Origin: a virus | Lineage: Duplodnaviria > Caudoviricetes | IMG/VR virus record: IMGVR_UViG_3300042541_000817 | Span: 1 to 52,661 of that record | Strand: one strand, 5' to 3' | DNA length: 52,661 nt | Part shown: positions 1 through 52,661 of the stretch, one piece after another | Layout: each line of letters opens with the position of its first letter | Position numbering within the stretch: position 1 is the first letter of the stretch | The notes under the pieces: model-generated | The model's input: only the letters and a program-made list of their open reading frames with translations | The model's database searches: none | What the model was told of the DNA's origin: nothing | Program-made: the position numbers and the translations under genes

Positions 1-90
1 TACTTTGTTTTCAATACGCTTTTCCATATCTCTTTCTTTTTCAGAGACATGATAGTGGTTTGAATATAGTTTAGCAAAGTGGTGTGGCAT
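1..90 (-). CDS. 5' part of hypothetical protein (runs off window edge)
   Basis: ATG at 90 (MPHHFAKLYSNHY...), TATAAT a few nt upstream on minus strand. Confidence 0.5.
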   Translation of the reverse strand, partial: MPHHFAKLYSNHYHVSEKERDMEKRIENKV

Positions 91-272
91 ATATTAATTA
101 TACACCTGGTTTGACAAACCAAGGTTTCTATGGTATAAGGTTTGGGGATATAAAGGTTTGGATCGTAATGCTTCAGTGGGGGCTACGGTTTTGGGGTTCG
201 TAATGTCTTTTCGTAATAAGGTTTAGAGGTTTGGTACTTGACAAATATCCAAAAATATGTCACGTGCGCTTT

Positions 273-536
273 TCACTCATCATCTTCTAAAAGATCGGTG
301 ATATCTTCAAACCCTGTATCCTCAATATCTAAACCTAAGATAAGCAGATCAAATGATTCGTTTATATATTTCTCTAGTGTTGGTGTGCTATTAATTATCC
401 CCTCGGCATATGCAAAAGCAAGTGGCAAACCAAGATCATTGTATACAAAGAAATCTGCCAACTCTTCATCATCTTTATAATTTAACCAGAGTTGTCCTAA
501 GATCAGGGCCTTACTTTCAAAAGTTGTTTTTGGCAT
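273..536 (-). CDS. hypothetical protein, acidic C-terminus
   Basis: ORF track; RBS GGAAGG; same orientation as neighbours. Confidence 0.75.
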   Translation of the reverse strand: MPKTTFESKALILGQLWLNYKDDEELADFFVYNDLGLPLAFAYAEGIINSTPTLEKYINESFDLLILGLDIEDTGFEDITDLLEDDE

Positions 537-723
537 AATTTGTACCTTCCTTAGTCTCTTTGGCTGATTCTGCTATTACCTGTAATCTATTATACACGAC
601 ATTGGGTTGGGACTTTGCTAAGTATTCCCCCACTAATTCCAAATCAACTCTGAGGTCGGAAATCTCATTGCCAAGTTTATTAGCAACCTTTTCCTCCGCT
701 GTCAGTATTCGTCTTATACGCAT
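517..723 (-). CDS. hypothetical protein
   Basis: ORF track; RBS GGAGGA; upstream TGATACAAT extended -10. Confidence 0.75.
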   Translation of the reverse strand: MRIRRILTAEEKVANKLGNEISDLRVDLELVGEYLAKSQPNVVYNRLQVIAESAKETKEGTNYAKNNF

Positions 724-750
724 AGTCCTCCTCCATTATCTATTGTATCA

Positions 751-820
751 AAAAGTAGGGGAAAGGGCAACCCCACGCTGCCCCTCCCCTGTAGGTCTAG
801 GAGACCCAGTCCTAGACCTG
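751..820 (-). terminator. two tandem GC-rich hairpins; the second is followed by a U-tract (intrinsic terminator)
   Basis: minus strand CAGGTCTAGGA-loop-TCCTAGACCTA, then AGGGGAGGGGCAGC-loop-GTTGCCCTTTCCCCT-ACTTTT. Confidence 0.65.
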
Positions 821-1177
821 CTCAACTAAAACTTTTGGAGCATATGCATTAATAAAGTCAACCCAGCCAATAACATTTCTATTATTGTCAATGATAGTTT
901 CTTTAGCAATGTCGATGACTACCGTCGTTTCCCCCAGGTCATAGTTACTCCCAGTGATTGAATAAATTCCAAACCCTGTCTCATCAAGAATAGAATCTTG
1001 CATAAGGTAACTAATCATCATACGATTGAAGTAAGCATAGTCTGACCACCTAGGCTTTGCATGCTGCAGGGCCATTGCTAGGTCCCGCTGCCATTCAGTC
1101 TCACCCCAGTGGCTATATAGGACCACATGGGCCTCATCTTCAACATCCTTAAATACAAAATTAATACGGGCTCCCAT
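812..1177 (-). CDS. conserved phage hypothetical protein (LYSHWG motif)
   Basis: ORF track; RBS AAGGAG; coupled to the upstream stop. Confidence 0.8.
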   Translation of the reverse strand: MGARINFVFKDVEDEAHVVLYSHWGETEWQRDLAMALQHAKPRWSDYAYFNRMMISYLMQDSILDETGFGIYSITGSNYDLGETTVVIDIAKETIIDNNRNVIGWVDFINAYAPKVLVEQV

Positions 1178-1323
1178 TAGTCATTCTCCTTAAAAGATAC
1201 GATTGATAGTTGGCTTAGTACTTCATTGAGCAGCGCTTCTTCATCTTCTGCCTCTGCTTCATATCTAAATGTCATGTAATCGCCTGTTGGCTCAAAGATA
1301 ACTTCTACTTTAAATTCTGACAT
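1177..1323 (-). CDS. small acidic hypothetical protein (48 aa, not in ORF track)
   Basis: MSEFKVEVIFEPTGDYMTFRYEAEAEDEEALLNEVLSQLSIVSFKEND; fills the gap with TAATG overlaps at both ends. Confidence 0.7.
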   Translation of the reverse strand: MSEFKVEVIFEPTGDYMTFRYEAEAEDEEALLNEVLSQLSIVSFKEND

Positions 1324-1646
1324 TATTCAATCTCACCTTCGAAATCAATAACTACCTTGCTAACTCGTCCGTCCTCGTTGAGTTGAACATAGACAGGGTA
1401 AAGTCCGTCACCATAGCCTGTGTTGAATACAACAGCAGAACCGATACCAAGTTCGCCATAAGAATTAGAAATGGTTGTGGCGCAAGCGCCGTGATAAGAA
1501 TAGTCGCCTTGCTTTCCGTCTAACTCGAATGCTTCTCCGTCATTGGTATTCCATTGGTCAAGGTAGCAGGGGTCGCCTACCATTGCTTGTCCGCTATCTA
1601 CCGCAAATGAACCTGCTAATACAAGTTCGTCTAATACATACTTCAT
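1323..1646 (-). CDS. DUF4241-like protein
   Basis: VDSGQAMVGDPCY and TGYGDGLYPV motifs. Confidence 0.65.
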   Translation of the reverse strand: MKYVLDELVLAGSFAVDSGQAMVGDPCYLDQWNTNDGEAFELDGKQGDYSYHGACATTISNSYGELGIGSAVVFNTGYGDGLYPVYVQLNEDGRVSKVVIDFEGEIE

Positions 1647-2098
1647 TGGGTCTCCTTTATTGTTAGTCCTACTAAGGTCATTTCATCAAGTGTAGCACAT
1701 TCTGTGCATTTTTCCAAATCGTGGTCTTGGAAGGAATCTCTAATAAGATTATCAGGGTCTTCCAGTTCAGCATGGCAGTTCTCACAGAAGTACCAGTTAT
1801 AGCCAATACGGATTTGAATGGTAGTGTCAGGTGGGCACGGTACCTCAGTAATGAAGTATCCTAATCTATTTACAAATCCCCAGCCAGACCAGATATAGGA
1901 GCCACCGTCATCGCCATCCCCATACATCCAGATTTTGTCAGGGGATTGAGATTTAACAAACTCTACCTCATCACCATATGTCTCAAACATAATGCCACCC
2001 TCCCCATTATCAAATGAGGCATTTGGGTCTATATGATTAGTGATTGGTTTGTATGTAGTTAGCCATTCATCAAATTCCATTTCAATAAACTTATCCAT
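1643..2098 (-). CDS. hypothetical protein with C-terminal CxxC..CxxC zinc ribbon
   Basis: ORF track; start moved to MDKFIEM; CENC/CTEC. Confidence 0.75.
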   Translation of the reverse strand: MDKFIEMEFDEWLTTYKPITNHIDPNASFDNGEGGIMFETYGDEVEFVKSQSPDKIWMYGDGDDGGSYIWSGWGFVNRLGYFITEVPCPPDTTIQIRIGYNWYFCENCHAELEDPDNLIRDSFQDHDLEKCTECATLDEMTLVGLTIKETQ

Positions 2099-2363
2099 TT
2101 TTCTTAGCCCTATCACTAATAGCAAAGGATAGTTGATATGTTAGGGCATATACCCATGACAGAGCGTCCATTTGGCCTTCCCAGTATTTACGCTCCATAG
2201 AATCCATTGCCTCTTCTGTATATTCTTCTTGCTCAACAGCGGCATTGTATTCTTTTTCAGCCTCAAGCATGAGGTTCTTAAGTTCACCATGGAGGATGTC
2301 TGTGCCTGATTCTCCAAGGTCAATGAGTTTCTGTAGTCGTGGTTCTAGGTCTGTTGTCATCAT
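2091..2363 (-). CDS. hypothetical protein
   Basis: ORF track; ATG 6 nt after the -10 of the promoter at 2370-2391. Confidence 0.75.
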   Translation of the reverse strand: MMTTDLEPRLQKLIDLGESGTDILHGELKNLMLEAEKEYNAAVEQEEYTEEAMDSMERKYWEGQMDALSWVYALTYQLSFAISDRAKKNG

Positions 2364-2569
2364 TACTCTAGTATACCCTCGGCCACTGACAAAATGTGGG
2401 AGGTGGCAATCATCTGTCCATTTAGAGATATATCCTCTATCTCCAAGTCCCAGTATTCATCTGAGTTCATATCTTCAATTAGTATCATTTCAGATTTGAG
2501 TTTCTCAGAATCTTGCTCCAGCGATAGGAGGTGCAGTTTCATGTATTCTTTAAGTGTGTTTAGGTCCAT
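2363..2569 (-). CDS. acidic hypothetical protein
   Basis: ORF track; tight packing. Confidence 0.7.
   Translation of the reverse strand: MDLNTLKEYMKLHLLSLEQDSEKLKSEMILIEDMNSDEYWDLEIEDISLNGQMIATSHILSVAEGILE
2370..2391 (-). promoter_or_regulatory. TGTCAG-N10-TAnnnT (PafBC/RecA-NDp-type) promoter
   Basis: TGTCAG tggccgaggg TATACT; one of 11 copies. Confidence 0.7.
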
Positions 2570-2572
2570 ATA

Positions 2573-2812
2573 TTAATTATAGGGGTTTGAGTTGATTTTT
2601 ACAACTTGGCGGGGTGTGACTTTAATCACAGGTTCATAGTCAGGGGTAGGATCCTCATCTACATGTGTAACAGTAGCATCCCATTTGCTTAATAGGATTA
2701 CATGAGATGATGCATGGCAAATGCAGGCGGGATCAATCTGAGGCTCAACTGATGCAGTAATCTCTATAAGAGCATCACAGTCAGTACATAGATAAGTAAA
2801 CTTAGTCCACAT
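2573..2812 (-). CDS. hypothetical Cys-containing protein
   Basis: ORF track; CTDC and CIC motifs. Confidence 0.65.
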   Translation of the reverse strand: MWTKFTYLCTDCDALIEITASVEPQIDPACICHASSHVILLSKWDATVTHVDEDPTPDYEPVIKVTPRQVVKINSNPYN

Positions 2813-2892
2813 TAGCAGTCCTCACAAGTAGTATCGCCATAGGTAATAGATACTCCACAGTCAGAGCACCAGGATTCATCATACATTCCCAT
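2812..2892 (-). CDS. 26-aa zinc-ribbon micropeptide (not in ORF track)
   Basis: MGMYDESWCSDCGVSITYGDTTCEDC; TAATG overlaps at both ends. Confidence 0.55.
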   Translation of the reverse strand: MGMYDESWCSDCGVSITYGDTTCEDC

Positions 2893-3053
2893 TACTCACC
2901 CCAATACTTTATAATAGTATTCATAGTCATATGGAGATTACAATCGCAATCCCCACCATTCATGTTCTCCATGAATTCAAAGTGCGATAGGTTGTCCTCA
3001 TAGATTTCTGTTACCAGTTCATCTATGGTGTATGGTTTGTGGGTTGTGGTCAT
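2892..3053 (-). CDS. hypothetical protein
   Basis: ORF track; start moved to MTTTHKPY (ATGA overlap, RBS AGGAG). Confidence 0.65.
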   Translation of the reverse strand: MTTTHKPYTIDELVTEIYEDNLSHFEFMENMNGGDCDCNLHMTMNTIIKYWGE

Positions 3054-3280
3054 ACTGTACAAGACTCCTGACATATGTGATAGGCTTTTAGAGATGATAC
3101 TGTCAATTCTAACATTTCGTCAGGGTATCTGTCAAGCACCCAATTAAGTGCTTCACCAGCAGTATTGAAGTCAGAGGCAGTGCTACTTTCTCCATAGCCT
3201 TGTATAGTTGCTTCCCAGCAGTCAACGCCACCAGGGGAGCAGGAGTATTCCATTTCGTATATTTCTACATTTAGGGTCAT
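3050..3280 (-). CDS. hypothetical protein
   Basis: ORF track; leaderless after TTGACA-N17-CATAAT. Confidence 0.7.
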   Translation of the reverse strand: MTLNVEIYEMEYSCSPGGVDCWEATIQGYGESSTASDFNTAGEALNWVLDRYPDEMLELTVSSLKAYHICQESCTV

Positions 3281-3286
3281 GTATTA

Positions 3287-3315
3287 ATTATGACAGGAAT
3301 CCTGGGAAATGTCAA
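3287..3315 (-). promoter_or_regulatory. sigma70/SigA-type promoter
   Basis: TTGACA-17 nt-CATAAT, 6 nt before ATG. Confidence 0.65.
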
Positions 3316-3320
3316 GTCTA

Positions 3321-3396
3321 TCGTAAAGATTTTTTGGTTTGATATTTTTGGGGATTTTTAATAGTCTTCGTAAAGATTTTTTAATTTGACATTTTT
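3321..3396 (+). repeat. 29-bp imperfect direct repeat TCGTAAAGATTTTTTnnTTTGAyATTTTT
   Basis: copies at 3321-3349 and 3368-3396. Confidence 0.75.
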
Positions 3397-3440
3397 ATGT
3401 CCGATATGTCTGAATTGTCCACACGTGCGGATTTTCTTTG

Positions 3441-3516
3441 CGATTCCGATGGGATTTGAACCCACGATCTCTACAGTGACAGTGTAGCGATTTAAACCAG
3501 ACTAATCTACGGAACC
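3441..3516 (-). tRNA. tRNA-Asp(GTC)
   Basis: cloverleaf: acceptor GGTTCCG/CGGAATC, anticodon stem CTACA/TGTAG with CT-GTC-AC loop, T-loop GTTCAAATC, discriminator G; no encoded CCA. Confidence 0.93.
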
Positions 3517-3522
3517 AAATGG

Positions 3523-3550
3523 TGAGCAGTTTTTATTCTTACTCAGGAAT
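3523..3550 (-). ncRNA. H-type pseudoknot motif copy 1
   Basis: ATTC-CTGAGTAA-GAAT-AAAAAC-TGCTC. Confidence 0.7.
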
Positions 3551-3558
3551 TTTTTTAA

Positions 3559-4575
3559 TTATGCAATCTGCAAAACATTTTGCACAACTTTTAGCAAACG
3601 ATTCTTTTCTGCATTGATAGCAGGGTCAAATCCGCTTGCGCTTGCAAGGATAGATTCGTTAGAACCACCACGAGCAGAACGATACCAATCAAGGCGTTCA
3701 GTTAGTGCATTGAAAGCACCCCACGCATTACCAGCAATCATTCCATTGAATTCGCCAGTGTAGATGTCATTGATAACATCAACCTTGTTTTCCCATTTCT
3801 TGAAAGCACCCTTAGAATCTTTTTCAGGCTTAGGGTATGCAGCAAGAATGATGTTGTTGAAATCTTGTGCGGTGATTTCTTTTTGAATCATAGCGTTAGC
3901 CATAACATCAAAAGAGTCCATGTACTTATGGGCAAGACCCAAAGTTTCACGAGCAACGGCAACCTTACCAGAAGCGGTCTGAGTGTGGCGAATCTTGAAA
4001 GATTGCTTGACACCATTCTTTTTCTTAGTAGTGTTTAGTGCAAGGTTAAGAGTGTTAGCGCATACAACACGAACAGGTGTGATACTTGCTTGAATAGCGA
4101 TTGAGCCATCGTGTGATGTATTGATAAGTAGATAAGTCTTGACCTTATCTGCAACACCGCTAGGGTCTAAGATTGTTTCACGCTCTAGTGCTAATGCACC
4201 GAATACGACACGACCACCCTTGATTGAACCAGCGGTTTCCCAACGACCTCCGCCATCGAGAATGTTATCACCGAATGAAAATAAATCTTCATTCTGCATA
4301 ACATGATAACGCTCACCAACGACACCAAGAATGTCGGTCTGAGAGTTGTCAGTAGGATTGGTACGCAATACATACTGATAGTTTTTGTCACTTGTTAAGT
4401 GTGATGGGGTTTCCAAATCCTCAAGACGAACATTCCAATTAGAAAGGCTTGCTAGGTCTAGCATTTCTTTTGTTGTTTTTTCCTCTGTGAATACGGTACC
4501 CAATCCATGCCAAGCGGGTTCACGAAATGATGCGAATGAAGCCTTACCATTTTGTGTTTCGATTTCATGTGCCAT
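3559..4575 (-). CDS. DUF932 family phage/plasmid-like protein
   Basis: REPAWHGLG, ETAGSIKGG and NTSHDGS..TPVRVVCANTL motifs; start moved to MAHEIE with RBS AAGGAG. Confidence 0.88.
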   Translation of the reverse strand: MAHEIETQNGKASFASFREPAWHGLGTVFTEEKTTKEMLDLASLSNWNVRLEDLETPSHLTSDKNYQYVLRTNPTDNSQTDILGVVGERYHVMQNEDLFSFGDNILDGGGRWETAGSIKGGRVVFGALALERETILDPSGVADKVKTYLLINTSHDGSIAIQASITPVRVVCANTLNLALNTTKKKNGVKQSFKIRHTQTASGKVAVARETLGLAHKYMDSFDVMANAMIQKEITAQDFNNIILAAYPKPEKDSKGAFKKWENKVDVINDIYTGEFNGMIAGNAWGAFNALTERLDWYRSARGGSNESILASASGFDPAINAEKNRLLKVVQNVLQIA

Positions 4576-4606
4576 GAGTTTTCTCCTTTTTTGTTGTTGA
4601 ATTTTA

Positions 4607-4736
4607 AGTATAGCAGGACGGGCTGACAAATGCAAATCGGGATAGTTAAACATGGGACAAATTGGACATTCCTTAATGTGATTAAATTCACATGATCGTA
4701 AAAGTTATCCACAGACTTATCCACAGGCCCCACGTG
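4607..4736 (-). promoter_or_regulatory. regulatory cassette: PafBC-type promoter, GGACA-N4-GGACA, CRP site, two DnaA boxes, CACGTG
   Basis: 4607-4628; 4655-4668; TGTGA-N6-TCACA 4677-4692; TTATCCACA 4705-4713 and 4717-4725; CACGTG 4731-4736. Confidence 0.75.
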
Positions 4737-4759
4737 TAAATTTTGCGGGAATTAAAAGT

Positions 4760-4787
4760 TGAGCAGTTTTAAAACATGCTCAGGTTT
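4760..4787 (-). ncRNA. H-type pseudoknot motif copy 2
   Basis: AAAC-CTGAGCAT-GTTT-TAAAAC-TGCTC. Confidence 0.7.
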
Positions 4788-4802
4788 ATTAGTAGCCCCC
4801 TA

Positions 4803-5231
4803 CTAAATATCTATACGGTCCACACTGGATGATAACCATGTGACATCATCTGAATTGTAAGATACAGTATCGAAATCAATATCATGAATTAGATTCTGTG
4901 CACTTTCTTCATCTCGTGCATTGACTGTAATTGAATAAAGAACTGTGACTTCCAATTCAAATTCTTTTGTTAACTCAAATCCGCAAATATCTGCAATTGC
5001 TTGTGCAGTCTCTTCTGAAATGGTACCGTCGTCCAAGTTTTCTAAGGTCCACTCTTGCATTTCATTACGCATACGAGAGCGCTCTGCAGCCTCACCATAT
5101 GAGCGCTGAGTTACTTTTTGAATGTGCTCTTCAAGTTGTTGAATGCGTTCTTTGTTTTGTACTAGAGTAGTTTCTAAAAACTCTCGTGTCATATAGTGTG
5201 TGTCTGTTGCTACTGTGATTGGTTGGTCCAT
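4803..5231 (-). CDS. acidic coiled-coil hypothetical protein
   Basis: ORF track; RBS GAAAGAGG; promoter at 5263-5292. Confidence 0.8.
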   Translation of the reverse strand: MDQPITVATDTHYMTREFLETTLVQNKERIQQLEEHIQKVTQRSYGEAAERSRMRNEMQEWTLENLDDGTISEETAQAIADICGFELTKEFELEVTVLYSITVNARDEESAQNLIHDIDFDTVSYNSDDVTWLSSSVDRIDI

Positions 5232-5262
5232 GGGGGCCTCTTTCTGTTAGTTGGTTAATTCA

Positions 5263-5292
5263 ATTGTACTGGGTGCCACTGACATTTGTCAA
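5263..5292 (-). promoter_or_regulatory. promoter with both TTGACA -35 and TGTCAG-N10-TACAAT
   Basis: TTGACA aa TGTCAG tggcacccag TACAAT. Confidence 0.7.
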
Positions 5293-5305
5293 GATCCCTT
5301 GCGGG

Positions 5306-5332
5306 GAGTAGTTTATACACATACTCAGGTGT
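5306..5332 (-). ncRNA. H-type pseudoknot motif copy 3
   Basis: ACAC-CTGAGTAT-GTGT-ATAAAC-TACTC; compensatory change in stem 2. Confidence 0.7.
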
Positions 5333-5387
5333 CTTATCTCAGGCATACCTACACATCAAGGCGTAGGGCTTAGCAGAGATAAATTAT

Positions 5388-5813
5388 TTAGAGATAACGA
5401 GCAACCGCATTGTAAGTGCTGGTGCTAACTACTTCCTCATCTGTCATCTTGAGAATACGAATTGCGTTAGACATTTCATCTACCATCTCGTTGTAGGTGT
5501 GTCTGTGGATTTGCTCAAAATTACGCTCAGGTTCAGCAGGAAAGTTTGTTCCGCTTTCTACCTTGATGTCAAAATCAACATTGAGAGTTTTGTTCCACTC
5601 ACGATAGTTCGTGCGTAGATTTTCTGCCTTTGAGATTTGACTAATAGCATACTTTACTAATTGTTCGTTCCAAGCCTTTTGTGCTTCTTGGAACTTTGCT
5701 TCGTTCTCATCTTGTGTTTTGTAGTTAGCCTCTAGTTCTGCTAACTTAGTTTCTAGTGCGTTGATAACTCTCTGTGTAGGTATCTTTACGCTAATTGCTT
5801 TTCCTCTTGCCAT
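5388..5813 (-). CDS. conserved phage hypothetical protein (coiled-coil)
   Basis: ORF track; RBS AAGGA. Confidence 0.8.
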   Translation of the reverse strand: MARGKAISVKIPTQRVINALETKLAELEANYKTQDENEAKFQEAQKAWNEQLVKYAISQISKAENLRTNYREWNKTLNVDFDIKVESGTNFPAEPERNFEQIHRHTYNEMVDEMSNAIRILKMTDEEVVSTSTYNAVARYL

Positions 5814-5853
5814 TGGGTCTGTTTCCTTTTCTTTGTTTTGTTAGGGGGTTGGT

Positions 5854-5891
5854 TGAGCAGTTTATTTATTATCTCATGCTCAGGAGATAAT
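5854..5891 (-). ncRNA. H-type pseudoknot motif copy 4
   Basis: ATTATCTC-CTGAGCAT-GAGATAAT-AAATAAAC-TGCTC (8-bp stem 1). Confidence 0.72.
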
Positions 5892-5898
5892 TGTCAAA

Positions 5899-6063
5899 CT
5901 ACTTGGCTGTCCAAGTTGTGTATCGTGGCTTGCCATTTACATCTAACTTGACACGAACATTTCCGTTAGCCTGTGGTGTGATTTCTGTGATGATACCACT
6001 TACCTTTGACTTTTGAGTTGTGTAGGTGTCGCCTACTTTGTAAGTTGCGGTTGCTACTGACAT
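5899..6063 (-). CDS. 54-aa SH3/KOW-like small beta protein (not in ORF track)
   Basis: MSVATATYKVGDTYTTQKSKVSGIITEITPQANGNVRVKLDVNGKPRYTTWTAK; RBS GAAGGG; own TTGACA-N18-CATAAT promoter. Confidence 0.75.
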   Translation of the reverse strand: MSVATATYKVGDTYTTQKSKVSGIITEITPQANGNVRVKLDVNGKPRYTTWTAK

Positions 6064-6161
6064 TTGTTTCCTTCTTTCTGTTAGGGTTTTGCTTACTATC
6101 TAATTATGACATTTCTTGGGAAAAATGTCAAGTCTAATTTGAGATTTCTCAAATAGTGAGA

Positions 6162-6332
6162 TTACTTGCTGGTCTTGACCATAGCCAAACGGCGTGAGCC
6201 ATTTGCTAGAACTAGACTAACTCTGGTAAGTTTATTAGACATTGGCTCAAAACTAGCAATACGACCTGTAATGCCTGTCTTGCTTGTCGTGAATAAATCA
6301 CCAATTTGGTATTGGTATCCTCCAAGGGTCAT
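6162..6332 (-). CDS. 56-aa SH3/KOW-like small beta protein, paralog of 5899-6063 (not in ORF track)
   Basis: MTLGGYQYQIGDLFTTSKTGITGRIASFEPMSNKLTRVSLVLANGSRRLAMVKTSK; RBS GAAAGG. Confidence 0.75.
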   Translation of the reverse strand: MTLGGYQYQIGDLFTTSKTGITGRIASFEPMSNKLTRVSLVLANGSRRLAMVKTSK

Positions 6333-6420
6333 TGTTCTGCCTTTCTGTTGTGGGGTTTTGCTTACTATCTAATTCTAGCAGAAAAATGTCAAAAATACCA
6401 ATTCAGCGGAGGATTTGGGG

Positions 6421-6484
6421 TGTGTCCTTAATCACATCTTAAAGGCGTGTCGTGACTTGACAGATCAAAGATTTTGCCCACGTG
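6421..6484. promoter_or_regulatory. CRP-like site, GACACGCC (WhiA-like) and CACGTG
   Basis: TGTGT-N6-TCACA 6421-6436; GGCGTGTC 6444-6451; CACGTG 6479-6484. Confidence 0.6.
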
Positions 6485-6566
6485 CCCTTTCGGGATTACT
6501 ACTGATACAAAAATAAAATAAATAAAAAAAATGCTAAGAACATCCATTGTGTTGAATTCATTTATC

Positions 6567-7289
6567 TCATTTCTTACTCGCAGAAAAAATTATGTCACTC
6601 TTAGAGTATACACAAAGTGAGCAAGAAACGCAAGCGCTTCCATTTGTTGAGATAAGCGGAATTTGTTTATTATTCTCAGGACACTTAGCAGCAGGCTTAC
6701 CAATCATTTCTTTTACATCTGCTTGACCAATAGCAAAATTCTTAGCAAGGTATGCCATGCGTACGCCACTATTAATTTTTAGGTCTACTGCGGTTTTTAC
6801 ATTCTCGCTATCTGCAGAAAAGTATAGGCTTAGATTATCAATACCCTTGAGCATTAGAGCAGCACTTGCTACACGAGTATAAACCCAAAATTGAATTTCA
6901 GGATGATTAAGTATTACATGCTTCCATGCGAATGTGTAGGTATCGTTAAAAAAGTCTCCGTCCCAATGAATACGGAATAGTTTAGGAGCGTCTTTCTTAT
7001 TGCAGTCTGCAACAAAATCAACAATCATTTCTTCAAGCAATGCTTTCATAGTATCATGGTCTGCGTCTTTAAGCAATGCCCAATTGTGTAATAGATTAGT
7101 TTTTACTGCGGGGAATAGTCTTTCGAGTTTTCCTGCGTAGCATACGCTTTCACATACGCTAGTGGCACCAGGGCACGAGAAAGCCTTTCCAGCAGGTAAT
7201 CCAAATGTGTTTGCGATACTTGCTTGTTTTCCATTTTTTGTGACAAGGTTAGCCACCTTCCTATCTTTAGAGCGTTTTAGTTTAGTCAT
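6567..7289 (-). CDS. Gp88-family protein (Cys-cluster, radical-SAM-like)
   Basis: FGLPAG..SCPGATSVCESVCYA, FRIHWDGDF, WVYTR and C-terminal CP..CxxCxLC motifs. Confidence 0.75.
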   Translation of the reverse strand: MTKLKRSKDRKVANLVTKNGKQASIANTFGLPAGKAFSCPGATSVCESVCYAGKLERLFPAVKTNLLHNWALLKDADHDTMKALLEEMIVDFVADCNKKDAPKLFRIHWDGDFFNDTYTFAWKHVILNHPEIQFWVYTRVASAALMLKGIDNLSLYFSADSENVKTAVDLKINSGVRMAYLAKNFAIGQADVKEMIGKPAAKCPENNKQIPLISTNGSACVSCSLCVYSKSDIIFSASKK

Positions 7290-7295
7290 GGGGTT

Positions 7296-7439
7296 CTACT
7301 TTCTTTCTTTAATTATAGCGGAGGGGTCTGACAATTTTTTTCTATTGTAGGTTTTCTTTGACGGAACACTTGAGGCAGCATTAGATCTACGCAACTCCAT
7401 AAGTCTGCGTAATTCCTCGGGTGTTTTCTTTTGTGTCAT
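7296..7439 (-). CDS. 47-aa very basic protein (not in ORF track)
   Basis: MTQKKTPEELRRLMELRRSNAASSVPSKKTYNRKKLSDPSAIIKERK; leaderless after TTGACA..TAAGAT. Confidence 0.65.
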   Translation of the reverse strand: MTQKKTPEELRRLMELRRSNAASSVPSKKTYNRKKLSDPSAIIKERK

Positions 7440-7484
7440 AAACTAATCTTAGCATACATGGGATAAAAATGTCAAATCTTAAAA

Positions 7485-7542
7485 TGTGATAAAGATCACA
7501 CGACGCACGTGGGCATTTTTATGCGGGGAAGTGCATAAAAAT
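7485..7542. promoter_or_regulatory. CRP site, CACGTG and terminator-like hairpin
   Basis: TGTGA-N6-TCACA 7485-7500; CACGTG 7506-7511; ATTTTTATGC/GCATAAAAAT inverted repeat. Confidence 0.6.
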
Positions 7543-7550
7543 ACTTTTAG

Positions 7551-7793
7551 TTATTCTATTGTTTCAATAAAAACATACAACGGAATTAAATCAGTGTAAG
7601 AATAATTGGCAAAGTCTAATTCATCAAATTCATTCTTAGTCTGAATACTCCAATTATCTGCAGTTGAATCACTTTCAATAAACATAACTTCAACAATGTC
7701 ATCACCGACTTTAATTAAATCGCCAATCATTAATTGATCTGGCTTGAGTTCATCTGCAAAGATTAGTTCCATGCTATTTATTGTATCAGACAT
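7551..7793 (-). CDS. acidic hypothetical protein
   Basis: ORF track; RBS AGGAGG. Confidence 0.75.
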   Translation of the reverse strand: MSDTINSMELIFADELKPDQLMIGDLIKVGDDIVEVMFIESDSTADNWSIQTKNEFDELDFANYSYTDLIPLYVFIETIE

Positions 7794-7794
7794 T

Positions 7795-8010
7795 TTACTT
7801 TCCTCCTACTTTTCCGTCACGATAAAAAATCTTGGTGTGCATTTTGCCATTAGGCTCTGAAAAATTGTAGGTTGCATAGTCATCTGCAAATCCCCAATCC
7901 ACAATTTTATTCCACTCGGTCACTGCGCTAATTGCGTCTGAATAACGACCAACCCAATGAGGTGAAGTATCATTATCATAGGTTGCAGTAATTGCGTATG
8001 AGTATTCCAT
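7795..8010 (-). CDS. hypothetical protein (DxGFAxDY..PxG..TK motif)
   Basis: ORF track; start moved to MEYSY; similar to the N-half of 35511-35966. Confidence 0.75.
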   Translation of the reverse strand: MEYSYAITATYDNDTSPHWVGRYSDAISAVTEWNKIVDWGFADDYATYNFSEPNGKMHTKIFYRDGKVGGK

Positions 8011-8011
8011 T

Positions 8012-8308
8012 TTAGTATTCCCTTTCAATAAGCCACGCATTTAGGTGGTGTTGTTCAATTATTGCATAAGCGGGGGCAGTAGTCAAACCCTTATAGGTTA
8101 TTCCTTCGGGCATAGGTATTTCCAAGTCCCATAGTCCTGCGTCATTTACTGCGTCAATAGCCTCAATACATACCGATACCATAGACTTAGGCACTGGCGG
8201 GTAGTGATTAGCAGATAAGTGAATACCTATCTGAGTTTCTAAATCAAGATGAATACCAAGATTATCAAGTGTTCCGTCTGCCATTTCTGTTGCAAAATTA
8301 CTTCCCAT
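8012..8308 (-). CDS. conserved actinophage-type hypothetical protein (HLxxNHYPPVP, HHLxAW)
   Basis: ORF track. Confidence 0.8.
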   Translation of the reverse strand: MGSNFATEMADGTLDNLGIHLDLETQIGIHLSANHYPPVPKSMVSVCIEAIDAVNDAGLWDLEIPMPEGITYKGLTTAPAYAIIEQHHLNAWLIEREY

Positions 8309-8541
8309 TATCGTGCTTCTCCGCTCATTAGTAGTTCAGGCTCACTTAGTAGCCCATTATCCCAAATAACACTTCCGTCATAGTCTAATAGTAATTCGTA
8401 GGGATTACACTCGCAAGTTTCTGAGTCAAAATCCTCGCCATTTCCCCAATACAAATTACCTTGACCATTACAAGCATTACAATTCTGTATCGCTCTTAGT
8501 GCGTATTCTAATTTATCCATTTTTTCCTTCTTTCTGTTCAT
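8308..8541 (-). CDS. DnaJ-type CxxCxGxG zinc-finger protein
   Basis: CNACNGQG...CECN; start at 8541 (leaderless) or 8520 (RBS). Confidence 0.7.
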   Translation of the reverse strand: MNRKKEKMDKLEYALRAIQNCNACNGQGNLYWGNGEDFDSETCECNPYELLLDYDGSVIWDNGLLSEPELLMSGEAR

Positions 8542-8590
8542 ACTGAAATCCTATCAGATAGGGCTGACATTTTCAACCCTACCCAACCAC

Positions 8591-9088
8591 TCACCAAGAC
8601 GAATGGTACGAAAAGGACAAATTGGACAATTCGGGTAGAGCAAGAATACGCTCTAATTGTTCAATAGTATTCTCTAGGTCACGCCAATACCATTGATCGA
8701 TATCTGTTCCACCAAAGAAAAATCCTTCTTGTGGTGGCAATAGGCTAGGGTCTTTATTTTCTAAAGAGTGCTTACAAATCGCAAGCAATTCTATTAATTT
8801 ATCTTGTGATACATAGTAGTCACCGCAGTCGTCAATTCCTTTTTGTACATTTTTGACAAACCAATTATGAATCTGATTAGCCTTGCGCCAATAAGCACAA
8901 GTCACTTCTACGCTTGCGCCATAGATATCTGTTGCGACATTGGATAATTGTGTTAATTCCATTAGGTTGTTGAATTGCGGATATACCGCTTCAGGTGAGT
9001 CATAAGATAATTCGTCATTATCTCTTAGTGCGTTCCAATTCACTTTTTCCAAGTGTTTCTTGGCTAGTAAGTACATATCTAATCCCAT
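8591..9088 (-). CDS. conserved phage hypothetical protein (MGLDMYL, YWRKANQIHNWF)
   Basis: ORF track; RBS GAAGG; motif common in phages. Confidence 0.85.
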   Translation of the reverse strand: MGLDMYLLAKKHLEKVNWNALRDNDELSYDSPEAVYPQFNNLMELTQLSNVATDIYGASVEVTCAYWRKANQIHNWFVKNVQKGIDDCGDYYVSQDKLIELLAICKHSLENKDPSLLPPQEGFFFGGTDIDQWYWRDLENTIEQLERILALPELSNLSFSYHSSW

Positions 9089-9116
9089 TGGATTACCTTC
9101 TTTCTTTTAGGCTTCT

Positions 9117-9227
9117 AGCCTATCATTTCCTACTGACAAAATCAAACCGACACGCCGTAAAATCTGGGGGAATATTAAAATGTGTCGTAAATCACCCTGT
9201 GTATAACCCTGTGGATAACCCCACGTG
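9117..9227 (-). promoter_or_regulatory. regulatory cassette: PafBC-type promoter, GACACGCC, CRP-like site, two DnaA boxes, CACGTG
   Basis: 9117-9138; 9149-9156; 9181-9196; TGTGTATAA 9198-9206 and TGTGGATAA 9210-9218; 9222-9227. Confidence 0.72.
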
Positions 9228-9234
9228 AAATTTT

Positions 9235-9261
9235 TGAGCAGTTTTAGATCATGCTCAGGAT
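9235..9261 (-). ncRNA. H-type pseudoknot motif copy 5
   Basis: ATC-CTGAGCAT-GAT-CTAAAAC-TGCTC. Confidence 0.68.
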
Positions 9262-9268
9262 TTGAAAA

Positions 9269-9370
9269 CTAGAATCCGTTTTCTTTTATGTCTTTAATTG
9301 CTAATCGCAATAAATAAAATGTTGAAATTAGCAAAGCAAGTTGCACAAGTGTTGTTAAAAATCTGCTCAC
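9269..9370 (-). CDS. 33-aa single-TM peptide (not in ORF track)
   Basis: GTG start overlapping the upstream TGA; MSRFLTTLVQLALLISTFYLLRLAIKDIKENGF. Confidence 0.5.
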   Translation of the reverse strand: MSRFLTTLVQLALLISTFYLLRLAIKDIKENGF

Positions 9371-9567
9371 GCATTTACCTCAATTCCTTTATAGCAAGCA
9401 AGAGCAAATCTATTTGCGTCAAATCTTGGATTATCAGTTTCAAACATTAGAGAAAATTCATCTACCAAATCAGCAAATAAAATTTCTCCTTGCTCATCAA
9501 AAACAGAAGTAGCAAAGTAATTGCTAAGAATTTCAGCAGTTGCGACATAGTCTTTTCGTGTCATCAT
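9367..9567 (-). CDS. hypothetical protein (TRKDY...DNPRFDxxRF family)
   Basis: ORF track; similar to the C-half of 35511-35966. Confidence 0.8.
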   Translation of the reverse strand: MMTRKDYVATAEILSNYFATSVFDEQGEILFADLVDEFSLMFETDNPRFDANRFALACYKGIEVNA

Positions 9568-9656
9568 TTATGAGCACACTCGCTTTCTATTTCGTGTCCA
9601 AATTCATCTACTAATTCCTCGTAGATTTCGTCTAAGTATTCTAAGTAATCGCTCAT
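9564..9656 (-). CDS. 30-aa highly acidic peptide (not in ORF track)
   Basis: MSDYLEYLDEIYEELVDEFGHEIESECAHK; overlaps both neighbours. Confidence 0.6.
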   Translation of the reverse strand: MSDYLEYLDEIYEELVDEFGHEIESECAHK

Positions 9657-9862
9657 TATTCAGCCACCTTTAGAGTAGCCCAAGAATTGCCCTTATTGAC
9701 TTCATCAAGGACAGGACCGAGAGCAGGCGCAAGCAAATCTTTTAGCATACTTTCAAGAAAGTGAATTTGAATTTCACTATCTAATTCTAATAGTTGCTTA
9801 GCAGTTGGATTATTTTCATCTACCTCAGTTATGAAGTGGAGAGAGTGTTTAATTGTTTTCAT
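9656..9862 (-). CDS. hypothetical protein
   Basis: ORF track. Confidence 0.7.
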   Translation of the reverse strand: MKTIKHSLHFITEVDENNPTAKQLLELDSEIQIHFLESMLKDLLAPALGPVLDEVNKGNSWATLKVAE

Positions 9863-9881
9863 TTATTTTATTTCCTATTCT

Positions 9882-10073
9882 TTAATTTGAGGGGATAAGT
9901 GTGCCACGAAGTGTGCCACGAATTGAGAGAGTGTCGCAAGACATTTTGACCGCAACGCCTACTGGTAATTGAGTAGGATAAGTTGAGATAAATTGAGCAA
10001 CCGCACCTTTAGAGGGCAGGCTAATTTTTTTAGTAGAACCATTAAAGGTTTCTAGTGTTATAGTGTAAGTCAT
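9882..10073 (-). CDS. hypothetical protein, paralog of 12333-12524
   Basis: ORF track; RBS GAAAGGA; PafBC-type promoter at 10106-10127. Confidence 0.75.
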   Translation of the reverse strand: MTYTITLETFNGSTKKISLPSKGAVAQFISTYPTQLPVGVAVKMSCDTLSIRGTLRGTLIPSN

Positions 10074-10128
10074 TTTGACTTCCTTTCGTTTTTAGGTATA
10101 AGACTATCTTATACTATGGGGCTGACAA

Positions 10129-10341
10129 TTAGTCTGCGTTTTTTACCGCTAGATAGCGATAGGTATCCTTTAGGTTAAATATTGAGGGATAGTGTGGGCG
10201 AACCTGAACCCGATAAGTATCACAATTAGCATACCAAACCTTATCGGTTTTTTCTGCGTCGATTATTTCGCCATTTATTGAGCGAGAATTGTAAGTCTTG
10301 CCAATTAGCAGACTTTCTACATTATAGACATTTGCTGACAT
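10129..10341 (-). CDS. hypothetical protein, paralog of 10998-11198
   Basis: ORF track; PafBC-type promoter at 10373-10394. Confidence 0.75.
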   Translation of the reverse strand: MSANVYNVESLLIGKTYNSRSINGEIIDAEKTDKVWYANCDTYRVQVRPHYPSIFNLKDTYRYLAVKNAD

Positions 10342-10372
10342 AGTGTCACTTCCTTTTTTTCTTTAGATAGTA

Positions 10373-10595
10373 AGTATAGCATTTTTGGCTGACATTATCA
10401 AATCCAAATTCGGACATTTCCGACATTTTGAATGTGATACTCATCACACCGATTTTGCTATTTATTTAATTGTATAAGAGAATACTACCAGATAAATCTC
10501 AAAAAGTCAAGGCGACACGCCGTAAATGCGAGATTTATTTATGTGACCTTAAACACATTTTGCTTGTGGATAACCTGTGGATAAGTGCACGTGCA
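10373..10595 (-). promoter_or_regulatory. regulatory cassette: PafBC-type promoter, GGACA repeat, two CRP sites, second promoter with GACACGCC, two DnaA boxes, CACGTG
   Basis: 10373-10394; 10412-10425; 10433-10448; 10514-10521; 10542-10557; TGTGGATAA 10565-10573 and 10576-10584; TGCACGTGCA 10586-10595. Confidence 0.75.
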
Positions 10596-10809
10596 AAATT
10601 TGCAAAGTTTTTCTCTGCAATTTTGTTTTTATTTATTTTATTTCTTTACACTTAAGTAGTCGCTAATATTTACATACACAATGTATGCAACATAGGCTAA
10701 TACTGAAACAAAAATAATTTTCATTTATGATCTCCAATTTCATCTAGCAATTCCCAAAGTATTGGCTCTAATTCTTTAGCAACCAAATCTAATTTATCTT
10801 GTAAGTTTT

Positions 10810-10998
10810 TCATAGTGGCAAAATCTCTTTTCCATAGTATCCAACTGCTTCAACTAAGTTAATTACACTTTTGTATTCATTACAATTAAAGCAAATTCTA
10901 TTTTCTTTATTCATAGTGGTTGAGCAATAAACGCAGATATTATCTTGAAGGTTAAATCCTAACGCTTCAATTTCATTAAGGGACATAGATATTTTCAT
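10810..10998 (-). CDS. zinc-ribbon hypothetical protein
   Basis: CVYC...CFNC. Confidence 0.7.
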   Translation of the reverse strand: MKISMSLNEIEALGFNLQDNICVYCSTTMNKENRICFNCNEYKSVINLVEAVGYYGKEILPL

Positions 10999-11198
10999 TA
11001 GTTATCCTCAACCTTCACGCTAATAGTAGCCCAATTATTGCCATTAAAGCGAATAGCAAAAGCCTTATAGCCTTCGGGAGTATAGACATCGCTTCTCTCA
11101 GTAGAGTAGTTAATTTCACCATTAAGGTGTTTTCTCACAAGAGAGCGAGGATAGTATTGCTGACCATAGAGCAGGTCATTTATTGAATAAGTTTTCAT
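10998..11198 (-). CDS. hypothetical protein, paralog of 10129-10341
   Basis: ORF track; RBS GAAAGG; PafBC-type promoter at 11232-11253. Confidence 0.75.
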   Translation of the reverse strand: MKTYSINDLLYGQQYYPRSLVRKHLNGEINYSTERSDVYTPEGYKAFAIRFNGNNWATISVKVEDN

Positions 11199-11221
11199 TT
11201 AAGTTATTACCTTTCTTTTCT

Positions 11222-11398
11222 TTACTTAGTAAGTCTATCAGAAGCCTCTGACATTTCCTTACACTTATTAGGGTTATCCCACCAAGGGAAGCCCTCATGG
11301 TAGGTAGCAGGGGCAAGGACTACCTGACCGCAAGGGCATAGGTTCATCATGCCTTTAGGGTAGTCGTGTATAGTAGCGAACCTATTCCAAATACTCAT
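11222..11398 (-). CDS. 58-aa hypothetical protein (not in ORF track)
   Basis: MSIWNRFATIHDYPKGMMNLCPCGQVVLAP...; TAATG coupling. Confidence 0.6.
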   Translation of the reverse strand: MSIWNRFATIHDYPKGMMNLCPCGQVVLAPATYHEGFPWWDNPNKCKEMSEASDRLTK

Positions 11399-11604
11399 TA
11401 GTTAGCAACCTGACAAGAACCGCTAAGAGATTTCCAAGCAGACCAACCGCTAAGGCGGTCTGGGTCTTCTACCCAATAAGAGGTTATGTCTAATTCGCAA
11501 TTAGAGCAAGTCGCATAGCGGTCATACTCATCACTTACGATAGATGATTTAATTGCTTCGTGTGTAGAGAAGCCTAGTTTTTTTAGTAGTGTTTGTTCGT
11601 TCAT
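11398..11604 (-). CDS. hypothetical CxxC protein, paralog of 12016-12195
   Basis: ORF track; RBS GAAAGG; PafBC-type promoter at 11639-11660. Confidence 0.75.
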   Translation of the reverse strand: MNEQTLLKKLGFSTHEAIKSSIVSDEYDRYATCSNCELDITSYWVEDPDRLSGWSAWKSLSGSCQVAN

Positions 11605-11656
11605 TTTAGAACCAACCTTTCTTTTTCTTTATGTAGCAAGTCTAGCAGAGGGGTCT

Positions 11657-11756
11657 GACAAATCGGGGCATTTATTCGCTAGGCTCACTGTGATTTATCT
11701 CACATTTATTTGCTAGGCTCACTGCCCGATTTATCCCTTATTTAGTTTTTCTTACT
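11657..11756 (-). ncRNA. candidate ~100-nt two-fold symmetric small RNA
   Basis: own promoter (TTGCTT-N17-TAGACT, 11762-11790); 22-nt direct repeat held between an outer and an inner stem; no ORF. Confidence 0.55.
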
Positions 11757-11761
11757 CCGTA

Positions 11762-11967
11762 AGTCTAACATAAAAATCTCAAAAAAGCAAATCGACACGC
11801 CGTACTACAAGTGTGTTTCTTATCACATTAGTTATCAACAGCCTGTGGATAAGTCCACGTGTGACACGTGCAAATTCGGACATTATGGACATGTGATTAG
11901 TATCACAAAAATAGTTTTCCGACACGCCCGAGAAACAGGTCAAAATGTCAGTGGTCTGTGTTAGACT
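11762..11967. promoter_or_regulatory. divergent promoter hub with mirrored regulator sites
   Basis: leftward promoter 11762-11790; GACACGCC 11794-11801; CRP-like 11812-11827; DnaA boxes 11832-11840 and 11844-11852; CACGTG 11856-11861 and 11865-11870; GGACA repeat 11878-11891; CRP 11892-11907; GACACGCC 11921-11928; rightward TGTCAG-N10-TAGACT 11946-11967. Confidence 0.75.
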
Positions 11968-12015
11968 TACAGTAGTAAGAAAATGAGAAACTCTCATTAA
12001 GAAAGGTGGTCTCAA

Positions 12016-12195
12016 ATGACTACACTAACAATAACAAAATGCGTAGAGCATAAGCCTATGCTATCCGCTATCTCCAATGTAGGAGATGAGCAATTCACTT
12101 TCTGTATGGATTGTGAAAATAACATAGAGCGTTGGTATAACGATACCGACCCTGAAAGACTACCAATGTGGTCAGATTGGAGTGTATCTCTATGA
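12016..12195 (+). CDS. 59-aa CxxC protein, paralog of 11398-11604 (not in ORF track)
   Basis: RBS GAAAGGTGG; FTFCMDCENNIERWYNDTDPERLPMWSDW. Confidence 0.75.
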   Translation: MTTLTITKCVEHKPMLSAISNVGDEQFTFCMDCENNIERWYNDTDPERLPMWSDWSVSL

Positions 12196-12332
12196 TAAAC
12201 TCAGTTAAAACTATTGATTGCTCTACCTGTTATGGTAGAGGCTACATATTTTTCGGGGACAATGATGATTGTGCCATTGAAACATGTGATTGCGTATTAA
12301 ATGATGAACTAAATGTAGATTGGATTAACTAA
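12192..12332 (+). CDS. 46-aa CxxCxGxG zinc finger, paralog of 8308-8541 (not in ORF track)
   Basis: MINSVKTIDCSTCYGRGYIFFGDNDDCAIETCDC...; ATGA overlap. Confidence 0.7.
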   Translation: MINSVKTIDCSTCYGRGYIFFGDNDDCAIETCDCVLNDELNVDWIN

Positions 12333-12524
12333 ATGATAAATGTAACACTAACAACAACAACAGGCTCCACTAAGGGCATGAGGTTTGATACTAAGAATGA
12401 TGTCCTGCTATTCATTGAGAAGATGTCCGATACACTGCCTATCGGTACAGCAGTGAATATTGACGCACCACTCATTGGAATACATAGTGGGTGGATACAG
12501 GGTAAGCGTCTACAAAACACATAG
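12333..12524 (+). CDS. hypothetical protein, paralog of 9882-10073
   Basis: ORF track; followed by a terminator. Confidence 0.75.
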   Translation: MINVTLTTTTGSTKGMRFDTKNDVLLFIEKMSDTLPIGTAVNIDAPLIGIHSGWIQGKRLQNT

Positions 12525-12542
12525 CCTTATCTATTAAAAGAT

Positions 12543-12572
12543 TAGTGGGTCTATGGGCTCACTATTTTTTTT
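12543..12572 (+). terminator. intrinsic terminator
   Basis: TAGTGGGTC-TATG-GGCTCACTA-TTTTTTTT. Confidence 0.8.
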
Positions 12573-12676
12573 GATCATTTTTTGTTTATTTATGTATCAT
12601 ACATCTAAACAAAATATTCCAATTTACTCTAATTAAGAAATCTGAAAACAAATCTGAATTATGATATACTTAAACC

Positions 12677-13249
12677 ATGAGAAAACAATACACACGAGTC
12701 CAATACGACGAAAACGGTTTAAAGCAATGCACAAATTGCCAGGAATACAAAGAGACATCTAACTTCCATAAATACTCTAAGGCTCAAGATAGTTTGAAAC
12801 CTTGGTGTAAGGTTTGTGTAAGAGAATACGACTTGGCAGAAGATGATCCAAAAAGGGTTATGCCTAGAAAAAAGCAGGGGGAATTAATTCATTGTCGTAG
12901 ATGTGAAAAATATCTAGATAAATCTAACTTCTGGCGTGGCTCAACATATTGTCGTCCATGCAAGGTTTATATAGGTATAAACTCTAACCTTAGAAATAAA
13001 AACCTGACTATAGAAAAATATTCAGAATTAGAAAAATCTCAAAATGGGGTTTGTAAAATTTGCGGGAATACAGATTATAAGCGTTTATCCGTAGACCATG
13101 ATCATGCATGCTGTCCTGGAGAAAAAACTTGTGGAAACTGCACAAGAGGCTTATTGTGCTCTAGATGCAATAGAGCCCTAGGCTCTGTTAATGATGATGT
13201 AAAACTGTTACAAACTATGATACGATATTTAAATGGGGATATTAAATAA
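12677..13249 (+). CDS. recombination endonuclease VII-type (His-Me finger) nuclease with N-terminal zinc fingers
   Basis: QNGVCKIC..LSVDHDH..RGLLCSRCNRALG; two N-terminal CxxC..CxxC repeats typical of homing endonucleases. Confidence 0.85.
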   Translation: MRKQYTRVQYDENGLKQCTNCQEYKETSNFHKYSKAQDSLKPWCKVCVREYDLAEDDPKRVMPRKKQGELIHCRRCEKYLDKSNFWRGSTYCRPCKVYIGINSNLRNKNLTIEKYSELEKSQNGVCKICGNTDYKRLSVDHDHACCPGEKTCGNCTRGLLCSRCNRALGSVNDDVKLLQTMIRYLNGDIK

Positions 13250-13444
13250 CCTAGAAAATGCCTGTGGGGTTTATAGGGTTTTTCAGAATTGTGCTATAAT
13301 AAGATCATGACAGAAGAAACCACATCTTTAAAACTTTGCTGTGATGCATGCACATGCACCAACTCTCACAGTTCTAAGCCACCAGTAGAAGAAGTAGAGT
13401 AATTCCATGGGCATAGGGTTTTTAGATAACCTAGAAAATGCCTG
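13246..13444 (+). repeat. 19-bp exact direct repeat plus 11-bp repeat
   Basis: ATAACCTAGAAAATGCCTG at 13246-13264 and 13426-13444; ATAGGGTTTTT at 13273-13283 and 13413-13423. Confidence 0.85.
13307..13402 (+). CDS. 31-aa Cys-rich micropeptide (not in ORF track)
   Basis: MTEETTSLKLCCDACTCTNSHSSKPPVEEVE; TGCTATAAT 6 nt before ATG. Confidence 0.55.
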   Translation: MTEETTSLKLCCDACTCTNSHSSKPPVEEVE

Positions 13445-13604
13445 GGATGAAAATCTATTTCTGGAATCAAAACCAATACCTGAAACAGACAACATGGGTA
13501 GAGAAAAGTTTTGGGAAGATCTAGGAAGACCAGAATATGAAAACCTGGCTGTAAAAATATTTTCAGAAACTTGTTGCAAAGATTGTAGTTGCAAAAATGG
13601 ATAG
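13407..13604 (+). CDS. hypothetical protein ending in CCKDCSC
   Basis: ORF track. Confidence 0.7.
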   Translation: MGIGFLDNLENAWDENLFLESKPIPETDNMGREKFWEDLGRPEYENLAVKIFSETCCKDCSCKNG

Positions 13605-13767
13605 CGATCAACAACAACTAACTATAGAGCAAGCACAAGCAATTTTATTATTTCAGATTGAGCAAAAACTCAGGGTACATATAGCAAAACAAGTTGAGAA
13701 CAAATTCCACGGAATGTATCATGACGCATCACACGTAATAGCACAATACATACGTAACATGGTCTAA
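13597..13767 (+). CDS. 56-aa hypothetical protein (not in ORF track)
   Basis: MDSDQQQLTIEQAQAILLFQIEQKLRVHIAKQ...; overlaps the upstream stop. Confidence 0.6.
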   Translation: MDSDQQQLTIEQAQAILLFQIEQKLRVHIAKQVENKFHGMYHDASHVIAQYIRNMV

Positions 13768-13814
13768 AAGTATTTAGATCCGTCTGACTCTTCTAAGTTT
13801 CCAGGGCAAGAAAA

Positions 13815-14045
13815 TTAATCTTCAACTCTATCCAACTCCCACATTCTAATATCTATAAACCCAATTCTAGATTTATCTGCTACTTCTTGGGAATCAGCCT
13901 CTATTGCAATACGAACACTTGTCTCTATATCAATTCCAGAGTTAAGTTTAGTGCCAGCATTCTTTTCATACATTTCCTCTATTACAGATAATATTGGTTT
14001 GTAATAATACTTAGGCAATTGCTCCACCCTCTTTAAGTTTGTCAT
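13815..14045 (-). CDS. hypothetical protein (start uncertain)
   Basis: ORF track. Confidence 0.6.
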   Translation of the reverse strand: MTNLKRVEQLPKYYYKPILSVIEEMYEKNAGTKLNSGIDIETSVRIAIEADSQEVADKSRIGFIDIRMWELDRVED

Positions 14046-14202
14046 AAATGTTTGACATCATAAAACCAAGACTAGCCTGGCTCTGCTCAATTTGTTTTTC
14101 AAGATCTGCTGCATTTAATCCAGCCTGAAGACCCATTGCTCGGTTATCCTCATTAATGCTATTTAGCATAATATTTACTGCTTCGTCTTTTGTCATACCC
14201 AT
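14011..14202 (-). CDS. hypothetical protein
   Basis: ORF track; RBS AAGGA. Confidence 0.7.
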   Translation of the reverse strand: MGMTKDEAVNIMLNSINEDNRAMGLQAGLNAADLEKQIEQSQASLGFMMSNIYDKLKEGGAIA

Positions 14203-14963
14203 TCCTTTTCTTGGTCGTAAGTTACAGAGTACTCCCCTGTAAATATTTCGGCGTACGAAATGATATCTCTATTATACCGTATAACGGTTTCTATGCCAAC
14301 TTTGTCACATACATACTTAATACCCTTGACTAGTGGCTCAAACTTCATCCCCTGCCCTTCTAGGGCCTTATTTAAGGTATCCAGATATCTTTCCTTGCCA
14401 TAACGTTTTGACACAAATGCTTGATCAACATATTCAAACCTTGCATCCCTATCATTATCTTTTGCAATGTCCGAATTGTCCATTATATACCTTAATGCAG
14501 GATGATCCATCCTATCAGACCAGTTTCGCATGTTAGGCTCATATTTTTCCATATTGCGTAGTGTTGAATCAGCAAAGGCCATGCGTATTAGGTCTGTATT
14601 GGAGGTTTGAACCTCTGTTGCGAACGAAATCAAAAAAGCGGTTGCGAAAGGAAACTTGTCGCTATAAGTCGTTATGCCGAAATGTACATTCGGATTGAAA
14701 GACTCAGTTGACATACCGTCTTCTAATCGGCGCATATGATTTCCGAGAGATACAAACTCTTGTCGATTCATATCGCAGTCGACGAACAAGCATTGCTCTG
14801 GATCTATCCCGTCGGCGAGACACAAAATGTTTTTGTCATATGAACCCACTATTTTCGAACCGTTAAAACGCTCTATTAATTTTGCGGTCATAAAACCATC
14901 CATGTCGGGAGATATAATTAAATTTTGAGAATGCTCCAGTGTATCAAGTATGTCCGTTTTCAT
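14193..14963 (-). CDS. DHH-superfamily-like phosphoesterase
   Basis: N-terminal SPDMDG (DxDG), CLFVDCD, GNH and NPN resemble DHH motifs I-III. Confidence 0.55.
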   Translation of the reverse strand: MKTDILDTLEHSQNLIISPDMDGFMTAKLIERFNGSKIVGSYDKNILCLADGIDPEQCLFVDCDMNRQEFVSLGNHMRRLEDGMSTESFNPNVHFGITTYSDKFPFATAFLISFATEVQTSNTDLIRMAFADSTLRNMEKYEPNMRNWSDRMDHPALRYIMDNSDIAKDNDRDARFEYVDQAFVSKRYGKERYLDTLNKALEGQGMKFEPLVKGIKYVCDKVGIETVIRYNRDIISYAEIFTGEYSVTYDQEKEWV

Positions 14964-14997
14964 TTTTGTTAAATATACCCCTTATAATAATCTTATT

Positions 14998-15264
14998 ATG
15001 ACAGTACAAGACTGGGCTTCGCTAATCGTAGCCATCTTAACAATTGTATCATCAATCGCTTTTGGAATCAAGTGGCTAGTAAAACACTATCTAATCGAAC
15101 TTAAACCAAATTCTGGATCCAGTCTAAGAGATGCTGTCACAAGGCTAGAAATGGCTTTGGACGAACAAAGAGTTGACTCAATTAAATCCAGAAATCGTCA
15201 AGAAGAAAAGTTGGACGAGATGTATAAAATTTTAATTGATCATATCGCTAACACTAAAAAATAA
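14998..15264 (+). CDS. single-TM membrane protein (holin-like actinophage type)
   Basis: N-terminal TM helix, then LKPNSGSSLRDAVTRLE coiled coil; start moved to MTVQDW. Confidence 0.7.
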   Translation: MTVQDWASLIVAILTIVSSIAFGIKWLVKHYLIELKPNSGSSLRDAVTRLEMALDEQRVDSIKSRNRQEEKLDEMYKILIDHIANTKK

Positions 15265-15460
15265 TTTGCTATATACTATATATAATATATAAAGATAGTT
15301 TTTAAAACTATAAAGATATCTTTCTTTCTTATATATATTTAAGTATACACTATCGCAATCCTGGCATATAAGACAAACCTTGACAAATCGGACATTACCT
15401 ATTATAACAATTTGATAAACTTTTTATATCATGTCCGTTTTGTCCTTTATGGTATAATTT
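15265..15460. other. AT-rich non-coding region, candidate replication origin
   Basis: TATATA tracts, short inverted repeats, and GGACA/TGTCC 9-bp repeats in opposite orientation (15381-15394, 15432-15445). Confidence 0.35.
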
Positions 15461-15464
15461 TCTT

Positions 15465-15521
15465 GTTGGCTAATACCTTGGTTTGTCCTATACCCACCGA
15501 CCTTGGTATTAGTCAATTTTT
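15465..15521 (+). ncRNA. candidate ~55-nt hairpin small RNA
   Basis: TGGTATAAT at 15450-15458; stem GTTGGCTAATACC/GGTATTAGTCAAT then T-run; next gene has its own promoter. Confidence 0.45.
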
Positions 15522-15537
15522 ATGGTATAATCACAGT

Positions 15538-15933
15538 ATGCCTATTCACTCTTCTCTTGCTTTTGGTGCCGATCCAGTCACTATGCAGTGGAGCGTTGTT
15601 AGAGGAGATACTGGGACTCTAAGAGTAGAGTTCTATGAGGATAATGAAGTAGATTATTATGATACTACTGGGTGGATTTTTAGAGCAACTGCTTATGATC
15701 AATCTGGTAATGTTTTAGATGCCCTGGATTGTGAGCCTTCAGATGGTTTTGTAGATATTACAGCCCATCCTTCGGTTACAAAAAATTGGGGATCTAAATA
15801 TTCATCAATCGTGGCTCAACTACCATTTGATTTACAGGTAATAATTCCACAAAATATTGAAGACACTGTTTGGACTCCTGTTATTGGAACCATTCAAGTA
15901 TTAGGCGATGTTACCCCAGGAGGTACACTATAA
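15538..15933 (+). CDS. virion structural protein (BppU/Ig-like beta-sandwich)
   Basis: WSVVRGDT...FDLQV...VWT..GTI motif; start moved to the leaderless ATG after TGGTATAAT. Confidence 0.7.
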   Translation: MPIHSSLAFGADPVTMQWSVVRGDTGTLRVEFYEDNEVDYYDTTGWIFRATAYDQSGNVLDALDCEPSDGFVDITAHPSVTKNWGSKYSSIVAQLPFDLQVIIPQNIEDTVWTPVIGTIQVLGDVTPGGTL

Positions 15934-16538
15934 TGGCAGTTATTAAGATTGTTCCAATGCCAGGCGCAGTTGGAGACAAGGGAGACGAAGGAGCCGTAGG
16001 CCCTCAAGGTCCACAAGGACAAACAGGACAAACAGGACAAAACGGACAAGATGCACTATGGTCATATCAAGGTGCATACAACCCATCTGCTGCTTATGCA
16101 GTTGGAGATGTCGTAGTTTATCAAGGACAACTTTATTATACAAAGTCAGTAACAACTGCTGGAACACTTCCAACAGATACTGCAAAGTTTGATTTAATTG
16201 CATCAAAGGGTGCAGATGGACAACCAGGAACTGATGGTGCCCCAGGTGCAGATGGTTCAACTCCATTTACTTTGGTAGGTGCATATGACAATGGTGCATC
16301 TTACAATTTAGGAATTGCTGTTTATTATAATGGCGGTACATATGTAAGAACTGGTAATCCACTTAATCCTGGATACCCTCCAGAAGTAGGTGCTATCAAT
16401 GCTTCATGGACACCTATTGCAGAAAAAGGCGCAGATGCTGAATTGCCAACGGGAGCAACAGGAACATTCCAAACCTCAGACAGTAAAATAGTTTCAGTAG
16501 TCAACGGAATCATTACATCTATAGAGCCACTGACTTAA
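15933..16538 (+). CDS. collagen-like fibre protein with two CBM5/12-like carbohydrate-binding modules
   Basis: Gly-X-Y runs; AYNPSAAYAVGDVVVYQGQLY and AYDNGASYNLGIAVYYNGGTY. Confidence 0.75.
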   Translation: MAVIKIVPMPGAVGDKGDEGAVGPQGPQGQTGQTGQNGQDALWSYQGAYNPSAAYAVGDVVVYQGQLYYTKSVTTAGTLPTDTAKFDLIASKGADGQPGTDGAPGADGSTPFTLVGAYDNGASYNLGIAVYYNGGTYVRTGNPLNPGYPPEVGAINASWTPIAEKGADAELPTGATGTFQTSDSKIVSVVNGIITSIEPLT

Positions 16539-16558
16539 TATAGTGAGATAATAACTCC

Positions 16559-17296
16559 ATGGCTGTTTCTAAATCTATGGACTTTCCAGGTGCAAAAAAA
16601 TCATCTTATGCTGCACAAGTAGTTAGCCAAACCTCTCAAGTTACAGAAACACAGTTATACCCAGATTCTGCATTAAACTTTGTTCCAGTCCCTGGACCAC
16701 AAGGCCCACCTGGGCCAGCAGGAAGAGATGGAGAAAGAGGCGAACAAGGTTCCACGGGAAACATTGGACCCAAAGGCGAAAGAGGCCTGCCAGGCAAAGA
16801 TGGAGAAAGTTCTTTATCGGCATCTGGACAGCAGGCAGGTTGGGCATCATATACAAACAACGCAACCAAGCCTATAAAATTAGGAATTACCCAAGGTGAT
16901 GATGGATGGGTCACTATTTGGCTTGACACTAAAGATAAAACCCAGAATGAAAAATATATGCCAAAAGGCTGTACCAGTCTTTGGAACAGCCATCAACGAA
17001 TGCTAAACTTTCACGGTATAAAAGAAGGGTCCCAAGTATTCGTAACATACAACTTCGAACTAACCACCTATACACCTAATACTGAGGTTTGGCTAAGGAC
17101 ATATTTTGCAAGCAAGGATCAGGAGTTTGTCCAGTTTGTTGGATCTTTAAAATATCAGAATGTTTATAATCTTTCTGCTACCCAGCAATTTTTTATAGAA
17201 GATTCTGTCATGTGGGGCAATGGTGCTATACCACAGATTAGAACAGACTTTGATGCATCAGTAATACTCAATTCTATCTACGTCAGCGTGGTATAA
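16559..17296 (+). CDS. collagen-like minor tail protein
   Basis: Gly-X-Y stretch GPQGPPGPAGRDGERG... Confidence 0.75.
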   Translation: MAVSKSMDFPGAKKSSYAAQVVSQTSQVTETQLYPDSALNFVPVPGPQGPPGPAGRDGERGEQGSTGNIGPKGERGLPGKDGESSLSASGQQAGWASYTNNATKPIKLGITQGDDGWVTIWLDTKDKTQNEKYMPKGCTSLWNSHQRMLNFHGIKEGSQVFVTYNFELTTYTPNTEVWLRTYFASKDQEFVQFVGSLKYQNVYNLSATQQFFIEDSVMWGNGAIPQIRTDFDASVILNSIYVSVV

Positions 17297-17303
17297 TAAA
17301 ACC

Positions 17304-17756
17304 ATGGCATTTCCAGCGACCTATGACTTTAACTACTATAAGGGTGATACTTTTGAATTTCGTATCTACCCGAAAAAGAACGATGGAACGGTTTTTGATT
17401 TAAGTACTTTTTATATTCCAACAAACTATGCCAACACTCCAGATGATGTAACAGATACTGTTGCTCCATATGATAGTGCTCAGTTTACTATTGCAAATGT
17501 TCGTGGTTCAGCAGGAGTCCCAATTAAATGTTTTGCTAGGGTATCAGATGACAATACTTTTGTCCAGTGTGCAATTAGACCAGCAGAAGGAAATCAATTA
17601 GTTGCTGGAACAGAATATGTGTATGACGTTGAAGTTAAAAAGCCAGCAGGTTCTGCAGGTAGCGGACAATATGAAATTGTTCAAACCTTGTTAACTGGAA
17701 CAATAACAATTACAGATCAGGTTACAGGCGCTACGTCTGCAACTTCAGGTGCTTAA
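17304..17756 (+). CDS. virion structural protein (BppU-like)
   Basis: YKGDTFEF...YVYDVEV...LLTGTITI motif. Confidence 0.7.
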   Translation: MAFPATYDFNYYKGDTFEFRIYPKKNDGTVFDLSTFYIPTNYANTPDDVTDTVAPYDSAQFTIANVRGSAGVPIKCFARVSDDNTFVQCAIRPAEGNQLVAGTEYVYDVEVKKPAGSAGSGQYEIVQTLLTGTITITDQVTGATSATSGA

Positions 17757-18337
17757 TGGCAGACATCCTATTATCTACCGACGACTTAACAATTTTTGGG
17801 GGACCAGAAAACATAAGCCTTGACCTAGACATAGGACCACAGGGTGATCGTGGAAGTATAATCATTGGTGTTCTTGGAGATCCAAGAGATACAGGTGTTG
17901 CATCTACTATTGTTCAAGATACCCAGGCTCTTGACATTGCTATAGACTATAACCCTTATTCGACAACTTATAAGACAGTTTTTCAAAAAGTTTCTACTGG
18001 AGGAGCATTACAGTGGACCCCTCTACTTACTTTAAAAACAAATTATTATTCATCTGTTAAAGATGTAACGGCTGTAAATGGAATTCTTACAATACCGCCA
18101 ATTAATTTGACAGACATTGCAGACGAGATAAACCTTACATCTGCAAACTTTAGTATTCAATATTCTATTTCATCACCAACAGGAGGACCTGCTTCAACAA
18201 GCCTTGTAGTCAGTGATGTAATAGATAGTCCAATTAGAGCACTACCACTTCAAATAAAGGGTGTAGAATATATTGATAACACTTGGCAGCCAATGGCTGG
18301 TCCAAAGCGTGTTCATTTATTTATTACGGTGGTATAA
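17756..18337 (+). CDS. virion structural protein
   Basis: ORF track; GPQGDRGS remnant collagen motif. Confidence 0.7.
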   Translation: MADILLSTDDLTIFGGPENISLDLDIGPQGDRGSIIIGVLGDPRDTGVASTIVQDTQALDIAIDYNPYSTTYKTVFQKVSTGGALQWTPLLTLKTNYYSSVKDVTAVNGILTIPPINLTDIADEINLTSANFSIQYSISSPTGGPASTSLVVSDVIDSPIRALPLQIKGVEYIDNTWQPMAGPKRVHLFITVV

Positions 18338-18356
18338 TGGCAAGAGGTGATTTATA

Positions 18357-20399
18357 GTGGCAGAAGAGAATATTGACAACACCGTTAGTGGTAGCGGACT
18401 CTTCAATACCAAAATCCCTGGACTTTCAGACGCAGCCGATATTCAGGCAGCCCTAAGACTTTATCACTATGGATCTTATACTTATGATGGCGCCAACACA
18501 GATACTGGGCTTCTTTTAAATCCATCAATTGCAAAACACCTTCAAAACCTTGTAGATGCAGATACAGCCACTAATACATCACTAACAAACCACATATCAA
18601 ATACCGAAAATGTCCACGGTATTGAGGATACAGCAGATTTAGCAACACAATCATTTGTCAATACAGCAATTACTAATGCTATAAGTGGTGCTACTGGAGG
18701 ATACCCAGCCCTAGCAGGAGACGGTATTGATTGGAATTCTGTTGATTTACGATTTGATCTTGAACCACAACTATTAAATAATAATACTGTAATAACTAAG
18801 TCATCTGGATTTACTTTAGATCCCGTCGATGTTAATAAAACTATTTTGCTTTCTACATCATCTCCAATGAATTTAACTATCCCACTAAACTCTTCTGTTA
18901 ATATTCCTGTTGGATATAAGTACACTTTAGTTGAAATAGGATCTGGTAAAACAACTTTTGTTCCAGCATCAGGTGTAACAATTAACAGCAAAAACTCACA
19001 ACTATTTATTGATACACAGTATGGTCAGGCAACATTGGTAAAGGTTGATACAAATAGTTGGGTTGCTTATGGAGATATTTATGAAGGTGCTTCAAGCCCA
19101 ACACCTGTAGCACCTACACCAGTTGCTCCTACTCCTGTAGCCCCTACTCCTACGCCTACTCCTGTAGCGCCTACTCCTGTAGCACCTACACCAGTTGCTC
19201 CTACTCCTGTAGCACCTACACCAGTTGCTCCTACTCCTGTAGCACCTACACCAGTAGCGCCTACTCCAGTAGCGCCTACTCCAGTAGCGCCTACTCCAGT
19301 AGCGCCTACTCCAGTAGCGCCTACTCCAGTAGCACCTACTCCAGTTGCTCCTACTCCTGTAGCACCTACACCAGTAGCGCCTACTCCAGTAGCACCTAAT
19401 AATTTTGCTTATGCAACATTCTGTACTGATTCAGGACCAGACCAAGCAGGAGAAGGTCTCAACTTTACAGATTGTGGAAGTTTAGAAGCCTTTATTAATG
19501 GAAACTTTGTTGGTGTAAATAGTCTTGTATGTCAGATAGGTTCTTACCCAGCACTTCCTACAAATTGCGGGGAAACTTCAGGAATTTGGTATACATTCTG
19601 TGGTAACGTATCAGCAGGATATAATCCAGGAACTGTTATCGGACCAATATTTGATTCATCACAAACATGTTCTCAAGCACTAGCAGAACAAACATCATAT
19701 GGAGAAATTGGGTCAGGCTGGAACTGTGCAACTGGAACTTCTGGATCTTCTTCTGTACCAGCAGCAAATTGTGGAGCCACTCCTACTCCTGTAGCGCCTA
19801 CACCAGTTGCTCCAACACCAGTAGCACCTACTCCAGTAGCACCAACACCAGTTGCTCCAACACCAGTTGCTCCAACACCAGTTGCACCTACTCCTGTAGC
19901 GCCTACTCCAGTAGCACCAAGTTGTGTTCCAGCCGATGCATGGTCATACAACCAGTCTAAGTGTCAGTCATGCGGATATTACTTCAGCACAGAATTTGGA
20001 GAGTGCTCAACAACTCCTTGGAACACGCCAACACCAGTTGCTCCAACACCAGTTGCTCCAACACCAGTTGCTCCAACACCAGTTGCACCTACTCCTGTAG
20101 CGCCTACTCCTGTAGCACCTACTCCTGTAGCGCCTACTCCTGTAGCACCTACACCAGTTGCTCCAACACCAGTAGCACCTACTCCAGTAGCACCTACACC
20201 TGTAGCCCCTACGCCAGTAGCACCTACACCAGTTGCTCCAACACCAGTAGCACCTACACCTGTAGCAGCAACAGGAGTTCAGTGCACAGCCTTTGACATA
20301 AGTATTGGTGCATGCACTGGTGGAGGTTGCGATAATAGTGGCTGTGCTTCAGGTGGATCATGTAGTAATCCACAAAATTTTGCGGGATCAGGATGCTAA
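18357..20399 (+). CDS. tail fibre-like protein with three (PTPVA)n mucin/extensin-like blocks and Cys-rich domains
   Basis: N-half shares HGIxDT, GIDWNSVD and LTIPLNSS..WVxYGD with 29641-31191; 19+9+16 PTPVA units. Confidence 0.85.
   Translation: MAEENIDNTVSGSGLFNTKIPGLSDAADIQAALRLYHYGSYTYDGANTDTGLLLNPSIAKHLQNLVDADTATNTSLTNHISNTENVHGIEDTADLATQSFVNTAITNAISGATGGYPALAGDGIDWNSVDLRFDLEPQLLNNNTVITKSSGFTLDPVDVNKTILLSTSSPMNLTIPLNSSVNIPVGYKYTLVEIGSGKTTFVPASGVTINSKNSQLFIDTQYGQATLVKVDTNSWVAYGDIYEGASSPTPVAPTPVAPTPVAPTPTPTPVAPTPVAPTPVAPTPVAPTPVAPTPVAPTPVAPTPVAPTPVAPTPVAPTPVAPTPVAPTPVAPTPVAPTPVAPTPVAPNNFAYATFCTDSGPDQAGEGLNFTDCGSLEAFINGNFVGVNSLVCQIGSYPALPTNCGETSGIWYTFCGNVSAGYNPGTVIGPIFDSSQTCSQALAEQTSYGEIGSGWNCATGTSGSSSVPAANCGATPTPVAPTPVAPTPVAPTPVAPTPVAPTPVAPTPVAPTPVAPTPVAPSCVPADAWSYNQSKCQSCGYYFSTEFGECSTTPWNTPTPVAPTPVAPTPVAPTPVAPTPVAPTPVAPTPVAPTPVAPTPVAPTPVAPTPVAPTPVAPTPVAPTPVAPTPVAPTPVAATGVQCTAFDISIGACTGGGCDNSGCASGGSCSNPQNFAGSGC
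19098..20267 (+). repeat. 15-bp coding tandem repeats (PTPVA) in three blocks
   Basis: 19098-19397, 19782-19916 and 20028-20267; synonymous codon variation among units. Confidence 0.95.
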
Positions 20400-20417
20400 T
20401 AAAATGAAGGAGACAAT

Positions 20418-20828
20418 ATGTTAACAGACTCAAGTATTCTATATTCTAGTTACGAAAATGGACCAGGAGGAGTTCCTTTAGTCTGGGTTATAGATGGTCA
20501 GTGTGTATATGATATTCCCACCTCAAATGAGCATGCAGAAATGTTTGTGTTGAGTGATGAAGTTTTGGATATTTCTGAAGATTATCCAGACCATGAAGGC
20601 ATTACCGTTAGATTTGTTAAAGATGGAGAAACGGTTAATGAACTTCAAACATCTGAGTATTTTGGAAGCATACTTCTTAGCAACCCACAGGTCTTAAGTC
20701 TTTTTGACTACCCTTATGGAAGATACGTAGTATCTCCAAATGCTACATTTGATGGAGAAAAATTTATTATTTTGGGCAGAGATACTTCGTTGCTTATGCC
20801 GTGGCATCCAAGTCAAAATAAAGACTAA
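20418..20828 (+). CDS. fibre-associated accessory protein (xFDGxxF motif)
   Basis: ORF track; RBS AAGGAG; same position and motif as 32132-32578. Confidence 0.7.
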   Translation: MLTDSSILYSSYENGPGGVPLVWVIDGQCVYDIPTSNEHAEMFVLSDEVLDISEDYPDHEGITVRFVKDGETVNELQTSEYFGSILLSNPQVLSLFDYPYGRYVVSPNATFDGEKFIILGRDTSLLMPWHPSQNKD

Positions 20829-20874
20829 TAACTTTTAGTGTATAATAGTTTTATAACGACTAAAGGGGACAATA

Positions 20875-21105
20875 ATGTCAAAATCAAAATGGCAAGAATA
20901 TAAAGAAAAAAATGGAGTTACTCCATTAGACATACTTAATCCAAACACAAAACATGCCTCTGAAGATTTGGCAACCACAAGACTATCTATTTGTAAAGTA
21001 TGTCCAGAATTAATTAAATTAACCACACAATGCAAAAAGTGTGGCTGCTTTATGGCTGCAAAAACAAAATTAGAAGCGGCAAAGTGTCCAATTGGAAAAT
21101 GGTAA
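20875..21105 (+). CDS. DUF6171-like Cys-rich protein
   Basis: RLSICKVC..QCKKCGCFMAAK..AKCPIGKW. Confidence 0.7.
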   Translation: MSKSKWQEYKEKNGVTPLDILNPNTKHASEDLATTRLSICKVCPELIKLTTQCKKCGCFMAAKTKLEAAKCPIGKW

Positions 21106-21106
21106 A

Positions 21107-21709
21107 ATGGAAAAAAACGAATTATGCCCTGGAATTTTTGTTTATAGTAATGTTATAGAAAATTTTATTTTTGATTCTTTGATTGAAGATATTGAAGAAG
21201 GGATGAAATATCTCAATATACAGTGGCAACAGTCTCAGGTAGAACACAAAGAAGGCGTAACAGTTGACACTAATTCAAGAGATACACAAATTATTGGTGT
21301 AGAATATCGAGATCATATTGTTGAAAATTTTTCAACACCACACGAAGCGTTTTACTTAAATCTTTCAAATATATTTTTTAAAGCGTTTAATCCAAGAGAA
21401 CATGATTACAAGTCTATGTTTGGCTGCCAGACTACTTGGCACGATCAGTACGGAATTTTAAAATACGGTGTTGGTCAAAAATTTACTAATCATATAGATG
21501 ATCACATAAATCATCATAGAAGAATTTCTACAACGTTTTATTTAAATGAAAATTATGAAGGTGGAGAAATTATTTTCCCTAGGTTTAATGTAAAATATAA
21601 ACCGAAAAAAAATGAATTATTAGTTTTTCCTTCTACGTTTGTTTATAATCATTCAGTATCTCCAGTTCTTGAAGGAGAAAGATACGCAGTTGTTAGTTGG
21701 ATGCGATGA
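21107..21709 (+). CDS. prolyl 4-hydroxylase-like 2OG-Fe(II) oxygenase
   Basis: KYGVGQKFTNHID, YLNENYEGGE, HSVSPV..GERY. Confidence 0.88.
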   Translation: MEKNELCPGIFVYSNVIENFIFDSLIEDIEEGMKYLNIQWQQSQVEHKEGVTVDTNSRDTQIIGVEYRDHIVENFSTPHEAFYLNLSNIFFKAFNPREHDYKSMFGCQTTWHDQYGILKYGVGQKFTNHIDDHINHHRRISTTFYLNENYEGGEIIFPRFNVKYKPKKNELLVFPSTFVYNHSVSPVLEGERYAVVSWMR

Positions 21710-22278
21710 AAGAGCCACAACTAGTTGATAAGATTTTAAGCAAAGAAGATTATGACAGGCTAAAGGATGCTTTGGTAAATCCTAAGAGTTTTGGGTTTGA
21801 TCCTGGCTTTAGTAGATATTGTATTGGGGATGGTGGACTTCCGATTCTAAAAGAATTAGCAGACAAACTGGTTCCTATTGCAAGAGAAGCCTTTGATAGC
21901 GAAAGATTATTACCTACATATACATTATTTGCTCATTATGAGGGGCAAAATCCAGAACCAAGTTTGTACAAACACAAAGACGACAACGCATGCACCTACA
22001 CTCTTGATATGTGTGTTTATCAGGTAGAGCCATGGGATATTTACGTTGATGACAAGGCCTATACTCTTTATCCAAATCAAGCCTTGGCATACTATGGAAA
22101 CGATCAGTTCCATTGGAGAGAAAAGTTTCCAAATCCCGAAACAAATCATGTTGCAATGATTTTCTTTCATTTTGCAGAACCAGATCACTGGTGGTTTGTC
22201 AAGGGTCCAGAATATTTGCAGGTAGTAAGAAAACAAATTACAGAAGAACAATGGAGACTCCAGTATGAAAACAAATAA
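21706..22278 (+). CDS. 2OG-Fe(II) oxygenase (phage type)
   Basis: LYKHKD (HxD), distal HWRE, FFHF. Confidence 0.75.
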   Translation: MKEPQLVDKILSKEDYDRLKDALVNPKSFGFDPGFSRYCIGDGGLPILKELADKLVPIAREAFDSERLLPTYTLFAHYEGQNPEPSLYKHKDDNACTYTLDMCVYQVEPWDIYVDDKAYTLYPNQALAYYGNDQFHWREKFPNPETNHVAMIFFHFAEPDHWWFVKGPEYLQVVRKQITEEQWRLQYENK

Positions 22279-23302
22279 GATATTTTTTCAACACTGGAAT
22301 CCTTGCGGGTTAATAAATCAAGTAATGAGTCTAGAGTTAGCAATAGGTATTTCACATGAAACAAATGCAACTGTTGTAGTTCATAATGCAAGCAACAAGG
22401 GTGATCATTTATTTGATTTTAGGACTGTTCCAATTCACACTCCTTCAAGATTTCATAACATTCAAAGAAAAGGATTTACAAATCCAGACCAGTTTCCACA
22501 TCTATTAGATTTATTAGACTTTGATTCAAATTTAATTGTAATTGATCAAAAAATAGACAACTTTAAGCAAGAAGAATTAATAGTAGACGATATGTTAAAT
22601 AACTACTACTACAGTAATAGCCCAGAAATAACAGAAGATGAACTGGCATTCGCTGAAGGTAGACAAAGATTGCCACTAGATAGACCAATACATCTAAAAG
22701 GAACATTAGGATGGTACTCAAGATTCTTCTATAACAGAAGCCCTGAACTAGACAAGGCATTATCTTTAGTTAGGTTTAAGAAAGAGTACACAGACTTGGC
22801 CAAAAAGATATCTAATTCTTTAGGCAGATTTCAAGGTATGCATTTAAGACTAACTGACCATGTGCACATGTTTGAAACTACTCAAGAAATGTTTGAGTCT
22901 TGGATTAATAACTTTGAGAAAAATAACTTGCCAATAGTTTTGTCAACAGATGAACCAGGGCATAAAATGGTTGAAGATAATAAGCATAGATTTATGCTAT
23001 TAGATGAATACATTGTTAATAACTTTGCAGAAGACTTCAAATCCTTACAATTTCAGGATGAAGTAGTTTTTGGTTTAATCTGTAATCTAGTTATGCATGA
23101 TTCAGAAACTTTTGTTGGTACATCAGGAAGCACCTATACTGCATATATCCATAGAAATAGAAATCAAACTGGTATTGAAACTTGGAATTTCTTTGATAAT
23201 CCAGAAACAACAGAAGGTCACCCATATTCTTGGAATGGTTATCCACTAAACCCTGGCAGAAAAATGTGGTGGAGAGAATGGAAGGAGTCTAGATTAACAT
23301 GA
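22265..23302 (+). CDS. O-fucosyltransferase-like glycosyltransferase (GT-B)
   Basis: GLINQ, GMHLRLTD, LSTDE, FVGTSGSTYT motifs of POFUT/FUT-type enzymes. Confidence 0.8.
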   Translation: MKTNKIFFQHWNPCGLINQVMSLELAIGISHETNATVVVHNASNKGDHLFDFRTVPIHTPSRFHNIQRKGFTNPDQFPHLLDLLDFDSNLIVIDQKIDNFKQEELIVDDMLNNYYYSNSPEITEDELAFAEGRQRLPLDRPIHLKGTLGWYSRFFYNRSPELDKALSLVRFKKEYTDLAKKISNSLGRFQGMHLRLTDHVHMFETTQEMFESWINNFEKNNLPIVLSTDEPGHKMVEDNKHRFMLLDEYIVNNFAEDFKSLQFQDEVVFGLICNLVMHDSETFVGTSGSTYTAYIHRNRNQTGIETWNFFDNPETTEGHPYSWNGYPLNPGRKMWWREWKESRLT

Positions 23303-24321
23303 AAACAGCATTAGTGCTTGGAGCAGGGGGCTTCATTGGAAGTCATATGGTAAAGCGTTTAAAGTCTGAAGGATATTGGGTTAGAGGTGTTGACTTAAAG
23401 AATCCAGATTTTTCAGATACTTATGCTGACGAGTTTATAGAAAGAGATCTATCTCTATATGATAATATGGAAAAAGTGATTCAGTTTAAAGGATATTCTG
23501 GTAACTTTTATAATGAAATTCCTTATAAGTTAATAGCATCCTTTGATGAAATATATCAGTTTGCAGCAGATATGGGCGGAGCAGGATATATTTTTACTGG
23601 AAATAATGATTCTCAAATTATGGAAAACTCTGCACTTATAAACCTTAATCTTTTAAGAGCACAATCAAGATTTAATGAAAAATATGCAATTAATAAAACC
23701 AAGATATTTTATTCAAGTTCTGCCTGCATGTATCCTGACTACAAACAGTTAGATGTTAATAATCCTGGACTTAAAGAGTCTGATGCATACCCTGCAGATC
23801 CTGACAGCGAGTATGGCTGGGAGAAACTATTTAGTGAGAGAATGTTCTTAGCATTTAATAGAAACAACAAGATCCCTGTAGCCATTGCCAGATATCATAA
23901 TATTTATGGACCAGAAGGAACTTGGGATGGTGGAAAAGAAAAAGCACCAGCAGCAATATGTAGAAAAGTTATTCAGTCAGATGGATTTATAGAAATTTGG
24001 GGGGATGGAGAACAAACCCGTTCATTCCTATATATAGATGAATGCATAGAGGCAACAAGAAGACTGATGGAATCAGATTTTACTGGGCCTGTTAATATTG
24101 GTTCTGAGGAAATGGTTACCATTAATCAACTTGTAGATATTGCTTGTAGTATTGAAGGAAAAACTTTAAGCAAGATGCATATCCCAGGTCCTTTGGGTGT
24201 TAGAGGAAGAAACTCCAATAATGACTTAGTTAGAGATAAGTTAGATTGGGACTATTCCATGTCTCTTAAAGATGGAATAGAAAAAACTTATAACTGGATC
24301 AAGGATCAAATAAATGGATAA
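23299..24321 (+). CDS. GDP-mannose 3,5-epimerase-like NAD-dependent epimerase
   Basis: GAGGFIG, AADMGGAGYI, YSSSACMYP, YGWEK, GGKEKAPAAICRK, GVRGRNSNN; includes the GME catalytic Cys/Lys motifs. Confidence 0.88.
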   Translation: MKTALVLGAGGFIGSHMVKRLKSEGYWVRGVDLKNPDFSDTYADEFIERDLSLYDNMEKVIQFKGYSGNFYNEIPYKLIASFDEIYQFAADMGGAGYIFTGNNDSQIMENSALINLNLLRAQSRFNEKYAINKTKIFYSSSACMYPDYKQLDVNNPGLKESDAYPADPDSEYGWEKLFSERMFLAFNRNNKIPVAIARYHNIYGPEGTWDGGKEKAPAAICRKVIQSDGFIEIWGDGEQTRSFLYIDECIEATRRLMESDFTGPVNIGSEEMVTINQLVDIACSIEGKTLSKMHIPGPLGVRGRNSNNDLVRDKLDWDYSMSLKDGIEKTYNWIKDQING

Positions 24322-25141
24322 GCAAGAAGTTGTAAAAGAAGTTTTTCTTCAAGATGGTATTGGAGCACAATTATGGAGAAAACTATACTTAATGTCCTAT
24401 GCAAAATATTATAATTTGTTATTTGAAGATACACCAATTACAGATTTCTTAATTCATGAGTCTGACAAAGTACACAGTGAAGAAGAAAAAATTGAATTTA
24501 TAAATAAATTTAATACTATAATAAAAAATCCATGGGAAGGTATAGATTTTTCTAATCAAGACAATTTTGTTCTTTCCGAAAAGGTTGGACTGGGATACGA
24601 AAAACTACATCTAAATGCAGGAGTAGCCCCAGGACCCTGGCCATTTTTAGAAGTTGCCAAAGAATTTAGCACAATAGAACAAACTGAAAACAATGTAGTT
24701 ATTCACATACGAAGAGGCAATGTGATTCCAGAAAATCCAAGGTGGGTAGATGAGTCTGTCTATATAGAAATGCTAAAACAATTACCAAACTTTCTAAAGA
24801 AAATAAACTTTGTTCCAGACAGAGTAATAATTTTAACAGATGCTCCAGATTCAAACAAAAAGTTTAAGCCTATAAATCAAAATCAATTAGATAAGTGGAG
24901 ACAGCCTTATTTGCACAAAGACGAAAACAATTCTTTTGACACAATTTCCTTAAACTTTGAATTACTTAAAGATGCTTATCTAGGTATTGAAATTTTAAAT
25001 AGTTTAGATACTTACACAGCATTTACTATGATGGTGATGGCAAAAGTCTTAATAACTGGAAGATCTGCATTTAGTCAATCTGCTGGTCTGCTATCAAAAA
25101 ATACTGTTTTGTCAGTTGACAACTATAGAAGTTTCTTTTAA
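24314..25141 (+). CDS. alpha-1,2-fucosyltransferase-like glycosyltransferase (GT11/NodZ-like)
   Basis: DGIGAQ, VIHIRRGN, ILTD, SAFS motifs. Confidence 0.7.
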   Translation: MDKQEVVKEVFLQDGIGAQLWRKLYLMSYAKYYNLLFEDTPITDFLIHESDKVHSEEEKIEFINKFNTIIKNPWEGIDFSNQDNFVLSEKVGLGYEKLHLNAGVAPGPWPFLEVAKEFSTIEQTENNVVIHIRRGNVIPENPRWVDESVYIEMLKQLPNFLKKINFVPDRVIILTDAPDSNKKFKPINQNQLDKWRQPYLHKDENNSFDTISLNFELLKDAYLGIEILNSLDTYTAFTMMVMAKVLITGRSAFSQSAGLLSKNTVLSVDNYRSFF

Positions 25142-25155
25142 AGTGTGCAATAAAA

Positions 25156-25192
25156 CACCCCCAGGGATTTCTCCAAGGGGGCATTTTTTTTT
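25156..25192 (+). terminator. intrinsic terminator between convergent genes
   Basis: CCCCC..GG/CC..GGGGG hairpin plus T9. Confidence 0.7.
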
Positions 25193-25197
25193 ATATA

Positions 25198-25761
25198 TTA
25201 CTTAGGAAATTTAGCCATCCACTCTTTGGTCCTTGGGGTAATACCCTTCCATGAAGACCAGTCTTCTCCGCCCCTAGACATGTAGTATGCAATCTCAGCA
25301 TTTTTGACGGGATTGAACAATTCAGCATTAGAGTCCAAATCAAACTTATCCCTGCGGTCTGGGCCCAGTCTATCAATCATATTAATTTGGAACATTCCAT
25401 AAGAGGAGTCCCCAGTCTTATGGTTGCCATTAAACGCCAAAGGCCTACCATTAGATTCTTTCTTGGCAATGGCCCAAGCCACTACAAGATCTTGCCCCTT
25501 AAACCCTATAAGGGAAAGGAGTTGCTTTAGTTCAATGTCGGTCAGAGATGTCTTATTCTCAAAACTCTCTAGCCTTTTTGCCTTAGAAACCAAAAAAACC
25601 TCTTTCGAGGCGTTTCCTTGCTCTTGAGCCTGTTCTATGCTCAAACTATTTTTGTCACCTATTCGTGTTTCAGCATTAGCAGCGTTTGACAAAGTCGCTA
25701 CTAAAGTCAGTATGCTGAGTATGCTAATGATCTCTTTGTTTCTTTCGATAAATTTAATCAT
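25198..25761 (-). CDS. lysozyme-like lytic transglycosylase with signal peptide
   Basis: AIAKKESNG, SYGMFQINM, WSSW; N-terminal hydrophobic segment ending AANA; start moved to MIKFIE (RBS AAGGAGG). Confidence 0.85.
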   Translation of the reverse strand: MIKFIERNKEIISILSILTLVATLSNAANAETRIGDKNSLSIEQAQEQGNASKEVFLVSKAKRLESFENKTSLTDIELKQLLSLIGFKGQDLVVAWAIAKKESNGRPLAFNGNHKTGDSSYGMFQINMIDRLGPDRRDKFDLDSNAELFNPVKNAEIAYYMSRGGEDWSSWKGITPRTKEWMAKFPK

Positions 25762-25864
25762 AGTTTCCTCCTTAGAAAACAATAACACCTTGGTAGGTGT
25801 TACTACCAAGTATAACATGAAATTTATTGAAAAGTCAAGTTTATAGGGTGGTATAATAAAGATT

Positions 25865-26410
25865 ATGCCACAAGCGTCATCTAACTATCCTACTATGCAA
25901 TATCCTATTGCTTCAGATCCCGTGAATGTACACGGAGATTTTAAAGTATTAGTTGATGCTTTAAATAATATTCTTCCTCCCCTGGGATACGGCGCAGCAT
26001 ATCTTGATGTTAGAAATACTACAGGCACAGCAATTTCTCAGGGCATTCCAGTATTTATTAGTGGTAGTCTTTCTGGAAAATCATTAATTCAAAAATATGA
26101 TCCATCAAGTGTATCTCATAATCCAGATGTTCCAATTTTAGGTTTAGTAAAAAATGATATTCCAAATAATTCTAATGGTTTGGTTATTGTCTCTGGAGTT
26201 ATTCAAATGAATACAACAGGTTTGGGTTCTGCTGGAACAAAAATTTATGTAGACAATACTGGAACCCTTGTTGCGGGTCGTCCATCAACTGGTCCAGCAA
26301 GATATATAGCAGTTGTTGCTATTCAGGCAACGCTTGCTGAAGGTGGAATGCTAATTGTTCAAACAAAGGGTAACGGTACATGGGGAGCCCTTAAAGACGG
26401 GTTGTCGTGA
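25865..26410 (+). CDS. virion structural protein
   Basis: ORF track; leaderless after TGGTATAAT. Confidence 0.7.
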   Translation: MPQASSNYPTMQYPIASDPVNVHGDFKVLVDALNNILPPLGYGAAYLDVRNTTGTAISQGIPVFISGSLSGKSLIQKYDPSSVSHNPDVPILGLVKNDIPNNSNGLVIVSGVIQMNTTGLGSAGTKIYVDNTGTLVAGRPSTGPARYIAVVAIQATLAEGGMLIVQTKGNGTWGALKDGLS

Positions 26411-26422
26411 TATAATAACATT

Positions 26423-26806
26423 ATGGCTACCTTTAGAAACCAACCCACAGACTCTTATGCATTAGGTGCAGCACCTCCAGAAATTCGTTGGACTGTTGTT
26501 CGTGGAGATTCTGCAGCATTTCGTGTTTATGTAACTAACGATGCAAGAGAGCCACTGCTTCTTGATGACTGGGAAGTTGATATGGACATTCGTCGTAATG
26601 GAGCACTTATTGTTTCTTTATCTCCTCAGCCAATTGAGTTTCAAGATACAGAGGGGAGTTTCACGGTAAACATTACATCTTCTCAATCAGAACTTCTTGA
26701 GACGGGAGACATCTTTGACATCCAACTTACAGAACTTTTATCAGAGGGCAGAGTTTGGACGGTAGCCAAAGGGTCAATGGTTATCATTGAAGATGTAACA
26801 AATTAA
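26423..26806 (+). CDS. virion structural protein, paralog of 15538-15933
   Basis: WTVVRGDS...FDIQL...VWTVAKG. Confidence 0.72.
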   Translation: MATFRNQPTDSYALGAAPPEIRWTVVRGDSAAFRVYVTNDAREPLLLDDWEVDMDIRRNGALIVSLSPQPIEFQDTEGSFTVNITSSQSELLETGDIFDIQLTELLSEGRVWTVAKGSMVIIEDVTN

Positions 26807-27051
26807 TGACAACAAACCTAACCCCACTATCACAAGAGTTTTACAGAACAACACATAGGCTTGCTCACACACAAATCAAAGACCTTGATGTCAAAAGAAT
26901 AAGGATAGATCACTTCCAGCCAAAGGCTAGAGTTGAAGAGGTTTTGCCATTTAGAGTTCAGTTTATTAACGTAAGTGTGTTTGGATATTCTAAAACTAAT
27001 CCCCCGCCAATTCCGCTACAGGTAATTGGCTATAGCAACTATATTCTTTAA
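26806..27051 (+). CDS. hypothetical protein
   Basis: ORF track; TAATG coupling. Confidence 0.65.
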   Translation: MTTNLTPLSQEFYRTTHRLAHTQIKDLDVKRIRIDHFQPKARVEEVLPFRVQFINVSVFGYSKTNPPPIPLQVIGYSNYIL

Positions 27052-27084
27052 TAGTATTATTAAAAGGGGTGTTATAATTACCAC

Positions 27085-27531
27085 ATGGCGAAAATATCAA
27101 TTTCAAACGTAAAGTCTCTCTTTGAAACAGGAGATAGGCCTACTCAAGAAAATTATGAAGATTTAATTGATACCGCAACTGCCCAAGCAACAGATTTGGG
27201 TTCTTATGGTAACAATGAAAATACAATCACTGGTATTGAGAACGTAACTGTAATTGATAACTTTGATGCTACAGTTTGGCGTATGGTTAAGTATATTATT
27301 TCAATATCCAAGACCACAGCAGGGGACAACAAGTTCTATGCAACCGAACTAACAATTCTCGTTGACGGTGCAAATGTATCAGTCAGCGAATACGGAACAA
27401 TAGACAATGATGGGAATATTGGCACCATAAGCGTCTCTCGCACTGGAAATACCGTGGCTATTACAGTCACTCCAGATCCTGCGATCAAGCCAGTCACTGC
27501 ACGGTTCGCCCGTATAGGACTTAAGGCATAA
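27085..27531 (+). CDS. virion structural protein
   Basis: FETGDRPTQENYEDLIDT N-terminus; C-terminal beta domain resembles the end of 27548-29101. Confidence 0.7.
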   Translation: MAKISISNVKSLFETGDRPTQENYEDLIDTATAQATDLGSYGNNENTITGIENVTVIDNFDATVWRMVKYIISISKTTAGDNKFYATELTILVDGANVSVSEYGTIDNDGNIGTISVSRTGNTVAITVTPDPAIKPVTARFARIGLKA

Positions 27532-27547
27532 CTAAGGAGATAATAAA

Positions 27548-29101
27548 ATGGCAACAGTAGTAAAAGACTTTAAAGTAAAGAATGGTCTCATTGTCGAAGG
27601 CACAACAGCAACAGTAAACAATTTTGACGTTCTTACTAAGAAAACAGACGATCAAACATACATCGTCAATTTAATTGGTGGTACAGCCACCTCAGCAAAC
27701 GAAGCAAACAAGGTTGTAAAGCGTGATGCTTCAGGCAACTTTGCAGCAGGAACAATTACAGCAAACCTAACTGGTGCTGTAACTGGTAACGCTTCAACAG
27801 CAACAACTCTTGAAACTTCTCGTACAATTGAACTTACTGGAGATGTAACTGGTCAAGTTAACTTCAATGGTTCACAAAATGTTCAAATTTCAACAACTCT
27901 TAATGGCTCTTTTGCAACAGATGCAGAAGTTGCTACAGCAAAGGGCGAAGCAATTGATGCTGCAGCAGCATACACAGACACTCGTGAAGGTCTAATCACA
28001 ACTGCTTATCAGTCATACGCTGACACAGCAGAAGCAGATGCTAAGGCATACACAGACACTCGTGAAGGTCTAATCACAACTGCTTATCAGTCATACGCTG
28101 ACACAGCAGAAGCAGATGCAGTAACAACTGCAAACGCTTACACAGATGCTGAAATTGCAGCACTTGTAGATTCAGCACCAGAACTTCTTGATACACTCAA
28201 TGAACTGGCAGCAGCAATTGGAGACAATCCAAACTATGCAACAGATCTTGCTACATCAGTAGGAACAAAGGTTTCAAAGGCTGGCGATACAATGACTGGA
28301 CTTCTTGTCCTTTCAGCAGATCCATCAGCAAACCTTGGAGCAGCAACTAAGCAGTATGTAGATACAGCAGAATCAGACGCAAATGCATACACAGACACTC
28401 GTGAAGGTCTAATCACAACTGCTTATCAGTCATACGCTGACACAGCAGAAGCAGATGCTAAGACATATGCAGATGGTCTTGCTTCAACAATTAACGGAAC
28501 TATTGCAGCACTTGATACAGACGATGTAGCAGAAGGTTCAAACTTTTACTACACTGCTGCTCGTGCAAAGGCAGAGGCAGCAACGCTTCTTGCAAATGCA
28601 ATAAAGACAAACATTACAATTACCAAGGATGGATCAGATAATCTAACAATTACCGCAGAAAACGGTGTTGCAGATTCTTCAACTACAGACCTTGCAGAAG
28701 GAACAAACCTTTATTTTACAAATGCTCGTGCAGTAACCGCTCTTGAGGCAGTCACACCTGACTTCCCTGCAGTAGAGATTGCAAGCATTGCAAAGCAGGT
28801 AGCAGCAGAAGCATCTGTTGAAACTGCAAGCACAAACACAGCAGTGTCATGGGCCAAGGCTTCATATCGCTCTGCTGAATTCTTGGTTAAGATTGCTAAT
28901 GGATCTCACACAGATGTTTCAAAGGTTATCCTAACACTTGACACTTCAGACAATGTCGCTATCACAGAATACGCAATGGTTGGAACAAATGGTTCTCTTG
29001 GATCAGTTTCAGCAGATGTTTCTGGTAACGATGTTCGTCTTCGTGTTACAACAGCCAACAACACCTCAGTAGTAGGCGTTGTCGGAACACTTTTAAAGTA
29101 A
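27548..29101 (+). CDS. tail fibre protein
   Basis: APELLDTLNELAAAI, KAGDTMTG, AATKQYVD and LAEGTNLYFT fibre motifs. Confidence 0.82.
   Translation: MATVVKDFKVKNGLIVEGTTATVNNFDVLTKKTDDQTYIVNLIGGTATSANEANKVVKRDASGNFAAGTITANLTGAVTGNASTATTLETSRTIELTGDVTGQVNFNGSQNVQISTTLNGSFATDAEVATAKGEAIDAAAAYTDTREGLITTAYQSYADTAEADAKAYTDTREGLITTAYQSYADTAEADAVTTANAYTDAEIAALVDSAPELLDTLNELAAAIGDNPNYATDLATSVGTKVSKAGDTMTGLLVLSADPSANLGAATKQYVDTAESDANAYTDTREGLITTAYQSYADTAEADAKTYADGLASTINGTIAALDTDDVAEGSNFYYTAARAKAEAATLLANAIKTNITITKDGSDNLTITAENGVADSSTTDLAEGTNLYFTNARAVTALEAVTPDFPAVEIASIAKQVAAEASVETASTNTAVSWAKASYRSAEFLVKIANGSHTDVSKVILTLDTSDNVAITEYAMVGTNGSLGSVSADVSGNDVRLRVTTANNTSVVGVVGTLLK
27968..28458 (+). repeat. three identical ~74-bp coding repeats (AYTDTREGLITTAYQSYADTAEADA)
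   Basis: 27968-28041, 28046-28119, 28385-28458. Confidence 0.85.
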
Positions 29102-29135
29102 TAAAAAAATAAATAGTTGGAAGAAGGAGTAGTAA

Positions 29136-29585
29136 ATGGCAACAGTCAATAAGGACTTTAAAGTCAAGAATGGACTCCAGGTCGCAGGATCTGGTAGTTT
29201 TGGAGGGACTTTAACAGTCGCAGAGCCAACAGAGGCTACACATGTAGCAACTAAGGCATATGTTGACAATCGCTCAATGGCTGTTGGCAGCACTGCTCCT
29301 TCTTCACCAACTAATGGAACAATGTGGTTAGACACTCTAACAAATAGAGTGAACTTTTATTACAATGGAGTTTGGTATACCCAAGCAACTATTGATGATA
29401 CAAACAATCTTCCACAACATATTCACGATACTGCAATTGATGGAACTGGTTTCATAGTATCTCAGTTTTATGAAGGCGGATCGTTTAATAGCCCATTGGG
29501 CATAGGTTTGGATGCAGGTGGCCCCTCTACAACAGAGTGGACAGTTGTATTCGATGGCGGTAGTGTAGTAGATAACTTTAATTAA
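29136..29585 (+). CDS. tail fibre-associated protein
   Basis: KDFKVKNGL N-terminus shared with 27548; ATKAYVD; APSSPTNGTMWLD. Confidence 0.75.
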   Translation: MATVNKDFKVKNGLQVAGSGSFGGTLTVAEPTEATHVATKAYVDNRSMAVGSTAPSSPTNGTMWLDTLTNRVNFYYNGVWYTQATIDDTNNLPQHIHDTAIDGTGFIVSQFYEGGSFNSPLGIGLDAGGPSTTEWTVVFDGGSVVDNFN

Positions 29586-29640
29586 AAAATTGATGTTATA
29601 ATAAGACTAGTTCATGGGCAGACCCCATAAGGAGATATAA

Positions 29641-31191
29641 ATGGCAACAAGAATGCAACAGCGCAGAGGTACTGCAGCCCAATGGACGGCTGCCAATCCA
29701 GTATTAGCAGCAGGTGAAATCGGTTTTGAAACCGACACAAGTAAATTTAAAATGGGTAACGGGTCCTCAGCATGGACTGCTCTAACATATTTTGCTAACG
29801 CAGCAGAATTAGCAGCCATTATTGATGGTGCCCCAGATCTTCTAAATACTCTTAATGAACTAGCAGCATCCATTGGAGATGACCCAGCATTTTTAACAAC
29901 AATAGCAACAAATCTGAGCAATCACGCAACAGATACAACAGTAATTCACGGAATTGCAGATACAGCACAACTTGCAACCTTGTCTTCAGTTAATGAAGCA
30001 ATTTCTGATTCACTTGGGACACACACTGCAGACACAACCCTTGTTCATGGTATTGCCGATACTTCACTTCTTGTAACAACAGCAGATCTCAACACATCGG
30101 TTGGTACAACAGCAAGTGATGCAGCAGCAGCACTTTCTGCACATAATTCAGATACAACTCTAGTTCATGGTATTGCTGATACATCTCTTCTTGCAACTAC
30201 AGGAGATGTTGAAACAGCATCATCCGATGCAGCAGCAGCACTTTCTGCACATAATTCAGATACAACTCTAGTTCATGGTATTGCTGATACATCTCTTCTT
30301 GCAACTACAGGAGATGTTGAAACAGCATCATCCGATGCAGCAGCAGCACTTCTTGCACACGGACTATTAACTGAAAATGTTCATGGAATTTTAAATACAG
30401 CAGATCTAGCAACAACATCATTTGTTACAGACGCAGTCGAAGGCGCAGCAGTAGATCAGTCATCACTGGCTGGAACTGGAATTGACTGGAACTCTGTTGA
30501 CATTAGATTTGATATTGATTCAACTGTAGCAACTAAGACATACGCAGATGATGCAGTATCAACACACAATGACGACACAACAAATGTACACGGCATTGCA
30601 GACACATCACTTCTTGCAACAACTGCAGATGTAGCAGCAGTTACAAAAACCACTCTAGGTCTTGGAAATGTTGACAATACATCAGATGCTGACAAGCCAG
30701 TTTCAACAGCAACTGTAACAGCAATCGCAACAGCAAAGTCTGAAGCAATTGCAGAAGTAACAGCAGTTATTGATGGTGCACCAAACGCACTTAACACCCT
30801 TAACGAACTTGCTGCAGCACTTGGCGATGATGCTAACTTTGCTTCAACAGTTACAACATCACTTGCAACAAAGGTAGATTCATACACACCAATTACACAA
30901 AAGACAGCATCTTATACTCTATCAACGCTAGATCACAGAGATGATTTAATTGAAATGGGTTCAGCATCAGCACTTACATTAACAATCCCACTAAATTCAT
31001 CAATTGCTTACCCAGTTGGAACATCACTAGATATCCTTCAAACTGGTGCAGGTCAAGTAACGATTGCTGGAGCAGCAGGAGTTACCGTAAATGCAACACC
31101 AGGTCTTAAGTTGAGAACTCAGTGGTCATCTGCAACTCTTTTCAAGAGAGCAGAAAACACATGGGTTGTCTACGGCGACTTGACAGCGTAA
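29641..31191 (+). CDS. tail fibre protein with Mtd-N-like N-terminus and HGIADT repeats
   Basis: MQQRRGTAAQWTAANPVLAAGEIGFETDT; H..D...VHGIADT repeats. Confidence 0.85.
   Translation: MATRMQQRRGTAAQWTAANPVLAAGEIGFETDTSKFKMGNGSSAWTALTYFANAAELAAIIDGAPDLLNTLNELAASIGDDPAFLTTIATNLSNHATDTTVIHGIADTAQLATLSSVNEAISDSLGTHTADTTLVHGIADTSLLVTTADLNTSVGTTASDAAAALSAHNSDTTLVHGIADTSLLATTGDVETASSDAAAALSAHNSDTTLVHGIADTSLLATTGDVETASSDAAAALLAHGLLTENVHGILNTADLATTSFVTDAVEGAAVDQSSLAGTGIDWNSVDIRFDIDSTVATKTYADDAVSTHNDDTTNVHGIADTSLLATTADVAAVTKTTLGLGNVDNTSDADKPVSTATVTAIATAKSEAIAEVTAVIDGAPNALNTLNELAAALGDDANFASTVTTSLATKVDSYTPITQKTASYTLSTLDHRDDLIEMGSASALTLTIPLNSSIAYPVGTSLDILQTGAGQVTIAGAAGVTVNATPGLKLRTQWSSATLFKRAENTWVVYGDLTA
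30118..30351 (+). repeat. 108-bp (36-aa) exact tandem duplication
   Basis: units start at 30118 and 30226. Confidence 0.85.
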
Positions 31192-31223
31192 TACAAAATT
31201 CAATAAGAAATTAGGAGATACAA

Positions 31224-32096
31224 ATGGCAGCAGGTAAGAAATCAGGGAGAAAGTCCCAAGCGTCAAATGACTTTTTGGAGCCATTAAAGCCAACAATTAC
31301 TAGTGCTACAAACGTAGGAACAGGTCGTGCGTTTAATAATGGTGCAGTTACTGTTGCATTTTCTTTGCCTGCACTTTCTCCAGCAGCCACATCTTTTACA
31401 GTAACAGCAAGCACAGGACAGACAGCAACTGGAGCATCTTCTCCACTAACCGTAACTGGAATTGCTTCTTCAGCAGCACCAACATTTACAGTAACAGCAA
31501 CTAACGCAGCAGGAACCTCTGCTGCTTCTGATCCATCTGCTGCAGTAACGGTAACAACAGTTCCAGCAACTCCCTCTGCTCCTACTGCTACGACTGGAGT
31601 AGACTTAGATACAGTATCTTGGACAGCCCCTAATAATGGTGGATCTGCGATTACTTCGTATACTTGGGCGTCTTCAGATGGGAAGGGTGCAACTCTTAAT
31701 GCAACCTCTACCACTGTAGTTCAAGAAGGAAGCACTTCACAAACATATACTGTTTATGCAACAAATGCAAATGGAAACTCTTTGGTTTCTCCTGCATCTA
31801 ATTCTGTTACCACTACCCCGCCATTTTTCCCTCCATTCTTCCCACCATTCTTCCCATTCTTCCCTCCATTTTTCCCTCCATTCTTCCCATTCTTCCCACC
31901 GTTCTTCCCATTCTTCCCATTCTTCCCATTCTTCCCACCGTTCTTCCCATTCTTCCCATTCTTCCCACCATTCTTCCCGTTCTTCCCATTCTTCCCATTC
32001 TTCCCACCGTTCTTCCCATTCTTCCCATTCTTCCCACCATTTTTCCCACCACGCTTTGGAGGATGCGACTGCGTCTGTAATGGACTCTGTGTCTAA
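31224..32096 (+). CDS. two fibronectin type III domains plus C-terminal (P)PFF polymer and Cys-rich tail
   Basis: FTVTATNAAGTS, VSWTAPNNGGSAITSY, YTVYATNANGNS; 78 aa of only P/F; RFGGCDCVCNGLCV. Confidence 0.88.
   Translation: MAAGKKSGRKSQASNDFLEPLKPTITSATNVGTGRAFNNGAVTVAFSLPALSPAATSFTVTASTGQTATGASSPLTVTGIASSAAPTFTVTATNAAGTSAASDPSAAVTVTTVPATPSAPTATTGVDLDTVSWTAPNNGGSAITSYTWASSDGKGATLNATSTTVVQEGSTSQTYTVYATNANGNSLVSPASNSVTTTPPFFPPFFPPFFPFFPPFFPPFFPFFPPFFPFFPFFPFFPPFFPFFPFFPPFFPFFPFFPFFPPFFPFFPFFPPFFPPRFGGCDCVCNGLCV
31818..32051 (+). repeat. 9/12-bp coding repeat encoding 10 PPFF and 12 PFF units
   Basis: CCATTCTTC-type units with synonymous variation. Confidence 0.95.
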
Positions 32097-32131
32097 CATG
32101 GTATACTTTATTAAAATAAAAGGAGATAAAA

Positions 32132-32578
32132 ATGTATAGTGCAATAGTAAAAAATGATGATCAAACCTGGGATATATTTTTTGATTTTAATTATTATTCA
32201 ATGGTTAGGTTGTCATCCCTAAAAGAAGCATGGGATAGCGAATTGCCTATAGTTCCTATGGAAATAACTGCATACAAAAACACAGCGTTGATAGGTGCTT
32301 TCTGGGACGGATCTTCTTTTTCTGGAGGTCATGAGTTAGATGGCATACACTATAAAGCGCTACCAGATACAGTAGAGTTTTGGGAATCTCATAAAGTTTA
32401 CGGATTTTTGTGTGATAATGTTTTGATTGCTATGATAGTTACAACAAATGATACAGATTTTGCAGAACTTGTTGCTGCTGCTTTTGAAGGAGAAGTTAAA
32501 TTTATTAAGCATGAAGGGCTTCCTTTTGGCAAAAGCATTAAGTATAATACTGAAACGAGAGAGAGTTCTTTAGCATAA
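32132..32578 (+). CDS. fibre-associated accessory protein (IGAFWDGSSF motif)
   Basis: ORF track; RBS AAGGAG. Confidence 0.7.
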   Translation: MYSAIVKNDDQTWDIFFDFNYYSMVRLSSLKEAWDSELPIVPMEITAYKNTALIGAFWDGSSFSGGHELDGIHYKALPDTVEFWESHKVYGFLCDNVLIAMIVTTNDTDFAELVAAAFEGEVKFIKHEGLPFGKSIKYNTETRESSLA

Positions 32579-32630
32579 ATTATTATTTCCTATTTGTGAT
32601 ATAATATATACATAGAGTAAAGGAAAAAGT

Positions 32631-33344
32631 ATGACAATTTATGATGAAAATGAAACTCCATGGTTTACTAAAGATAGATCAGAAACATCACTAAATAGGT
32701 ATTCATCAAGGAATATCGGCAACAACATCTTAGTTGAAAATCCAGCCCTAGGAATTAATTTATACAGAAATGTATTTTCAAAAGAAGATTCTGAAAGATA
32801 TATTAAAATTCTTGAATCTAATTTAGGCGGTAATGGTAAATACAAATGGTCAGAGGCAAAAGTAACCAACTCTGATGTTCCAATTAAAAAGGCTAGAGAT
32901 GCTGTAGACTTTAGATTTAAGCAAGAAAACTTAGGTCCAAGAGACGAACACAATGCTGAACTTTTAGACTTACATGAAGAAATATATCAAAAGTTAAAGT
33001 TTTGCGTTGATGATTATGCACGGTATTGGGGAATAAATGTCATATACTATGAAGCCTTTAACTTTGTAAAATATGAAGGAGAAGGAACACACTTCAATAT
33101 TCATGCAGACCATGGACCAATGTATAACTGTACAGTGTCTGCCGTTGTCTATATAAATGAAGATTACGAGGGGGGAGAGATTAGGTTTCCGAGAATGGAT
33201 AACTACACTCATACTCCAAAAATAGGAGACATTGTTCTTTGTCCATCTAACTATATTTATGAGCATGCATCTTTGCCAATGAAAGAAGGAACTAAATATT
33301 GTGTTGTCGTAATGACAGACATTAATGAACTGGGACACAAGTAG
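32631..33344 (+). CDS. prolyl 4-hydroxylase-like 2OG-Fe(II) oxygenase
   Basis: HAD, YINEDYEGGE, HAS..GTKY. Confidence 0.88.
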   Translation: MTIYDENETPWFTKDRSETSLNRYSSRNIGNNILVENPALGINLYRNVFSKEDSERYIKILESNLGGNGKYKWSEAKVTNSDVPIKKARDAVDFRFKQENLGPRDEHNAELLDLHEEIYQKLKFCVDDYARYWGINVIYYEAFNFVKYEGEGTHFNIHADHGPMYNCTVSAVVYINEDYEGGEIRFPRMDNYTHTPKIGDIVLCPSNYIYEHASLPMKEGTKYCVVVMTDINELGHK

Positions 33345-34111
33345 TGTCTTTAGTTGCAAAGTTTACAGCATTCAGGCCTTGGATAAACAAAGAGGATATC
33401 TCTGTTCCTGTTCCTACACAAAAAGAAATACCAGACTGGTATAAGGATGCAGATAGATTTGCAAAAATGCCAAACGGAGAATACTATAAAGCAACAAAAG
33501 AGGTTTGTCCATTTCCCAAAGAAGGAACAACAGATGACTATGGAAAGATCCCAACATGGAAAGCGTGTCCTGCAATTATGGATGCGTTTGCGACAGGATA
33601 TGTATTTAAAACTCCTTGTGATCTAACATTTGCTAAAAATTCTCAGGGAATAATTAATGTAACAATTAATGACCCTAAGTATAAAGACTTTTGTACTCAA
33701 AGACCTCCAATGCCACAATTCGAACATCCAAAAGGATACTACCAACACCATTTTGCCTGGAGTTCTCCGTGGGGCCTAGAACTTCCAGAAGGATATAGTG
33801 CATTATTTATGACTCCAATGAACAGGTTTGATCTTCCATTTTTAAATACAACTGGAATTGTTGACTCTGACAAAGTTCATCTTCTTGGAAGTTTTCCATT
33901 TTTTATTGCAGATGGTTGGGAAGGCACTATTCCAGCAGGAACCCCATATTTGCAAGTCCTTCCATTTAAAAGAGAAAATTGGGATCATGATATAGAGATT
34001 TCAGATCAATCTTCTATATATGGTAAAATGGTAGATAACGCAAAGTTCTATCGTCAACCTGACGGGGGCGTATATATTAAAAAAGTTTGGTCACGCAGAG
34101 AGTATAAATAG
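33344..34111 (+). CDS. DUF6065-like beta-clip protein
   Basis: KACPAIMDA, PW..ELPEGYS, GIVDSD, IPAGTPYLQVLPFKRE; no HxD. Confidence 0.6.
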   Translation: MSLVAKFTAFRPWINKEDISVPVPTQKEIPDWYKDADRFAKMPNGEYYKATKEVCPFPKEGTTDDYGKIPTWKACPAIMDAFATGYVFKTPCDLTFAKNSQGIINVTINDPKYKDFCTQRPPMPQFEHPKGYYQHHFAWSSPWGLELPEGYSALFMTPMNRFDLPFLNTTGIVDSDKVHLLGSFPFFIADGWEGTIPAGTPYLQVLPFKRENWDHDIEISDQSSIYGKMVDNAKFYRQPDGGVYIKKVWSRREYK

Positions 34112-34120
34112 GAGATACAA

Positions 34121-34804
34121 ATGCAAACATGGACAGATAAAGAAAGTCTTGGAAATGGAATAACCTGTTATAGAGGGGTTATTAAAAAAGAGTTTGATGT
34201 AGTCAATAGGCTTGAAAATACTTTAGGTTCTGTTGCTGGGTACGGAGAGTTGTCTACAGAAGGTAAAAGATATCACTGGATGCCAGCATATGTTGGTTAT
34301 CAACAACTTATGCCAGACTACAGAGACTGTGTAGATTTTAAATTTAAAAAAACAGACATTGAACAAGATAAAAGTGAAGAGTCTTTAAAGTTGCAGTCTC
34401 TTTGGCAGGACATCTATGATGCACAATCTGCAGCAGTAGAGGACTACAGACGAGACTACAACATTATGCCACTTAAATATTGGGAAGCCTTTAATTTTAT
34501 TAAATATGGTCCAGGCCAACACTTTAAAGAGCATCATGATCATGGATACTCCTACAACTGTACTGTTTCGTTGGTCGCTTATGTAAATGATGACTATGAG
34601 GGTGGAGAGTTATTTTTTAGACTACAGGGTTTAAACATTAAGCCAAAGGCTGGAGATCTTTACATCTTCCCATCTAACTTTATGTATCCTCATCAGGCTA
34701 TGCCAGTTCATTCTGGAACTAAATACTCTATTGTTACCATGCTTGACTATAGTAAAAAGTATCATACGCCAGACATGTATGATCCTAAATGGGATAATGA
34801 ATAG
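34121..34804 (+). CDS. prolyl 4-hydroxylase-like 2OG-Fe(II) oxygenase
   Basis: HHD, YVNDDYEGGE, HQA..GTKY; paralog of 32631. Confidence 0.88.
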   Translation: MQTWTDKESLGNGITCYRGVIKKEFDVVNRLENTLGSVAGYGELSTEGKRYHWMPAYVGYQQLMPDYRDCVDFKFKKTDIEQDKSEESLKLQSLWQDIYDAQSAAVEDYRRDYNIMPLKYWEAFNFIKYGPGQHFKEHHDHGYSYNCTVSLVAYVNDDYEGGELFFRLQGLNIKPKAGDLYIFPSNFMYPHQAMPVHSGTKYSIVTMLDYSKKYHTPDMYDPKWDNE

Positions 34805-35514
34805 TGTATAACATAATAGTTGAAAAAATGCCAGGGTGTATTTTTGAAATAAATCCAATGTCAATAAAAAGAGATTGGATGGATGCTACATCAGAAAACC
34901 ATGCTTATAGATGTTTCCCAGTAACGCAAGCAAATGTCGTTGGCTACAGTCTTTCTTGTAAAGAGGATATTGAGTTTATTTGGGACGGGATAAACGATCA
35001 AACTCAAGATCATGTAACAATATTTAATCCAGAAAGATCATATTCTGGAAGAGGTCAGTCATCAGTAAGCCTAGACACAGGGTTAATATTTAGAACTATA
35101 GAAGAACTCAGCATCCTCACTATAAATCCAGTAAATTATTTTAATGATGAGTTTGAAACGATGTCATCCTTAATAAGTACTTCTTTTTATGACAACCCCT
35201 TGCCGTTAGCAATTAAAGCAAGGTTTGCAAATAAAAGGGTAACAATTAAGGCTGGAACTCCAGTAGCAACAATAATACCAATATCCTTAACAGGCTTAAA
35301 CAATACTGAAATTAATATTATAAAGTATCAAGATAATGACAAAAAAAGAGAGCAAGCAAACAGGTCTTATGGAGAGGCTGCACAAGTTCTTAATTCTTCG
35401 GGAGAATGGACAGACTGGTATAGAAACGCTGTAAATGAAAAACAAGAATCTCTGGGCTCTCATGAAACAAAAACTTTAAAACTCATTGTAAAAGATAGTT
35501 CTGGTGAGTTATGA
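34804..35514 (+). CDS. DUF6065 family protein
   Basis: RDWMD..HAYRCFPVTQANVVG; KAGTPVATIIP. Confidence 0.72.
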   Translation: MYNIIVEKMPGCIFEINPMSIKRDWMDATSENHAYRCFPVTQANVVGYSLSCKEDIEFIWDGINDQTQDHVTIFNPERSYSGRGQSSVSLDTGLIFRTIEELSILTINPVNYFNDEFETMSSLISTSFYDNPLPLAIKARFANKRVTIKAGTPVATIIPISLTGLNNTEINIIKYQDNDKKREQANRSYGEAAQVLNSSGEWTDWYRNAVNEKQESLGSHETKTLKLIVKDSSGEL

Positions 35515-35966
35515 GTGAACTAAATCCAACACATGAAGATATAGTAAGCGAATATATAAAAAATGCCAAAGAAGGAAAGGTTGGCCATTACATGATAACA
35601 GTTGCTAGAGATGGGGAGTCTCCAGTACGGTCTATAATATCATTTGACAACATAGACGAGGCATTTAAAGGTTACTCAATGTATGAAGATGCTGGGTTTG
35701 CAAAAGATTATCTTACAGTTTCCCTATATCAGCCATCAGGAATAGTCACTACAAAAGTTTTAAAAAGAAATCATGCTGGAGATCCTTCGTTTGTTAGGCA
35801 AAATTATATTGATACGGTTGAAGCCTTGCACTCTGTTAAACATAAGTTAAGCAAAGAAGACTACGAAGAGATGTGTATTAAAATTGTTACCTCATTTGCA
35901 AAAGACAACTGGAGATTTAATGCAGACAGGTTTTTAAAACAACTAGAAATAGAAAGGACATTGTAG
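35511..35966 (+). CDS. two-domain protein fusing homologs of early genes 7795-8010 and 9367-9567
   Basis: DAGFAKDY..PSG..TK and RQNY..DNWRFNADRF. Confidence 0.7.
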   Translation: MSELNPTHEDIVSEYIKNAKEGKVGHYMITVARDGESPVRSIISFDNIDEAFKGYSMYEDAGFAKDYLTVSLYQPSGIVTTKVLKRNHAGDPSFVRQNYIDTVEALHSVKHKLSKEDYEEMCIKIVTSFAKDNWRFNADRFLKQLEIERTL

Positions 35967-35992
35967 GATAAACCCTATGATATAATCTTATT

Positions 35993-36667
35993 ATGGACAA
36001 AGAAAAAGCCACTGTTGTAGTTAGAAAGCCATCGATAACCCCGTCTGGCTGGTTTGGCGATAGTAAAGATATGATCGTAGAGTTAGAAAACTTTATGACA
36101 CAAGAAGAGATTGAGTTTTTAGAAAAGGCTGCAAAGTCTTTAACTATTTGGGATGTAACAGAAAGCCATGTAAACGAAAATGGAACTGTTGTTTATGATT
36201 CAGAATACTGGAAAGACAGAGTTGCAACCAGTCCAACACTTAACAAAAATGATCCATCAATTGCTCCAGTAATCGCAGGACTTTTTGAAAGGTTAAAGCC
36301 TATAGTAGAAGATTTTTATAAAGTAAAGGTTATCCCTACTGGAACAACAATTGTAAAATGGCTTCCAGGACAATTTCAAAAACCGCATGCAGACAAAGAG
36401 TTGCACGAAGGCCCAGATGCTGGCCTACCAAATGATTTTCCAAACTATGATCTTTCAAGTTTGTTTTATTTAAACGATGACTACGAAGGTGGAGAACTAT
36501 ACTTTCCACTGCAAGAAGTGCAGTTTAAACCTAAAAAAGGCGCTGCATACTTTTTCCCAGGTGACAAGAACTATATCCACGGGGTAACAGAAATTAAAAG
36601 TGGTTTAAGATTTACCTGTCCTTTCTTTTGGGAAATTACAGAGCATACAGGAGATCGAAAGCCATGA
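35993..36667 (+). CDS. 2OG-Fe(II) oxygenase
   Basis: HAD, YLNDDYEGGE, HGV..GLRF. Confidence 0.88.
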   Translation: MDKEKATVVVRKPSITPSGWFGDSKDMIVELENFMTQEEIEFLEKAAKSLTIWDVTESHVNENGTVVYDSEYWKDRVATSPTLNKNDPSIAPVIAGLFERLKPIVEDFYKVKVIPTGTTIVKWLPGQFQKPHADKELHEGPDAGLPNDFPNYDLSSLFYLNDDYEGGELYFPLQEVQFKPKKGAAYFFPGDKNYIHGVTEIKSGLRFTCPFFWEITEHTGDRKP

Positions 36668-37533
36668 TAGCAATGTCTTCAAAAAGTTTGGATTCTGTTG
36701 AGTTGTATCCTAAAATAATTGTGTATAAGAATTTATTTAAAGATATTGCAAAAACTACAAAATTACTTGAAGAAGAAAGCGAAGACGGTTTGTTTTCGCC
36801 ATGGACAAAATGGTCTAATTTTGGAGAATATCTCAATCCGTTGTTTAAAAATGACCCTTTCCAACTATTAATAGGCATGATAAGAGTAATAAAAACAACA
36901 AATTTAAAACAAGAAGAACATAAAAATGCAATATTGGAACTTTATGAAAATTTCTATATAGCAACAAAAGACTACGCAAATAGGTTTGATATTGAGATAG
37001 ATGATCAAAAAATTGTAAAAACACACGAGGGCCAAGACATAAAAGAATGGGTGATTAATGGTCCATCAATAGCAAGATACAGAACAGACATCACAGATCC
37101 AGTTGCAATGACGTATCATTCTGACTATATCCGTGAGCCAATCACTAGTCCAGGGCATAAATATGTCATAACGGCCCTGACATACTTTAATGATAATTAT
37201 TCTGGCGGTGAAATTGATTTTATTGTTGATGGAGAAGCCTACATGTATAAACCACAGGCTGGAGATGTTTTGGTATTTCCTTCAGGGCATCCACAAATTT
37301 TAACTAAAGAGGGAAAGATATACCTACACGGAGTTATGCCAGCGCAAGGTTTTAAGAAGTATATCTCCAGAATGTATTGGATGAAATACGAACCAGGAGA
37401 ATCCGCATGGTTTGAACAAGAAGAAAAGTTTGGAAAAGAAGTCTGGAACAAAATGCAAGAAAAGATTATGGAAGAGTTTAGAAATGCTCATCCAAATAAA
37501 CATAGTGCTGAAAGGGAGAAAAGAATATCATGA
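36664..37533 (+). CDS. 2OG-Fe(II) oxygenase
   Basis: YHSD, YFNDNYSGGE, HGV..KY; start moved to the ATGA overlap. Confidence 0.85.
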   Translation: MIAMSSKSLDSVELYPKIIVYKNLFKDIAKTTKLLEEESEDGLFSPWTKWSNFGEYLNPLFKNDPFQLLIGMIRVIKTTNLKQEEHKNAILELYENFYIATKDYANRFDIEIDDQKIVKTHEGQDIKEWVINGPSIARYRTDITDPVAMTYHSDYIREPITSPGHKYVITALTYFNDNYSGGEIDFIVDGEAYMYKPQAGDVLVFPSGHPQILTKEGKIYLHGVMPAQGFKKYISRMYWMKYEPGESAWFEQEEKFGKEVWNKMQEKIMEEFRNAHPNKHSAEREKRIS

Positions 37534-38279
37534 ATCTAGAAAACAAAAACAGAATAACTAAAGATATAGTTGTTTATGAAAACTTCATTGATGCAGATAC
37601 TGCTGAAAAACTTGTAAAAGTTTTAGATAAACATGTCGAGGTTGGAACAATCACATGGATGCCAATATCATTCTACGAATCCTATTCTTCTGTATTACCA
37701 CAAGATGATGATGAGCATGTTATTGCAGAAGGTCTTCCTACTACTATTTTTTCAGACATGAAGCAGGGGATAATTGAAGCAGTAGCAAGTGTTCATGACC
37801 TTGATCCAAAGATAATTTCTCAAATTGGATATCATACTCAAAAGTGGGAGCCAGGAGCATACGCAAGAAAACATTCCGACAATACCGATGAGCACGGACA
37901 CTCTGGTGCCTTTACAAGGAGTAGATATGCTGCATTCTTATATCTAAATGATAATTTTGAAGGAGGAATGTTGCAGTTCCCAGATCAAGACATAAGCATA
38001 CAGCCCAAAGTTGGAATGCTTGCTGCATTTGACGGGGGATTTAACAACATGCACGAAGTAACCCTTATCACTAGTGGAGTTAGATACACCATAGGTTCTT
38101 TTTGGGATGATCGAGAAGAAGATGCATACCCACAAGAAGTAAGAGATGCATGGGCAGCAGAAATGAAAGAAACTAGAGCGCATCAAGAAATTGAAAGAGC
38201 CGAGTGGCAAGAACTCTTAAAACAGGGTTGGAAACTTGATGCTAATGGAAATAAATATAAAGCAGATGATTTAAAATGA
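37530..38279 (+). CDS. 2OG-Fe(II) oxygenase
   Basis: HSD, YLNDNFEGG, HEV..GVRY. Confidence 0.88.
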   Translation: MNLENKNRITKDIVVYENFIDADTAEKLVKVLDKHVEVGTITWMPISFYESYSSVLPQDDDEHVIAEGLPTTIFSDMKQGIIEAVASVHDLDPKIISQIGYHTQKWEPGAYARKHSDNTDEHGHSGAFTRSRYAAFLYLNDNFEGGMLQFPDQDISIQPKVGMLAAFDGGFNNMHEVTLITSGVRYTIGSFWDDREEDAYPQEVRDAWAAEMKETRAHQEIERAEWQELLKQGWKLDANGNKYKADDLK

Positions 38280-38938
38280 ATGTTTTTTTAAAAAAAGAGT
38301 TCGATGATGCTGGATATAACACTGAGGTTTTCCATGACCAGGTTTTGTTTATTTATGATTTTTTAAAAGACGGAGAGTTAGAAATTTTATGGAACATAAT
38401 TAATACCACTGACAACGCAGACTGGTCAATAGAGTATACTAAAAATCTTGCCAGGTTTTGCATGGAAAAATTTGGAAGGGACGATGTTGAAAATTTAATT
38501 TCAGAAGGTAAATTTGAAAAAACTCTTGGATGGGAAGATAAAAATCTAGATATTACCAAGAGACCTATAAGCACAGTTCTTCAAAGAAGGCTTGGAGAGT
38601 TACTTGAAAAAGCAGACCCATCCCTAGAACTCGCTGGGTTTGGAACTCTTCAAAGAATGCAAGAGGGCGTTGAACTAAAAGCACATACGGACCAGAATAC
38701 CGATCCATCAATTAAATATGCTGCTATACTATATATTAATGATGACTACAAAGATGGAACTTTGTTTTTTTATAACAAAGAGAATTCAGATTTGAGGCCA
38801 AAGCCAGGAACCTTGCTTATTTTTCCAGGTAACGAAGAATATGAGCATGGAGTAAGACATGTTGGAGAAGGTCCTATTCGTTATGTGACTGTAGGATTTA
38901 TGAAGACAATTGGTTTTTATGAAAATAATAAGTACTAA
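38276..38938 (+). CDS. 2OG-Fe(II) oxygenase
   Basis: HTD, YINDDYKDG, HGV..IRY. Confidence 0.88.
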   Translation: MNVFLKKEFDDAGYNTEVFHDQVLFIYDFLKDGELEILWNIINTTDNADWSIEYTKNLARFCMEKFGRDDVENLISEGKFEKTLGWEDKNLDITKRPISTVLQRRLGELLEKADPSLELAGFGTLQRMQEGVELKAHTDQNTDPSIKYAAILYINDDYKDGTLFFYNKENSDLRPKPGTLLIFPGNEEYEHGVRHVGEGPIRYVTVGFMKTIGFYENNKY

Positions 38939-38949
38939 GGAGAAATACT

Positions 38950-39579
38950 ATGGAAAGAGAAATACTTGAAGAAAAGGTCTACTATTACACAAACGTAATT
39001 GAAGACCCAAAGAAACTTGTTGATGCAATTGAAAATGACAACAAAGATCCTTGGGGTGAATGGATGGCGTGTAGTGGAGAAGCGTATGTTTATGGAACAG
39101 ATAAAACCATTGCTCTAACTTCAGATGCTGATGAAAAAAATAAGTATATCTATAATACCTTACAAAAAGCATTTGACGATGTAGCAAGAGACTATGCAAA
39201 AGCCCAAGGAATTACAGATGAACCAAAACTATTTCCACAGTATCCAATTAAAAAGTATCAGCCAGGAACATTTATGGGTGCACACTTTGATCAACAAGAA
39301 GGAGACCAAAGACTTAAAGTTTCTTTTGTTATGTATTTAAATGACGATTATGAAGGCGGAGAAATTTCTTTTACAATTGCTTCTCCAGAAGGAGTACTAA
39401 CTCAGCCTAGCCCAGAACCAGATTTTGATGATGCTAAAACTAGAGGAAACTATAACTTTTATGTAAAGCCCAAGGCTGGAAGTATAATTGTTTTCCCTCC
39501 ATCACCACCATATCATCACACCGCACACCTAGTAAAAAGTGGCGAAAAGATTATGGTTCCACAGCACTGGATTCATTAA
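38950..39579 (+). CDS. 2OG-Fe(II) oxygenase
   Basis: HFD, YLNDDYEGGE, HTA..GEK. Confidence 0.88.
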   Translation: MEREILEEKVYYYTNVIEDPKKLVDAIENDNKDPWGEWMACSGEAYVYGTDKTIALTSDADEKNKYIYNTLQKAFDDVARDYAKAQGITDEPKLFPQYPIKKYQPGTFMGAHFDQQEGDQRLKVSFVMYLNDDYEGGEISFTIASPEGVLTQPSPEPDFDDAKTRGNYNFYVKPKAGSIIVFPPSPPYHHTAHLVKSGEKIMVPQHWIH

Positions 39580-39696
39580 TCTTTTATAAAATAGTTTTTA
39601 TTAACTCTTAACTACAACTTTAGGGGAGAGTTTTGCTTTTTGCAAAACACTGCTATACTTAACACTTATTCCGTTTTTGAAAGGACGATACACATT

Positions 39697-41730
39697 ATGT
39701 CAGATTTTTTTAGTTTTAGGCTTCCAGAAGACTTTGTAGAAAAGTATATAAAAGTTGAAAGCCCATTTGGATTTAAAGATGCAGCAGAAAATTCACTTGG
39801 AGAAATTACTTTTATTCGTACTTATTCTAGGATGAAGGAAGATGGAACTAAAGAAAGATGGCACGAAGTTTGTCGTCGTGTAATCGAGGGGATGTATTCA
39901 GTTCAAAAGAACCATGCCAAAGAAAACCGTTTGCCATGGAATGACTATAAGGCTCAGAAGTCAGCACAAGAAGCATACGACAGAATGTTTAATTTAAAGT
40001 GGACACCACCAGGTCGTGGCATGTGGGCATTTGGAACCCCTATGACCATGGAAAAGAAAAACTCAGCAGCATTACAAAACTGTGCAATGGTATCAACGAA
40101 AGACCTTGACAAAAATGATCCAGGAGCATTGTTTGCTTGGGTTATGGATGCCCTTATGCTTGGCATTGGCGTAGGGTTTGATACAGTGGGACAGGATAAA
40201 AATTTCTCTATTTATGCCCCCACAGAGCCAGAGCAAATCTTTGAGATTCCAGACACTCGTGAAGGGTGGGTAGAGTCAGTCAGAGTTTTAATTAATTCAT
40301 ATCTCAGGCCAAATCAGAACATCCAGAAGTTTAACTATGACTTAATTAGGCCCCTAGGAGCCCCTATAAAGGGTTTTGGCGGGGTTGCATCAGGTCCTGC
40401 ACCCCTTATCAGGTTGCACAATCAAATAGACCGTGTGATAGGCTCTAGGGCTGGAGAAACCCTAGATTCTCGTGCTATTGTGGACTTGGTTAATTTAATT
40501 GGAACCTGTGTGGTTTCAGGAAATGTTAGAAGATCAGCAACCCTTGCTTTGGGTAGTGCTGGAGACGATGTGTTTATGAATTTAAAGAACTCTGAGTCAT
40601 TTCCAGAACGAAACTCTTTTGATCCAGAAAATCCAGGGTGGGCATGGATGTCTAATAATTCTATCTCAGCAGAAGTAGGAACAAAGTATGAAGACTATGT
40701 AGATTTAATTACTGAAAACGGAGAACCAGGTTTTATCTGGCTTGATGTTGCTCGTAATTATGGACGACTAAAGGATGCGCCAGACGGTAAGGATTATCGT
40801 GTGATGGGATTTAACCCATGTGCGGAGCAGCCATTGGAATCATACGAACTATGTACACTTGTAGAAGTGCACTTAAATCGTCATGAATCTAAGGAGGACT
40901 TCCTGCGTACCCTGAAGTTTGCATACCTTTATGGAAAGACTGTAACACTTGTTCCAACACACTGGCCACAAACAAACGGTATCATGCAACGTAATCGTCG
41001 TATTGGTACATCTCTAACAGGTATTGCATCATTTGCAGATCAAAAGGGTTTACCAACCGTTCGTGAATGGATGGACGAAGGATATAATAAAATCCGTCAC
41101 TATGACCACCAGTATTCAGAATGGCTATGTGTTCGTGAATCAATTCGTGTAACAACTGTTAAGCCATCAGGATCAGTTTCAATTCTTTCTGGTGCAACCC
41201 CTGGAGTTCACTGGGGACCTGGAGGAGAGTTCTTCCTTCGTGCAGTTCGTTTTGGGAATACAGATCCGATGATGCATTTGTTTAAAGCAGCGGGGTATAC
41301 AATTGAAGATGACGTAGTATCAGCAAACACGTCAGTAGTTTACTTCCCAATCAAGTCAGGCCATCCAAGATCTGAAAAGGATGTAACCCTGTTTGAGAAG
41401 ATTGCACTTGCTGCAACTGCTCAAAAGTATTGGTCTGACAATGGTGTTTCTGTAACACTTTCATTTGATAAGGAGACAGAGTCAAAGCATGTAGTGCCAG
41501 CACTGCATATGTACGAGGGACAATTAAAGGCAGTCTCATTCCTGCCAATGGGAAATCATACATATCCACAACAGCCATATACTCAGATTACTGAAGAGCA
41601 ATACGAGTCATATATTGGCAAGTTAAAGCACATTGATTTTTCTGCTATTTATGATGGAGCAGAAAATCTTGAGGCTCAAGGAGAGTCTTATTGCACAACT
41701 GACTATTGTGAAATAAAGATAAACAAATAG
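39697..41730 (+). CDS. nrdJ: class II adenosylcobalamin-dependent ribonucleoside-triphosphate reductase (monomeric type)
   Basis: RTYSR, PPGRG, NC, GNVRRSA, GFNPCAEQ, TVKPSGSVS, C-terminal CTTDYC; start moved to MSDFF (RBS GAAAGGA). Confidence 0.93.
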   Translation: MSDFFSFRLPEDFVEKYIKVESPFGFKDAAENSLGEITFIRTYSRMKEDGTKERWHEVCRRVIEGMYSVQKNHAKENRLPWNDYKAQKSAQEAYDRMFNLKWTPPGRGMWAFGTPMTMEKKNSAALQNCAMVSTKDLDKNDPGALFAWVMDALMLGIGVGFDTVGQDKNFSIYAPTEPEQIFEIPDTREGWVESVRVLINSYLRPNQNIQKFNYDLIRPLGAPIKGFGGVASGPAPLIRLHNQIDRVIGSRAGETLDSRAIVDLVNLIGTCVVSGNVRRSATLALGSAGDDVFMNLKNSESFPERNSFDPENPGWAWMSNNSISAEVGTKYEDYVDLITENGEPGFIWLDVARNYGRLKDAPDGKDYRVMGFNPCAEQPLESYELCTLVEVHLNRHESKEDFLRTLKFAYLYGKTVTLVPTHWPQTNGIMQRNRRIGTSLTGIASFADQKGLPTVREWMDEGYNKIRHYDHQYSEWLCVRESIRVTTVKPSGSVSILSGATPGVHWGPGGEFFLRAVRFGNTDPMMHLFKAAGYTIEDDVVSANTSVVYFPIKSGHPRSEKDVTLFEKIALAATAQKYWSDNGVSVTLSFDKETESKHVVPALHMYEGQLKAVSFLPMGNHTYPQQPYTQITEEQYESYIGKLKHIDFSAIYDGAENLEAQGESYCTTDYCEIKINK

Positions 41731-41755
41731 TCTTCTGTGGTAAAATAGACTCATA

Positions 41756-44700
41756 ATGTCTACTCCATCAAACCTATACGCAGAAAAGGTGTTTGCAGAA
41801 CACCCAACAGGTCTTTGGGCTCTTGACGATAATGCAGATTATATTTCTTTAATTTCTGAACCACAAAGAAATCTATCTAACTGGACGATTACTGGCGGTA
41901 CTCATCAAGACTATCCACAGTCAATAGGCGAACCATTCATCAATAGTTATGTAGGCAAAATTACAGCAACTCCAACTAGCAACGAGTTAGCATCGATTGT
42001 TGCAATAAGCAATGAGATTATGGATCTGCGAGATATGAGCGATTACTTGGGAACATTTTCCGTTGGTGGATACTTTTATTCTGAAAGTGCCTATATTGCA
42101 GGTTTTGAAATTGGGTATCAATATGAAGATACGACCAGCGGACAGATTGTTACACATCTAAAAAATTATGACACCATCATAAACAATAGTTGGGTTTTTA
42201 TATCAGAAACATTTGATATACCACCAGACGATTCAAAAATACAACTAGTGTTTAAGATTAATTTTATTGGGGGATCAGAAATAGAAGATGTGTTTTTAAT
42301 AAACGGAATTACTTTTGGGCAATGGTCAGAAGAGTTTGCATCAACTTCTCTAGGAACAACCTTAATAGATATTCCTTCAACAATTTCAATTGCTCCACAG
42401 AAAGGCCTTGTTGCAAAATGCTATGGATTACAAGAACTTGATGCCTACTATTTGGCTTCTGAAAATATGCTTAAAGCAAAAAATTTAAGCATCCCAATGG
42501 TTTATGGAGCATCCAGCCTAACAGCATTATATCCAAATGGATCAAATCCATCTCTTATAATTCCTGGAGTAGGACTTTTAAATGAGTCTGGAAAATTTAA
42601 AGAATACACTCTTGAAACTTGGTTAAGGGTAAACTCTTATACTAATGAAACAAAAAAAATCATAGGACCAATCGCTTCGGATGATGGTATATATGTTGAC
42701 GGTCCAGCGATAGGTCTTAAAGTTGGTAAAGAATATAGAACATATTATGTTGGAGAGTGGACAAGACCAATGCTCGTTCACTTGAGAGTTGGAATAGACA
42801 TTGTTTCTCTTGTTATTAATGGGCAAGAAGTTATATCTTTAGATTATGACAGAGAAACTATTTCTTTCCCAGAAATGTTTAATGAAAACGAAAAAGACCA
42901 AGACTGGATAGGGTTTTATGCACACGAAGAAGTTTATCCAATAGAAATTGATTGTGTTGGAATTTATCCATATGTAGTTGCAACCGCTATGGCAAAAAGA
43001 AGATTTGTTTTTGGTCAAGGTGTAGAAATACCAGAAAATATTAATACATCATATAGCGGAACTTCCGTATTTATTGATTATGCTTTTGCAGATTATACTG
43101 CCAATTATTCTTACCCAAAGGTTGGATCCTGGCAACAAGCATTTAACGATAACACATCAATTGTTAATAAATCTTTATCTGTGCCATCTGGACCTCTTCC
43201 AGAAATAGTCCTGTCGTCAAAAACAGAAAAAGATTTACTGTCAGACTGTAAGTTAGTTCAGTCATCTGATACAGAAAACTTTTTTTCTTTTAGGCCTAAC
43301 CCTACTTGGAATTTAGTTTCTGGTTATTTATTTTTTAAAAACTTTGATTTTTTAAAAAGCCCAGTATCTGCCTTTTATGGTTGTATGAGAATCCCAGATT
43401 CATCTCCTACTGTTCAAACACTTTTTAGAATTGAAAAAGAAAACACCAACAGTTATTTTGCAATAGAACTAATTAACAATCAAATATCATACTCTATAAA
43501 TTATGACGGAATTTTAGAAACAATATACTCTCCAACTGTCGCAGAGCCTGGGGAATTAATTGATGTTGGAATAAATATTCCAGCGTTTGTTTCTAGGTTT
43601 GGAAATCCAGCCTCAGATTTCTTTGGATCTTTATCAGATTTAAGACTATATGTAGGCGGTAAAAAAGACGAAACTTCTACATTTACGGGTAAAATTTATA
43701 AGATTGGCTTTTGTACAAAATACAACTTTCAAAAAATTAGGTCATTATTTAATGAGATAGGTGTTCCAGTTTGGAACGAAGATCTTTTTGCTGTGTATCA
43801 GAACAATCAGTTAATAAATATAGACGGTGGAGTAGACACAACATCAATGTCGCCACATGGAGGAACAACAGATACGGCTAACGGCGCTATATCTGGAGGT
43901 GGTGTTTTTATATCTGATGAAGATTTTCTTATAGATCATGTGGCAAGTTATACTCTTTTGCCAGATGAAATTTTTGATACATACAGTTTAACAGTGTCTG
44001 CAAACGCATATTGGGAAGATCAAATTCCGCTAACATATTTTGCTGAATCAGTTTTAGATAAACGGGGGGATCAGTATTTTGACCTTGATTTTATACAGTT
44101 TAATATAGACTATCCAATACCATCAAAAACTATTGCAATAGAAACTGAACCAGTTGACTGGACATATGCAGAACTTGCTAATGAGTATGGTCTGCCAGTT
44201 CAAAGAACTTATGAGTCACTTGATAATTATTTATTTACTGGTTATAATGATTATGAAGATCTTAAAAACAAAATAGCAAAAGACTATAGGTATGACACAG
44301 ATGGAGCAATAGTAAAAACTTATGTTACATTTCAGTATACAGAGTTGGGGGCAAATCAAACTTCTTTTTATTTTACAAAAACAGAAAGACCTTCTAGAAA
44401 TGGAATTTTAATTCCTGGCTCAGACTGGATGACTACAAAGTATGAAGTTGTAGACAATATGATAATTTATCCACCAGTTGGTGTAGACTTTAACGATCTC
44501 TCTATAGTTACGCATATTGATATAAATGTTAAAAATTCATCAACTCACAATGTCAATATTAAAAAACTTTCTTACGCATCGCAGGCACTAAATGAATCAG
44601 ACGCAAGTCCAATAGGAACTAGGTTTGGAACCCCTATATACCCATATACCAAAACTGGAATTTACTATAACTTTAAAAAGAATAATCCATTTTCTATATA

Positions 44701-45472
44701 TACTGGATCATCTCCATATTTGTATCTTACAAAAACAAGTGGTATTCAAGTAAAGGGGCAGTACGATCCTATTGTTAATCGTGGACTTTCTATTCCTATG
44801 AATACAAGCAGAGCAAATAACTTTAAAGTAATAGCAATGCAAATGGCTGTTAGATTTGATGGAGACTACTTTCCATACGCACCAACTCAAATATTTGAAG
44901 TAGAAAGCAAAGGATCATATATAAAGTTTTACATGGTTGCAAATGACCCAAGTGGAAGAAGAGCAAAAATTTACGCAATTGATGCAAAGACTGGTTTAGT
45001 TCAAGACGGCATTGGGTTTTACTGGAACGGAAAGATTGTAAAAGAGCCAGTGCTAACTCTTCAAGAGTGGGGATTCTTAGGTATTAATTTTGCAGACAGT
45101 CTTGACTTTTCATTTTTTGAAGGGGCAACAAGATTGACTGGCCCACTAATGTTTAATAGTATTTCTTACTATCAATCAACAAACCTTCAAGAAGTCCAAA
45201 ACATATCAGAAAGACCATGGTTTAGGGTAAAGGTTTTATCTGGTTTAGGTCTGGACTGGGAGTTCTGGAATGTTGGATCATTTAACTGGAATAAAGTTCT
45301 TGTGTTGGCTGAAACCAGTTATTATGGAGTAAACCCATCAGAGGTATACAAGAGTTATACTGGAACAAATAAATTAATTGTAGGAGACAACTTCCCATTG
45401 ACAGTTGGAGATTATGCGTACTCTTTATATAATGACATTTCCTGGAATAAATTTACGGTTGATCCCGTTTAA
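41756..45472 (+). CDS. large virion protein with LamG/concanavalin-like region
   Basis: LYAEKVFAEHPTGLWALDD N-terminus; YTLETWLR motif; lies in the structural block. Confidence 0.65.
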   Translation: MSTPSNLYAEKVFAEHPTGLWALDDNADYISLISEPQRNLSNWTITGGTHQDYPQSIGEPFINSYVGKITATPTSNELASIVAISNEIMDLRDMSDYLGTFSVGGYFYSESAYIAGFEIGYQYEDTTSGQIVTHLKNYDTIINNSWVFISETFDIPPDDSKIQLVFKINFIGGSEIEDVFLINGITFGQWSEEFASTSLGTTLIDIPSTISIAPQKGLVAKCYGLQELDAYYLASENMLKAKNLSIPMVYGASSLTALYPNGSNPSLIIPGVGLLNESGKFKEYTLETWLRVNSYTNETKKIIGPIASDDGIYVDGPAIGLKVGKEYRTYYVGEWTRPMLVHLRVGIDIVSLVINGQEVISLDYDRETISFPEMFNENEKDQDWIGFYAHEEVYPIEIDCVGIYPYVVATAMAKRRFVFGQGVEIPENINTSYSGTSVFIDYAFADYTANYSYPKVGSWQQAFNDNTSIVNKSLSVPSGPLPEIVLSSKTEKDLLSDCKLVQSSDTENFFSFRPNPTWNLVSGYLFFKNFDFLKSPVSAFYGCMRIPDSSPTVQTLFRIEKENTNSYFAIELINNQISYSINYDGILETIYSPTVAEPGELIDVGINIPAFVSRFGNPASDFFGSLSDLRLYVGGKKDETSTFTGKIYKIGFCTKYNFQKIRSLFNEIGVPVWNEDLFAVYQNNQLINIDGGVDTTSMSPHGGTTDTANGAISGGGVFISDEDFLIDHVASYTLLPDEIFDTYSLTVSANAYWEDQIPLTYFAESVLDKRGDQYFDLDFIQFNIDYPIPSKTIAIETEPVDWTYAELANEYGLPVQRTYESLDNYLFTGYNDYEDLKNKIAKDYRYDTDGAIVKTYVTFQYTELGANQTSFYFTKTERPSRNGILIPGSDWMTTKYEVVDNMIIYPPVGVDFNDLSIVTHIDINVKNSSTHNVNIKKLSYASQALNESDASPIGTRFGTPIYPYTKTGIYYNFKKNNPFSIYTGSSPYLYLTKTSGIQVKGQYDPIVNRGLSIPMNTSRANNFKVIAMQMAVRFDGDYFPYAPTQIFEVESKGSYIKFYMVANDPSGRRAKIYAIDAKTGLVQDGIGFYWNGKIVKEPVLTLQEWGFLGINFADSLDFSFFEGATRLTGPLMFNSISYYQSTNLQEVQNISERPWFRVKVLSGLGLDWEFWNVGSFNWNKVLVLAETSYYGVNPSEVYKSYTGTNKLIVGDNFPLTVGDYAYSLYNDISWNKFTVDPV

Positions 45473-45490
45473 TATGGTATACTTGTGGAT

Positions 45491-45877
45491 ATGGATTCGT
45501 TAATAGACCCAAAAACTGGTCAACCAATTGTTAAAAATGTCAGACGTAGAGTCATTGAAAAAGATTATGACTGGGGTCTATACATTTATAAAAAGGCCAA
45601 CGGAAGATATTTCTCAGATGGTCATGGTTCTGTCTTAAATATTCCTTCTATGCGAGGGGATATTTCAAAAATTTCAGAACTAAAGCAGGCAGCAATACAC
45701 TACGGAGACCCAGGAGACGGAACTGTAGAATTTATTGCTGGCTCATCTCGTGTATCTGAAGAAGAGTATAGCGAGCAAGTAGACAGAATGAACTCTGGAT
45801 TGCTTCCTAATCTAAACGATCTTGGAGCAGTTCAAGCAGCAAAAGATACAATAGCATTGTATGGAGACGAGGAGTAA
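45491..45877 (+). CDS. conserved hypothetical protein upstream of portal
   Basis: ORF track; start moved to the leaderless ATG after TGGTATACT. Confidence 0.7.
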   Translation: MDSLIDPKTGQPIVKNVRRRVIEKDYDWGLYIYKKANGRYFSDGHGSVLNIPSMRGDISKISELKQAAIHYGDPGDGTVEFIAGSSRVSEEEYSEQVDRMNSGLLPNLNDLGAVQAAKDTIALYGDEE

Positions 45878-45879
45878 TT

Positions 45880-47472
45880 ATGGAAGATAACGAAATTGTT
45901 ATTGGGGCAAGCATTGATCGTGCAATCAGTAAAGACGAGCCATTCTTAAACTCAGATCCTTTTAAGGGTAATTGGGAAACACTAAAGACTCTAGACGGCC
46001 TAGACTCAAACTTTAAAAGACGCATAAGCAGATCTTCAACAAAGATGGTTGAACCAACAACGCAATACACAACTGCAGCACTTGCTGGAAAAAGCGGTAT
46101 TGATGGAGCACAGTCAAAAGAAATAAACCCAGGCCTAGTATATGTAAACGGCTACGGAATGTTCGATGTTATTACACCACCATGGAACCTATATGAATTG
46201 GCAAACTATTACGACACTTCTTTTGCAAACCACGCAGCCATTGATGCAAAGGTAGAAAACATTGTCGGACTTGGCTATGAGTTTCATATCTCTCAAAGAA
46301 CAATGCTTCGTTTAGAGTCTTCAGAAGACAATAGCGCTACACAAAAGGCAAGAAAAAGAATTGAAAGAACTAAGATTGAAGCAAGAGATTGGCTAGAGTC
46401 ACTCAATGACGATGACTCTTTTACTGCAACTATGGAAAAGGTTTATACAGATCTTCAATCAACTGGAAACGGATATCTAGAAGTAGGAAGAACTACTCGT
46501 GGAGAGATTGGGTATGTCGGTCACATCCCAGCAACAACAATGAGAGTAAGAAGAATCAAAGACGGATATGTACAAATTATTGGAAATAAGATTGTTTACT
46601 TCCGTAATTTTGGAGCAAAGAATCCAAACCCACTAACAACAGATGCAAGACCAAACGAGATTATTCACTTTAAGCAATACTCACCTCTTAACACTTTCTA
46701 CGGAGTACCAGACATTATGTCGGCCATCAACTCCCTGCATGGAGACTCGCTTGCTTCACAATATAATATTGACTACTTTGCAAATAAAGCAGTGCCAAGA
46801 TACGTAGTAACACTAAAAGGTGCAAAACTTTCTGGAGACGCAGAAGATAAGATGTTCCGATTCTTGCAGACAAATCTCAGAGGGCAGTCACACAGAACGC
46901 TATATATTCCACTTCCAGGTGATAGCGAAAACAATAAAGTTGAATTTAAAATGGAACCCATCGAAGACGGTATACAAGACGGCTCATTTAAAGAGTATCG
47001 TAAGCAAAACCGTGATGACATCCTGGTAGCACATCAAGTGCCATTGTCTAAACTTGGAGGTGGCGATTCTGGATCTATTGCAGCAGCACTTGCACAGGAT
47101 CGTACCTTTAAGGAGCAGGTTGCAAGGCCAGCACAAAGACAATTGGAAAAAATGATCAATAAGATCATTCGTGAAAAGACAGACATTGTTGAATTTGTAT
47201 TTAACGAGTTAACCCTAACAGATGAAATCGCACAATCTCAAATCCTTGAGAGGTATGTAAAGAATCAGATCATGACTCCGAATGAAGCACGAGTTGCTCT
47301 TGACATGCCACAGCGAGAAGGTGGGGACGAAGTCTTACAACTTAAGCCAGAGGCTGCAGCAGAAGCAAGCACAACAAGGGCTAGGGATTCAGAGAGAACA
47401 AACAACAACTCTGACAGTTCTTCAACCGTTGCTGGACGAAATCCAAAGGGTGAAGGAAGAAAAACTCCCTGA
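45880..47472 (+). CDS. portal protein
   Basis: TGNGYLEV, EIIHFK..YGVP, YFANKAVP, MTPNEARVAL..GGD. Confidence 0.92.
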   Translation: MEDNEIVIGASIDRAISKDEPFLNSDPFKGNWETLKTLDGLDSNFKRRISRSSTKMVEPTTQYTTAALAGKSGIDGAQSKEINPGLVYVNGYGMFDVITPPWNLYELANYYDTSFANHAAIDAKVENIVGLGYEFHISQRTMLRLESSEDNSATQKARKRIERTKIEARDWLESLNDDDSFTATMEKVYTDLQSTGNGYLEVGRTTRGEIGYVGHIPATTMRVRRIKDGYVQIIGNKIVYFRNFGAKNPNPLTTDARPNEIIHFKQYSPLNTFYGVPDIMSAINSLHGDSLASQYNIDYFANKAVPRYVVTLKGAKLSGDAEDKMFRFLQTNLRGQSHRTLYIPLPGDSENNKVEFKMEPIEDGIQDGSFKEYRKQNRDDILVAHQVPLSKLGGGDSGSIAAALAQDRTFKEQVARPAQRQLEKMINKIIREKTDIVEFVFNELTLTDEIAQSQILERYVKNQIMTPNEARVALDMPQREGGDEVLQLKPEAAAEASTTRARDSERTNNNSDSSSTVAGRNPKGEGRKTP

Positions 47473-47524
47473 TGTCCGATATGTCCAGAATGTGATACTT
47501 GTGTAAAATGGAGGGTATAATATA

Positions 47525-48862
47525 GTGGTGAGCAATATATCTAAAGCCCATTGGAATTCAGATGGGGAAAATCTTCGTCTATCAATGCCTTTTAGTAAGG
47601 TCGACAAAGAACGACGCATCGTTTCAGGTTTTGCATCATTAGACAATCTAGACAAGCAGATGGATATCGTAACAGCAGAAGCATCTATGAACGCTTTTGC
47701 AAAGTTTAGAGGAAACATTCGTGAAATGCATCAACCACTTGCAGTTGGTAAGATGGTAAATTTTAAAGAAGATAAGTATTTTGATCCAGACTCAAAGAAA
47801 TTTTACAGAGGCGTTTTCGTTTCAGCATATGTTTCAAAAGGTGCACAAGATACTTGGGAAAAAGTTCTAGACGGAACACTAACAGGTTTTTCTATTGGTG
47901 GACGAATGAACAAATGGGATGACGGATTTGATGAAAAGTCAGACTCACAAATTAGAATTATTAAAGACTACGACCTGATAGAGTTAAGCCTTGTAGATTC
48001 ACCAGCAAATCAATTTGCCAATATAGTATCGGTTGAAAAAGTTGATGGTGTAGATATCGTAAAGGGAGACTTAACAGTTTTAGAAAATGTTTTTTACGAC
48101 AAGGAAAACGGTATTGTAATATCATCTGAGAACGAATCAGAACTCAGCCCAGTCAGTGGAGAACAAATGGAAAATATAGGGTTCGTTGAAAAAACGGATA
48201 ACGAAAAAACAGTAATGATAAAATTCTTAGTTGATAGTGCTAAAGGCATTAATACTTCTAAGATTAACAAGGAGGTACAACCTATGACAAAATCAAAAAC
48301 ACAAGTTGAAAAGACAGATGTAGTTGAAGATGTTGTGGTCGCTCCAGAGGCAGATGCATCAGTTGCAGAAGTTACTGAACAAGTTGCTAAGGCAGAAGAG
48401 GTTGAGGCAACAGAAGTTGCTAAGACCGATGAAGTTGTAGCAGAAGAGATTACTAAAGCAGAAGATGCTGAAGCAGTCGAAACAGTAGTTGAAGCAGTTG
48501 TAGAAGTATCTAAGTCAGAAGAGGTAGTTGCAGAAGCAGTTACCGAAATGAAAAATACTCTAGAATCAGCCTTTAGCGATCTAGTGTCAACAGTAAAGGC
48601 TTTGCAAGCAGAAGTAGAACTTCTTAAGTCTTCAAAGGTAGATGTTGATACAGTTAAGGATTCATTTGCAGCAGTTGCAAAAGATATTGCAGCAGTATCA
48701 AGTGAATTTAATGAATTTGGAAAACGAGTAGACGCTGTGGAAGCAGACACCGCATTCCGAAAGTCTGGAGATATCGGCGATATCTTTCAGAATCAATCTG
48801 AAACGGTTGAAAAATCCCTATGGGGCGGTAGTTTCCTCAAAACAGCCGATCTATTCAAATGA
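47525..48862 (+). CDS. HK97-type prohead protease fused to acidic scaffold domain
   Basis: RIVSGFAS..D, REMH, GTLTGFSIGG, ELSLVDSPAN; E/A/V-rich coiled-coil C-half. Confidence 0.9.
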   Translation: MVSNISKAHWNSDGENLRLSMPFSKVDKERRIVSGFASLDNLDKQMDIVTAEASMNAFAKFRGNIREMHQPLAVGKMVNFKEDKYFDPDSKKFYRGVFVSAYVSKGAQDTWEKVLDGTLTGFSIGGRMNKWDDGFDEKSDSQIRIIKDYDLIELSLVDSPANQFANIVSVEKVDGVDIVKGDLTVLENVFYDKENGIVISSENESELSPVSGEQMENIGFVEKTDNEKTVMIKFLVDSAKGINTSKINKEVQPMTKSKTQVEKTDVVEDVVVAPEADASVAEVTEQVAKAEEVEATEVAKTDEVVAEEITKAEDAEAVETVVEAVVEVSKSEEVVAEAVTEMKNTLESAFSDLVSTVKALQAEVELLKSSKVDVDTVKDSFAAVAKDIAAVSSEFNEFGKRVDAVEADTAFRKSGDIGDIFQNQSETVEKSLWGGSFLKTADLFK

Positions 48863-48885
48863 ACAAATCACTAGGAGGTGACAAT

Positions 48886-50016
48886 ATGTCAGAAGAAATA
48901 ATCAAAAACCAGCCAGGCGCTGAAGCAAATCTAGGAGGAGAAACTCCAGGTCTGTATCAGGGTCAAGGTGCTTTCGCATCAGGTGGTATTGGTGGAGTAT
49001 CAAATCCAGGAGCAAACACTCTCGGAAACATTCCAACAGCAACACTTGGATCAACAAGCGGAGCAAATGCTGTTAACCCTAGTGGTTCAGCGGCTTCTGG
49101 AATTTTGCGCCCCGAGCAGGCACGTCGTTTTATCGACTATGTTTGGGACGCTACAGTATTAGCAAAGGATGGCCGTCGTGTAACAATGAAGGCTAATTCA
49201 ATGGAACTTGAGAAGGTAAACGTCGGTGAGCGTGTAATTCGTGCAGCAGCGCAAGCAATTGGTACATACACAAACACAGGCGCAACATTCTCTAAGGTCG
49301 AACTTACTACCAAGAAGATTCGTCTTGATTGGGAAGTAACAGCAGAATCATTGGAAGATGGTGTAGAAGGTGACGCTCTAGAAGATCACTTAGTACGCTT
49401 GATGACCAACGCATTCGCAAATGATATCGAAGATCTCGCTATCAATGGTGATGGTTCAACAGGAGCATTCTTGTCAATCATGCCAGGCTTTATTAAGAAG
49501 ACCAAAGATGGTGGAGCACATGAGTCAGTAGTGACCGTAGCAGATAATGCTTGGACACCTGATGTAATGCAGGGCATCATCAATGCAATGCCACGTAAGT
49601 ACCGTGCACTTAAGAACAATCTTAAGTTCTACGCAGGTACAGACGTATTCGGTGGAATCGTTAAGAATAACGGTACACTTGCTGATGCAGTTGCTGAAGC
49701 GTTTGCTGGACAAATTCCAGGAAGCACACAAGCAAATCGTCAGAACTACCTTGATGGTATCGGACAGACATTCGGTGGAGCACGTACAACTCGTGTTCTC
49801 GGAATCGAAGTTCAGGAAGTTCCTTACTACCCAGCAGGATATGTCGACTTGACATTCCCAGCAAACCGTGTATGGGGATTCCAAAGAGACATCACTGTAA
49901 ACCGTGAATACGTAGCAAAGAAGGACACGATTGAATACACAGTATTCGTTCGCTTCGGACTCCAGTTGGAAGAAGAAGACGCCATTTCTTACGCAGATGC
50001 TGCTTCAGACTCATAG
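48886..50016 (+). CDS. major capsid protein
   Basis: GILRPEQARRFID, LEDGVEG..FANDIEDLAINGD; follows the protease; RBS GGAGG; start moved to MSEEIIK. Confidence 0.92.
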   Translation: MSEEIIKNQPGAEANLGGETPGLYQGQGAFASGGIGGVSNPGANTLGNIPTATLGSTSGANAVNPSGSAASGILRPEQARRFIDYVWDATVLAKDGRRVTMKANSMELEKVNVGERVIRAAAQAIGTYTNTGATFSKVELTTKKIRLDWEVTAESLEDGVEGDALEDHLVRLMTNAFANDIEDLAINGDGSTGAFLSIMPGFIKKTKDGGAHESVVTVADNAWTPDVMQGIINAMPRKYRALKNNLKFYAGTDVFGGIVKNNGTLADAVAEAFAGQIPGSTQANRQNYLDGIGQTFGGARTTRVLGIEVQEVPYYPAGYVDLTFPANRVWGFQRDITVNREYVAKKDTIEYTVFVRFGLQLEEEDAISYADAASDS

Positions 50017-50038
50017 TCTGTAACCAGTAACCTTTAAT

Positions 50039-50070
50039 GGGGGGCGGGAGTTCACTCTCCTGTCCCCCTT
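50039..50070 (+). terminator. terminator hairpin after capsid gene
   Basis: GGGGGGCGGGAG-loop-CTCCTGTCCCCC. Confidence 0.7.
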
Positions 50071-50107
50071 AATACTTTAGTGATATAATACAAACAAGGA
50101 GGATACA

Positions 50108-50539
50108 ATGGAAAATAATGATAAAGAAATGCGATCAATACATGAATTTGTAGAAGAGCCAGCACAAGCACCAGAGCCAGTACAAGCACCAGAACCAGTA
50201 CAAGCACCAGAACCAGTACAGGAGCCAGTACAAGCACCAGTAGTTGAGGCACCAGTTGTCGAAGAACCAGCAGTGGAAGAGCCAGTCCAGGCACTAGGAT
50301 TTACTAAAACAGGAGCAATTGGTTCAATGGCAGCAGACGGCCCTAAGAAAACTGTTAAGGTAGATGGTCTTGGAGACAAGGTCGCTATTCACTCAACAAA
50401 AAGCGTTTATTGGTCAGAAGTCGGGTCTGTAACTAAAGGTTACAATATTGTAACAAAACAACAGGCAGACAAGTGGTTAACTCGCAAACATGTTAGAATT
50501 GCAGAACCAGAAGAAGTCAAGAAGGCTTTTGGTTTGTAA
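50108..50539 (+). CDS. hypothetical protein with PEPVQA repeats
   Basis: ORF track; RBS AGGAGG; 18-bp repeats. Confidence 0.75.
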   Translation: MENNDKEMRSIHEFVEEPAQAPEPVQAPEPVQAPEPVQEPVQAPVVEAPVVEEPAVEEPVQALGFTKTGAIGSMAADGPKKTVKVDGLGDKVAIHSTKSVYWSEVGSVTKGYNIVTKQQADKWLTRKHVRIAEPEEVKKAFGL

Positions 50540-50541
50540 AA

Positions 50542-51423
50542 ATGGAAATATTGAGGGTTCCGCCATACGCTAATATACCAGTTACTTATACAGTTCCTAC
50601 ATCTGTAGTGGACGAAGATGTAACTGTTACTGTTACCGATTTGGCGGACCTTTCAATTTCTACATTAGAATTTGATGAACTTTCAACGGGAGACACAGTA
50701 ACAATAAACCTTCCTGGAAGATATGACTCTGACTATAGAGTAGAAGTTATTATTGACGGAGATATTGTTTCTGATACTACATACGAAATAGTCAGGCCGT
50801 ACGTAAACCCAACTACAAAGGGAGATACAGCCTCAGACATTTCTGCCTATGCAGATAATGAAGAATTAGCAAGAGCAATTATTGATTCAATAGTTGGAGA
50901 AGGATTTTATTATAAGAAAAAGGTTTTAAATTTTACAGGAACTGGATCAGACTATTTGCCTATCTGGGATGATGTAAAAAAAGTTTTAACGGTATATGAA
51001 AATAACAAATTGGTTACAGACAGAGAATATGAAGTAACATCTGACAAGACAGCAATTGTTGAGAAATCAACGGACAATATTAATCGTGCAGAGTCAGCCC
51101 CACTAGTATTACCTGCAGCGTCTTCTGATTCATTAGATCCACAGTTTATTTATAGAGGATTTGGAAAAACTTGGGACTACAGAATAACCGTCGAATACGG
51201 ACACACATCTGTTCCATCAGATATTGTTAAGGCAACAGAGATGCTTGTTCACGATATAGAATGCGGGAAGTTAGATTATTACAAGAGATTTATTTCTTCA
51301 TACAACACAGATCAATATAGAATTCAATTTGATAAAGGTTTATTCGAAGGAACAGGAAATATACTTGTAGACAAGATACTCTCGAAGTATACTAAGTCTA
51401 TTACAAAACTTGGGGTGTTGTAA
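50542..51423 (+). CDS. head-to-tail adaptor
   Basis: ARAIIDS, YG..VPSDIVKAT, TGNILVDKIL..Y; position after capsid. Confidence 0.7.
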   Translation: MEILRVPPYANIPVTYTVPTSVVDEDVTVTVTDLADLSISTLEFDELSTGDTVTINLPGRYDSDYRVEVIIDGDIVSDTTYEIVRPYVNPTTKGDTASDISAYADNEELARAIIDSIVGEGFYYKKKVLNFTGTGSDYLPIWDDVKKVLTVYENNKLVTDREYEVTSDKTAIVEKSTDNINRAESAPLVLPAASSDSLDPQFIYRGFGKTWDYRITVEYGHTSVPSDIVKATEMLVHDIECGKLDYYKRFISSYNTDQYRIQFDKGLFEGTGNILVDKILSKYTKSITKLGVL

Positions 51424-51872
51424 TGACTGTTTGTGAAACTCCAGACTTTATGTTTCCAATGCAAGCCTCTCTATATCATCCAATTGTTGAGCAAGGCGAC
51501 TTTGGAGCAATTAAAAAACAATGGGTTTTAGATAGAACCTTTGCTTGCAGTTTTTCATCAGGAGGCTCAGCATTTAAAGAAGAAGTAAAGCCAAATGTAA
51601 ACATTACTCAGAATAGCATTTTAGTTGGAAGGACAAAGTCAGACATTAGAATATCTTCCAGAGACAACAAGAATTCTTTAACTAATATACTCATAACAGA
51701 TGTAAAAGATCAAGAAGGAAACCTAGTTTATCTAGAAACCTCTGGTCCAAGATCTGGTAAGGGAACGCTATTTGAGATAGCGACCTACGAGCCTTTTGTA
51801 GGACCATTTGGAGTAGTAGAATCTTATAAGTTGATTATCAGAAGATCAGAAAATCAAACAGGTGACGTATGA
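51423..51872 (+). CDS. head closure/stopper protein (putative)
   Basis: synteny, size, beta-rich. Confidence 0.55.
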   Translation: MTVCETPDFMFPMQASLYHPIVEQGDFGAIKKQWVLDRTFACSFSSGGSAFKEEVKPNVNITQNSILVGRTKSDIRISSRDNKNSLTNILITDVKDQEGNLVYLETSGPRSGKGTLFEIATYEPFVGPFGVVESYKLIIRRSENQTGDV

Positions 51873-52543
51873 GAACAGTATTTAATTCTATGCAATTTAA
51901 AAAAGATATGAACAATATTGTTGATTACTCTGTTGGATTTTTAGAGGGTATTCATAGAGGAAAAACTGTATTTTTAAAAACACTAGGACTAGAAACAGTA
52001 GAACTTATGAAAGAGTTTATAGACTCAAACGCAAGGGTAAACCCAGAAATGCTGCACCATATTTACGAATGGCATCAAACAGGAAGCCCCAGTGCAAGAC
52101 TATACGACATATCATATACCACCAGCCAATTGGGACTATCTTTTAAATCATCTTTTAGTCAGTCTACATCAATTAAGAATGGATCAAGAACTCCGTTTTA
52201 TGACAAGGCAAGAATTATGGAAGAAGGAATTCCAGTTACAATTAGGCCAAGGCTTGCTCAGGCTTTAGCGTTTGAAGATAATGGAGAAATGGTGTTTACA
52301 AAAAATGAAGTTAGAGTTGACAATCCTGGAGGAACTGCAGTAGAAGGTGGTTTTGAAAAAGTGTTTGATATGTTCTTTAATAGATATTTTTCTCAAGCAT
52401 TCTTAAGGGTTAGTGGAGTTGCCAAGTATCTTGAAAATCCAATAGTGTACAAAAAAGATATGGCAGCAGGAAAGAGAATGGGTAGATCAAAAGGAATTTC
52501 AACAGGCTATCGCTGGATTGCTAACGCAGGAGTGGGTGCATAA
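51869..52543 (+). CDS. neck/tail-completion protein (HK97 gp10-like, putative)
   Basis: synteny; MEEG..IRP..ALAF..V.NPG motif. Confidence 0.55.
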   Translation: MRTVFNSMQFKKDMNNIVDYSVGFLEGIHRGKTVFLKTLGLETVELMKEFIDSNARVNPEMLHHIYEWHQTGSPSARLYDISYTTSQLGLSFKSSFSQSTSIKNGSRTPFYDKARIMEEGIPVTIRPRLAQALAFEDNGEMVFTKNEVRVDNPGGTAVEGGFEKVFDMFFNRYFSQAFLRVSGVAKYLENPIVYKKDMAAGKRMGRSKGISTGYRWIANAGVGA

Positions 52544-52661
52544 TGTCAGTAGTCATCGATCATCCACCATCATTTATCAACGCATTTTTACAGCAAAAAC
52601 TTGGTCCAGACTTTGGCGCTATCCCAATGTTTCCAACAGTACCAACAGACATGGCTTCATT
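52543..52661 (+). CDS. 5' part of next structural gene (truncated by window)
   Basis: TAATG coupling; open to the end (MSVVIDHPPSFINAFLQQKL...). Confidence 0.6.
   Translation, partial: MSVVIDHPPSFINAFLQQKLGPDFGAIPMFPTVPTDMAS

Follow-up and report, generated by a model that had tools for sequence, protein, structure and literature searches.

The window analysed here, a stretch of 52,661 nt of phage DNA, carries close to its beginning an island of mostly small minus-strand genes, among which only DUF932, GP88 and DUF4241 genes and three PHROGs of unknown function could be recognised. The pattern TGTCAG-N10-TAnnnT, which we refer to as the -26 class, occurs 13 times in this window against 0.78 expected (0.78 +/- 0.82, maximum 4, in 100 dinucleotide-preserving shuffles of the window), and none of the 100 shuffles reached 13, while a control with the reversed pattern gave 0 matches. 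All eleven positions at which the original prediction had placed such sites, ten on the minus strand and one on the plus strand, turned out to be exact matches, and each was indeed found upstream of a gene and co-oriented with it (11/11). The promoters listed below are predicted from motif and position before a gene, that is, from the sequence only, and those of canonical type are consensus matches only.

273..12015, minus strand: island of about 34 mostly small ORFs, served by -26-class and canonical promoters
2370..2391, minus strand: -26-class core TGTCAG-N10-TATACT; ORF 2091-2363 (90 aa), ATG 6 nt after the -10, leaderless-type
3106-3135 and 3287-3315, minus strand: pair of canonical-type TTGACA promoters before ORFs 2892-3074 and 3050-3280
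4607..4628, minus strand: -26-class with TGn, upstream of the DUF932 gene
5263..5292, minus strand: hybrid of TTGACA with an 18-nt spacer and TGTCAG-N10-TACAAT, upstream of ORF 4803-5231 (142 aa)
5868-5897, minus strand: canonical-type TTGACA, one of three serving ORFs 5388-5813, 5899-6063 and 6162-6332
6103-6131, minus strand: canonical-type TTGACA, another of these three
6364-6392, minus strand: canonical-type TTGACA, the last of these three
7312..7333, minus strand: -26-class, upstream of the GP88-family gene 6567-7289
7446..7475, minus strand: canonical TTGACA-N18-TGnTAAGAT; ORF 7296-7439, ATG 6 nt after the -10
8548..8569, minus strand: -26-class with TGn; ORF 8308-8541 (77 aa), ATG 6 nt after the -10, leaderless-type
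9117..9138, minus strand: -26-class with TGn, upstream of ORF 8591-9088 (165 aa)
10106..10127, minus strand: -26-class, upstream of ORF 9882-10073 (63 aa)
10319..10340, minus strand: exact match not counted as a promoter, overlapping the start codon of ORF 10129-10341
10373..10394, minus strand: -26-class with TGn, upstream of ORF 10129-10341 (70 aa)
10482..10510, minus strand: canonical-type TTGACT-N17-TGnTAGTAT
11232..11253, minus strand: -26-class with TGn, upstream of ORF 10998-11198 (66 aa)
11639..11660, minus strand: -26-class with TGn, upstream of ORF 11398-11604 (68 aa), leftward half of a divergent pair
11946..11967, plus strand: -26-class with TGn, upstream of ORF 12016-12195 (59 aa), rightward half of the same pair

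At nine of the eleven sites an ATG lies 22-48 nt after the -10, in most cases with an AGGAG/GAAAGG-type ribosome site ahead of it, and the leaderless-type geometry is found at the remaining two (2370 and 8548). The likely start of the DUF932 gene is the ATG about 31 nt after the -10 of 4607 (near 4575; the distance was counted by eye) and not the upstream ATG at 4653. The GP88 gene is preceded by a promoter of the -26 type in 24 of 80 relatives as well. An extended -10 (TGn) is present at 7/11 sites, and relaxing any one position of the hexamer, or setting the spacing to 9 or 11, yielded no extra plausible site in the window. Two exact matches had not been predicted before, both on the minus strand, and both were rejected as promoters: 38393 is antisense, within plus-strand genes, and 10319 overlaps the ATG of its ORF. 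The string at the latter position recurs in relatives G002 and G003 and is probably kept there as coding sequence.

On its minus strand the island also contains some seven promoters of consensus type (TTGACA-N17/18), which the original prediction did not mention. The TGTCAG sites would therefore not drive the whole of the region, which they share with canonical promoters. Contigs from RNA libraries cover the island, although such contigs cannot show the 5' ends of transcripts and may include DNA.

The array is not peculiar to this window. Across 80 related loci (1.34 Mb in total) the gene strand carries 679 sites and the opposite strand 70, against 3+3 control matches; every one of the 80 loci has at least two sites, and in all five complete relatives (100-115 kb) they lie mostly in one block of 8-12 kb. 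The six bases of the hexamer and its 10-nt distance from the -10 hardly vary: in the 80 loci, none of the 18 possible one-base changes to the hexamer gave more than 23 hits, and spacings of 7-9 and 11-13 gave 2-29 hits each, versus 679 for TGTCAG at spacing 10. Flanks are not repeated, and conservation is confined to the hexamer, a C/G-rich patch at positions 8-10 and the -10. The hexamer is preceded by an A/T-rich stretch, in which 82% of the phage sites have A at -3, and an A is found seven nt after the -10 in 80% of family sites. Most sites lack a -35 box (310 of 471 unique family sites match TTGACA at no more than 3 of 6 positions), 50 of the 471 are hybrids that also carry TTGACW at -35, and the TGn extension is present in 298 of them.

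The closest known counterpart of this element is the promoter recognised by PafBC. According to PMC8635444, the PafBC (RecA-NDp) motif is tGTCgg(N10)tA(N3)T with its 5' part at -23 to -28, no -35 and a housekeeping-type -10; the GTC triplet is invariant across actinobacteria and is the only strongly conserved part. The consensus given in the original prediction agrees with this motif. PafBC-dependent promoters are read by "sigma adaptation" in Mycobacterium and other Actinobacteria, as described in PMC8635444, PMC11804915 and PMC6789036. The phage sites fit in sequence, spacing and presumed position: provided that transcription starts at the conserved A seven nt downstream of the -10, TGTCAG would lie at about -28 to -23. 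Both groups share the 22-nt bipartite motif, i.e. TGTC(A/G)G, exactly 10 nt and TAnnnT, with a housekeeping-type -10 and without a -35 box, and the invariant GTC is there in TGTCAG at 11/11 window sites and at the 679 family sites. The likeness extends further when the phage sites are compared with 88 unique metagenomic recA promoters, in which position 5 is A in 50 and G in 38. T or A occupies position 7 in 82% of the phage sites and in 86% of these recA promoters, and positions 8-10 are C/G-rich in both, even though the phage has 38% GC. There are also differences. PafBC promoters belong to the DNA-repair regulon of a host, whereas these sites lie in a phage genome, and the TGn extension common in phage sites was not seen among the 88 recA promoters.

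What is the host of this phage? It is probably an actinobacterium, judging from WhiB, the leaderless promoters and homologues found almost only in actinophages. A WhiB gene scored over its cut-off in all five complete relatives; of the 14 control genomes, only Corynebacterium gave such a score; the portal is 47% identical to that of Streptomyces phages; 386 of 391 records of GP88 homologues are from actinophages; and at many canonical promoters an ATG follows the -10 by 5-9 nt. As the window has 38% GC and is not mycobacteriophage-like, M. smegmatis, in which reporter fusions had been suggested, would be a surrogate host at best. A search for the host in genome contigs returned only a 4-kb contig that looks misbinned. 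Metagenomes contain recA genes with a PafBC-type promoter, including some on actinobacterial-type contigs of 44-52% GC, and 14 of 119 metagenome recA loci have a GC content below 0.53. One of them (L146, 44% GC) carries pgsA, cinA, a ClgR-like gene, recA and recX, with TGTCAG-N10-TATCTT before recA, and this promoter is kept in another locus (L208, 52% GC) despite a diverged spacer. As chance matches are possible in such a scan (about 5e-4 per recA gene by our own estimate), a single low-GC hit carries weight only if diverged contigs share it. Using the PafBC-type recA promoters on 44-52% GC actinobacterial-type contigs as a proxy, we infer that the host may have PafBC.

The sites look like real promoters of a distinct class, and we would give about an even chance to their being read via PafBC of the host or via a WYL activator closely resembling it. 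In this scenario, the most likely reader of the class would be the host RNA polymerase with its housekeeping sigma factor, which would recognise the -10 (TAnnnT, mostly with TGn), while TGTCAG, 10 nt upstream, would replace the -35 box. PafBC or its like, loaded with single-stranded DNA, would bind this -26 element by "sigma adaptation". The phage would then possess two promoter classes: TTGACA/-10 promoters, used by polymerase alone for replication, recombination and other genes, and the -26 class, which would put an island of about 12 kb of small accessory genes under the ssDNA alarm of the host. Such an alarm might fire once ssDNA is produced by nucleases, at the ends of phage DNA or in the course of its replication and recombination; the nucleases and recombination genes of the family include RecA, Cas4-like, RuvC-like, SNase and EndoVII. 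Dependence on PafBC and on ssDNA, as well as the time at which the island is expressed, are inferred here. Moreover, many sites may fire without any activator, because most have an extended -10 and 50/471 carry TTGACW. If the idea is true, an uncultured lake phage may borrow the DNA-damage alarm of its host for eleven small-gene units.

It could also be that TGTCAG is recognised by a factor encoded by the phage itself, which recruits or adapts host polymerase in the manner of T4 MotA/AsiA at middle promoters. Candidates are an unrecognised small DNA-binding protein or the WhiB-like protein, bound to sigma region 4. In that case the phage would time the island as a "middle" class, following genes expressed from canonical promoters. 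We regard this as rather unlikely. In its favour, phage sites keep all six bases of the hexamer where the published PafBC motif strongly conserves GTC only, and such invariance, together with that of the spacing, would rather be expected of a reader dedicated to the site and possibly encoded by the phage; the genome has two promoter classes that are clearly distinct; and the motif goes unused in cultured actinophages whose hosts bear PafBC. No array is present in Coruscant, Yaboi, Birchlyn, D29, Anthony and KentuckyRacer, which together give 4 hits versus 8 control matches, with 0 matches to TGTCAG-N10-TAnnnT in D29 and Anthony. Also, a sister phage within the family (G008, 95% complete) retains the island genes (GP88 70% and DUF932 77% identical) with only 1 TGTCAG match, and -35-type promoters precede its GP88 and DUF932 island genes. 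The -26 class is accordingly a clade-specific gain, which could have arrived with a phage gene, and the TGTCAG clade has many small ORFs of unknown function that G008 lacks. On the other hand, a phage factor would leave unexplained the coincidence of the PafBC hexamer, the 10-nt spacing and the preferences at positions 7-10, for which our own chance estimate, for hexamer and spacing alone, is <1e-4. The WhiB gene, present in 5/5 complete relatives and the sole transcription factor named in G005 by Pfam (120/158 ORFs) and PHROGs (59), is also found in G008 and G009, both without the array. The original prediction had allowed for a PafBC-like activator encoded elsewhere by the phage, and the search lends this no support: a WYL/PafBC-like gene was found in 0/5 complete relatives, and among the 120 ORFs of G005 scanned with Pfam no sigma, MotA/AsiA-like or HTH family, PafB-like HTH included, reached the cut-off, although scans with Pfam and PHROGs may miss unrecognised small proteins.

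The extended -10 promoters might, alternatively, be used unaided by the host housekeeping holoenzyme, TGTCAG being an operator or accessory site, and not an activator site, for a repressor, of phage or host origin, that silences the island, or for some other host regulator. TGn at 7/11 window and 298/471 family sites and the additional -35 box at 50/471 would suit such a role, as would a second recurrent element, TGTCCG or TGTCGG followed by TTT, located further upstream of several promoters in the window and in G008, which shows that other TGTC-type sites exist in the family. Still, we find it improbable. The 10-nt register is fixed in 471 unique, otherwise diverged promoters, which indicates that the element is read together with polymerase; it is asymmetric, always in one orientation, and takes the place of the -35 box missing at 310/471 sites; and no repressor-like HTH gene was recognised among the scanned ORFs of the window and G005. 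Least credible, to the point where we give it hardly any weight, is a non-regulatory pattern such as the remnant of a repeat, the end of a mobile element or a by-product of coding. The match at 10319, one of the 13, does persist in relatives because it falls within the first codons of a gene, but the eleven sites lie between genes or at their starts and are co-oriented with them, at constant distance to ribosome sites and start codons, their flanks are not repeated, and the strand bias is 679 to 70.

The preferred reading, recognition via PafBC or a similar activator, can be set beside other known systems. In T4 middle promoters, the -35 box gives way to another box, located about 10-13 nt upstream of a good -10, and the phage supplies its own reader, MotA, and the sigma remodeller AsiA. 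Those promoters are alike in that a box replaces the -35 and the class stands beside ordinary promoters in the same genome, but their box has another sequence and its own reader, whereas the element described here equals the site of a host activator; no MotA/AsiA homologue was detected at the Pfam cut-off in 89 ORFs of the window and 120 of G005. Extended -10 (TGn) promoters are used by Gram-positive and actinobacterial housekeeping sigma factors and need no fixed upstream hexamer. TGnTAnnnT is shared with seven of the eleven window sites and with the canonical promoters of the family; however, the phage sites hold TGTCAG invariant at a fixed distance. T4 MotA/AsiA is termed "sigma appropriation" in PMC8635444. 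DriD of Caulobacter, SiwR of M. smegmatis and BrxR/CapW-type proteins are described as WYL activators that sense ssDNA or nucleotides and are tied to DNA damage and phage defence; they are a possible alternative class of host reader.

The stoperators of cluster A mycobacteriophages are 13-bp asymmetric repressor sites that contain TGTCAAG and have a GGTGG-type 5' half. We rejected this identity for the present element, as its 5' flank is A/T-rich and not GGTGG, it is locked 10 nt from a -10 and no HTH repressor was recognised among the scanned ORFs of the window and G005. The two are nevertheless alike in that an asymmetric TGTCA element is repeated many times in one orientation between small actinophage genes, and homologues of GP88 occur in cluster A phages too.

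The window holds 13 matches to TGTCAG-N10-TAnnnT, compared with 0.78 +/- 0.82 in shuffled sequences, none of which reached 13, and 0 matches to the reversed pattern used as a control. The original prediction had placed eleven promoters here, each upstream of a gene on the same strand, and it stood in both respects: every one of the eleven coordinates is an exact match to the pattern, and inspection of the ORFs showed that each site precedes a co-oriented gene. At nine of the eleven the ATG lies 22-48 nt past the -10 element, mostly preceded by a ribosome site, and at two it lies 6 nt past it; an extended -10 (TGn) is present at seven of the eleven. The extra matches, at 10319 and 38393, fall in coding or antisense sequence and were not counted as promoters. 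Relaxing the hexamer or the spacing by one gained no further site in the window. This part of the phage has two features to be listed:

about 270-12,015, minus strand: small-gene island, about 34 ORFs, mostly small
3440-3516, minus strand: tRNA-Asp (GTC), within the small-gene island, directly downstream of the DUF932 gene

Recognised genes in the island are limited to DUF932, GP88, DUF4241 and three PHROGs of unknown function, and an Rfam search of window positions 1-14000 returned nothing besides the tRNA.

Relatives gathered through the GP88 gene of the island number at least 596 in IMG/VR, and 80 loci (L009-L088; 81-93% identical protein, 1.34 Mb) were kept. These carry 679 pattern matches on the gene strand and 70 on the opposite one (controls 3 and 3), with at least two sites in each of the 80, and in the five complete relatives (100-115 kb) the sites lie mostly within a single block of 8-12 kb. 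The pattern is a strict one: no single-base change of the hexamer, 18 in all, gave more than 23 matches versus 679, and other spacings gave at most 29. In a logo built from the 471 unique sites the consensus is A-W-W-TGTCAG-(T/A/C, never G)-S-S-C-...-T-G-n-T-A-n-A-A-T, and 80% of them have an A seven nt past the -10; 310 of the 471 match TTGACA at no more than three positions at -35, and 50 are hybrid sites with TTGACW. The observation is confirmed and, judged from sequence, the sites form a family-wide class of predicted promoters. On the reverse strand only, the same 80 loci show an excess of TGTAAG-N10-TAnnnT (47) and TGTCAT-N10-TAnnnT (49), which may reflect conserved coding sequence.

The phage family also has promoters of an ordinary type, TTGACW-N16-18-(TGn)TAnnnT, recognised by consensus match. 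Those with TGn number 13 in G005 and 11 in G003, two complete relatives bearing the TGTCAG array, and 4 in the window (controls 2, 0 and 0, respectively). They stand before genes both outside and inside the island, about seven of them in the window island (e.g. at 7446-7475, and three within 5868-6392), and in many the ATG comes 5-9 nt past the -10, an arrangement of the leaderless type. When the two classes are compared, the upstream element is the sole difference, being TTGACA at -35 in one and TGTCAG at about -26 in the other. Two paralogous small genes on the minus strand, 5899-6063 (54 aa) and 6162-6332 (56 aa), each have their own canonical TTGACA promoter and similar leaders. A second recurrent element, TGTCCG or TGTCGG followed by TTT within 0-2 nt, occurs ahead of several promoters, at a distance of some 20-60 nt (8 in the window vs 3 in the control; 7 vs 0 in the sister phage G008) and may be a regulator site:

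window 9152, 10416, 11882 and 15394, minus strand: TGTCCG/TGTCGG-TTT element
window 14951 and 15432, plus strand: TGTCCG/TGTCGG-TTT element
G008 98115, 100965 and 103198-103256, minus strand: TGTCCG/TGTCGG-TTT element

According to PMC8635444, the in vivo motif of PafBC, the WYL-domain activator of DNA-damage promoters in actinobacteria, is tGTCgg(N10)tA(N3)T, with the 5' part at -23 to -28 and a 3' part that is the SigA -10 without any -35, and GTC is strictly conserved in recA promoters across actinobacteria; ssDNA-bound PafBC is described there, and in PMC11804915, as inserting between DNA and sigma domain 4. The phage sites agree with this motif in sequence, spacing and inferred position. 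A set of recA promoters was built by scanning metagenome contigs for TGTCRG-N10-TAnnnT, then for a start codon and the conserved RecA N-terminal motif, which yielded at least 119 loci (GC 0.44 to 0.735) and, among the matches listed, 88 unique promoters. Among these listed matches the hexamer is TGTCAG in 50 and TGTCGG in 38, position 7 is T in 58% and A in 28%, and positions 8-10 are G/C-rich; the phage sites have the same preferences at positions 7-10, despite a phage GC content of 38%. The 14 loci with GC below 0.53, among the 119 listed, served as a proxy for the presence of PafBC in lake actinobacteria of low GC. One of them, the metagenome contig L146 (44% GC), has pgsA, cinA, a ClgR-like gene (its ClgR match scores under the curated cut-off), recA and recX in this order, with TGTCAG-N10-TATCTT preceding recA, and this promoter with its leader is retained in another contig, L208 (52% GC), where the spacer is changed. 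As we estimate a chance match at about 5e-4 per recA gene, weight was given only to cases conserved like this pair.

A comparison within the phage family is offered by G008 (L312-L317), a 103.5-kb sister phage, 95% complete, that resembles G005 in RecA (79% identity), DnaB (85%), RNR (83%) and portal (77%). The island genes are present (GP88 70% and DUF932 77% identical), in an island at about 93-103.5 kb on the minus strand, but the phage has only one TGTCAG match; by inspection, its island genes are preceded by TTGAYW-N17-(TGn)TAnnnT promoters. The -26 class was therefore gained or lost within the phage family. The swap of promoter class at the GP88 gene is real only in the comparison with G008, since seven regex matches to a -35 promoter at this gene in the other relatives all proved on inspection to be coding sequence. 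An apparent enrichment of 'GTCAAA-N8' in G008 was dismissed as dispersed noise.

What reads the TGTCAG element can be approached from several sides. The PafBC reading is the best one available, and for us belief and doubt weigh about the same in it. Three points were counted against it: the sister phage G008 has the island genes without the array, the phage hexamer is invariant at all six bases, stricter than published for PafBC, and six cultured actinophages have no TGTCAG array. The original prediction had named a PafBC-like activator encoded by the phage itself as an alternative; this was not borne out, with WYL domains found in none of the five complete relatives. Neither a sigma factor nor a PafB-like HTH was matched by the 89 window ORFs, or by Pfam on 120 of the 158 ORFs of G005, a scan which excluded 33 ORFs below 60 aa and five crossing stretch borders, and in which an endonuclease VII proved to carry a fused LacI-type HTH and an HTH_17 match stayed below threshold. 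Among 59 ORFs of G005 compared with PHROGs, WhiB was the only transcription factor named. Compared with G008, the TGTCAG clade has many small ORFs of its own, so a clade-specific phage factor is possible, as are small reader proteins of unknown fold; a different host explains the G008 difference equally well, and on balance a phage-encoded reader seems unlikely. TGn and an A/T stretch are found in the phage sites and not in the recA promoters. That the sites work as extended -10 promoters independent of any activator and combined with an operator we consider quite improbable.

The host of these phages, probably an actinobacterium, was sought through several genes. WhiB scored above the cut-off in all five complete relatives; of the 14 control genomes, Corynebacterium was the only one in which it did so. 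Leaderless promoters, too, are consistent with actinobacteria. The portal is 47% identical to those of Streptomyces phages of Stanwilliamsviridae, 386 of 391 records of GP88 homologues are actinophage, and whiB has been described as occurring exclusively in Actinobacteriota and as indicating actinophages (PMC10202952). A WhiB search of genome contigs gave one 4,054-b contig (L094 = G006:C46), 67% identical, in a 700-kb MAG titled Saccharibacteria. Because that MAG has no further WhiB and no motif enrichment (7 matches vs 3 in the control), misbinning is likely; the contig was read as a misbinned phage fragment and not as a link to a host. The best 120 matches to the phage RecA were phage relatives only, and RecA cluster representatives (30-40% identity) proved useless for choosing a host. 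In the complete relatives this RecA is divergent (in G005, L100, 56892-57905, minus strand; about 35% identical to RecA-length cluster representatives), and the complete relatives also encode, among neighbouring genes, RuvC-like and Cas4-like nucleases, a pyrimidine-dimer glycosylase, Dps/ferritin, thioredoxin, HSP20 and an HslV-like peptidase.

If host PafBC reads the sites, a lake phage family of about 100-115 kb may have put its whole accessory island under this activator, with no transcription factor of its own for it, a proposal that we find plausible yet somewhat doubtful. The DNA-damage alarm of the host, possibly an anti-phage one, would then become a cue for phage expression via an ssDNA-sensing WYL activator and sigma adaptation, and the cell's ssDNA alarm would serve as the phage's timing signal. 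These would be the first phage promoters dependent on a host WYL activator and a new route of transcription takeover, by host sigma adaptation vs appropriation of sigma by phage-made factors, and PafBC biology would reach from mycobacteria to genome-streamlined lake actinobacteria. The sister lineage with -35 promoters for the same genes provides a natural before-and-after comparison. If, instead, the element is read by a phage protein, this protein would represent a new sigma adaptor mimicking the DNA specificity of PafBC. Lake-water runs of many studies contain the window stretch and the family, with no fewer than 596 related contigs, is abundant in lakes, so the mechanism would bear on the dynamics between phages and dominant freshwater bacteria. 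A work by Rafique et al. 2025 (ACS Infect Dis) reportedly deals with PafBC and mycobacteriophage resistance. Cited in PMC12848934, it may bear on novelty; the main texts covered by our literature search hold no description of PafBC-type promoters in a phage genome. New here are the test of strictness, the finding of a second promoter class, the metagenome recA promoter set, the negative cultured phages and the sister phage without the array. PafBC dependence would be directly testable, because M. smegmatis offers both PafBC transcription in vitro and strains deleted for pafBC (PMC11804915 and PMC8635444).

Four RNA-library runs hold relatives 90-99% alike, covering 25, 28, 17 and 26 of 30 bins, as assembled contigs, which give neither start site nor strand; some extend across promoters. 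A shared contig end at 9568 was discarded as a promoter signal, being a gene junction. The contigs accumulate at window 5868-6392, with a depth of 323 over 5900-6185 in one run.

The window, 52,661 b long, is a virus record of IMG/VR, linear, with an estimated completeness of 48% and a GC content of 34-43%. Some of its genes encode a portal, a prohead protease, a major head-type protein and tail fibre-like proteins, and its other genes include a class II ribonucleotide reductase, one tRNA-Asp and many 2OG-Fe(II) oxygenase paralogues. About nine of the latter form a run at 21092-21709 and 32631-39579 (plus strand), with DUF6065-like genes interspersed, and a tail fibre-like protein at 29641-31191 (plus strand) has an N-terminal Mtd_N domain (major tropism determinant N-terminal domain).

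Follow-up and report, generated by a model that had tools for sequence, protein, structure and literature searches.

Promoter-linked arrays of CRP-like, DnaA-like and other regulator-type sites in the early gene block of an uncultured lake phage

We identified ordered arrays of regulator-like sites in an uncultured lake phage that is kin to Streptomyces phages, and their sequence and placement indicate that they most likely tune early-gene promoters rather than serve as decoys. The cassettes may be composite control regions of early transcription units, with a host CRP/GlxR-type protein and host DnaA as predicted readers, a reading to which we give about even confidence. The window, that is, the whole stretch of DNA analysed, spans 52,661 nucleotides, and the motif-bearing gaps separate small minus-strand genes at 2.6-12 kb. 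An earlier note had described such arrays in the long intergenic gaps; they are real, and every motif class was recovered at its reported position. No publication on this cassette architecture was found in the literature. Two of the motifs, the 9-mer TTATCCACA and the 16-bp palindrome TGTGA-N6-TCACA (CRP-like box), are exact matches to the DnaA-box and CRP consensus sequences, respectively, from which those of the host may differ. The features of the block are as follows.

Cassette A, 4577-4802, minus strand, upstream of the DUF932 gene (3559-4575): hairpins 4760-4802; CACGTG 4731-4736; DnaA boxes 4717-4725 and 4705-4713; CRP-like box 4677-4692; TGTCC repeats 4664-4668 and 4655-4659; TGTCAG-N10-TATACT promoter 4628-4607.
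Cassette B, 9089-9275, minus strand, upstream of gene 8591-9088: hairpin element 9258-9235; CACGTG 9222-9227; DnaA boxes 9210-9218 (exact) and 9198-9206 (1 mismatch); weak CRP-like box 9181-9196 (2 mismatches); CGACACGCCGTA 9148-9159; promoter 9138-9117.
Cassette C, 10342-10600, minus strand, upstream of gene 10129-10341, distal module: CACGTG 10588-10593; DnaA boxes 10576-10584 and 10565-10573; CRP-like box 10542-10557 (1 mismatch); CGACACGCCGTA 10513-10524; canonical promoter TTGACT 10510-10505, N17, TAGTAT 10487-10482.
Cassette C, proximal module: CRP-like box 10433-10448; TGTCgg/TGTCC 10410-10426; TGTCAG-type promoter 10394-10373.
Cassette D, 11605-12015, both directions, a divergent, near mirror-symmetric control region, leftward: TGTCAG promoter 11660-11639; CRP-like box 11689-11704; canonical promoter TTTGCT 11791-11786 and TAGACT 11767-11762; CGACACGCCGTA 11793-11804; CRP-like box 11812-11827 (1 mismatch); DnaA boxes 11832-11840 (1 mismatch) and 11844-11852.
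Cassette D, centre: CACGTG 11856-11861 and 11865-11870.
Cassette D, rightward: GGACA 11878-11882 and 11887-11891; CRP-like box 11892-11907; GACACGCC 11921-11928; plus-strand TGTCAG promoter 11946-11967, for gene 12016-12195.
Partial cassette E, 6333-6566, minus strand, upstream of gene 6162-6332: CACGTG 6479-6484; GACACGCC reversed 6444-6451; CRP-like box 6421-6436 (1 mismatch); canonical TTGACA-type promoter 6392-6364.
Partial cassette F, 7440-7550, minus strand, upstream of gene 7296-7439 and the GP88 gene (6567-7289): CACGTG 7506-7511; CRP-like box 7485-7500; canonical promoter TTGACA 7475-7470, N18, TAAGAT 7451-7446, whose -10 ends 7 nt from the ATG, so that the transcript is probably leaderless.
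Weak partial cassette, 3281-3439, minus strand, adjoining tRNA-Asp: CACGTG 3422-3427 overlapping TTGTCCACA 3415-3423; TGTCC at 3398 and 3416; canonical promoter 3315-3287.
TGTCAG-N10-TAnnnT promoters, 2370-11660, minus strand, without a -35 consensus: 5' ends 2391, 4628, 5284, 7333, 8569, 9138, 10127, 10394, 11253 and 11660; a match at 10340 lies within a gene start and is probably due to chance.
Gene-end element CTGAG[CT]A-N10-16-CTGCTCA, 3523-9258, minus strand, strand-specific: 5' ends 9258, 5883, 4783 and 3546, closing the upstream transcription unit before cassettes A and B, gene 5388-5813 and the tRNA.

Exact words were counted in the 52,661 bp and compared with 300 first-order Markov simulations. 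TTATCCACA (6 observed against a simulated mean of 0.75), GACACGCC (5 against 0.31) and TGTGA-N6-TCACA (6 against 0.09) lie far above expectation and almost only in gaps of the 2.6-12 kb block, with 0/300 simulations reaching the observed count in each case; the 12-mer CGACACGCCGTA occurs three times against 0.00. Exact TTATCCACA copies fall in four pairs (4705/4717, 9210, 10565/10576 and 11844), the partners at 9198 and 11832 having one mismatch each. CACGTG, at 9 copies against 4.38 (11/300 simulations reach 9), is weak taken alone and is retained in just 47 of 80 relatives. One exact CRP-like box, at 2615, sits within a listed ORF and not in a gap.

Across 80 related phage loci (1.34 Mb), the motifs are 30- to 200-fold more frequent than control words: 448 copies of TTATCCACA against 14 of the reversed word, 354 of GACACGCC against 3, and 444 CRP-like boxes against 2. 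A complete 109-kb relative confines all motif classes to 54-71 kb, where it carries 7 exact DnaA boxes, 7 CRP-like boxes and 9 copies of GACACGCC. The promoter motif is found in 5/5 complete relatives, clustered and co-oriented, at 7-15 copies against 0-1 for the control.

All four full cassettes in the window run in the order CACGTG, two DnaA boxes, CRP-like box, GACACGCC or TGTCC repeats, and promoter. This order was only partly kept in 530 unique promoter contexts from the relatives: CACGTG precedes DnaA boxes (14:0) and CRP-like boxes (22:3), and DnaA tandems lie upstream of the CRP-like box (89:7), whereas the placement of GACACGCC against the CRP-like box is not maintained (35:103). The earlier description needs correction in that C (10342-10600) and D (11605-11875) hold two tandem promoters each, with GACACGCC belonging to the distal canonical one. 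Likewise, the claim that DNA between the motifs is unconserved does not hold everywhere: C and D have the distal promoter in common, and among 44 unique orthologous sequences upstream of DUF932 the promoter-proximal ~70 nt are highly conserved, while the upstream modules turn over. In orthologous gaps of close relatives, single sites are rapidly gained and lost, module sets differ, and a DnaA pair can occupy the same place in either orientation.

Most promoters have the 22-nt TGTCAG-N10-TAnnnT layout and no -35, and the remainder are canonical. The layout has 13 matches in the whole window against 0.69 expected; the phage promoter logo reads aaaTGTCAG.ccc..atG.TA.aaT with zero information at the would-be -35, and among 293 occurrences of TGTC in register, 279 have TGTCAG as the -26 element. 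Relative to TGTCA, CRP-like boxes start at -44 (60 cases), -54 (37) or -64/-65 (37), peaks that persist after clustering at 75% identity (21, 22 and 21 clusters), and their spacing from the -10 is the same at canonical promoters. Immediately beside the -35 position lies GACACGCC, at -25 in one orientation and -17/-18 in the other from TGTCA, and at -18 or -11 from TTGAC at canonical promoters; the conserved word around it, CGACACGCCGT, is 11 nt long, compared with the 5-nt WhiA GACAC. Adjacent DnaA boxes are spaced by 11-12 bp in 124/185 pairs, with free orientation and a variable distance to the promoter (-63 to -105). One-mismatch variants near cassettes differ at position 5 in 43/120 and at position 3 (A>T) in 20/120, which fits TT[A/T]TNCACA, the DnaA-box degeneracy rule.

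Pfam searches covering 122 of the 164 ORFs of the complete relative found no CRP, cNMP, DnaA, WhiA, WhiB, WYL or sigma domains, and PHROGs gave no regulator families in 35 window ORFs. Because no recognisable homologue is encoded among the ORFs scanned in that relative, host CRP-type and DnaA proteins probably read the sites. The arrays would then be composite control regions of an early small-gene block whose homologue in phage Coruscant is the 12-kb terminal-repeat block. The conserved strand-specific gene-end hairpin would close each transcription unit, and the next would open with sites in register with a core promoter, either TGTCAG-N10-TAnnnT, with the geometry of PafBC "sigma adaptation" and no -35, or of canonical TTGACA type. 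The CRP-like box would lie on one helix face, centred near -52.5/-53.5, -64.5, -74.5 or -84.5 if the -10 is placed at -12 to -7, and probably acts like a class I activator site. In either orientation, CGACACGCCGT would immediately precede the -35 position, with WhiA one candidate reader, and tandem TTATCCACA boxes with an 11-12-bp period would lie farther upstream, in some phages together with CACGTG. If host proteins read these sites, early promoter strength would follow host state. The interpretation in the earlier note is supported in part: its host-state sensor fits the promoter-linked sites with CRP/GlxR-operator and DnaA-box sequences and the lack of a detected phage homologue, and sensing itself is our inference.

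The most serious alternative, although we consider it unlikely, is that the boxes serve as operators for proteins that the phage itself encodes, be they small early proteins or a sigma adaptor, the likeness of the boxes to CRP, DnaA and PafBC sites reflecting convergence or mimicry, and that the block is timed by shut-off of the first promoters or switch-on of a TGTCAG "middle" class, as with T4 MotA/AsiA. The syntenic Coruscant block has the same layout with other palindromes and, in the first 14 kb, no DnaA or CRP-like boxes, so the sites are specific to a lineage and their readers could be phage-encoded. With two coexisting promoter classes, a factor required by the TGTCAG class could be expressed from the canonical one; the near-invariant element of the TGTCAG class (279/293) is tighter than the degenerate host consensus as given in the available text of PMC8635444. 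Among the early ORFs, most of which lack any family match, there may be a novel DNA-binding protein of the phage. However, the 9-mer and 16-mer are the exact DnaA and CRP consensus, with DnaA-like degeneracy and tandem spacing, and searches of the window's early ORFs and of 122 ORFs of the complete relative turned up neither a helix-turn-helix family nor any other regulator family.

It is improbable that the cassettes are kept mainly to shuffle small genes, with motif content secondary, as in the PeSL (promoter-early stem-loop) cassettes of T4-type phages (PMC4122927, in its available part). The differing module sets of orthologous gaps, the DnaA pair in either orientation, and contigs of relatives in RNA libraries that join cassettes (e.g., 4682 to 9210 and 10586 to 11891) would suit such a scaffold, but these joints, which have short flanks and were matched at 90% likeness, could originate in repeats or other organisms. 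Shared sequence suffices for recombination, with no need for a helical register with the -10, and shuffling is compatible with regulation and does not exclude it.

Slightly less probable still is the other half of the earlier proposal, that the sites mainly titrate DnaA, CRP and other regulators off the host chromosome as phage copies accumulate. Phage DNA copy number climbs during replication, and each genome carries several consensus-strength sites, as counted above for the 109-kb relative. Yet a regulator sponge needs no fixed register, and in both promoter classes the CRP-like box is spaced from the -10 in 10-bp steps, with GACACGCC at two fixed positions beside the -35 region; furthermore, the sites occur only in the early block, never genome-wide, and are individually won and lost between close relatives. 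A role of the tandem DnaA boxes in replication, as origins or as sites of helicase loading, is very improbable: a DnaB-like helicase, primase, Pol III alpha and RecA are encoded in the phage family with no recognised initiator (122/164 ORFs of the complete relative), and an AT-rich stretch (10595-10700) follows DnaA boxes, but there are at least four separate DnaA pairs per genome, each tied to a promoter, and relatives offer a better candidate in a 500-bp gap (G001, 69215-69710) with three co-oriented boxes, a string present in 29/80 loci, and AAGGTTTG repeats.

Several known systems come close to these cassettes. Class I CRP-dependent promoters and actinobacterial Crp/GlxR operators use the TGTGA-N6-TCACA palindrome, centred in E. 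coli at -61.5, -71.5 and -82.5. The phage has the identical 16-bp palindrome upstream of its core promoters at whole-turn steps, although under the assumed transcription start its centres deviate from the E. coli class I positions by ~3 bp. DnaA acts as a transcription factor at promoter-proximal boxes of E. coli dnaA and nrdAB and in B. subtilis; perfect TTATCCACA boxes upstream of promoters and same-face tandems are alike, but the phage boxes lie in the early block of a virulent-type phage, repeated at several promoters in free orientation and at varying distance.

Actinobacterial PafBC (RecA-NDp) promoters have the consensus tGTCgg(N10)tA(N3)T without a -35 (PMC8635444, available text), and thus share the 22-nt xGTCxx-N10-TAnnnT layout and invariant GTC. 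They differ at position 5, which is A in ~95% of phage copies and g in the mycobacterial consensus, which may not be that of the host; the phage promoters also often have an extended -10 TGn and are located in a phage, and PafBC dependence is putative. WhiA, in dual activation with WhiB, binds an asymmetric GACAC that can lie on either strand and is located upstream of the -35 (PMC10243135, available text). GACACGCC has the same asymmetric core, strand freedom and location, which makes a WhiA/division reading possible, whereas the phage word CGACACGCCGT occupies two fixed positions and WhiA spacing is described there as variable.

The Streptomyces phage Coruscant holds its early block in a 12-kb direct terminal repeat (PMC7650747, available part, which contains neither the word "promoter" nor the word "motif"; NC_070782.1). 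Its leftward small-gene block is syntenic, with GP88 (43% identical) and DUF932 (51%) homologues and gaps that each comprise a terminator, two palindromes and a promoter. It differs in having its own palindromes, GGCGCCCGGCGCC and TAGATG-N7-CATCTA, and a canonical -35, and its first 14 kb contain no TTNTCCACA, DnaA boxes or CRP-like box. PeSL cassettes (PMC4122927; PMC2839356, as far as available) belong to another phage lineage and host phylum, and the gaps described here are longer, with three to four extra factor-type motifs in promoter register and a core promoter that in many cases has a -26 element instead of the sigma-70 -35/-10 arrangement. Both are repeated hairpin/terminator and early-promoter units between small variable genes, with module content that varies among close relatives and contigs that join one cassette to another.

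Short regulator-like words recur in the gene gaps of the early region, where the earlier note had described sets of host-regulator sites, and every motif that it listed was recovered at its place. We compared the counts in the window with those from 300 Markov simulations of the window. The exact DnaA-type box TTATCCACA occurs six times (simulated mean 0.75), the GACAC-containing element GACACGCC five times (0.31), and the CRP-like box TGTGA-N6-TCACA six times in its exact form (0.09); none of the 300 simulations gave a count as high for any of the three. The 12-mer CGACACGCCGTA was found three times against a simulated 0.00. These boxes are far above random expectation, whereas CACGTG is weak by itself (nine copies against 4.38, with 11 of 300 simulations as high). 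The gene gaps at 4.7-11.9 kb contain every exact DnaA-type box (six) and every copy of GACACGCC (five). Four gaps, here called cassettes A to D, hold a full set of motifs upstream of small early genes.

Features of the early region (coordinates, strand, feature)
1-11604, minus strand, small genes with intervening gaps
11605-12015, both strands, divergent switch
4577-4802, cassette A, full motif set
9089-9275, cassette B, full motif set
10342-10600, cassette C, full motif set with tandem promoters, one per class
11605-11875, cassette D, full motif set with tandem promoters, one per class
3315, 3135, 5897, 6131, 6392, 7475 and 10510, gene strand, canonical TTGACA-N17/18 promoters in gaps
3523-3546, 4760-4783, 5854-5883 and 9235-9258, minus strand, gene-end element CTGAG[CT]A-N10-16-CTGCTCA

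The window, an entire IMG/VR virus record of 52,661 bp, has an estimated completeness of 48% and a G+C content of about 38%. Its portal protein is 46-47% identical to the portals of Streptomyces siphophages of about 130 kb, such as Coruscant, and its GP88-family protein, encoded on the minus strand at 6567-7289, shares 52-55% identity with gp88 of L5 and other mycobacteriophages. The first 11 kb of Coruscant, which lie within a 12-kb direct terminal repeat (PMC7650747), have the same layout as the window block and encode relatives of the GP88 (43% identity) and DUF932 (51%) proteins. Because both the layout and these homologues match, we regard the early region of the window as the counterpart of a terminal-repeat early block. 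The portal, GP88 and Coruscant homologies suggest an actinobacterial host. A megablast search of 3300-12100 against cultured phages returned no match, and Rfam models detected nothing but tRNA in 1-13000. Each of 14 DNA runs labelled lake water metagenome contains at least half of the sampled words of 3300-12100, and some of these runs may represent the source sample. Elsewhere in the window, paralogues of 2OG-Fe(II) oxygenases form an unusual run (nine Pfam hits, 21092-21709 and 32631-39579), with eight of the nine within 32.6-39.6 kb, beside a class II ribonucleotide reductase.

A GP88 search of IMG/VR returned at least 596 related stretches, of which we kept the 80 best loci, with 81-93% identity and a total of 1.34 Mb. 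These loci are close relatives, so that raw counts are inflated by shared ancestry, and counts of unique contexts and clusters correct for kinship in part only. Within these best 80 of at least 596 relatives, TTATCCACA occurs 448 times (14 for the reversed word), GACACGCC 354 times (3 for its control) and the CRP-like box 444 times (2 for a control word). CACGTG has 122 copies in 47 of the 80 loci, compared with 13-89 for three other palindromic 6-mers, and 56 of these copies have another motif within about 45 bp, where 7.3 would be expected. Two DnaA boxes followed by CACGTG can be found in 36 viral contigs, many from this phage family. In a complete 109-kb relative, every motif class is confined to 54-71 kb. 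We dropped parS as an identity for CACGTG, as just half of the parS consensus is present there.

Five phage-like contigs of the family (L126-L130), whose RecA is 79-98% identical to that of the complete relative, are binned in metagenome-assembled genomes (MAGs) labelled Bifidobacterium, Methylococcus or Flavobacterium/Flavobacteriia. They have probably been mis-binned, and the labels are therefore unfit as host calls. The promoter word described below was not enriched at the recA copies of the MAGs or in 13 genomes of the family of one MAG (0-9 copies against 0-16 for the control, per strand).

The majority of the promoters consist of TGTCAG, 10 nt and TAnnnT. This word occurs 13 times in the window against 0.69 expected, with 12 of the 13 copies between 2370 and 11967, and 784 times in the 80 loci, where 699 copies lie on the gene strand. 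All five complete relatives (109-119 kb) carry 7-15 copies in one co-oriented cluster, compared with 0-1 for the control. The promoter logo, aaaTGTCAG.ccc..atG.TA.aaT, has zero information at the -35 place. Anchoring on the -10 element, a Shine-Dalgarno sequence and ATG was too loose (1517 contexts) and was used solely to rank 6-mers in the -26 register, in which TGTCAG came first with 279 copies and the next 6-mer had 25. PafBC-dependent promoters are reported as tGTCgg(N10)tA(N3)T, 22 nt long, with a -26 element and no -35 element (PMC8635444). The GTC triplet of the -26 element, the 10-nt spacing, the TAnnnT and the missing -35 of these PafBC (RecA-NDp) promoters also make up the phage geometry, and the match of the phage core promoter to the PafBC type is confined to this geometry.

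The second class comprises canonical TTGACA-type promoters. A scan with the sigma-70 consensus showed no overall enrichment (35 hits against 31.3 +/- 4.6), and just its top minus-strand hits in gene gaps were taken. Contigs from RNA libraries (four of four runs, at least 90% alike) span much of 1-13000; these contigs give no transcript start, strand or level, and carry-over of DNA is possible. The gene at 7296-7439 (47 amino acids) is probably leaderless, as its -10 element TAAGAT (7451-7446) stops 7 nt short of the ATG.

The sites stand in helical register with both promoter classes. Counted from the T of TGTCAG, the CRP-like box (logo TGTGAt.t..aTCACA) starts at -44 (60 cases), -54 (37) or -64/-65 (37), and these peaks survive clustering of the contexts at 75% identity, with 21, 22 and 21 clusters. 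At canonical promoters its start is -25/-26, -37 or -47 relative to TTGAC, and the distances from the -10 element are then the same. The box thus lies upstream of the core promoter on one helical face, with centres at about -52.5/-53.5, -64.5, -74.5 and -84.5 if the -10 element is assumed to occupy -12 to -7. Class I CRP-type operators are centred at -61.5, -71.5 and -82.5. The GACACGCC element (logo CGACACGCCgt; strand use 197 versus 157) is found just ahead of the -35 position in either promoter class, at -25 from TGTCA in one orientation (42 cases), at -17/-18 in the other (40 cases), and at -18 or -11 from TTGAC at canonical promoters. DnaA-type boxes lie farther upstream, at -63 to -105, with no single fixed distance. 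Adjacent DnaA-type boxes are 11-12 bp apart in 124 of 185 pairs, mostly as direct repeats, which places them on one helical face.

DnaA boxes tolerate variation of the form TT[A/T]TNCACA. Among 120 one-mismatch variants near the cassettes, 43 differ at position 5 and 20 have A>T at position 3, which fits this rule, and 29 have C>A at position 6, which falls outside it. Repeats of TGTCC/TGTCgg with 9-nt spacing can also be seen at 4655-4668, 8600-8625 and 10410-10426; they lie 23-40 nt upstream of several TGTCAG promoters and have their GTC core in common with the -26 element.

In the direction of transcription, all four full cassettes present a gene-end hairpin, CACGTG, two DnaA-type boxes, the CRP-like box, GACACGCC/TGTCC repeats and the promoter, in that order. 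The orientation of the DnaA-type pair varies among cassettes A to D, and the CRP-like box is separated from the nearest DnaA box by 12, 1, 7 and 4 nt, respectively; with pair orientation and spacers differing in this way, the cassettes are not simple duplicates. Conservation of motif order in relatives, on which the earlier note had let its interpretation depend, holds in part. Across 530 unique promoter contexts, CACGTG precedes the DnaA box in 14 cases against 0 and the CRP-like box in 22 against 3, and DnaA precedes the CRP-like box in 89 against 7, but the order of GACACGCC and the CRP-like box is not kept (35 against 103). The divergent region at 11762-11967, within the switch, is nearly mirror-symmetric: a promoter, GACACGCC and a CRP-like box on the left are followed by two DnaA boxes, two CACGTG and two GGACA in the middle, and by a CRP-like box, GACACGCC and a promoter on the right.

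Turnover of modules is visible upstream of the DUF932 gene, where 44 unique orthologous sequences are nearly invariant over the promoter-proximal 70 nt or so and differ in their module sets beyond that point. The DnaA pair occurs there in either orientation or has GACACGCC in its place, and TGTCGG substitutes for TGTCAG in a few sequences. The hairpin TTAGTAGGGGGCTACTAA (4785-4802, minus strand), which overlaps the stop codon of gene 4803-5231, is invariant in the 44 orthologous sequences. Contigs of relatives from four RNA libraries contain cassette-to-cassette joints, such as 4682 to 9210 and 10586 to 11891, which constitute weak evidence because of the 90% likeness and the short flanks.

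The gene-end element marks the ends of units, after stop codons and ahead of tRNA-Asp. Counted with a spacer of 10-14 nt in the 80 relatives (CTGAG[CT]A-N10-14-CTGCTCA), it has 175 copies on the gene strand and none on the opposite strand, and its control was never found. A classical intrinsic terminator was ruled out by its weak fold (-4.2 to -6.5 kcal/mol, z -1.1 to -1.4) and missing U-run. A 500-bp non-coding gap in the complete relative (G001 69215-69710, equivalent to L123 9215-9710) contains the TGTGGATAA box three times in the same orientation, together with numerous AAGGTTTG/CAAACCTT repeats, and is likely to be a replication origin. The three-box string was found in 29 of the 80 loci, and a counterpart in the window would fall directly past its left end.

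We searched the phage genomes for proteins that could read these sites. Of the 164 ORFs that the complete relative has, 122 were scanned with Pfam, and none gave a CRP, cNMP-binding, DnaA, WhiA, WhiB, WYL or sigma domain; the other 42 were structural (22-45 kb), shorter than 55 amino acids or, in five cases, across locus borders. There was likewise no such regulator domain among 74 ORFs of the window by Pfam, and no regulator among 35 early ORFs by PHROGs. Among the proteins of the complete relative are a DnaB-like helicase, a primase, Pol III alpha and RecA. Since no matching domain was detected in the scanned phage ORFs, host proteins would be the simplest readers of the CRP-like and DnaA-type boxes. 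A candidate reader of GACACGCC is WhiA, which recognizes an asymmetric GACAC that may lie on either strand, ahead of the -35, with WhiB as a bridge to sigma A (PMC10243135). The GACACGCC element has a GACAC core, is used on both strands and abuts the -35 place, but 11 nt are conserved in it compared with the 5-nt WhiA consensus.

Readers encoded by the phages would also fit, because the site sets are lineage-specific. The homologous cassettes of Coruscant use other palindromes, GGCGCCCGGCGCC and TAGATG-N7-CATCTA, ahead of a canonical -35, and its first 14 kb contain no TTNTCCACA and no CRP-like box within one mismatch.

We consider it very probable that the motif arrays are cis-regulatory cassettes of early promoters. 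The earlier note had offered two functions for them, a sensor of host state or a decoy that draws regulators away from the host chromosome. Sensing of host state is compatible with the data and is the reading that we prefer, with an approximately even chance of being correct. A decoy is not favoured, as the sites stand in fixed register with core promoters, at two promoter classes and in many independent contexts, and the fixed register argues for activator or operator sites rather than a sponge. Titration of host regulators may nevertheless occur as a side effect. The same register sets the arrays apart from a titration locus resembling datA, whose effect would be independent of register.

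Host-state sensing could potentially be taken further, to the tentative and rather doubtful proposal that each early unit acts as a multi-input reader, so that host master regulators and not phage proteins set how strongly infection starts. Under this proposal, in these virulent and very abundant lake actinophages, the core promoter, of a type whose activation depends on PafBC and single-stranded DNA, would be a reporter of single-stranded DNA or damage. The other inputs would be reported by the remaining sites: the phased CRP-type box metabolic state, the tandem DnaA boxes replication status, and the GACAC-containing box beside the -35 place WhiA/WhiB and cell division. Draining of host regulators by replicating phage DNA would be a by-product.

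Early phage promoters are usually pictured as strong, constitutive and of host type. In these lake phages (at least 596 related contigs), early promoters carry sites matching master-regulator consensus sequences in helical register, and many are built like the DNA-damage promoters of actinobacteria. Should the readers be host proteins, these phages would clearly exemplify a lytic infection whose first transcription is tied to the physiology of the host, and the sites could serve as testable DNA probes of how CRP, DnaA and PafBC act in uncultured actinobacteria of fresh water. Among the papers listed by literature searches, none dealt by title with such arrays of sites at phage early promoters or with PafBC-type phage promoters.

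Coruscant offers a parallel. About a dozen gaps in its terminal repeat (L141 1344-11292) repeat a terminator, the two palindromes, a TTGCAT-like -35 and TAAGCT, and xGTCxx is found in the PafBC register at 6 of 16 promoters; the words "promoter" and "motif" are absent from the genome paper (PMC7650747). The closest known system in architecture is the promoter-early stem-loop (PeSL) cassettes of T4-type phages (PMC4122927). In both, composite cassettes of a stem-loop and an early promoter lie between variable small genes; PeSLs are points of genetic exchange, and the module turnover and, more weakly, the cassette joints seen here fit that role. PeSLs belong to T4-type myoviruses and contain a sigma-70 early promoter, whereas the phages described here have a siphophage-like portal and most of their promoters lack a -35 element. 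By analogy, the cassettes may work like PeSLs, yet they are not members of the PeSL family.

Follow-up and report, generated by a model that had tools for sequence, protein, structure and literature searches.

A compact H-type RNA pseudoknot recurs behind early genes of a phage and is a candidate roadblock at the 3' boundary of cistrons

The window analyzed here is a whole phage contig of 52.6 kb, whose minus strand carries exactly five copies of the motif [P1]-C-UGAGYA-W-[P1']-NNAAAC-URCUC(A), each 27 to 37 bases long and located right behind early phage genes. The copies are dispersed, with 545 to 3,353 nt between them, and all five lie where a sequence-only reading of this DNA had placed them. 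The composite pattern matched five times in the window and never in 100 dinucleotide shuffles; the octamer CTGAGYAW by itself was not enriched in the window (11 occurrences vs 8.5 expected). That reading had proposed a covariance model and an Rfam comparison as checks. The model, built from 108 copies that included four window copies and excluded copy B, recovered all five (D, 50.0 bits; E, 47.7; A, 42.6; C, 39.6; B, 24.6), and the best window match after them reached 8.5 bits (E 0.91). The comparison gave no match in Rfam 15 at E values up to 10.

Copy A occupies 9236-9261 of the minus strand, on which all features described below also lie. Its P1 is AUC/GAU (9261-9259 with 9250-9248), its loop CUGAGCAU (9258-9251), and its L3 CUAAAAC (9247-9241), and P2 (GAGCA/UGCUC) is completed by UGCUC at 9240-9236, followed by A9235. 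P1 starts 7 nt and the loop 10 nt past the TAG (9271-9269) of a possible 33-codon open reading frame (ORF), and a CACGTG box (9227-9222), two DnaA-box-like 9-mers (9218-9198), and a weak promoter-like site lie 3' of the copy. Copy B (5855-5891) has a long P1, AUUAUCUC/GAGAUAAU (5891-5884 with 5875-5868), a loop at 5883-5876, L3 AAAUAAAC (5867-5860), and P2 GAGCA/UGCUC with its 3' strand at 5859-5855. Its P1 begins 7 nt past the TAG (5901-5899) of the ORF at 5899-6063 and is overlapped by a promoter-like site, TTGACA-18-GATAAT (5897-5868); the next gene starts at 5813. Copy C (5306-5332, or 5296-5332 with its adjacent hairpin) pairs ACAC/GUGU in P1 (5332-5329 with 5320-5317) and GAGUA/UACUC in P2 (3' strand UACUC, 5310-5306), with loop CUGAGUAU (5328-5321) and L3 AUAAAC (5316-5311). 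It lies 55 nt past the stop at 5388 of the ORF at 5388-5813 and is abutted by a 3-bp hairpin with a GCAA loop, CCCGCAAGGG (5305-5296), an hp2-like hairpin that within the window accompanies copy C only. A promoter-like site, TTGACA-18-TACAAT (5292-5263), follows immediately.

Copy D (4761-4787) is formed by P1 AAAC/GUUU (4787-4784 with 4775-4772), loop CUGAGCAU (4783-4776), L3 UAAAAC (4771-4766), and P2 GAGCA/UGCUC (3' strand at 4765-4761). Its P1 stands 15 nt past the double stop TAGTAG (4805-4800) of the ORF at 4803-5231, and 3' of it are a UUUU run, a CACGTG box (4736-4731), two TGTGGATAA boxes (4725-4705), and a promoter-like site (4629-4601). Copy E (3524-3550) combines P1 AUUC/GAAU (3550-3547 with 3538-3535), loop CUGAGUAA (3546-3539), and L3 AAAAAC (3534-3529) with P2 GAGUA/UGCUC, whose 3' strand UGCUC (3528-3524) is followed by ACCAUUU. 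In relatives of copy E on metatranscriptome contigs, C replaces U at 3541, so that a U-G pair becomes C-G. The P1 of copy E begins 8 nt past the TAA of a DUF932 gene (phrog_1221; 3559-4653), and the copy ends 7 nt before a directly downstream tRNA-Asp (GUC; 3440-3516; 64.2 bits to RF00005; CCA not encoded), in agreement with the sequence-only reading. The same reading placed all copies just downstream of stop codons, which held for A, B, D, and E (7 to 15 nt to P1) but not for copy C. Other unit ends in this region of the window carry plain hairpins at the equivalent place.

The fold is an H-type pseudoknot in which S1 (P1) comprises 3 to 8 bp of free sequence with a conserved C-G closing pair, a one-nucleotide L1 (C) lies between S1 and S2, S2 (P2) is 5 to 6 bp (UGAGYA with URCUCA), the junction is 0 to 1 nt (A or U), and the A-rich L3 ends 3' in AAAC. 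Solved pseudoknots of like type suggest that L3 occupies the S1 minor groove. The claimed covariation of the helices was borne out. Among 108 aligned copies from phage contigs, P1 pair 7-18 was UA in 55, AU in 45, CG in 5, GC in 1, and unpaired in 2, and pair 6-19 was GC in 38, AU in 30, CG in 22, UA in 16, GU in 1, and unpaired in 1. The P1 covariation score was 0.354 vs 0.132 for shuffled alignments, none of 500 shuffles reached the real score, and sliding the partners lowered it to 0.086 or less. At the Y/R position of P2 we observed C-G in 92 copies, U-G in 30, U-A in 14, and C-A in 4 (Fisher p 2e-5). When both P2 strands were left unconstrained, 8 of 19 candidates with a noncanonical 5' strand were fully complementary (AAGCA/UGCUU four times, GGACA/UGUCC twice, GGGCG/CGCCC, and GGGCA/UGCUC), a number reached in none of 2,000 permutations. 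A control search, in which the P2 3' strand was reversed, gave a P1 of at least 3 bp in 18 of 117 matches vs 137 of 148 real copies, a flat distribution of gap lengths vs a 7-nt gap in 107 of the 148, and no multi-copy loci vs 19.

The pseudoknot is present in more than 100 independent phage contigs and also in mobile DNA of bacteria, where ArdA and DUF932 genes neighbor it. No protein family was common to the 119 fetched phage loci; the largest, DUF932, had homologues in 19, with the pseudoknot at a median of 9 nt behind them. In sobemo-like RNA viruses the pseudoknot stands just past the RdRp stop codon, and the intergenic region before the capsid ORFs holds it in 21 of 56 such viruses, where the copies have their own conserved 3' flank, AUGUU. 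The upstream gene was co-oriented with the pseudoknot in 105 of 116 cases. Because the element is co-oriented with genes and also occurs in RNA viruses, which lack a DNA stage, it acts at the RNA level, and compensatory change maintains both helices. We are highly confident that structure and family are real, and the functional H-type pseudoknot that the sequence-only reading had inferred is strongly supported.

The pseudoknot lies outside reading frames, and its position follows the gene ahead of it. Among 85 scorable copies, the stop-to-loop distance never fell below 9 nt, which was also its most frequent value, with none at 4 to 8 nt, 21 at 9 nt, 40 at 10 to 15 nt, and one-third more than 15 nt past the stop. 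The distance to the next start codon was broad (9 to 299 nt, median 53). In 22 cases a same-strand tRNA followed within 200 nt, 14 times at a distance of 4 to 13 nt, whereas a tRNA lay upstream in only 2. U-runs of at least 4 within 12 nt downstream followed 32 of 150 copies vs 1 and 6 of 150 in controls; 118 copies (79%) had none. Promoter-like sites after the knot were in general not enriched (12 of 133 vs 12 of 133 further downstream).

The closest known relative of the phage pseudoknot is the coremin or xrRNA-C motif of eukaryotic RNA viruses. Coremin, xrRNA-C, and a Watson-Crick type, xrRNA-WCC, were described by Dilweg, Gultyaev, Olsthoorn, and co-workers, who found that both Xrn1 and scanning ribosomes stall at coremin and that it induces -1 frameshifting, in an E. 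coli screen among other settings (PMC6546385, PMC10520033, PMC10321173). Both motifs have a short first helix (3 to 5 bp in coremin) that has to close its loop with a C-G pair, a loop with a pyrimidine at its 5' end and A-(A/U/G) at its 3' end, an essential AAACU(A)C or AAACU(R)C spacer (coremin, GUCCGAAGACGUUAAACUAC...; window copy C, GUGUAUAAACUACUC; many RNA-virus copies, GACGUUAAAC), loop-spacer pairing as S2, adenosines proposed to lie in the S1 minor groove, and sites in 3' untranslated or intergenic regions at or just past stop codons. In contrast to coremin, the phage loop is 8 nt (CUGAGYAW) with U at position 2, where coremin requires G, and S2 has 5 to 6 Watson-Crick pairs rather than 0 to 3. 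The second hairpin that is obligatory in coremin is not enriched in the phage form (19 of 149 vs 20 of 149 in the control) and occurs in 5 of 20 RNA-virus copies of the present pseudoknot. The phage form also differs in residing in double-stranded DNA phages and bacterial mobile DNA, often as several copies per operon; 'phage' and 'bacteri' have zero occurrences in the coremin papers. We found no earlier report of the pseudoknot in phages in the literature, but its novelty is lower than the sequence-only reading had assumed, since a related motif is characterized in eukaryotic RNA viruses.

Our preferred explanation, a tentative one, is that the knot acts independently of proteins as a mechanical roadblock and caps the upstream cistron at its 3' boundary. 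As RNA transcribed from the gene strand, each copy folds into the compact pseudoknot, which, by analogy with the coremin xrRNA, would need no dedicated protein to obstruct enzymes threading single-stranded RNA. Downstream 3' ends could arise by read-through, RNase P cleavage at a tRNA, endonuclease cleavage, or U-tract termination, and exonucleases working 3' to 5' would then shorten the RNA until the knot stopped them, leaving the translated ORF ahead of it intact. The knot would sit as near the stop codon as a terminating ribosome permits, so that no naked RNA remains between them. The tie to the upstream gene's 3' end, the excess of downstream tRNAs and U-runs, and the plain hairpins that end other units of the window support this explanation, and the next gene's own transcript would lack copies A, C, and D because these lie upstream of the next promoter-like site. 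Position and likeness to coremin make an exonuclease or translocase block the best supported of the functions that the sequence-only reading had listed; a processing signal or protein tag is less probable. Against the roadblock at the 3' boundary, characterized coremin blocks a 5'-to-3' enzyme, and the phage form mostly lacks the second hairpin, which is also absent from the frameshift-type pseudoknots that, in one report, failed to stall Xrn1 (PMC10321173). The knot is genome-internal in RNA viruses, where a 5'-to-3' block makes more sense, most copies lack a U-tract, promoter-like sites do not generally follow, and roughly predicted ORFs overlap 30 of 152 copies. The expression data are metatranscriptome contigs, which cannot show RNA ends, and the pile-up at the minimum stop-to-loop distance could stem from genome compaction alone.

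A doubtful but serious alternative is a true xrRNA, in which the knot would block 5'-to-3' exoribonucleases (RNase J in bacteria, Xrn1/Xrn4 in the case of the RNA viruses) or RNase E scanning that depends on the 5' end, and would keep upstream-initiated decay out of the downstream cistron, tRNA, or subgenomic part. RNase J is absent from many Gamma- and Betaproteobacteria; none of 24 conforming genome loci was proteobacterial vs 14 of 80 titled loci (p 0.008), and RNase J (TIGR00649) was found in three of five motif-bearing host genomes and not in the other two, possibly incomplete MAGs. Such activity is demonstrated for coremin (PMC6546385, PMC10520033), a flaviviral xrRNA is reported to stop bacterial RNase J1 in vitro (PMC5760640), and coremin-type motifs are reported at positions like those before the sobemo-like capsid ORFs. 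However, the knot follows the upstream stop codon rather than the downstream ribosome-binding site, three of five window copies precede the next promoter-like site, and knots stand mainly before tRNAs rather than after them, where a freshly cut mRNA 5' end would need such protection. The second hairpin needed for coremin Xrn1 resistance is not enriched, and position 2 of the phage loop is U; a coremin loop CCGAAA, with C for G at that position, lost resistance when tested (coremin papers). We consider it improbable that the knot is directed at the ribosome. In that case it would stand at the mRNA entry channel of a ribosome whose A site contains the stop codon and would stop post-termination sliding or scanning and read-through, thereby uncoupling adjacent cistrons or shielding downstream regulatory RNA from ribosomes. 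The -1 frameshift and read-through pseudoknots of luteovirids and retroviruses are compact H-type folds with an L1 of 1 to 2 nt, an extruded junction base, and an A-rich 3' loop, positioned 5 to 9 nt downstream of the ribosomal A-site codon. The phage element has all of these features in common with them, its sharp 9-nt minimum and mode fits the spacer geometry of recoding pseudoknots, and the ribosomal effects of coremin point the same way. Unlike them, it follows a stop codon (UAA in 55 of 76; the double stop at copy D), requires no slippery site, and is followed by short in-frame extensions (median 11 codons, 59 cases) with no evident recoding product; the third of copies beyond 15 nt, including copy C, also disagrees.

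A pseudoknotted intrinsic terminator or RNA-polymerase pause signal, which in RNA viruses would attenuate minus-strand synthesis to make a subgenomic RNA template, is even less probable. The knot shares the operon place of intrinsic terminators and of 3' stabilizing stem-loops such as the T4 intercistronic UUCG hairpins, GCAA or UUCG tetraloop hairpins come after some copies, a U-run comes next in 21%, and the early region of the window, with its tandem promoter-like sites, lacks a canonical terminator on the minus strand from 3.3 to 9.5 kb. Yet its pseudoknot fold and conserved loop sequences set the knot apart from a G+C-rich hairpin, a U-run directly follows only one of five window copies, and termination at copies inside tight operons or directly before tRNAs would be harmful, silencing downstream genes. 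We rate lower still a tRNA acceptor-arm mimic or other recognized tag, such as a phage or host protein-binding site or an RNase P site whose cleavage would divide operons into cistrons. Pseudoknotted tRNA-like acceptor arms of plant viruses, which RNase P cleaves in vitro, resemble the element in topology in that the hairpin loop pairs with a 3' strand; U precedes the G-C first pair of P2, as in RNase P model substrates, the 3' flank favors A (65%), C (44%), and C (39%), with ACC in 24 and ACCA in 14 of 150 copies, and a universal RNase P would fit the spread across phyla. The element has no T-loop or anticodon-arm equivalent, however, most copies lack CC and CCA, the RNA-virus copies have a different flank, no protein family is shared among the fetched loci, and cleavage within the loop would destroy the conserved fold. 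The remaining readings are together highly improbable. A small riboswitch of the preQ1-I type has an H-type topology and an A-rich tail as seen here, but the 0- to 1-nt junction leaves no ligand pocket, the copies lie behind genes rather than in 5' leaders, and Rfam gave no match. The type III antitoxin mimic suggested by the sequence-only reading is not supported because the copies are dispersed rather than tandem, P1 is unconstrained in sequence, and Rfam gave no matching family; chance is opposed by the absence of matches in shuffles. As a DNA-level site, the knot would be a palindromic TGAGCA...TGCTCA operator or a single-stranded DNA hairpin, and P2 is a short inverted repeat, so that the opposite strand can form a hairpin too. 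Its occurrence is nevertheless strand specific, tracks gene orientation, and extends to RNA viruses, and although the half-sites of the window copies stand anywhere from 11 to 17 nt apart, the P1 between them always pairs.

The five minus-strand elements described by the sequence-only reading were confirmed when positions 3400-9400 (-) of the window, a complete contig kept as a virus record (52,661 bases; 38% G+C), were read. The plus strand encodes portal, protease, major head, and tail-fibre proteins and a class II ribonucleotide reductase. The first 15 kb carry a minus-strand cluster of small genes, most of which could not be annotated, and all five pseudoknot copies lie in this cluster. 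These copies, A (9236-9261), B (5855-5891), C (5306-5332), D (4761-4787), and E (3524-3550), are 545-3,353 nt apart, every one behind a different gene. The pattern CTGAGYA-N(4-14)-AAACTRCTC occurred five times in the window and not at all in 100 dinucleotide-preserving shuffles. The octamer by itself showed no enrichment (11 seen versus 8.5 expected), and looser regular expressions over the window found no copy beyond the five. A covariance model of the kind that reading had proposed, built from 108 copies with four window copies but not copy B (8-bp P1) among the training rows, recovered all five at 50.0, 47.7, 42.6, 39.6, and 24.6 bits, with the next match at 8.5 bits. Comparison with Rfam 15, proposed alongside the model, found no family for the phage copies at the gathering threshold or at E up to 10 and no match for the RNA-virus copies described below.

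A pattern scan of viral contigs gave at least 119 loci. A control pattern in which the final five bases (the P2 3' strand) were reversed yielded a similar number, at least 117, so the count of loci is by itself no evidence. Among the matches listed, however, the gap was exactly 7 nt in 107 of 148 real matches versus a flat distribution in the control, a C stood ahead of the loop in 137 of 148 versus 17 of 117, P1 reached at least 3 bp in 137 of 148 versus 18 of 117, and 19 real loci versus no control locus held several copies. No shared partner protein was found across the 119 loci among these matches. The copies do not form one lineage, since the most widespread shared protein family, DUF932, which the window also encodes, was present in just 19 of the 119 loci listed.

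The phage element is a classical H-type pseudoknot, with a first helix (S1, or P1) of 3-8 bp closed by C-G, a loop L1 consisting of C, a loop-spacer helix (S2, or P2) of UGAGYA paired with URCUCA, an A or U at the junction, and a loop L3 of NNAAAC. In an ungapped alignment of 108 distinct copies, the closing pair was C-G in 105, as it was in all five window copies. The next P1 pair was UA in 55 copies, AU in 45, CG in 5, GC in 1, and unpaired in 2; the third was GC in 38, AU in 30, CG in 22, UA in 16, GU in 1, and unpaired in 1; and a fourth pair was present in 75%. The P1 covariation score was 0.354, compared with 0.132 after column shuffling (0 of 500 shuffles reached the observed value) and at most 0.086 with the partner slid. 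For P2, the search pattern set AAAC, U.C, and all but one of the pairs in the phage set, so that conservation of AAAC and U.C across the phage collection is ascertainment. The one free P2 pair was C-G in 92, U-G in 30, U-A in 14, and C-A in 4 of 140 unique copies (Fisher p 2e-5). An unbiased P2 test was performed on 1.92 Mb of fetched loci with neither P2 strand constrained, at sites with a C-G-closed P1 of at least 3 bp, a loop beginning CU, and AAAC in register. Eight of the 19 sites with a non-canonical 5' strand were fully complementary (AAGCA/UGCUU at four, GGACA/UGUCC at two, and GGGCG/CGCCC and GGGCA/UGCUC at one each), a number reached in 0 of 2,000 permutations. In metatranscriptome relatives, position 3541 has C instead of U, which converts the U-G pair of copy E to C-G. 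Covariation of both P1 and P2 across phage copies establishes the fold and bears out the structural part of the earlier claim of a functional H-type pseudoknot. Nested folding formed P2 or P1 singly (-4.2 to -10.2 kcal/mol) and, because it cannot score pseudoknots, argues neither for nor against one.

The element is excluded from translated sequence and attached to the 3' side of genes. By crude ORF calls in the phage loci, 122 of 152 copies were intergenic, the other 30 overlapping a called ORF, and of the 116 copies with an upstream gene, 105 share its strand. For 85 copies a distance could be scored between the stop-codon end of a preceding ORF of 50 codons or more and the first base of the loop; it was 4-8 nt in none, 9 nt in 21, 10-15 nt in 40, and another value in 24. 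This 9-nt minimum would match the reach of a terminating ribosome (mRNA channel). The earlier statement that all window copies lie just downstream of stop codons held for four of the five (7-15 nt) but not for copy C, at 55 nt. The stop-distance rule suggests that a candidate 33-codon ORF at 9370-9269 (-), which is below the size for ORF lists, is real; it is strongly hydrophobic, has a GTG start, and ends 10 nt ahead of the copy A loop. The stop codons ahead of the knot were ordinary (TAA 55, TAG 15, TGA 6), in-frame extensions past them were short (59 cases, median 11 codons), and copy D is preceded by a TAGTAG double stop. The element is therefore not a read-through signal, and the same observations make a -1 frameshift stimulator unlikely.

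DNA searches of cultured phages, near and distant, found only a tRNA and one gene fragment resembling the window region. We detected no copy in the DUF932 locus of Streptomyces phage Teutsch or in the entire record of cyanophage S-CREM1, and one weak match only (17.8 bits) in the entire S-WAM1 record. The cultured-community Christensenellales phage NatCom_6392 (PV036419.1) carries one copy at 6093-6128 behind an unannotated plus-strand 64-codon ORF. This ORF has a good ribosome-binding site and, together with the pseudoknot, occupies 2814-3046 of the fetched locus L320 (PV036419.1 ~5896-6128). GenBank puts small minus-strand CDSs over it, probably a mis-annotation. Two window-related contigs contained five and eight copies, on a single strand in each. 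Matches in bacterial genome contigs were mostly chance. Some two dozen conform to the design among the 80 titled loci of the matches listed, in Saccharibacteria and other CPR, Firmicutes, Aminicenantes, Bacteroidota, Actinomycetota, Chloroflexota, and a Calothrix. With host phyla taken from record titles, none of the conforming loci was proteobacterial, compared with 14 of the 80 titled loci among the matches listed (p 0.008). Bacterial neighbours were prophage structural genes or cargo typical of incoming mobile DNA (ArdA, DUF3768, DUF2958, a DdrB-like protein, and DUF932). Lacticaseibacillus prophage loci (L183, L187) carry the motif as well. A Calothrix contig (L165, 2368-3870) has a copy behind each of three consecutive genes, one being the antirestriction gene ardA. 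The knot may be characteristic of the anti-defence clusters that incoming DNA expresses early.

The pattern also matched a 4.8-kb contig (L041) with a 906-residue ORF containing viral RdRp domains and a chymotrypsin-like protease motif, features that identify a plus-strand RNA virus of the sobemo-like kind. Its knot is found 12 nt past the polyprotein stop. The single-sequence scan matched L041 alone, and 80 relatives were fetched with an alignment, 56 of them with the RdRp ORF end within the contig. A design-matching pseudoknot was found within 70 nt after the RdRp stop in 21 of these 56 (background of 4.5% per interval), with P1 beginning 1-12 nt after the stop. S2 in these viruses was varied (UGAGU/ACUCA, UGAGG/CCUCA, UUCCUA/UAGGAA, UGCCA/UGGUA, and others), and the phage-derived covariance model recovered six RNA-virus copies at E < 0.01. 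Because copies are present in RNA viruses, the element acts as RNA. Among the sobemo-like contigs (L239-L318), many have a conserved AUGUU(G) immediately 3' of the pseudoknot, several have a CCCUG...CAGGG hairpin, and G-rich GGUGG or GGAGG tracts, Shine-Dalgarno-like, occur just ahead of ORF2.

The recurrence of GACGUUAAAC in the RNA-virus copies pointed to the coremin motif (xrRNA-C) of eukaryotic RNA viruses. According to PMC6546385, the coremin hairpin has 3-5 bp and an obligatory C-G (pyrimidine-purine) closing pair. PMC6546385, PMC10520033, and PMC10321173 give its loop as YGAD or YGNNAD, with seven- and eight-base loops also known, and its spacer as GUUAAACUAC, in which AAACUA is essential. 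They describe a Watson-Crick type with three loop bases paired with the spacer, halting of Xrn1 and of scanning ribosomes, a second hairpin needed to stall Xrn1, and promotion of -1 frameshifting, from a screen done in E. coli. The phage element resembles coremin in its C-G-closed first hairpin, which reaches at least 3 bp in 137 of 148 of the matches listed, in the AAACU(G/A)C spacer of all five window copies, in the first Y and final A-(A/U) of its loop CUGAGYAW, and in its loop-spacer helix, which it lengthens to 5-6 bp. RNA-virus copies identified independently of the search pattern also show recurrent (U)UAAAC or UAAA. In contrast to coremin, loop position 2 of the phage element is U and not G, with G third; a coremin loop that has C in place of this G, CCGAAA, lost Xrn1 resistance when tested (PMC10520033). 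The second hairpin also differs, being enriched in neither the phage element nor the RNA-virus copies. A hairpin of at least 4 bp starting 0-3 nt past P2 followed 19 of 149 copies, compared with 20 of 149 at +40 nt and 11.2 +/- 2.5 in shuffled sequence; it was seen in 5 of 20 RNA-virus copies and, in the window, behind copy C only (3-bp GCAA). Because loop G2 and the second hairpin are both lacking, we do not file the element as a strict coremin member, but it probably works like coremin and is related to it. Phages and bacteria go unmentioned as far as the accessible text of the three coremin papers extends, and we found no literature linking "coremin motif" with "phage." Searches by motif sequence returned unrelated primers and siRNAs only. 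The RNA catalogue papers, in their accessible portions, do not describe the element. PMC10690425 lists 10,006 candidate RNAs of phages and viruses, among which it may occur unnamed.

We favour a reading in which the element would be a protein-independent roadblock capping the 3' boundary of the upstream cistron. Its chief competitor is a genuine 5'-to-3' block of RNase J, which is the type of activity of the relative coremin, suits the RNA viruses better, and would explain the proteobacterial gap. RNase J was present in three of five motif-bearing host genomes, two being possibly incomplete MAGs, a count too small to inform the choice. An xrRNA of another class halts RNase J1 in vitro (PMC5760640). 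A 3' cap is nevertheless favoured because the element tracks the upstream stop and not a downstream ribosome-binding site, the next start codon being broadly spread at 9-299 nt from the knot (median of 53). It is also favoured because the knot comes before tRNAs and not after them: 22 copies are followed within 200 nt by a tRNA on their own strand, at 4-13 nt in 14 cases, whereas only two copies have a tRNA upstream. Copy E is one such case, with tRNA-Asp (3440-3516) starting 7 nt past it, as had been noticed from the sequence. Since the knot precedes the tRNA, RNase P cleavage there would leave it 4-13 nt from the new 3' end. Two further points favour the cap, a U-tract directly following a fifth of copies and the position of copies A, C, and D upstream of the promoter-like site of the next gene, where knot-less ends carry plain hairpins. 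Promoter association does not hold in general, at 12 of 133 after the knot versus 12 of 133 further downstream.

Three other rivals carry less weight. A ribosome-directed role would have a parallel in the effects of coremin on ribosomes. For a pseudoknotted terminator, a U-run of at least four within 12 nt downstream was found in 32 of 150 copies versus 1 of 150 and 6 of 150 in controls, with 118 of 150 lacking one; among window copies only D has a U-run, and a terminator scan of the window called no pseudoknot copy. A tRNA-like or RNase P tag would be in keeping with a 3' flank enriched for A-C-C (65, 44, and 39%), in which ACC occurs in 24 of 150 copies and ACCA in 14 of 150, enriched but a minority; neither ARAGORN nor the Rfam tRNA model called the element as a tRNA. 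DNA-level, riboswitch, and antitoxin-mimic readings are disfavoured, the first in view of the RNA-virus copies. A preQ1-I riboswitch was rejected on the lack of an Rfam match at E up to 10, the location behind stop codons, and a junction of only 0-1 nt. The suggested mimicry of type III (ToxI-like) antitoxins gained no support, as there are no tandem repeats, the copies are dispersed behind different genes, and Rfam gave no match.

We tentatively propose, while thinking it somewhat more likely wrong than right, that no class of RNA resistant to exoribonucleases or translocases was known in prokaryotic viruses before this one: a 27-37-nt protein-free roadblock of coremin design in phages and bacterial mobile elements. 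Descent, transfer, or convergence would then have given different virus realms and host domains a common module. As a bolder corollary, the sobemo-like RNA viruses with the knot, having GGAGG-like tracts before ORF2, may infect bacteria. Viral RNA knots that block nucleases would then be known from dsDNA phages, prophages, and gene clusters for conjugation or anti-restriction as well as from eukaryotic RNA viruses, which points to a general viral means of delimiting mRNA segments and controlling how long they last. The apparent proteobacterial absence, if upheld, ties phage RNA design to host RNase repertoire. Hundreds of natural variants provide covariation evidence for the loop-spacer helix, called "unelucidated" in the coremin papers, and the natural long-S2 form should crystallise more easily. 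A self-contained marker of about 30 nt for the true cistron end aids annotation, as for the 64-codon ORF of PV036419.1, and is a candidate part for bacterial mRNA stabilisation or insulation.

Several further features were observed around the window copies. A strong promoter-like site with an upstream TG (TTGACA-18-GATAAT, 5897-5868 (-)) overlaps copy B, its -10 element falling within the 3' strand of P1, which is unusually long in this copy, and transcripts from it would be without this knot. At knot-less unit ends (~7545-7515 and 6530-6485 (-)), plain hairpins occupy the equivalent place before a CACGTG box, either an A+U-rich hairpin of 10 bp or a CCCGAAAGGG hairpin preceded by a T-rich stretch. 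The CACGTG(G/C)G box occurs five times upstream of promoter-like sites (9227-9198, 7511, 6480, 4736-4705, and 3430, minus strand). Paired DnaA-box-like 9-mers follow two of these boxes, TTATCCACA and TTATACACA at 9218-9198 and two copies of TGTGGATAA at 4725-4705. The combined unit resembles an operator module that the early region repeats, with host DnaA or a phage regulator as candidate partner. Metatranscriptome contigs from four runs include relatives of the early region that are 90-99% identical, the contigs carrying no RNA ends, strand, or level. In contigs of two studies, 4682 is joined to 9210, skipping 4.5 kb, and the join runs through a short hybrid of both CACGTG/DnaA-box modules, which are apparent recombination sites among relatives of the window phage. 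Several relatives' contigs diverge exactly at pseudoknots (5896, 9263, and 9235).

Follow-up and report, generated by a model that had tools for sequence, protein, structure and literature searches.

The leftward genes of an uncultured phage begin behind a promoter that reads into a stretch without coding capacity, and the locus raises the question of whether this stretch acts as RNA or as DNA and, if as RNA, whether it is a free small RNA or the leader of the first gene. The DNA analysed, called the window throughout, is the whole 52,661 nt (52.6 kb) of an IMG/VR virus record with an estimated completeness of ~48% and a G+C content of about 36–43%. Small leftward genes without known family fill positions ~1–11600 and rightward genes begin at 12016, with ribonucleotide reductase and virion genes located further right. 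The best identity of the portal protein is 47.5%, to Streptomyces phages, and a distant DNA search of an isolate phage collection with positions 11400–12200 gave no match. No recognisable RNA-binding protein or transcription factor was found among the open reading frames (ORFs) of this ~48% complete record.

Several features elsewhere in the window were recorded alongside. Paralogous pairs of small early genes flank the divergent promoters (9882–12524), namely 11398–11604/12016–12195, 9882–10073/12333–12524 and 10998–11198/10129–10341. The 2OG-Fe(II) oxygenase domain occurs in at least nine ORFs (21092–21709 and 32631–39579), eight of them in a near-continuous run at 32631–39579. ORF 41756–45472 (plus strand, 1238 aa) sits between ribonucleotide reductase and portal, and had no match in PHROG, Pfam or PDB sequences. 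ORF 7296–7439 (minus strand; 47 aa, pI 10.8, Arg/Lys-rich), preceded by its own palindrome and TTGACA promoter, encodes a strongly basic protein, and no other small early protein is of this kind.

Layout of the element and its promoters

An earlier note, made from the letters of this DNA alone, had described a promoter at 11762–11790 facing an ORF-free stretch, then a stem, a repeat and the hairpin UGUGA-gauaaa-UCACA in that order on the minus strand, and a separate promoter for the next gene. Our reading agrees on all three points. The minus strand holds no ORF of 30 aa or more between 11756 and 11605, leaving ~150 nt behind the promoter, P1, without one; positions 11657–11735 form an outer stem that encloses two strands of almost the same sequence and, at the centre, a TGTGA/TCACA hairpin; and, by consensus, the −10-like TGcTAGACT of a second promoter, P2, precedes the gene at 11604–11398. 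From upstream to downstream the features are as follows.

11785–11790, minus strand: −35 box of P1, TTGCTT (TTGACT in most relatives)
11762–11770, minus strand: extended −10 of P1, TGtTAGACT (hexamer 11767–11762), with a 17-nt spacer from the −35 box
11723–11735, minus strand: 5′ arm of the outer stem, GATAAATCGGGCA (also given as GAUAAAUCGGGCA)
11717–11722, minus strand: short strand of module 1, GUGAGC, near-invariant in 84 distinct relatives among the matches listed
11713–11716, minus strand: 5′ half of the middle helix, CUAG, complementary to its partner in 84/84 among the matches listed
11705–11712, minus strand: long strand of module 2, CAAAUAAA
11689–11704, both strands as a DNA site: apical hairpin UGUGA-GAUAAA-UCACA, in DNA the palindrome TGTGA-N6-TCACA
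11683–11688, minus strand: short strand of module 2, GUGAGC
11679–11682, minus strand: 3′ half of the middle helix, CUAG
11671–11678, minus strand: long strand of module 1, CGAAUAAA
11657–11670, minus strand: 3′ arm of the outer stem, TGCCCCGATTTGTC (also given as UGCCCCGAUUUGUC), its end overlapping the TGTCAG box of P2 at 11660–11655
11639–11647, minus strand: extended −10 of P2, TGcTAGACT (hexamer 11644–11639), a consensus match of the TGTCAG-N10-TAnnnT type
11398–11604, minus strand: first leftward gene of 68 aa without family, which follows the leader

The arms of the outer stem form an 11-nt inverted repeat with 91% complementarity. Across the element runs a 22-nt direct repeat (11669–11690 and 11703–11724; 95% identical, spacing 34 nt), and the 22-mer is observed twice in the window where none is expected.

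Both P1 and P2 are assigned by consensus, and the start of the RNA is predicted, from spacing only, at ~11755–11756. Within 110 nt upstream, the strict pattern TTG[AC][CT]T-16..18-TAnnnT was found for 87 of 118 distinct listed cores compared with 30 of 2000 control windows, and in the same 118 cores the end of the P1 −10 box usually lies 34–40 nt ahead of the first module. The hairpin is preceded by a conserved linear leader, AAUUAAAUAA. Elsewhere in the window, a second cassette (~10340–10582) has P1, palindrome and P2 and lacks the RNA module, the rightward promoter is without this element, and the leftward region contains many internal promoters.

Further motifs accompany these promoters. 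Promoters of the second type, which read (A/T)TGTCAG-N10-TAnnnT and have no −35 box, occur at 11655–11660, 11944–11949, ~10383–10388 and ~4619–4624, in a layout similar to that of the activator-dependent middle promoters of T4. At 11751–11767 (minus strand) the −10 hexamer and the 5–7 nt that follow after a gap of 3–4 nt make up a palindrome spanning the predicted start, and at P1/P2 of loci L083–L107 this start-site palindrome covaries (CTTAC-GGA-GTAAG, TATACT-TGC-AGTATA, TAGGA-TAC-TCCTA, GATAGGA-TAG-TCCTATC and GATAAGA-TAG-TCTTATC). An N4-type hairpin promoter, used by a virion polymerase, was considered for the −10 palindrome and is unsupported, the 1238-aa ORF having no PDB-sequence or Pfam match. 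Just upstream of the TGTGA-N6-TCACA sites that belong to several early promoters, single or doubled copies of TTATCCACA, a perfect DnaA-box consensus, are seen at 11844–11852 (minus strand), ~10565–10585 and 4705–4725 (plus strand), and the arrangement recurs in relatives (TTATCCACAGGGTTATACACAGGG). Between palindrome and −35 box stands ACGGCGTGTCG (11793–11803 on the minus strand, ~11925–11935 and 10490–10530), which in relatives takes either orientation and two positions. In module-less leaders the palindromes are adjoined by AATGTCCGAATTTG, with ATGTC repeats ~11 nt apart (10405–10425 and 11870–11890).

Fold and covariation in related phages

The fold consists of the outer stem, an internal loop of GUGAGC opposite CGAAUAAA, a 4-bp CUAG/CUAG helix flanked by C-C mismatches, the inverted loop of CAAAUAAA opposite GUGAGC, and the apical hairpin. 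The window element has two UGAGC/CAAAUAA modules in inverted orientation: the CUAG pairing divides what would be one large loop into two symmetric 6 × 8 internal loops with dyad symmetry between them, and in both of these RUGAGC faces CRAAUAAR. The two 18-nt strands had been described as facing each other, and their positions are correct. They are not simply unpaired, however: since the repeat centres in relatives are complementary rather than identical, the strands pair through a middle helix of 4–5 bp. The folding energy of the single sequence gives modest support on its own (a 106-nt RNA, −24.5 kcal/mol, z = −2.8, with 1 of 200 shuffles folding as well), and the strong support comes from relatives.

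A pattern with both repeat cores retrieved 25 contigs from IMG/VR. When the pattern was anchored outside the element, as the leader ACAATTAAATAA plus any TGTG-N8-CACA, at least 117 stretches with 109 distinct leaders were found, and a wider pattern scan gave at least 120 stretches. With no pairing condition imposed, 115 copies, 84 of them distinct, were extracted from all loci among the matches listed. The middle helices of these 84 listed sequences are CTAG/CTAG (41), CTTAG/CTAAG (24), CTAAG/CTTAG (15), CTGAG/CTCAG (2) and CTAAT/ATTAG (2), and CUAC/GUAG and CUAU/AUAG are further pairs in relatives. Fully complementary middle helices, in seven variants, are present in 97 of 99 distinct viral cores among the matches listed, and in the other two the parse crosses from one module into the next. 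The outer stem covaries as well, at its base (GGCA/UGCC, GCCA/UGGC, GGUA/UACC and GGCUA/UAGCC) and partly in its distal portion, and the base before UGAGC covaries with the base after CAAAUAA as A-G or G-A. Within the loops, the triplets GAG and UAA are invariant in 84/84 sequences among the matches listed.

Two alignments put numbers on these changes, and because the phages are related, fewer independent events lie behind them than their cell counts suggest: in the first (A2, 43 sequences) 91.4% of cells are paired against 29–37% in slid-partner controls, with 5 of 21 pairs changed on both sides and a covariation score of 0.164 compared with 0.076 after shuffling (0/500 shuffles as high). The covariance model R1, made on A2, finds one copy in the window (11654–11739, 77.5 bits) and 106 matches in 84 of the related loci. 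The second alignment (A3), which is built from R1 and so fitted to the model, takes in these 106 matches, 89 of them distinct; here 92% of cells are paired against 30–40% with slid partners, 18 of 21 pairs have changed on both sides, and the score is 0.306 compared with 0.091 after shuffling, again with 0/500 shuffles as high. Even allowing for kinship and model fitting, the diversity of pair types is evident. MAFFT with RNAalifold, run on 118-nt pieces (A1), returned only the apical stem and a competing GC/GC pairing, which is broken by the CUAC/GUAG and CUAAU/AUUAG variants and was rejected; the programs missed the fold because middle helices of 4 nt and 5 nt are out of register.

On this comparative evidence the element is best read as a structured RNA whose helices are kept by compensatory changes. 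The earlier note had named homologues with covariation as the check on its proposal and a DNA repeat kept without its stems as the contrary outcome. All helices covary in relatives, so that the comparison came out for RNA, and the fold in relatives supports its picture of a pseudo-two-fold symmetric RNA of the leftward strand directly behind an early promoter. A K-turn, a sarcin-ricin loop, box C/D, ToxI-like repeats and a mini-CRISPR array were dropped by eye, because tandem G-A or a bulged G is absent and the repeats inter-pair.

The conserved unit is the internal-loop module, UGAGC opposite CAAAUAA, in either orientation. Hairpins of relatives carry one, two or three modules; the three-module form has an outer stem CCUAG/CUAGG, then UGAGC-CUC-UGAGC ... 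CAAAUAAG-AG-CAAAUAA. Some loci have more than one element (two or three), sometimes arranged as tandem promoter-element cassettes. The palindrome gives way to unrelated apical stems in about half of the relatives (matches listed), with 41 distinct apical hairpins across 49 non-operator cores among the matches listed. Apical stems of lower-scoring copies include GCGAAC/GUUCGC, AUAAC/GUUAU, CCG/CGG and CCUA/UAGG, and the replacement stems are often closed by GAAA, GCAA, GUAA or UUCG. The genes behind the element also differ by phage, being homologues of 9882–10073, 9367–9567, 10998–11198, 10810–10998 or 12016–12195. Since the downstream gene changes, the element is tied to the promoter and not to the gene, and autoregulation by the downstream product is therefore unlikely.

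A scan of a genome collection gave 59 stretches, in which the true copies were only 12 matches on 9 contigs. These contigs all come from metagenome bins whose taxa disagree with one another, and early proteins of the window recur on them. We rejected them as cellular copies or as evidence of the host, and read them as contigs of the same phage lineage in bins.

Other leaders were seen behind the same promoter. A third leader type (L087, L103, L111, L117, L118, L130 and L147) has the palindrome followed by a covarying hairpin (CCCC-AAAA-GGGG or CCCU-AAAA-AGGG) and AGGCUAA repeats, and this hairpin may be another RNA element. After the three-module versions at L096:7100–7170, L187:8560–8610, L249 and L205, immediately ahead of the ribosome-binding site, comes one more hairpin that covaries (GTTACC-ACAA-GGGTAAC, GATAAC-ACAA-GGTTATC and GGTTAG-AAAG-TCTAACC).

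The apical palindrome as a DNA site

The perfect palindrome TGTGA-N6-TCACA occurs six times in the window against 0.05 expected. Counting sites with one mismatch there are nine, all within 2615–11907, that is in the early region, and each stands 33, 43–44, 54 or 64 nt before a −10-like hexamer. Those at P1, at P2 and at the rightward promoter are:

11812–11827, one mismatch: site of P1, 44 nt from the −10 at 11767–11762
11704–11689, perfect: site of P2, 44 nt from the −10 at 11644–11639
11892–11907: site of the rightward promoter, 54 nt from the −10 at 11962–11967

The earlier note had missed that the inner stem belongs to this family of sites, which follow the CRP/FNR-type consensus; no CRP-family protein is encoded in the window. 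Over 1252 distinct contexts in the related loci listed, the distance from site to extended −10 peaks at 44 (199), 54 (98), 65 (57) and 33 nt (23), and the control is flat. Helical phasing of this kind characterises activator or repressor sites. As apical hairpin, the palindrome is found in 58 of 58 listed cores that have a P2-type box after them and in 0 of 60 that do not. Any apical hairpin thus suits the RNA motif, and where P2 follows, the operator of P2 occupies this place. The bases of the apical hairpin would thus be used twice, for the RNA fold and as the putative DNA operator of P2.

The presence of a DNA site leads to the question of whether the element is DNA throughout, as iterons or operators or as a recombination cassette like the PeSLs of T4-type phages, its RNA being functionless. 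The inner palindrome is indeed a DNA site, the 3′ arm of the element overlaps the TGTCAG box of P2, and the gene that the cassette precedes varies from phage to phage, as PMC2839356 describes for PeSLs. A DNA element would nevertheless leave unaccounted for three helices that stay paired through compensatory changes while their sequences differ. The supposed repeats have centres that vary complementarily and not identically, their spacing varies with the apical hairpin, and the apical stems are capped by GNRA-type loops, which together argue for a folded single strand and not for iterons. The DNA-only reading is therefore already disfavoured, and we regard it as very improbable. As to which strand is folded, our call is made on the apical tetraloops, the A-rich loops, the constant position behind the promoter and the sense of the next gene. 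Wobble asymmetry shows a modest excess of G-U over A-C/C-A cells on the sense strand (63 and 44, respectively) and was set aside as too weak for strand evidence.

The transcript, its possible role and known systems

We next consider what kind of transcript would carry the fold. The stand-alone small RNA that had been proposed does not hold: no terminator follows, the sequence continues into P2 and the gene, and RNA-library contigs join the element to the start of the gene. The promoter consensus expected of a free RNA is present, and the defined 3′ end that an intrinsic terminator would give is not. Specifically, there is no U-tract after the stem and no terminator-like site between 11657 and the gene, the next on the minus strand being at 789–759. 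RNA-library contigs, which may include DNA and give neither ends nor strand, overlap the element in three of four runs; run X7 gave no contig on it. One 151-nt contig, identical to the window, spans 11586–11735 and with it the element, P2 and the start of the gene. Depth, coverage gaps and contig ends in these libraries carry no information on level, start or end, and the contigs lend weak support to transcription and to a leader over a free RNA. We therefore lean towards a 5′ leader that runs into P2 and the first gene and not a free small RNA, a view held, together with the partner proposed for it below, with only slightly more belief than doubt.

The explanation that we favour, if by a little over even chances, is that the element is a structured 5′ leader outside the Rfam families, made from P1, which uses its apical hairpin twice and offers a platform for a symmetric partner on P1 transcripts. 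Transcription would start at the strong early promoter P1, pass through the element and continue into the first leftward gene. The two inverted modules would form a pseudo-dyad docking surface, and the partner would most likely be a dimeric protein of phage or host. Since transcripts started at P2 would exclude the element, such a partner would act on P1 transcripts only, setting their stability, their translation or, in the manner of nut/boxB, their elongation. Relatives with one or three modules indicate, however, that a strict dimer platform is not required.

Several other roles would fit part of the same evidence. RNase III sites behind T7 early promoters and in the λ N leader trim or stabilise early mRNAs, and the element could likewise be a processing or stability element, a quasi-continuous hairpin cut by a dimeric double-strand RNase of the RNase III type or by another RNase. 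Its pseudo-two-fold shape, ~26 stacked layers long, its several copies per genome in early leaders and its place between promoter and gene would suit such a role, which we nonetheless consider unlikely, given that the copies follow transcription starts rather than gene boundaries, that the near-invariant loop sequences are not needed by RNase III and that, as weaker evidence, contigs bridge element and gene. Decidedly unlikely is a leader for processive antitermination that modifies the polymerase like HK022 put or λ nut/boxB, alone or with a small basic phage protein: no terminator is found downstream until 789–759, the leftward region has its many internal promoters, the rightward promoter has no such element, and no N-like protein was found in the window, where ORF 7296–7439 is the only strongly basic small ORF. 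The strictly promoter-proximal position, the conserved linear leader AAUUAAAUAA before the hairpin and the intrinsic terminators ahead of P1 in some relatives would speak for it. So would the module signature, which fits a GNRA-like loop as in boxB, and boxB RNAs are described in PMC12550061 as GNRA-like folds read by N peptides.

If the RNA were after all released as a free and abundant molecule, it could, as the earlier note suggested, sponge a host protein that forms dimers or a symmetric ligand, cyclic dinucleotides being one candidate, and might in this way serve as a decoy against defence. The symmetric architecture, a place ahead of everything else that a strong early promoter transcribes and the tandem cassettes, with up to three elements per locus in some relatives as expected for titration, agree with this idea, which we hold to be improbable all the same, since the search for a terminator or another defined 3′ end found none, the element runs straight on into P2 and the gene, no riboswitch or small-RNA family matches, the number of modules varies from one to three and no link to defence genes is seen. 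An assembly of RNA only, with the adenine stacks of GNRA-like modules docking in a second copy (a homodimer) or in another RNA, is more improbable again: the inverted orientation and the spacer helix fixed at 4–5 bp would fit it, but the UAA/GAN likeness of the modules is a sequence signature only, no receptor motif was identified, and one-module variants exist. Symmetry of this kind may also suggest a riboswitch for a symmetric ligand, against which stand the lack of an expression platform, of a family match and of a coherent set of downstream genes.

Returning to the structured leader with its dual-use hairpin, a bolder form of it would be a symmetric RNA device in which GNRA-like modules capture a two-fold target, be it a dimeric regulator of the host, a sensor in defence or a cyclic dinucleotide, or make the RNA pair with another copy of itself, while the same bases encode the operator of P2, so that RNA made from P1 would be coupled to the switching on of P2. 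We think this doubtful, about as unlikely as the RNase site. If true, it would place an early-to-middle switch in one 85-nt stretch at the levels of both RNA fold and DNA site. Few structured phage RNAs are known outside model phages, and the comparative support is unusually clear here, with about a hundred distinct versions among the matches listed and every helix covarying. The element lies where early transcription begins, the stage that decides host take-over. As a single sequence selected twice over, for an RNA hairpin and for a transcription-factor site, it would make a compact test case for overlapping codes, and it offers a convenient starting point in the search for the regulator of a phage lineage not yet cultured.

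Searches for known families gave little. Rfam 15 had no match over 11605–11790 at E up to 10 (window 10500–13000); ten related loci gave one tRNA only at the gathering threshold, and four gave one 22-nt chance match only at E up to 5. A full-text literature search with the module's 15-mer, written as DNA and as RNA, gave 0 occurrences, the papers listed for its 10-mer were unrelated, and a search for pseudo-symmetric phage RNA motifs yielded nothing relevant among the matches listed. The likeness to c-di-AMP riboswitches that had been pointed out extends to shape and not to any Rfam family. The element has in common with the ydaO (c-di-AMP) riboswitch that its RNA shows pseudo-two-fold symmetry and belongs to a 5′ leader, but it is much smaller, has no expression platform and no Rfam match at E up to 10, and the genes downstream are unrelated small ORFs.

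With the RNase III sites of T7 and of the λ N leader the element shares multi-copy internal-loop hairpins in early transcripts, of a dyad-like shape that suits a dimeric enzyme; its copies, in contrast, are tied to transcription starts and its loops are near-invariant. λ nut/boxB and HK022 put are structured RNAs with conserved unpaired bases shortly behind phage early promoters. The element resembles them as a promoter-proximal structured RNA with conserved unpaired bases, boxB being GNRA-like according to PMC12550061. It differs in having neither a sequence nor an Rfam match to them, no nearby terminators, no N-like protein found and a symmetric two-module architecture. In PeSL cassettes of T4-type phages, as PMC2839356 describes them, a σ70-like early promoter, together with a stem-loop, flanks small ORFan genes, the stem-loops being G/C-rich terminators for upstream transcription. 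The likeness lies in repeated cassettes with genes behind them that differ between related phages (PMC2839356). Here, however, the hairpin lies downstream of P1, lacks a U-tract and has conserved internal loops, so the terminator that marks a PeSL is absent. As in CRP/FNR operators, the palindromes are perfect over 16 bp, several per early region, and helically phased with respect to the −10 boxes downstream, as class I activator sites are; compared with class I sites of E. coli, their centres lie ~3 bp further upstream, counted from consensus spacing.

The module itself recalls the UAA/GAN internal loop, reportedly described by Lee, Gutell and Russell in 2006. PMC12550061 presents that loop as a GNRA-like module found in rRNA, in RNase P and in introns of groups I and II. 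The element has GAG in UGAGC and UAA in CAAAUAA, both invariant, with helices on both sides of the loop; its module is larger, however (5–6 × 7–8 nt), has extra invariant bases (U, C and CAAA) and is found in a small phage leader as two copies in inverted orientation. We take the likeness as a possible lead and not as a test. Set beside all of these systems, the module appears not to be catalogued, and the element is best regarded as a new RNA motif, well supported by its relatives, with an overlapping putative DNA operator.
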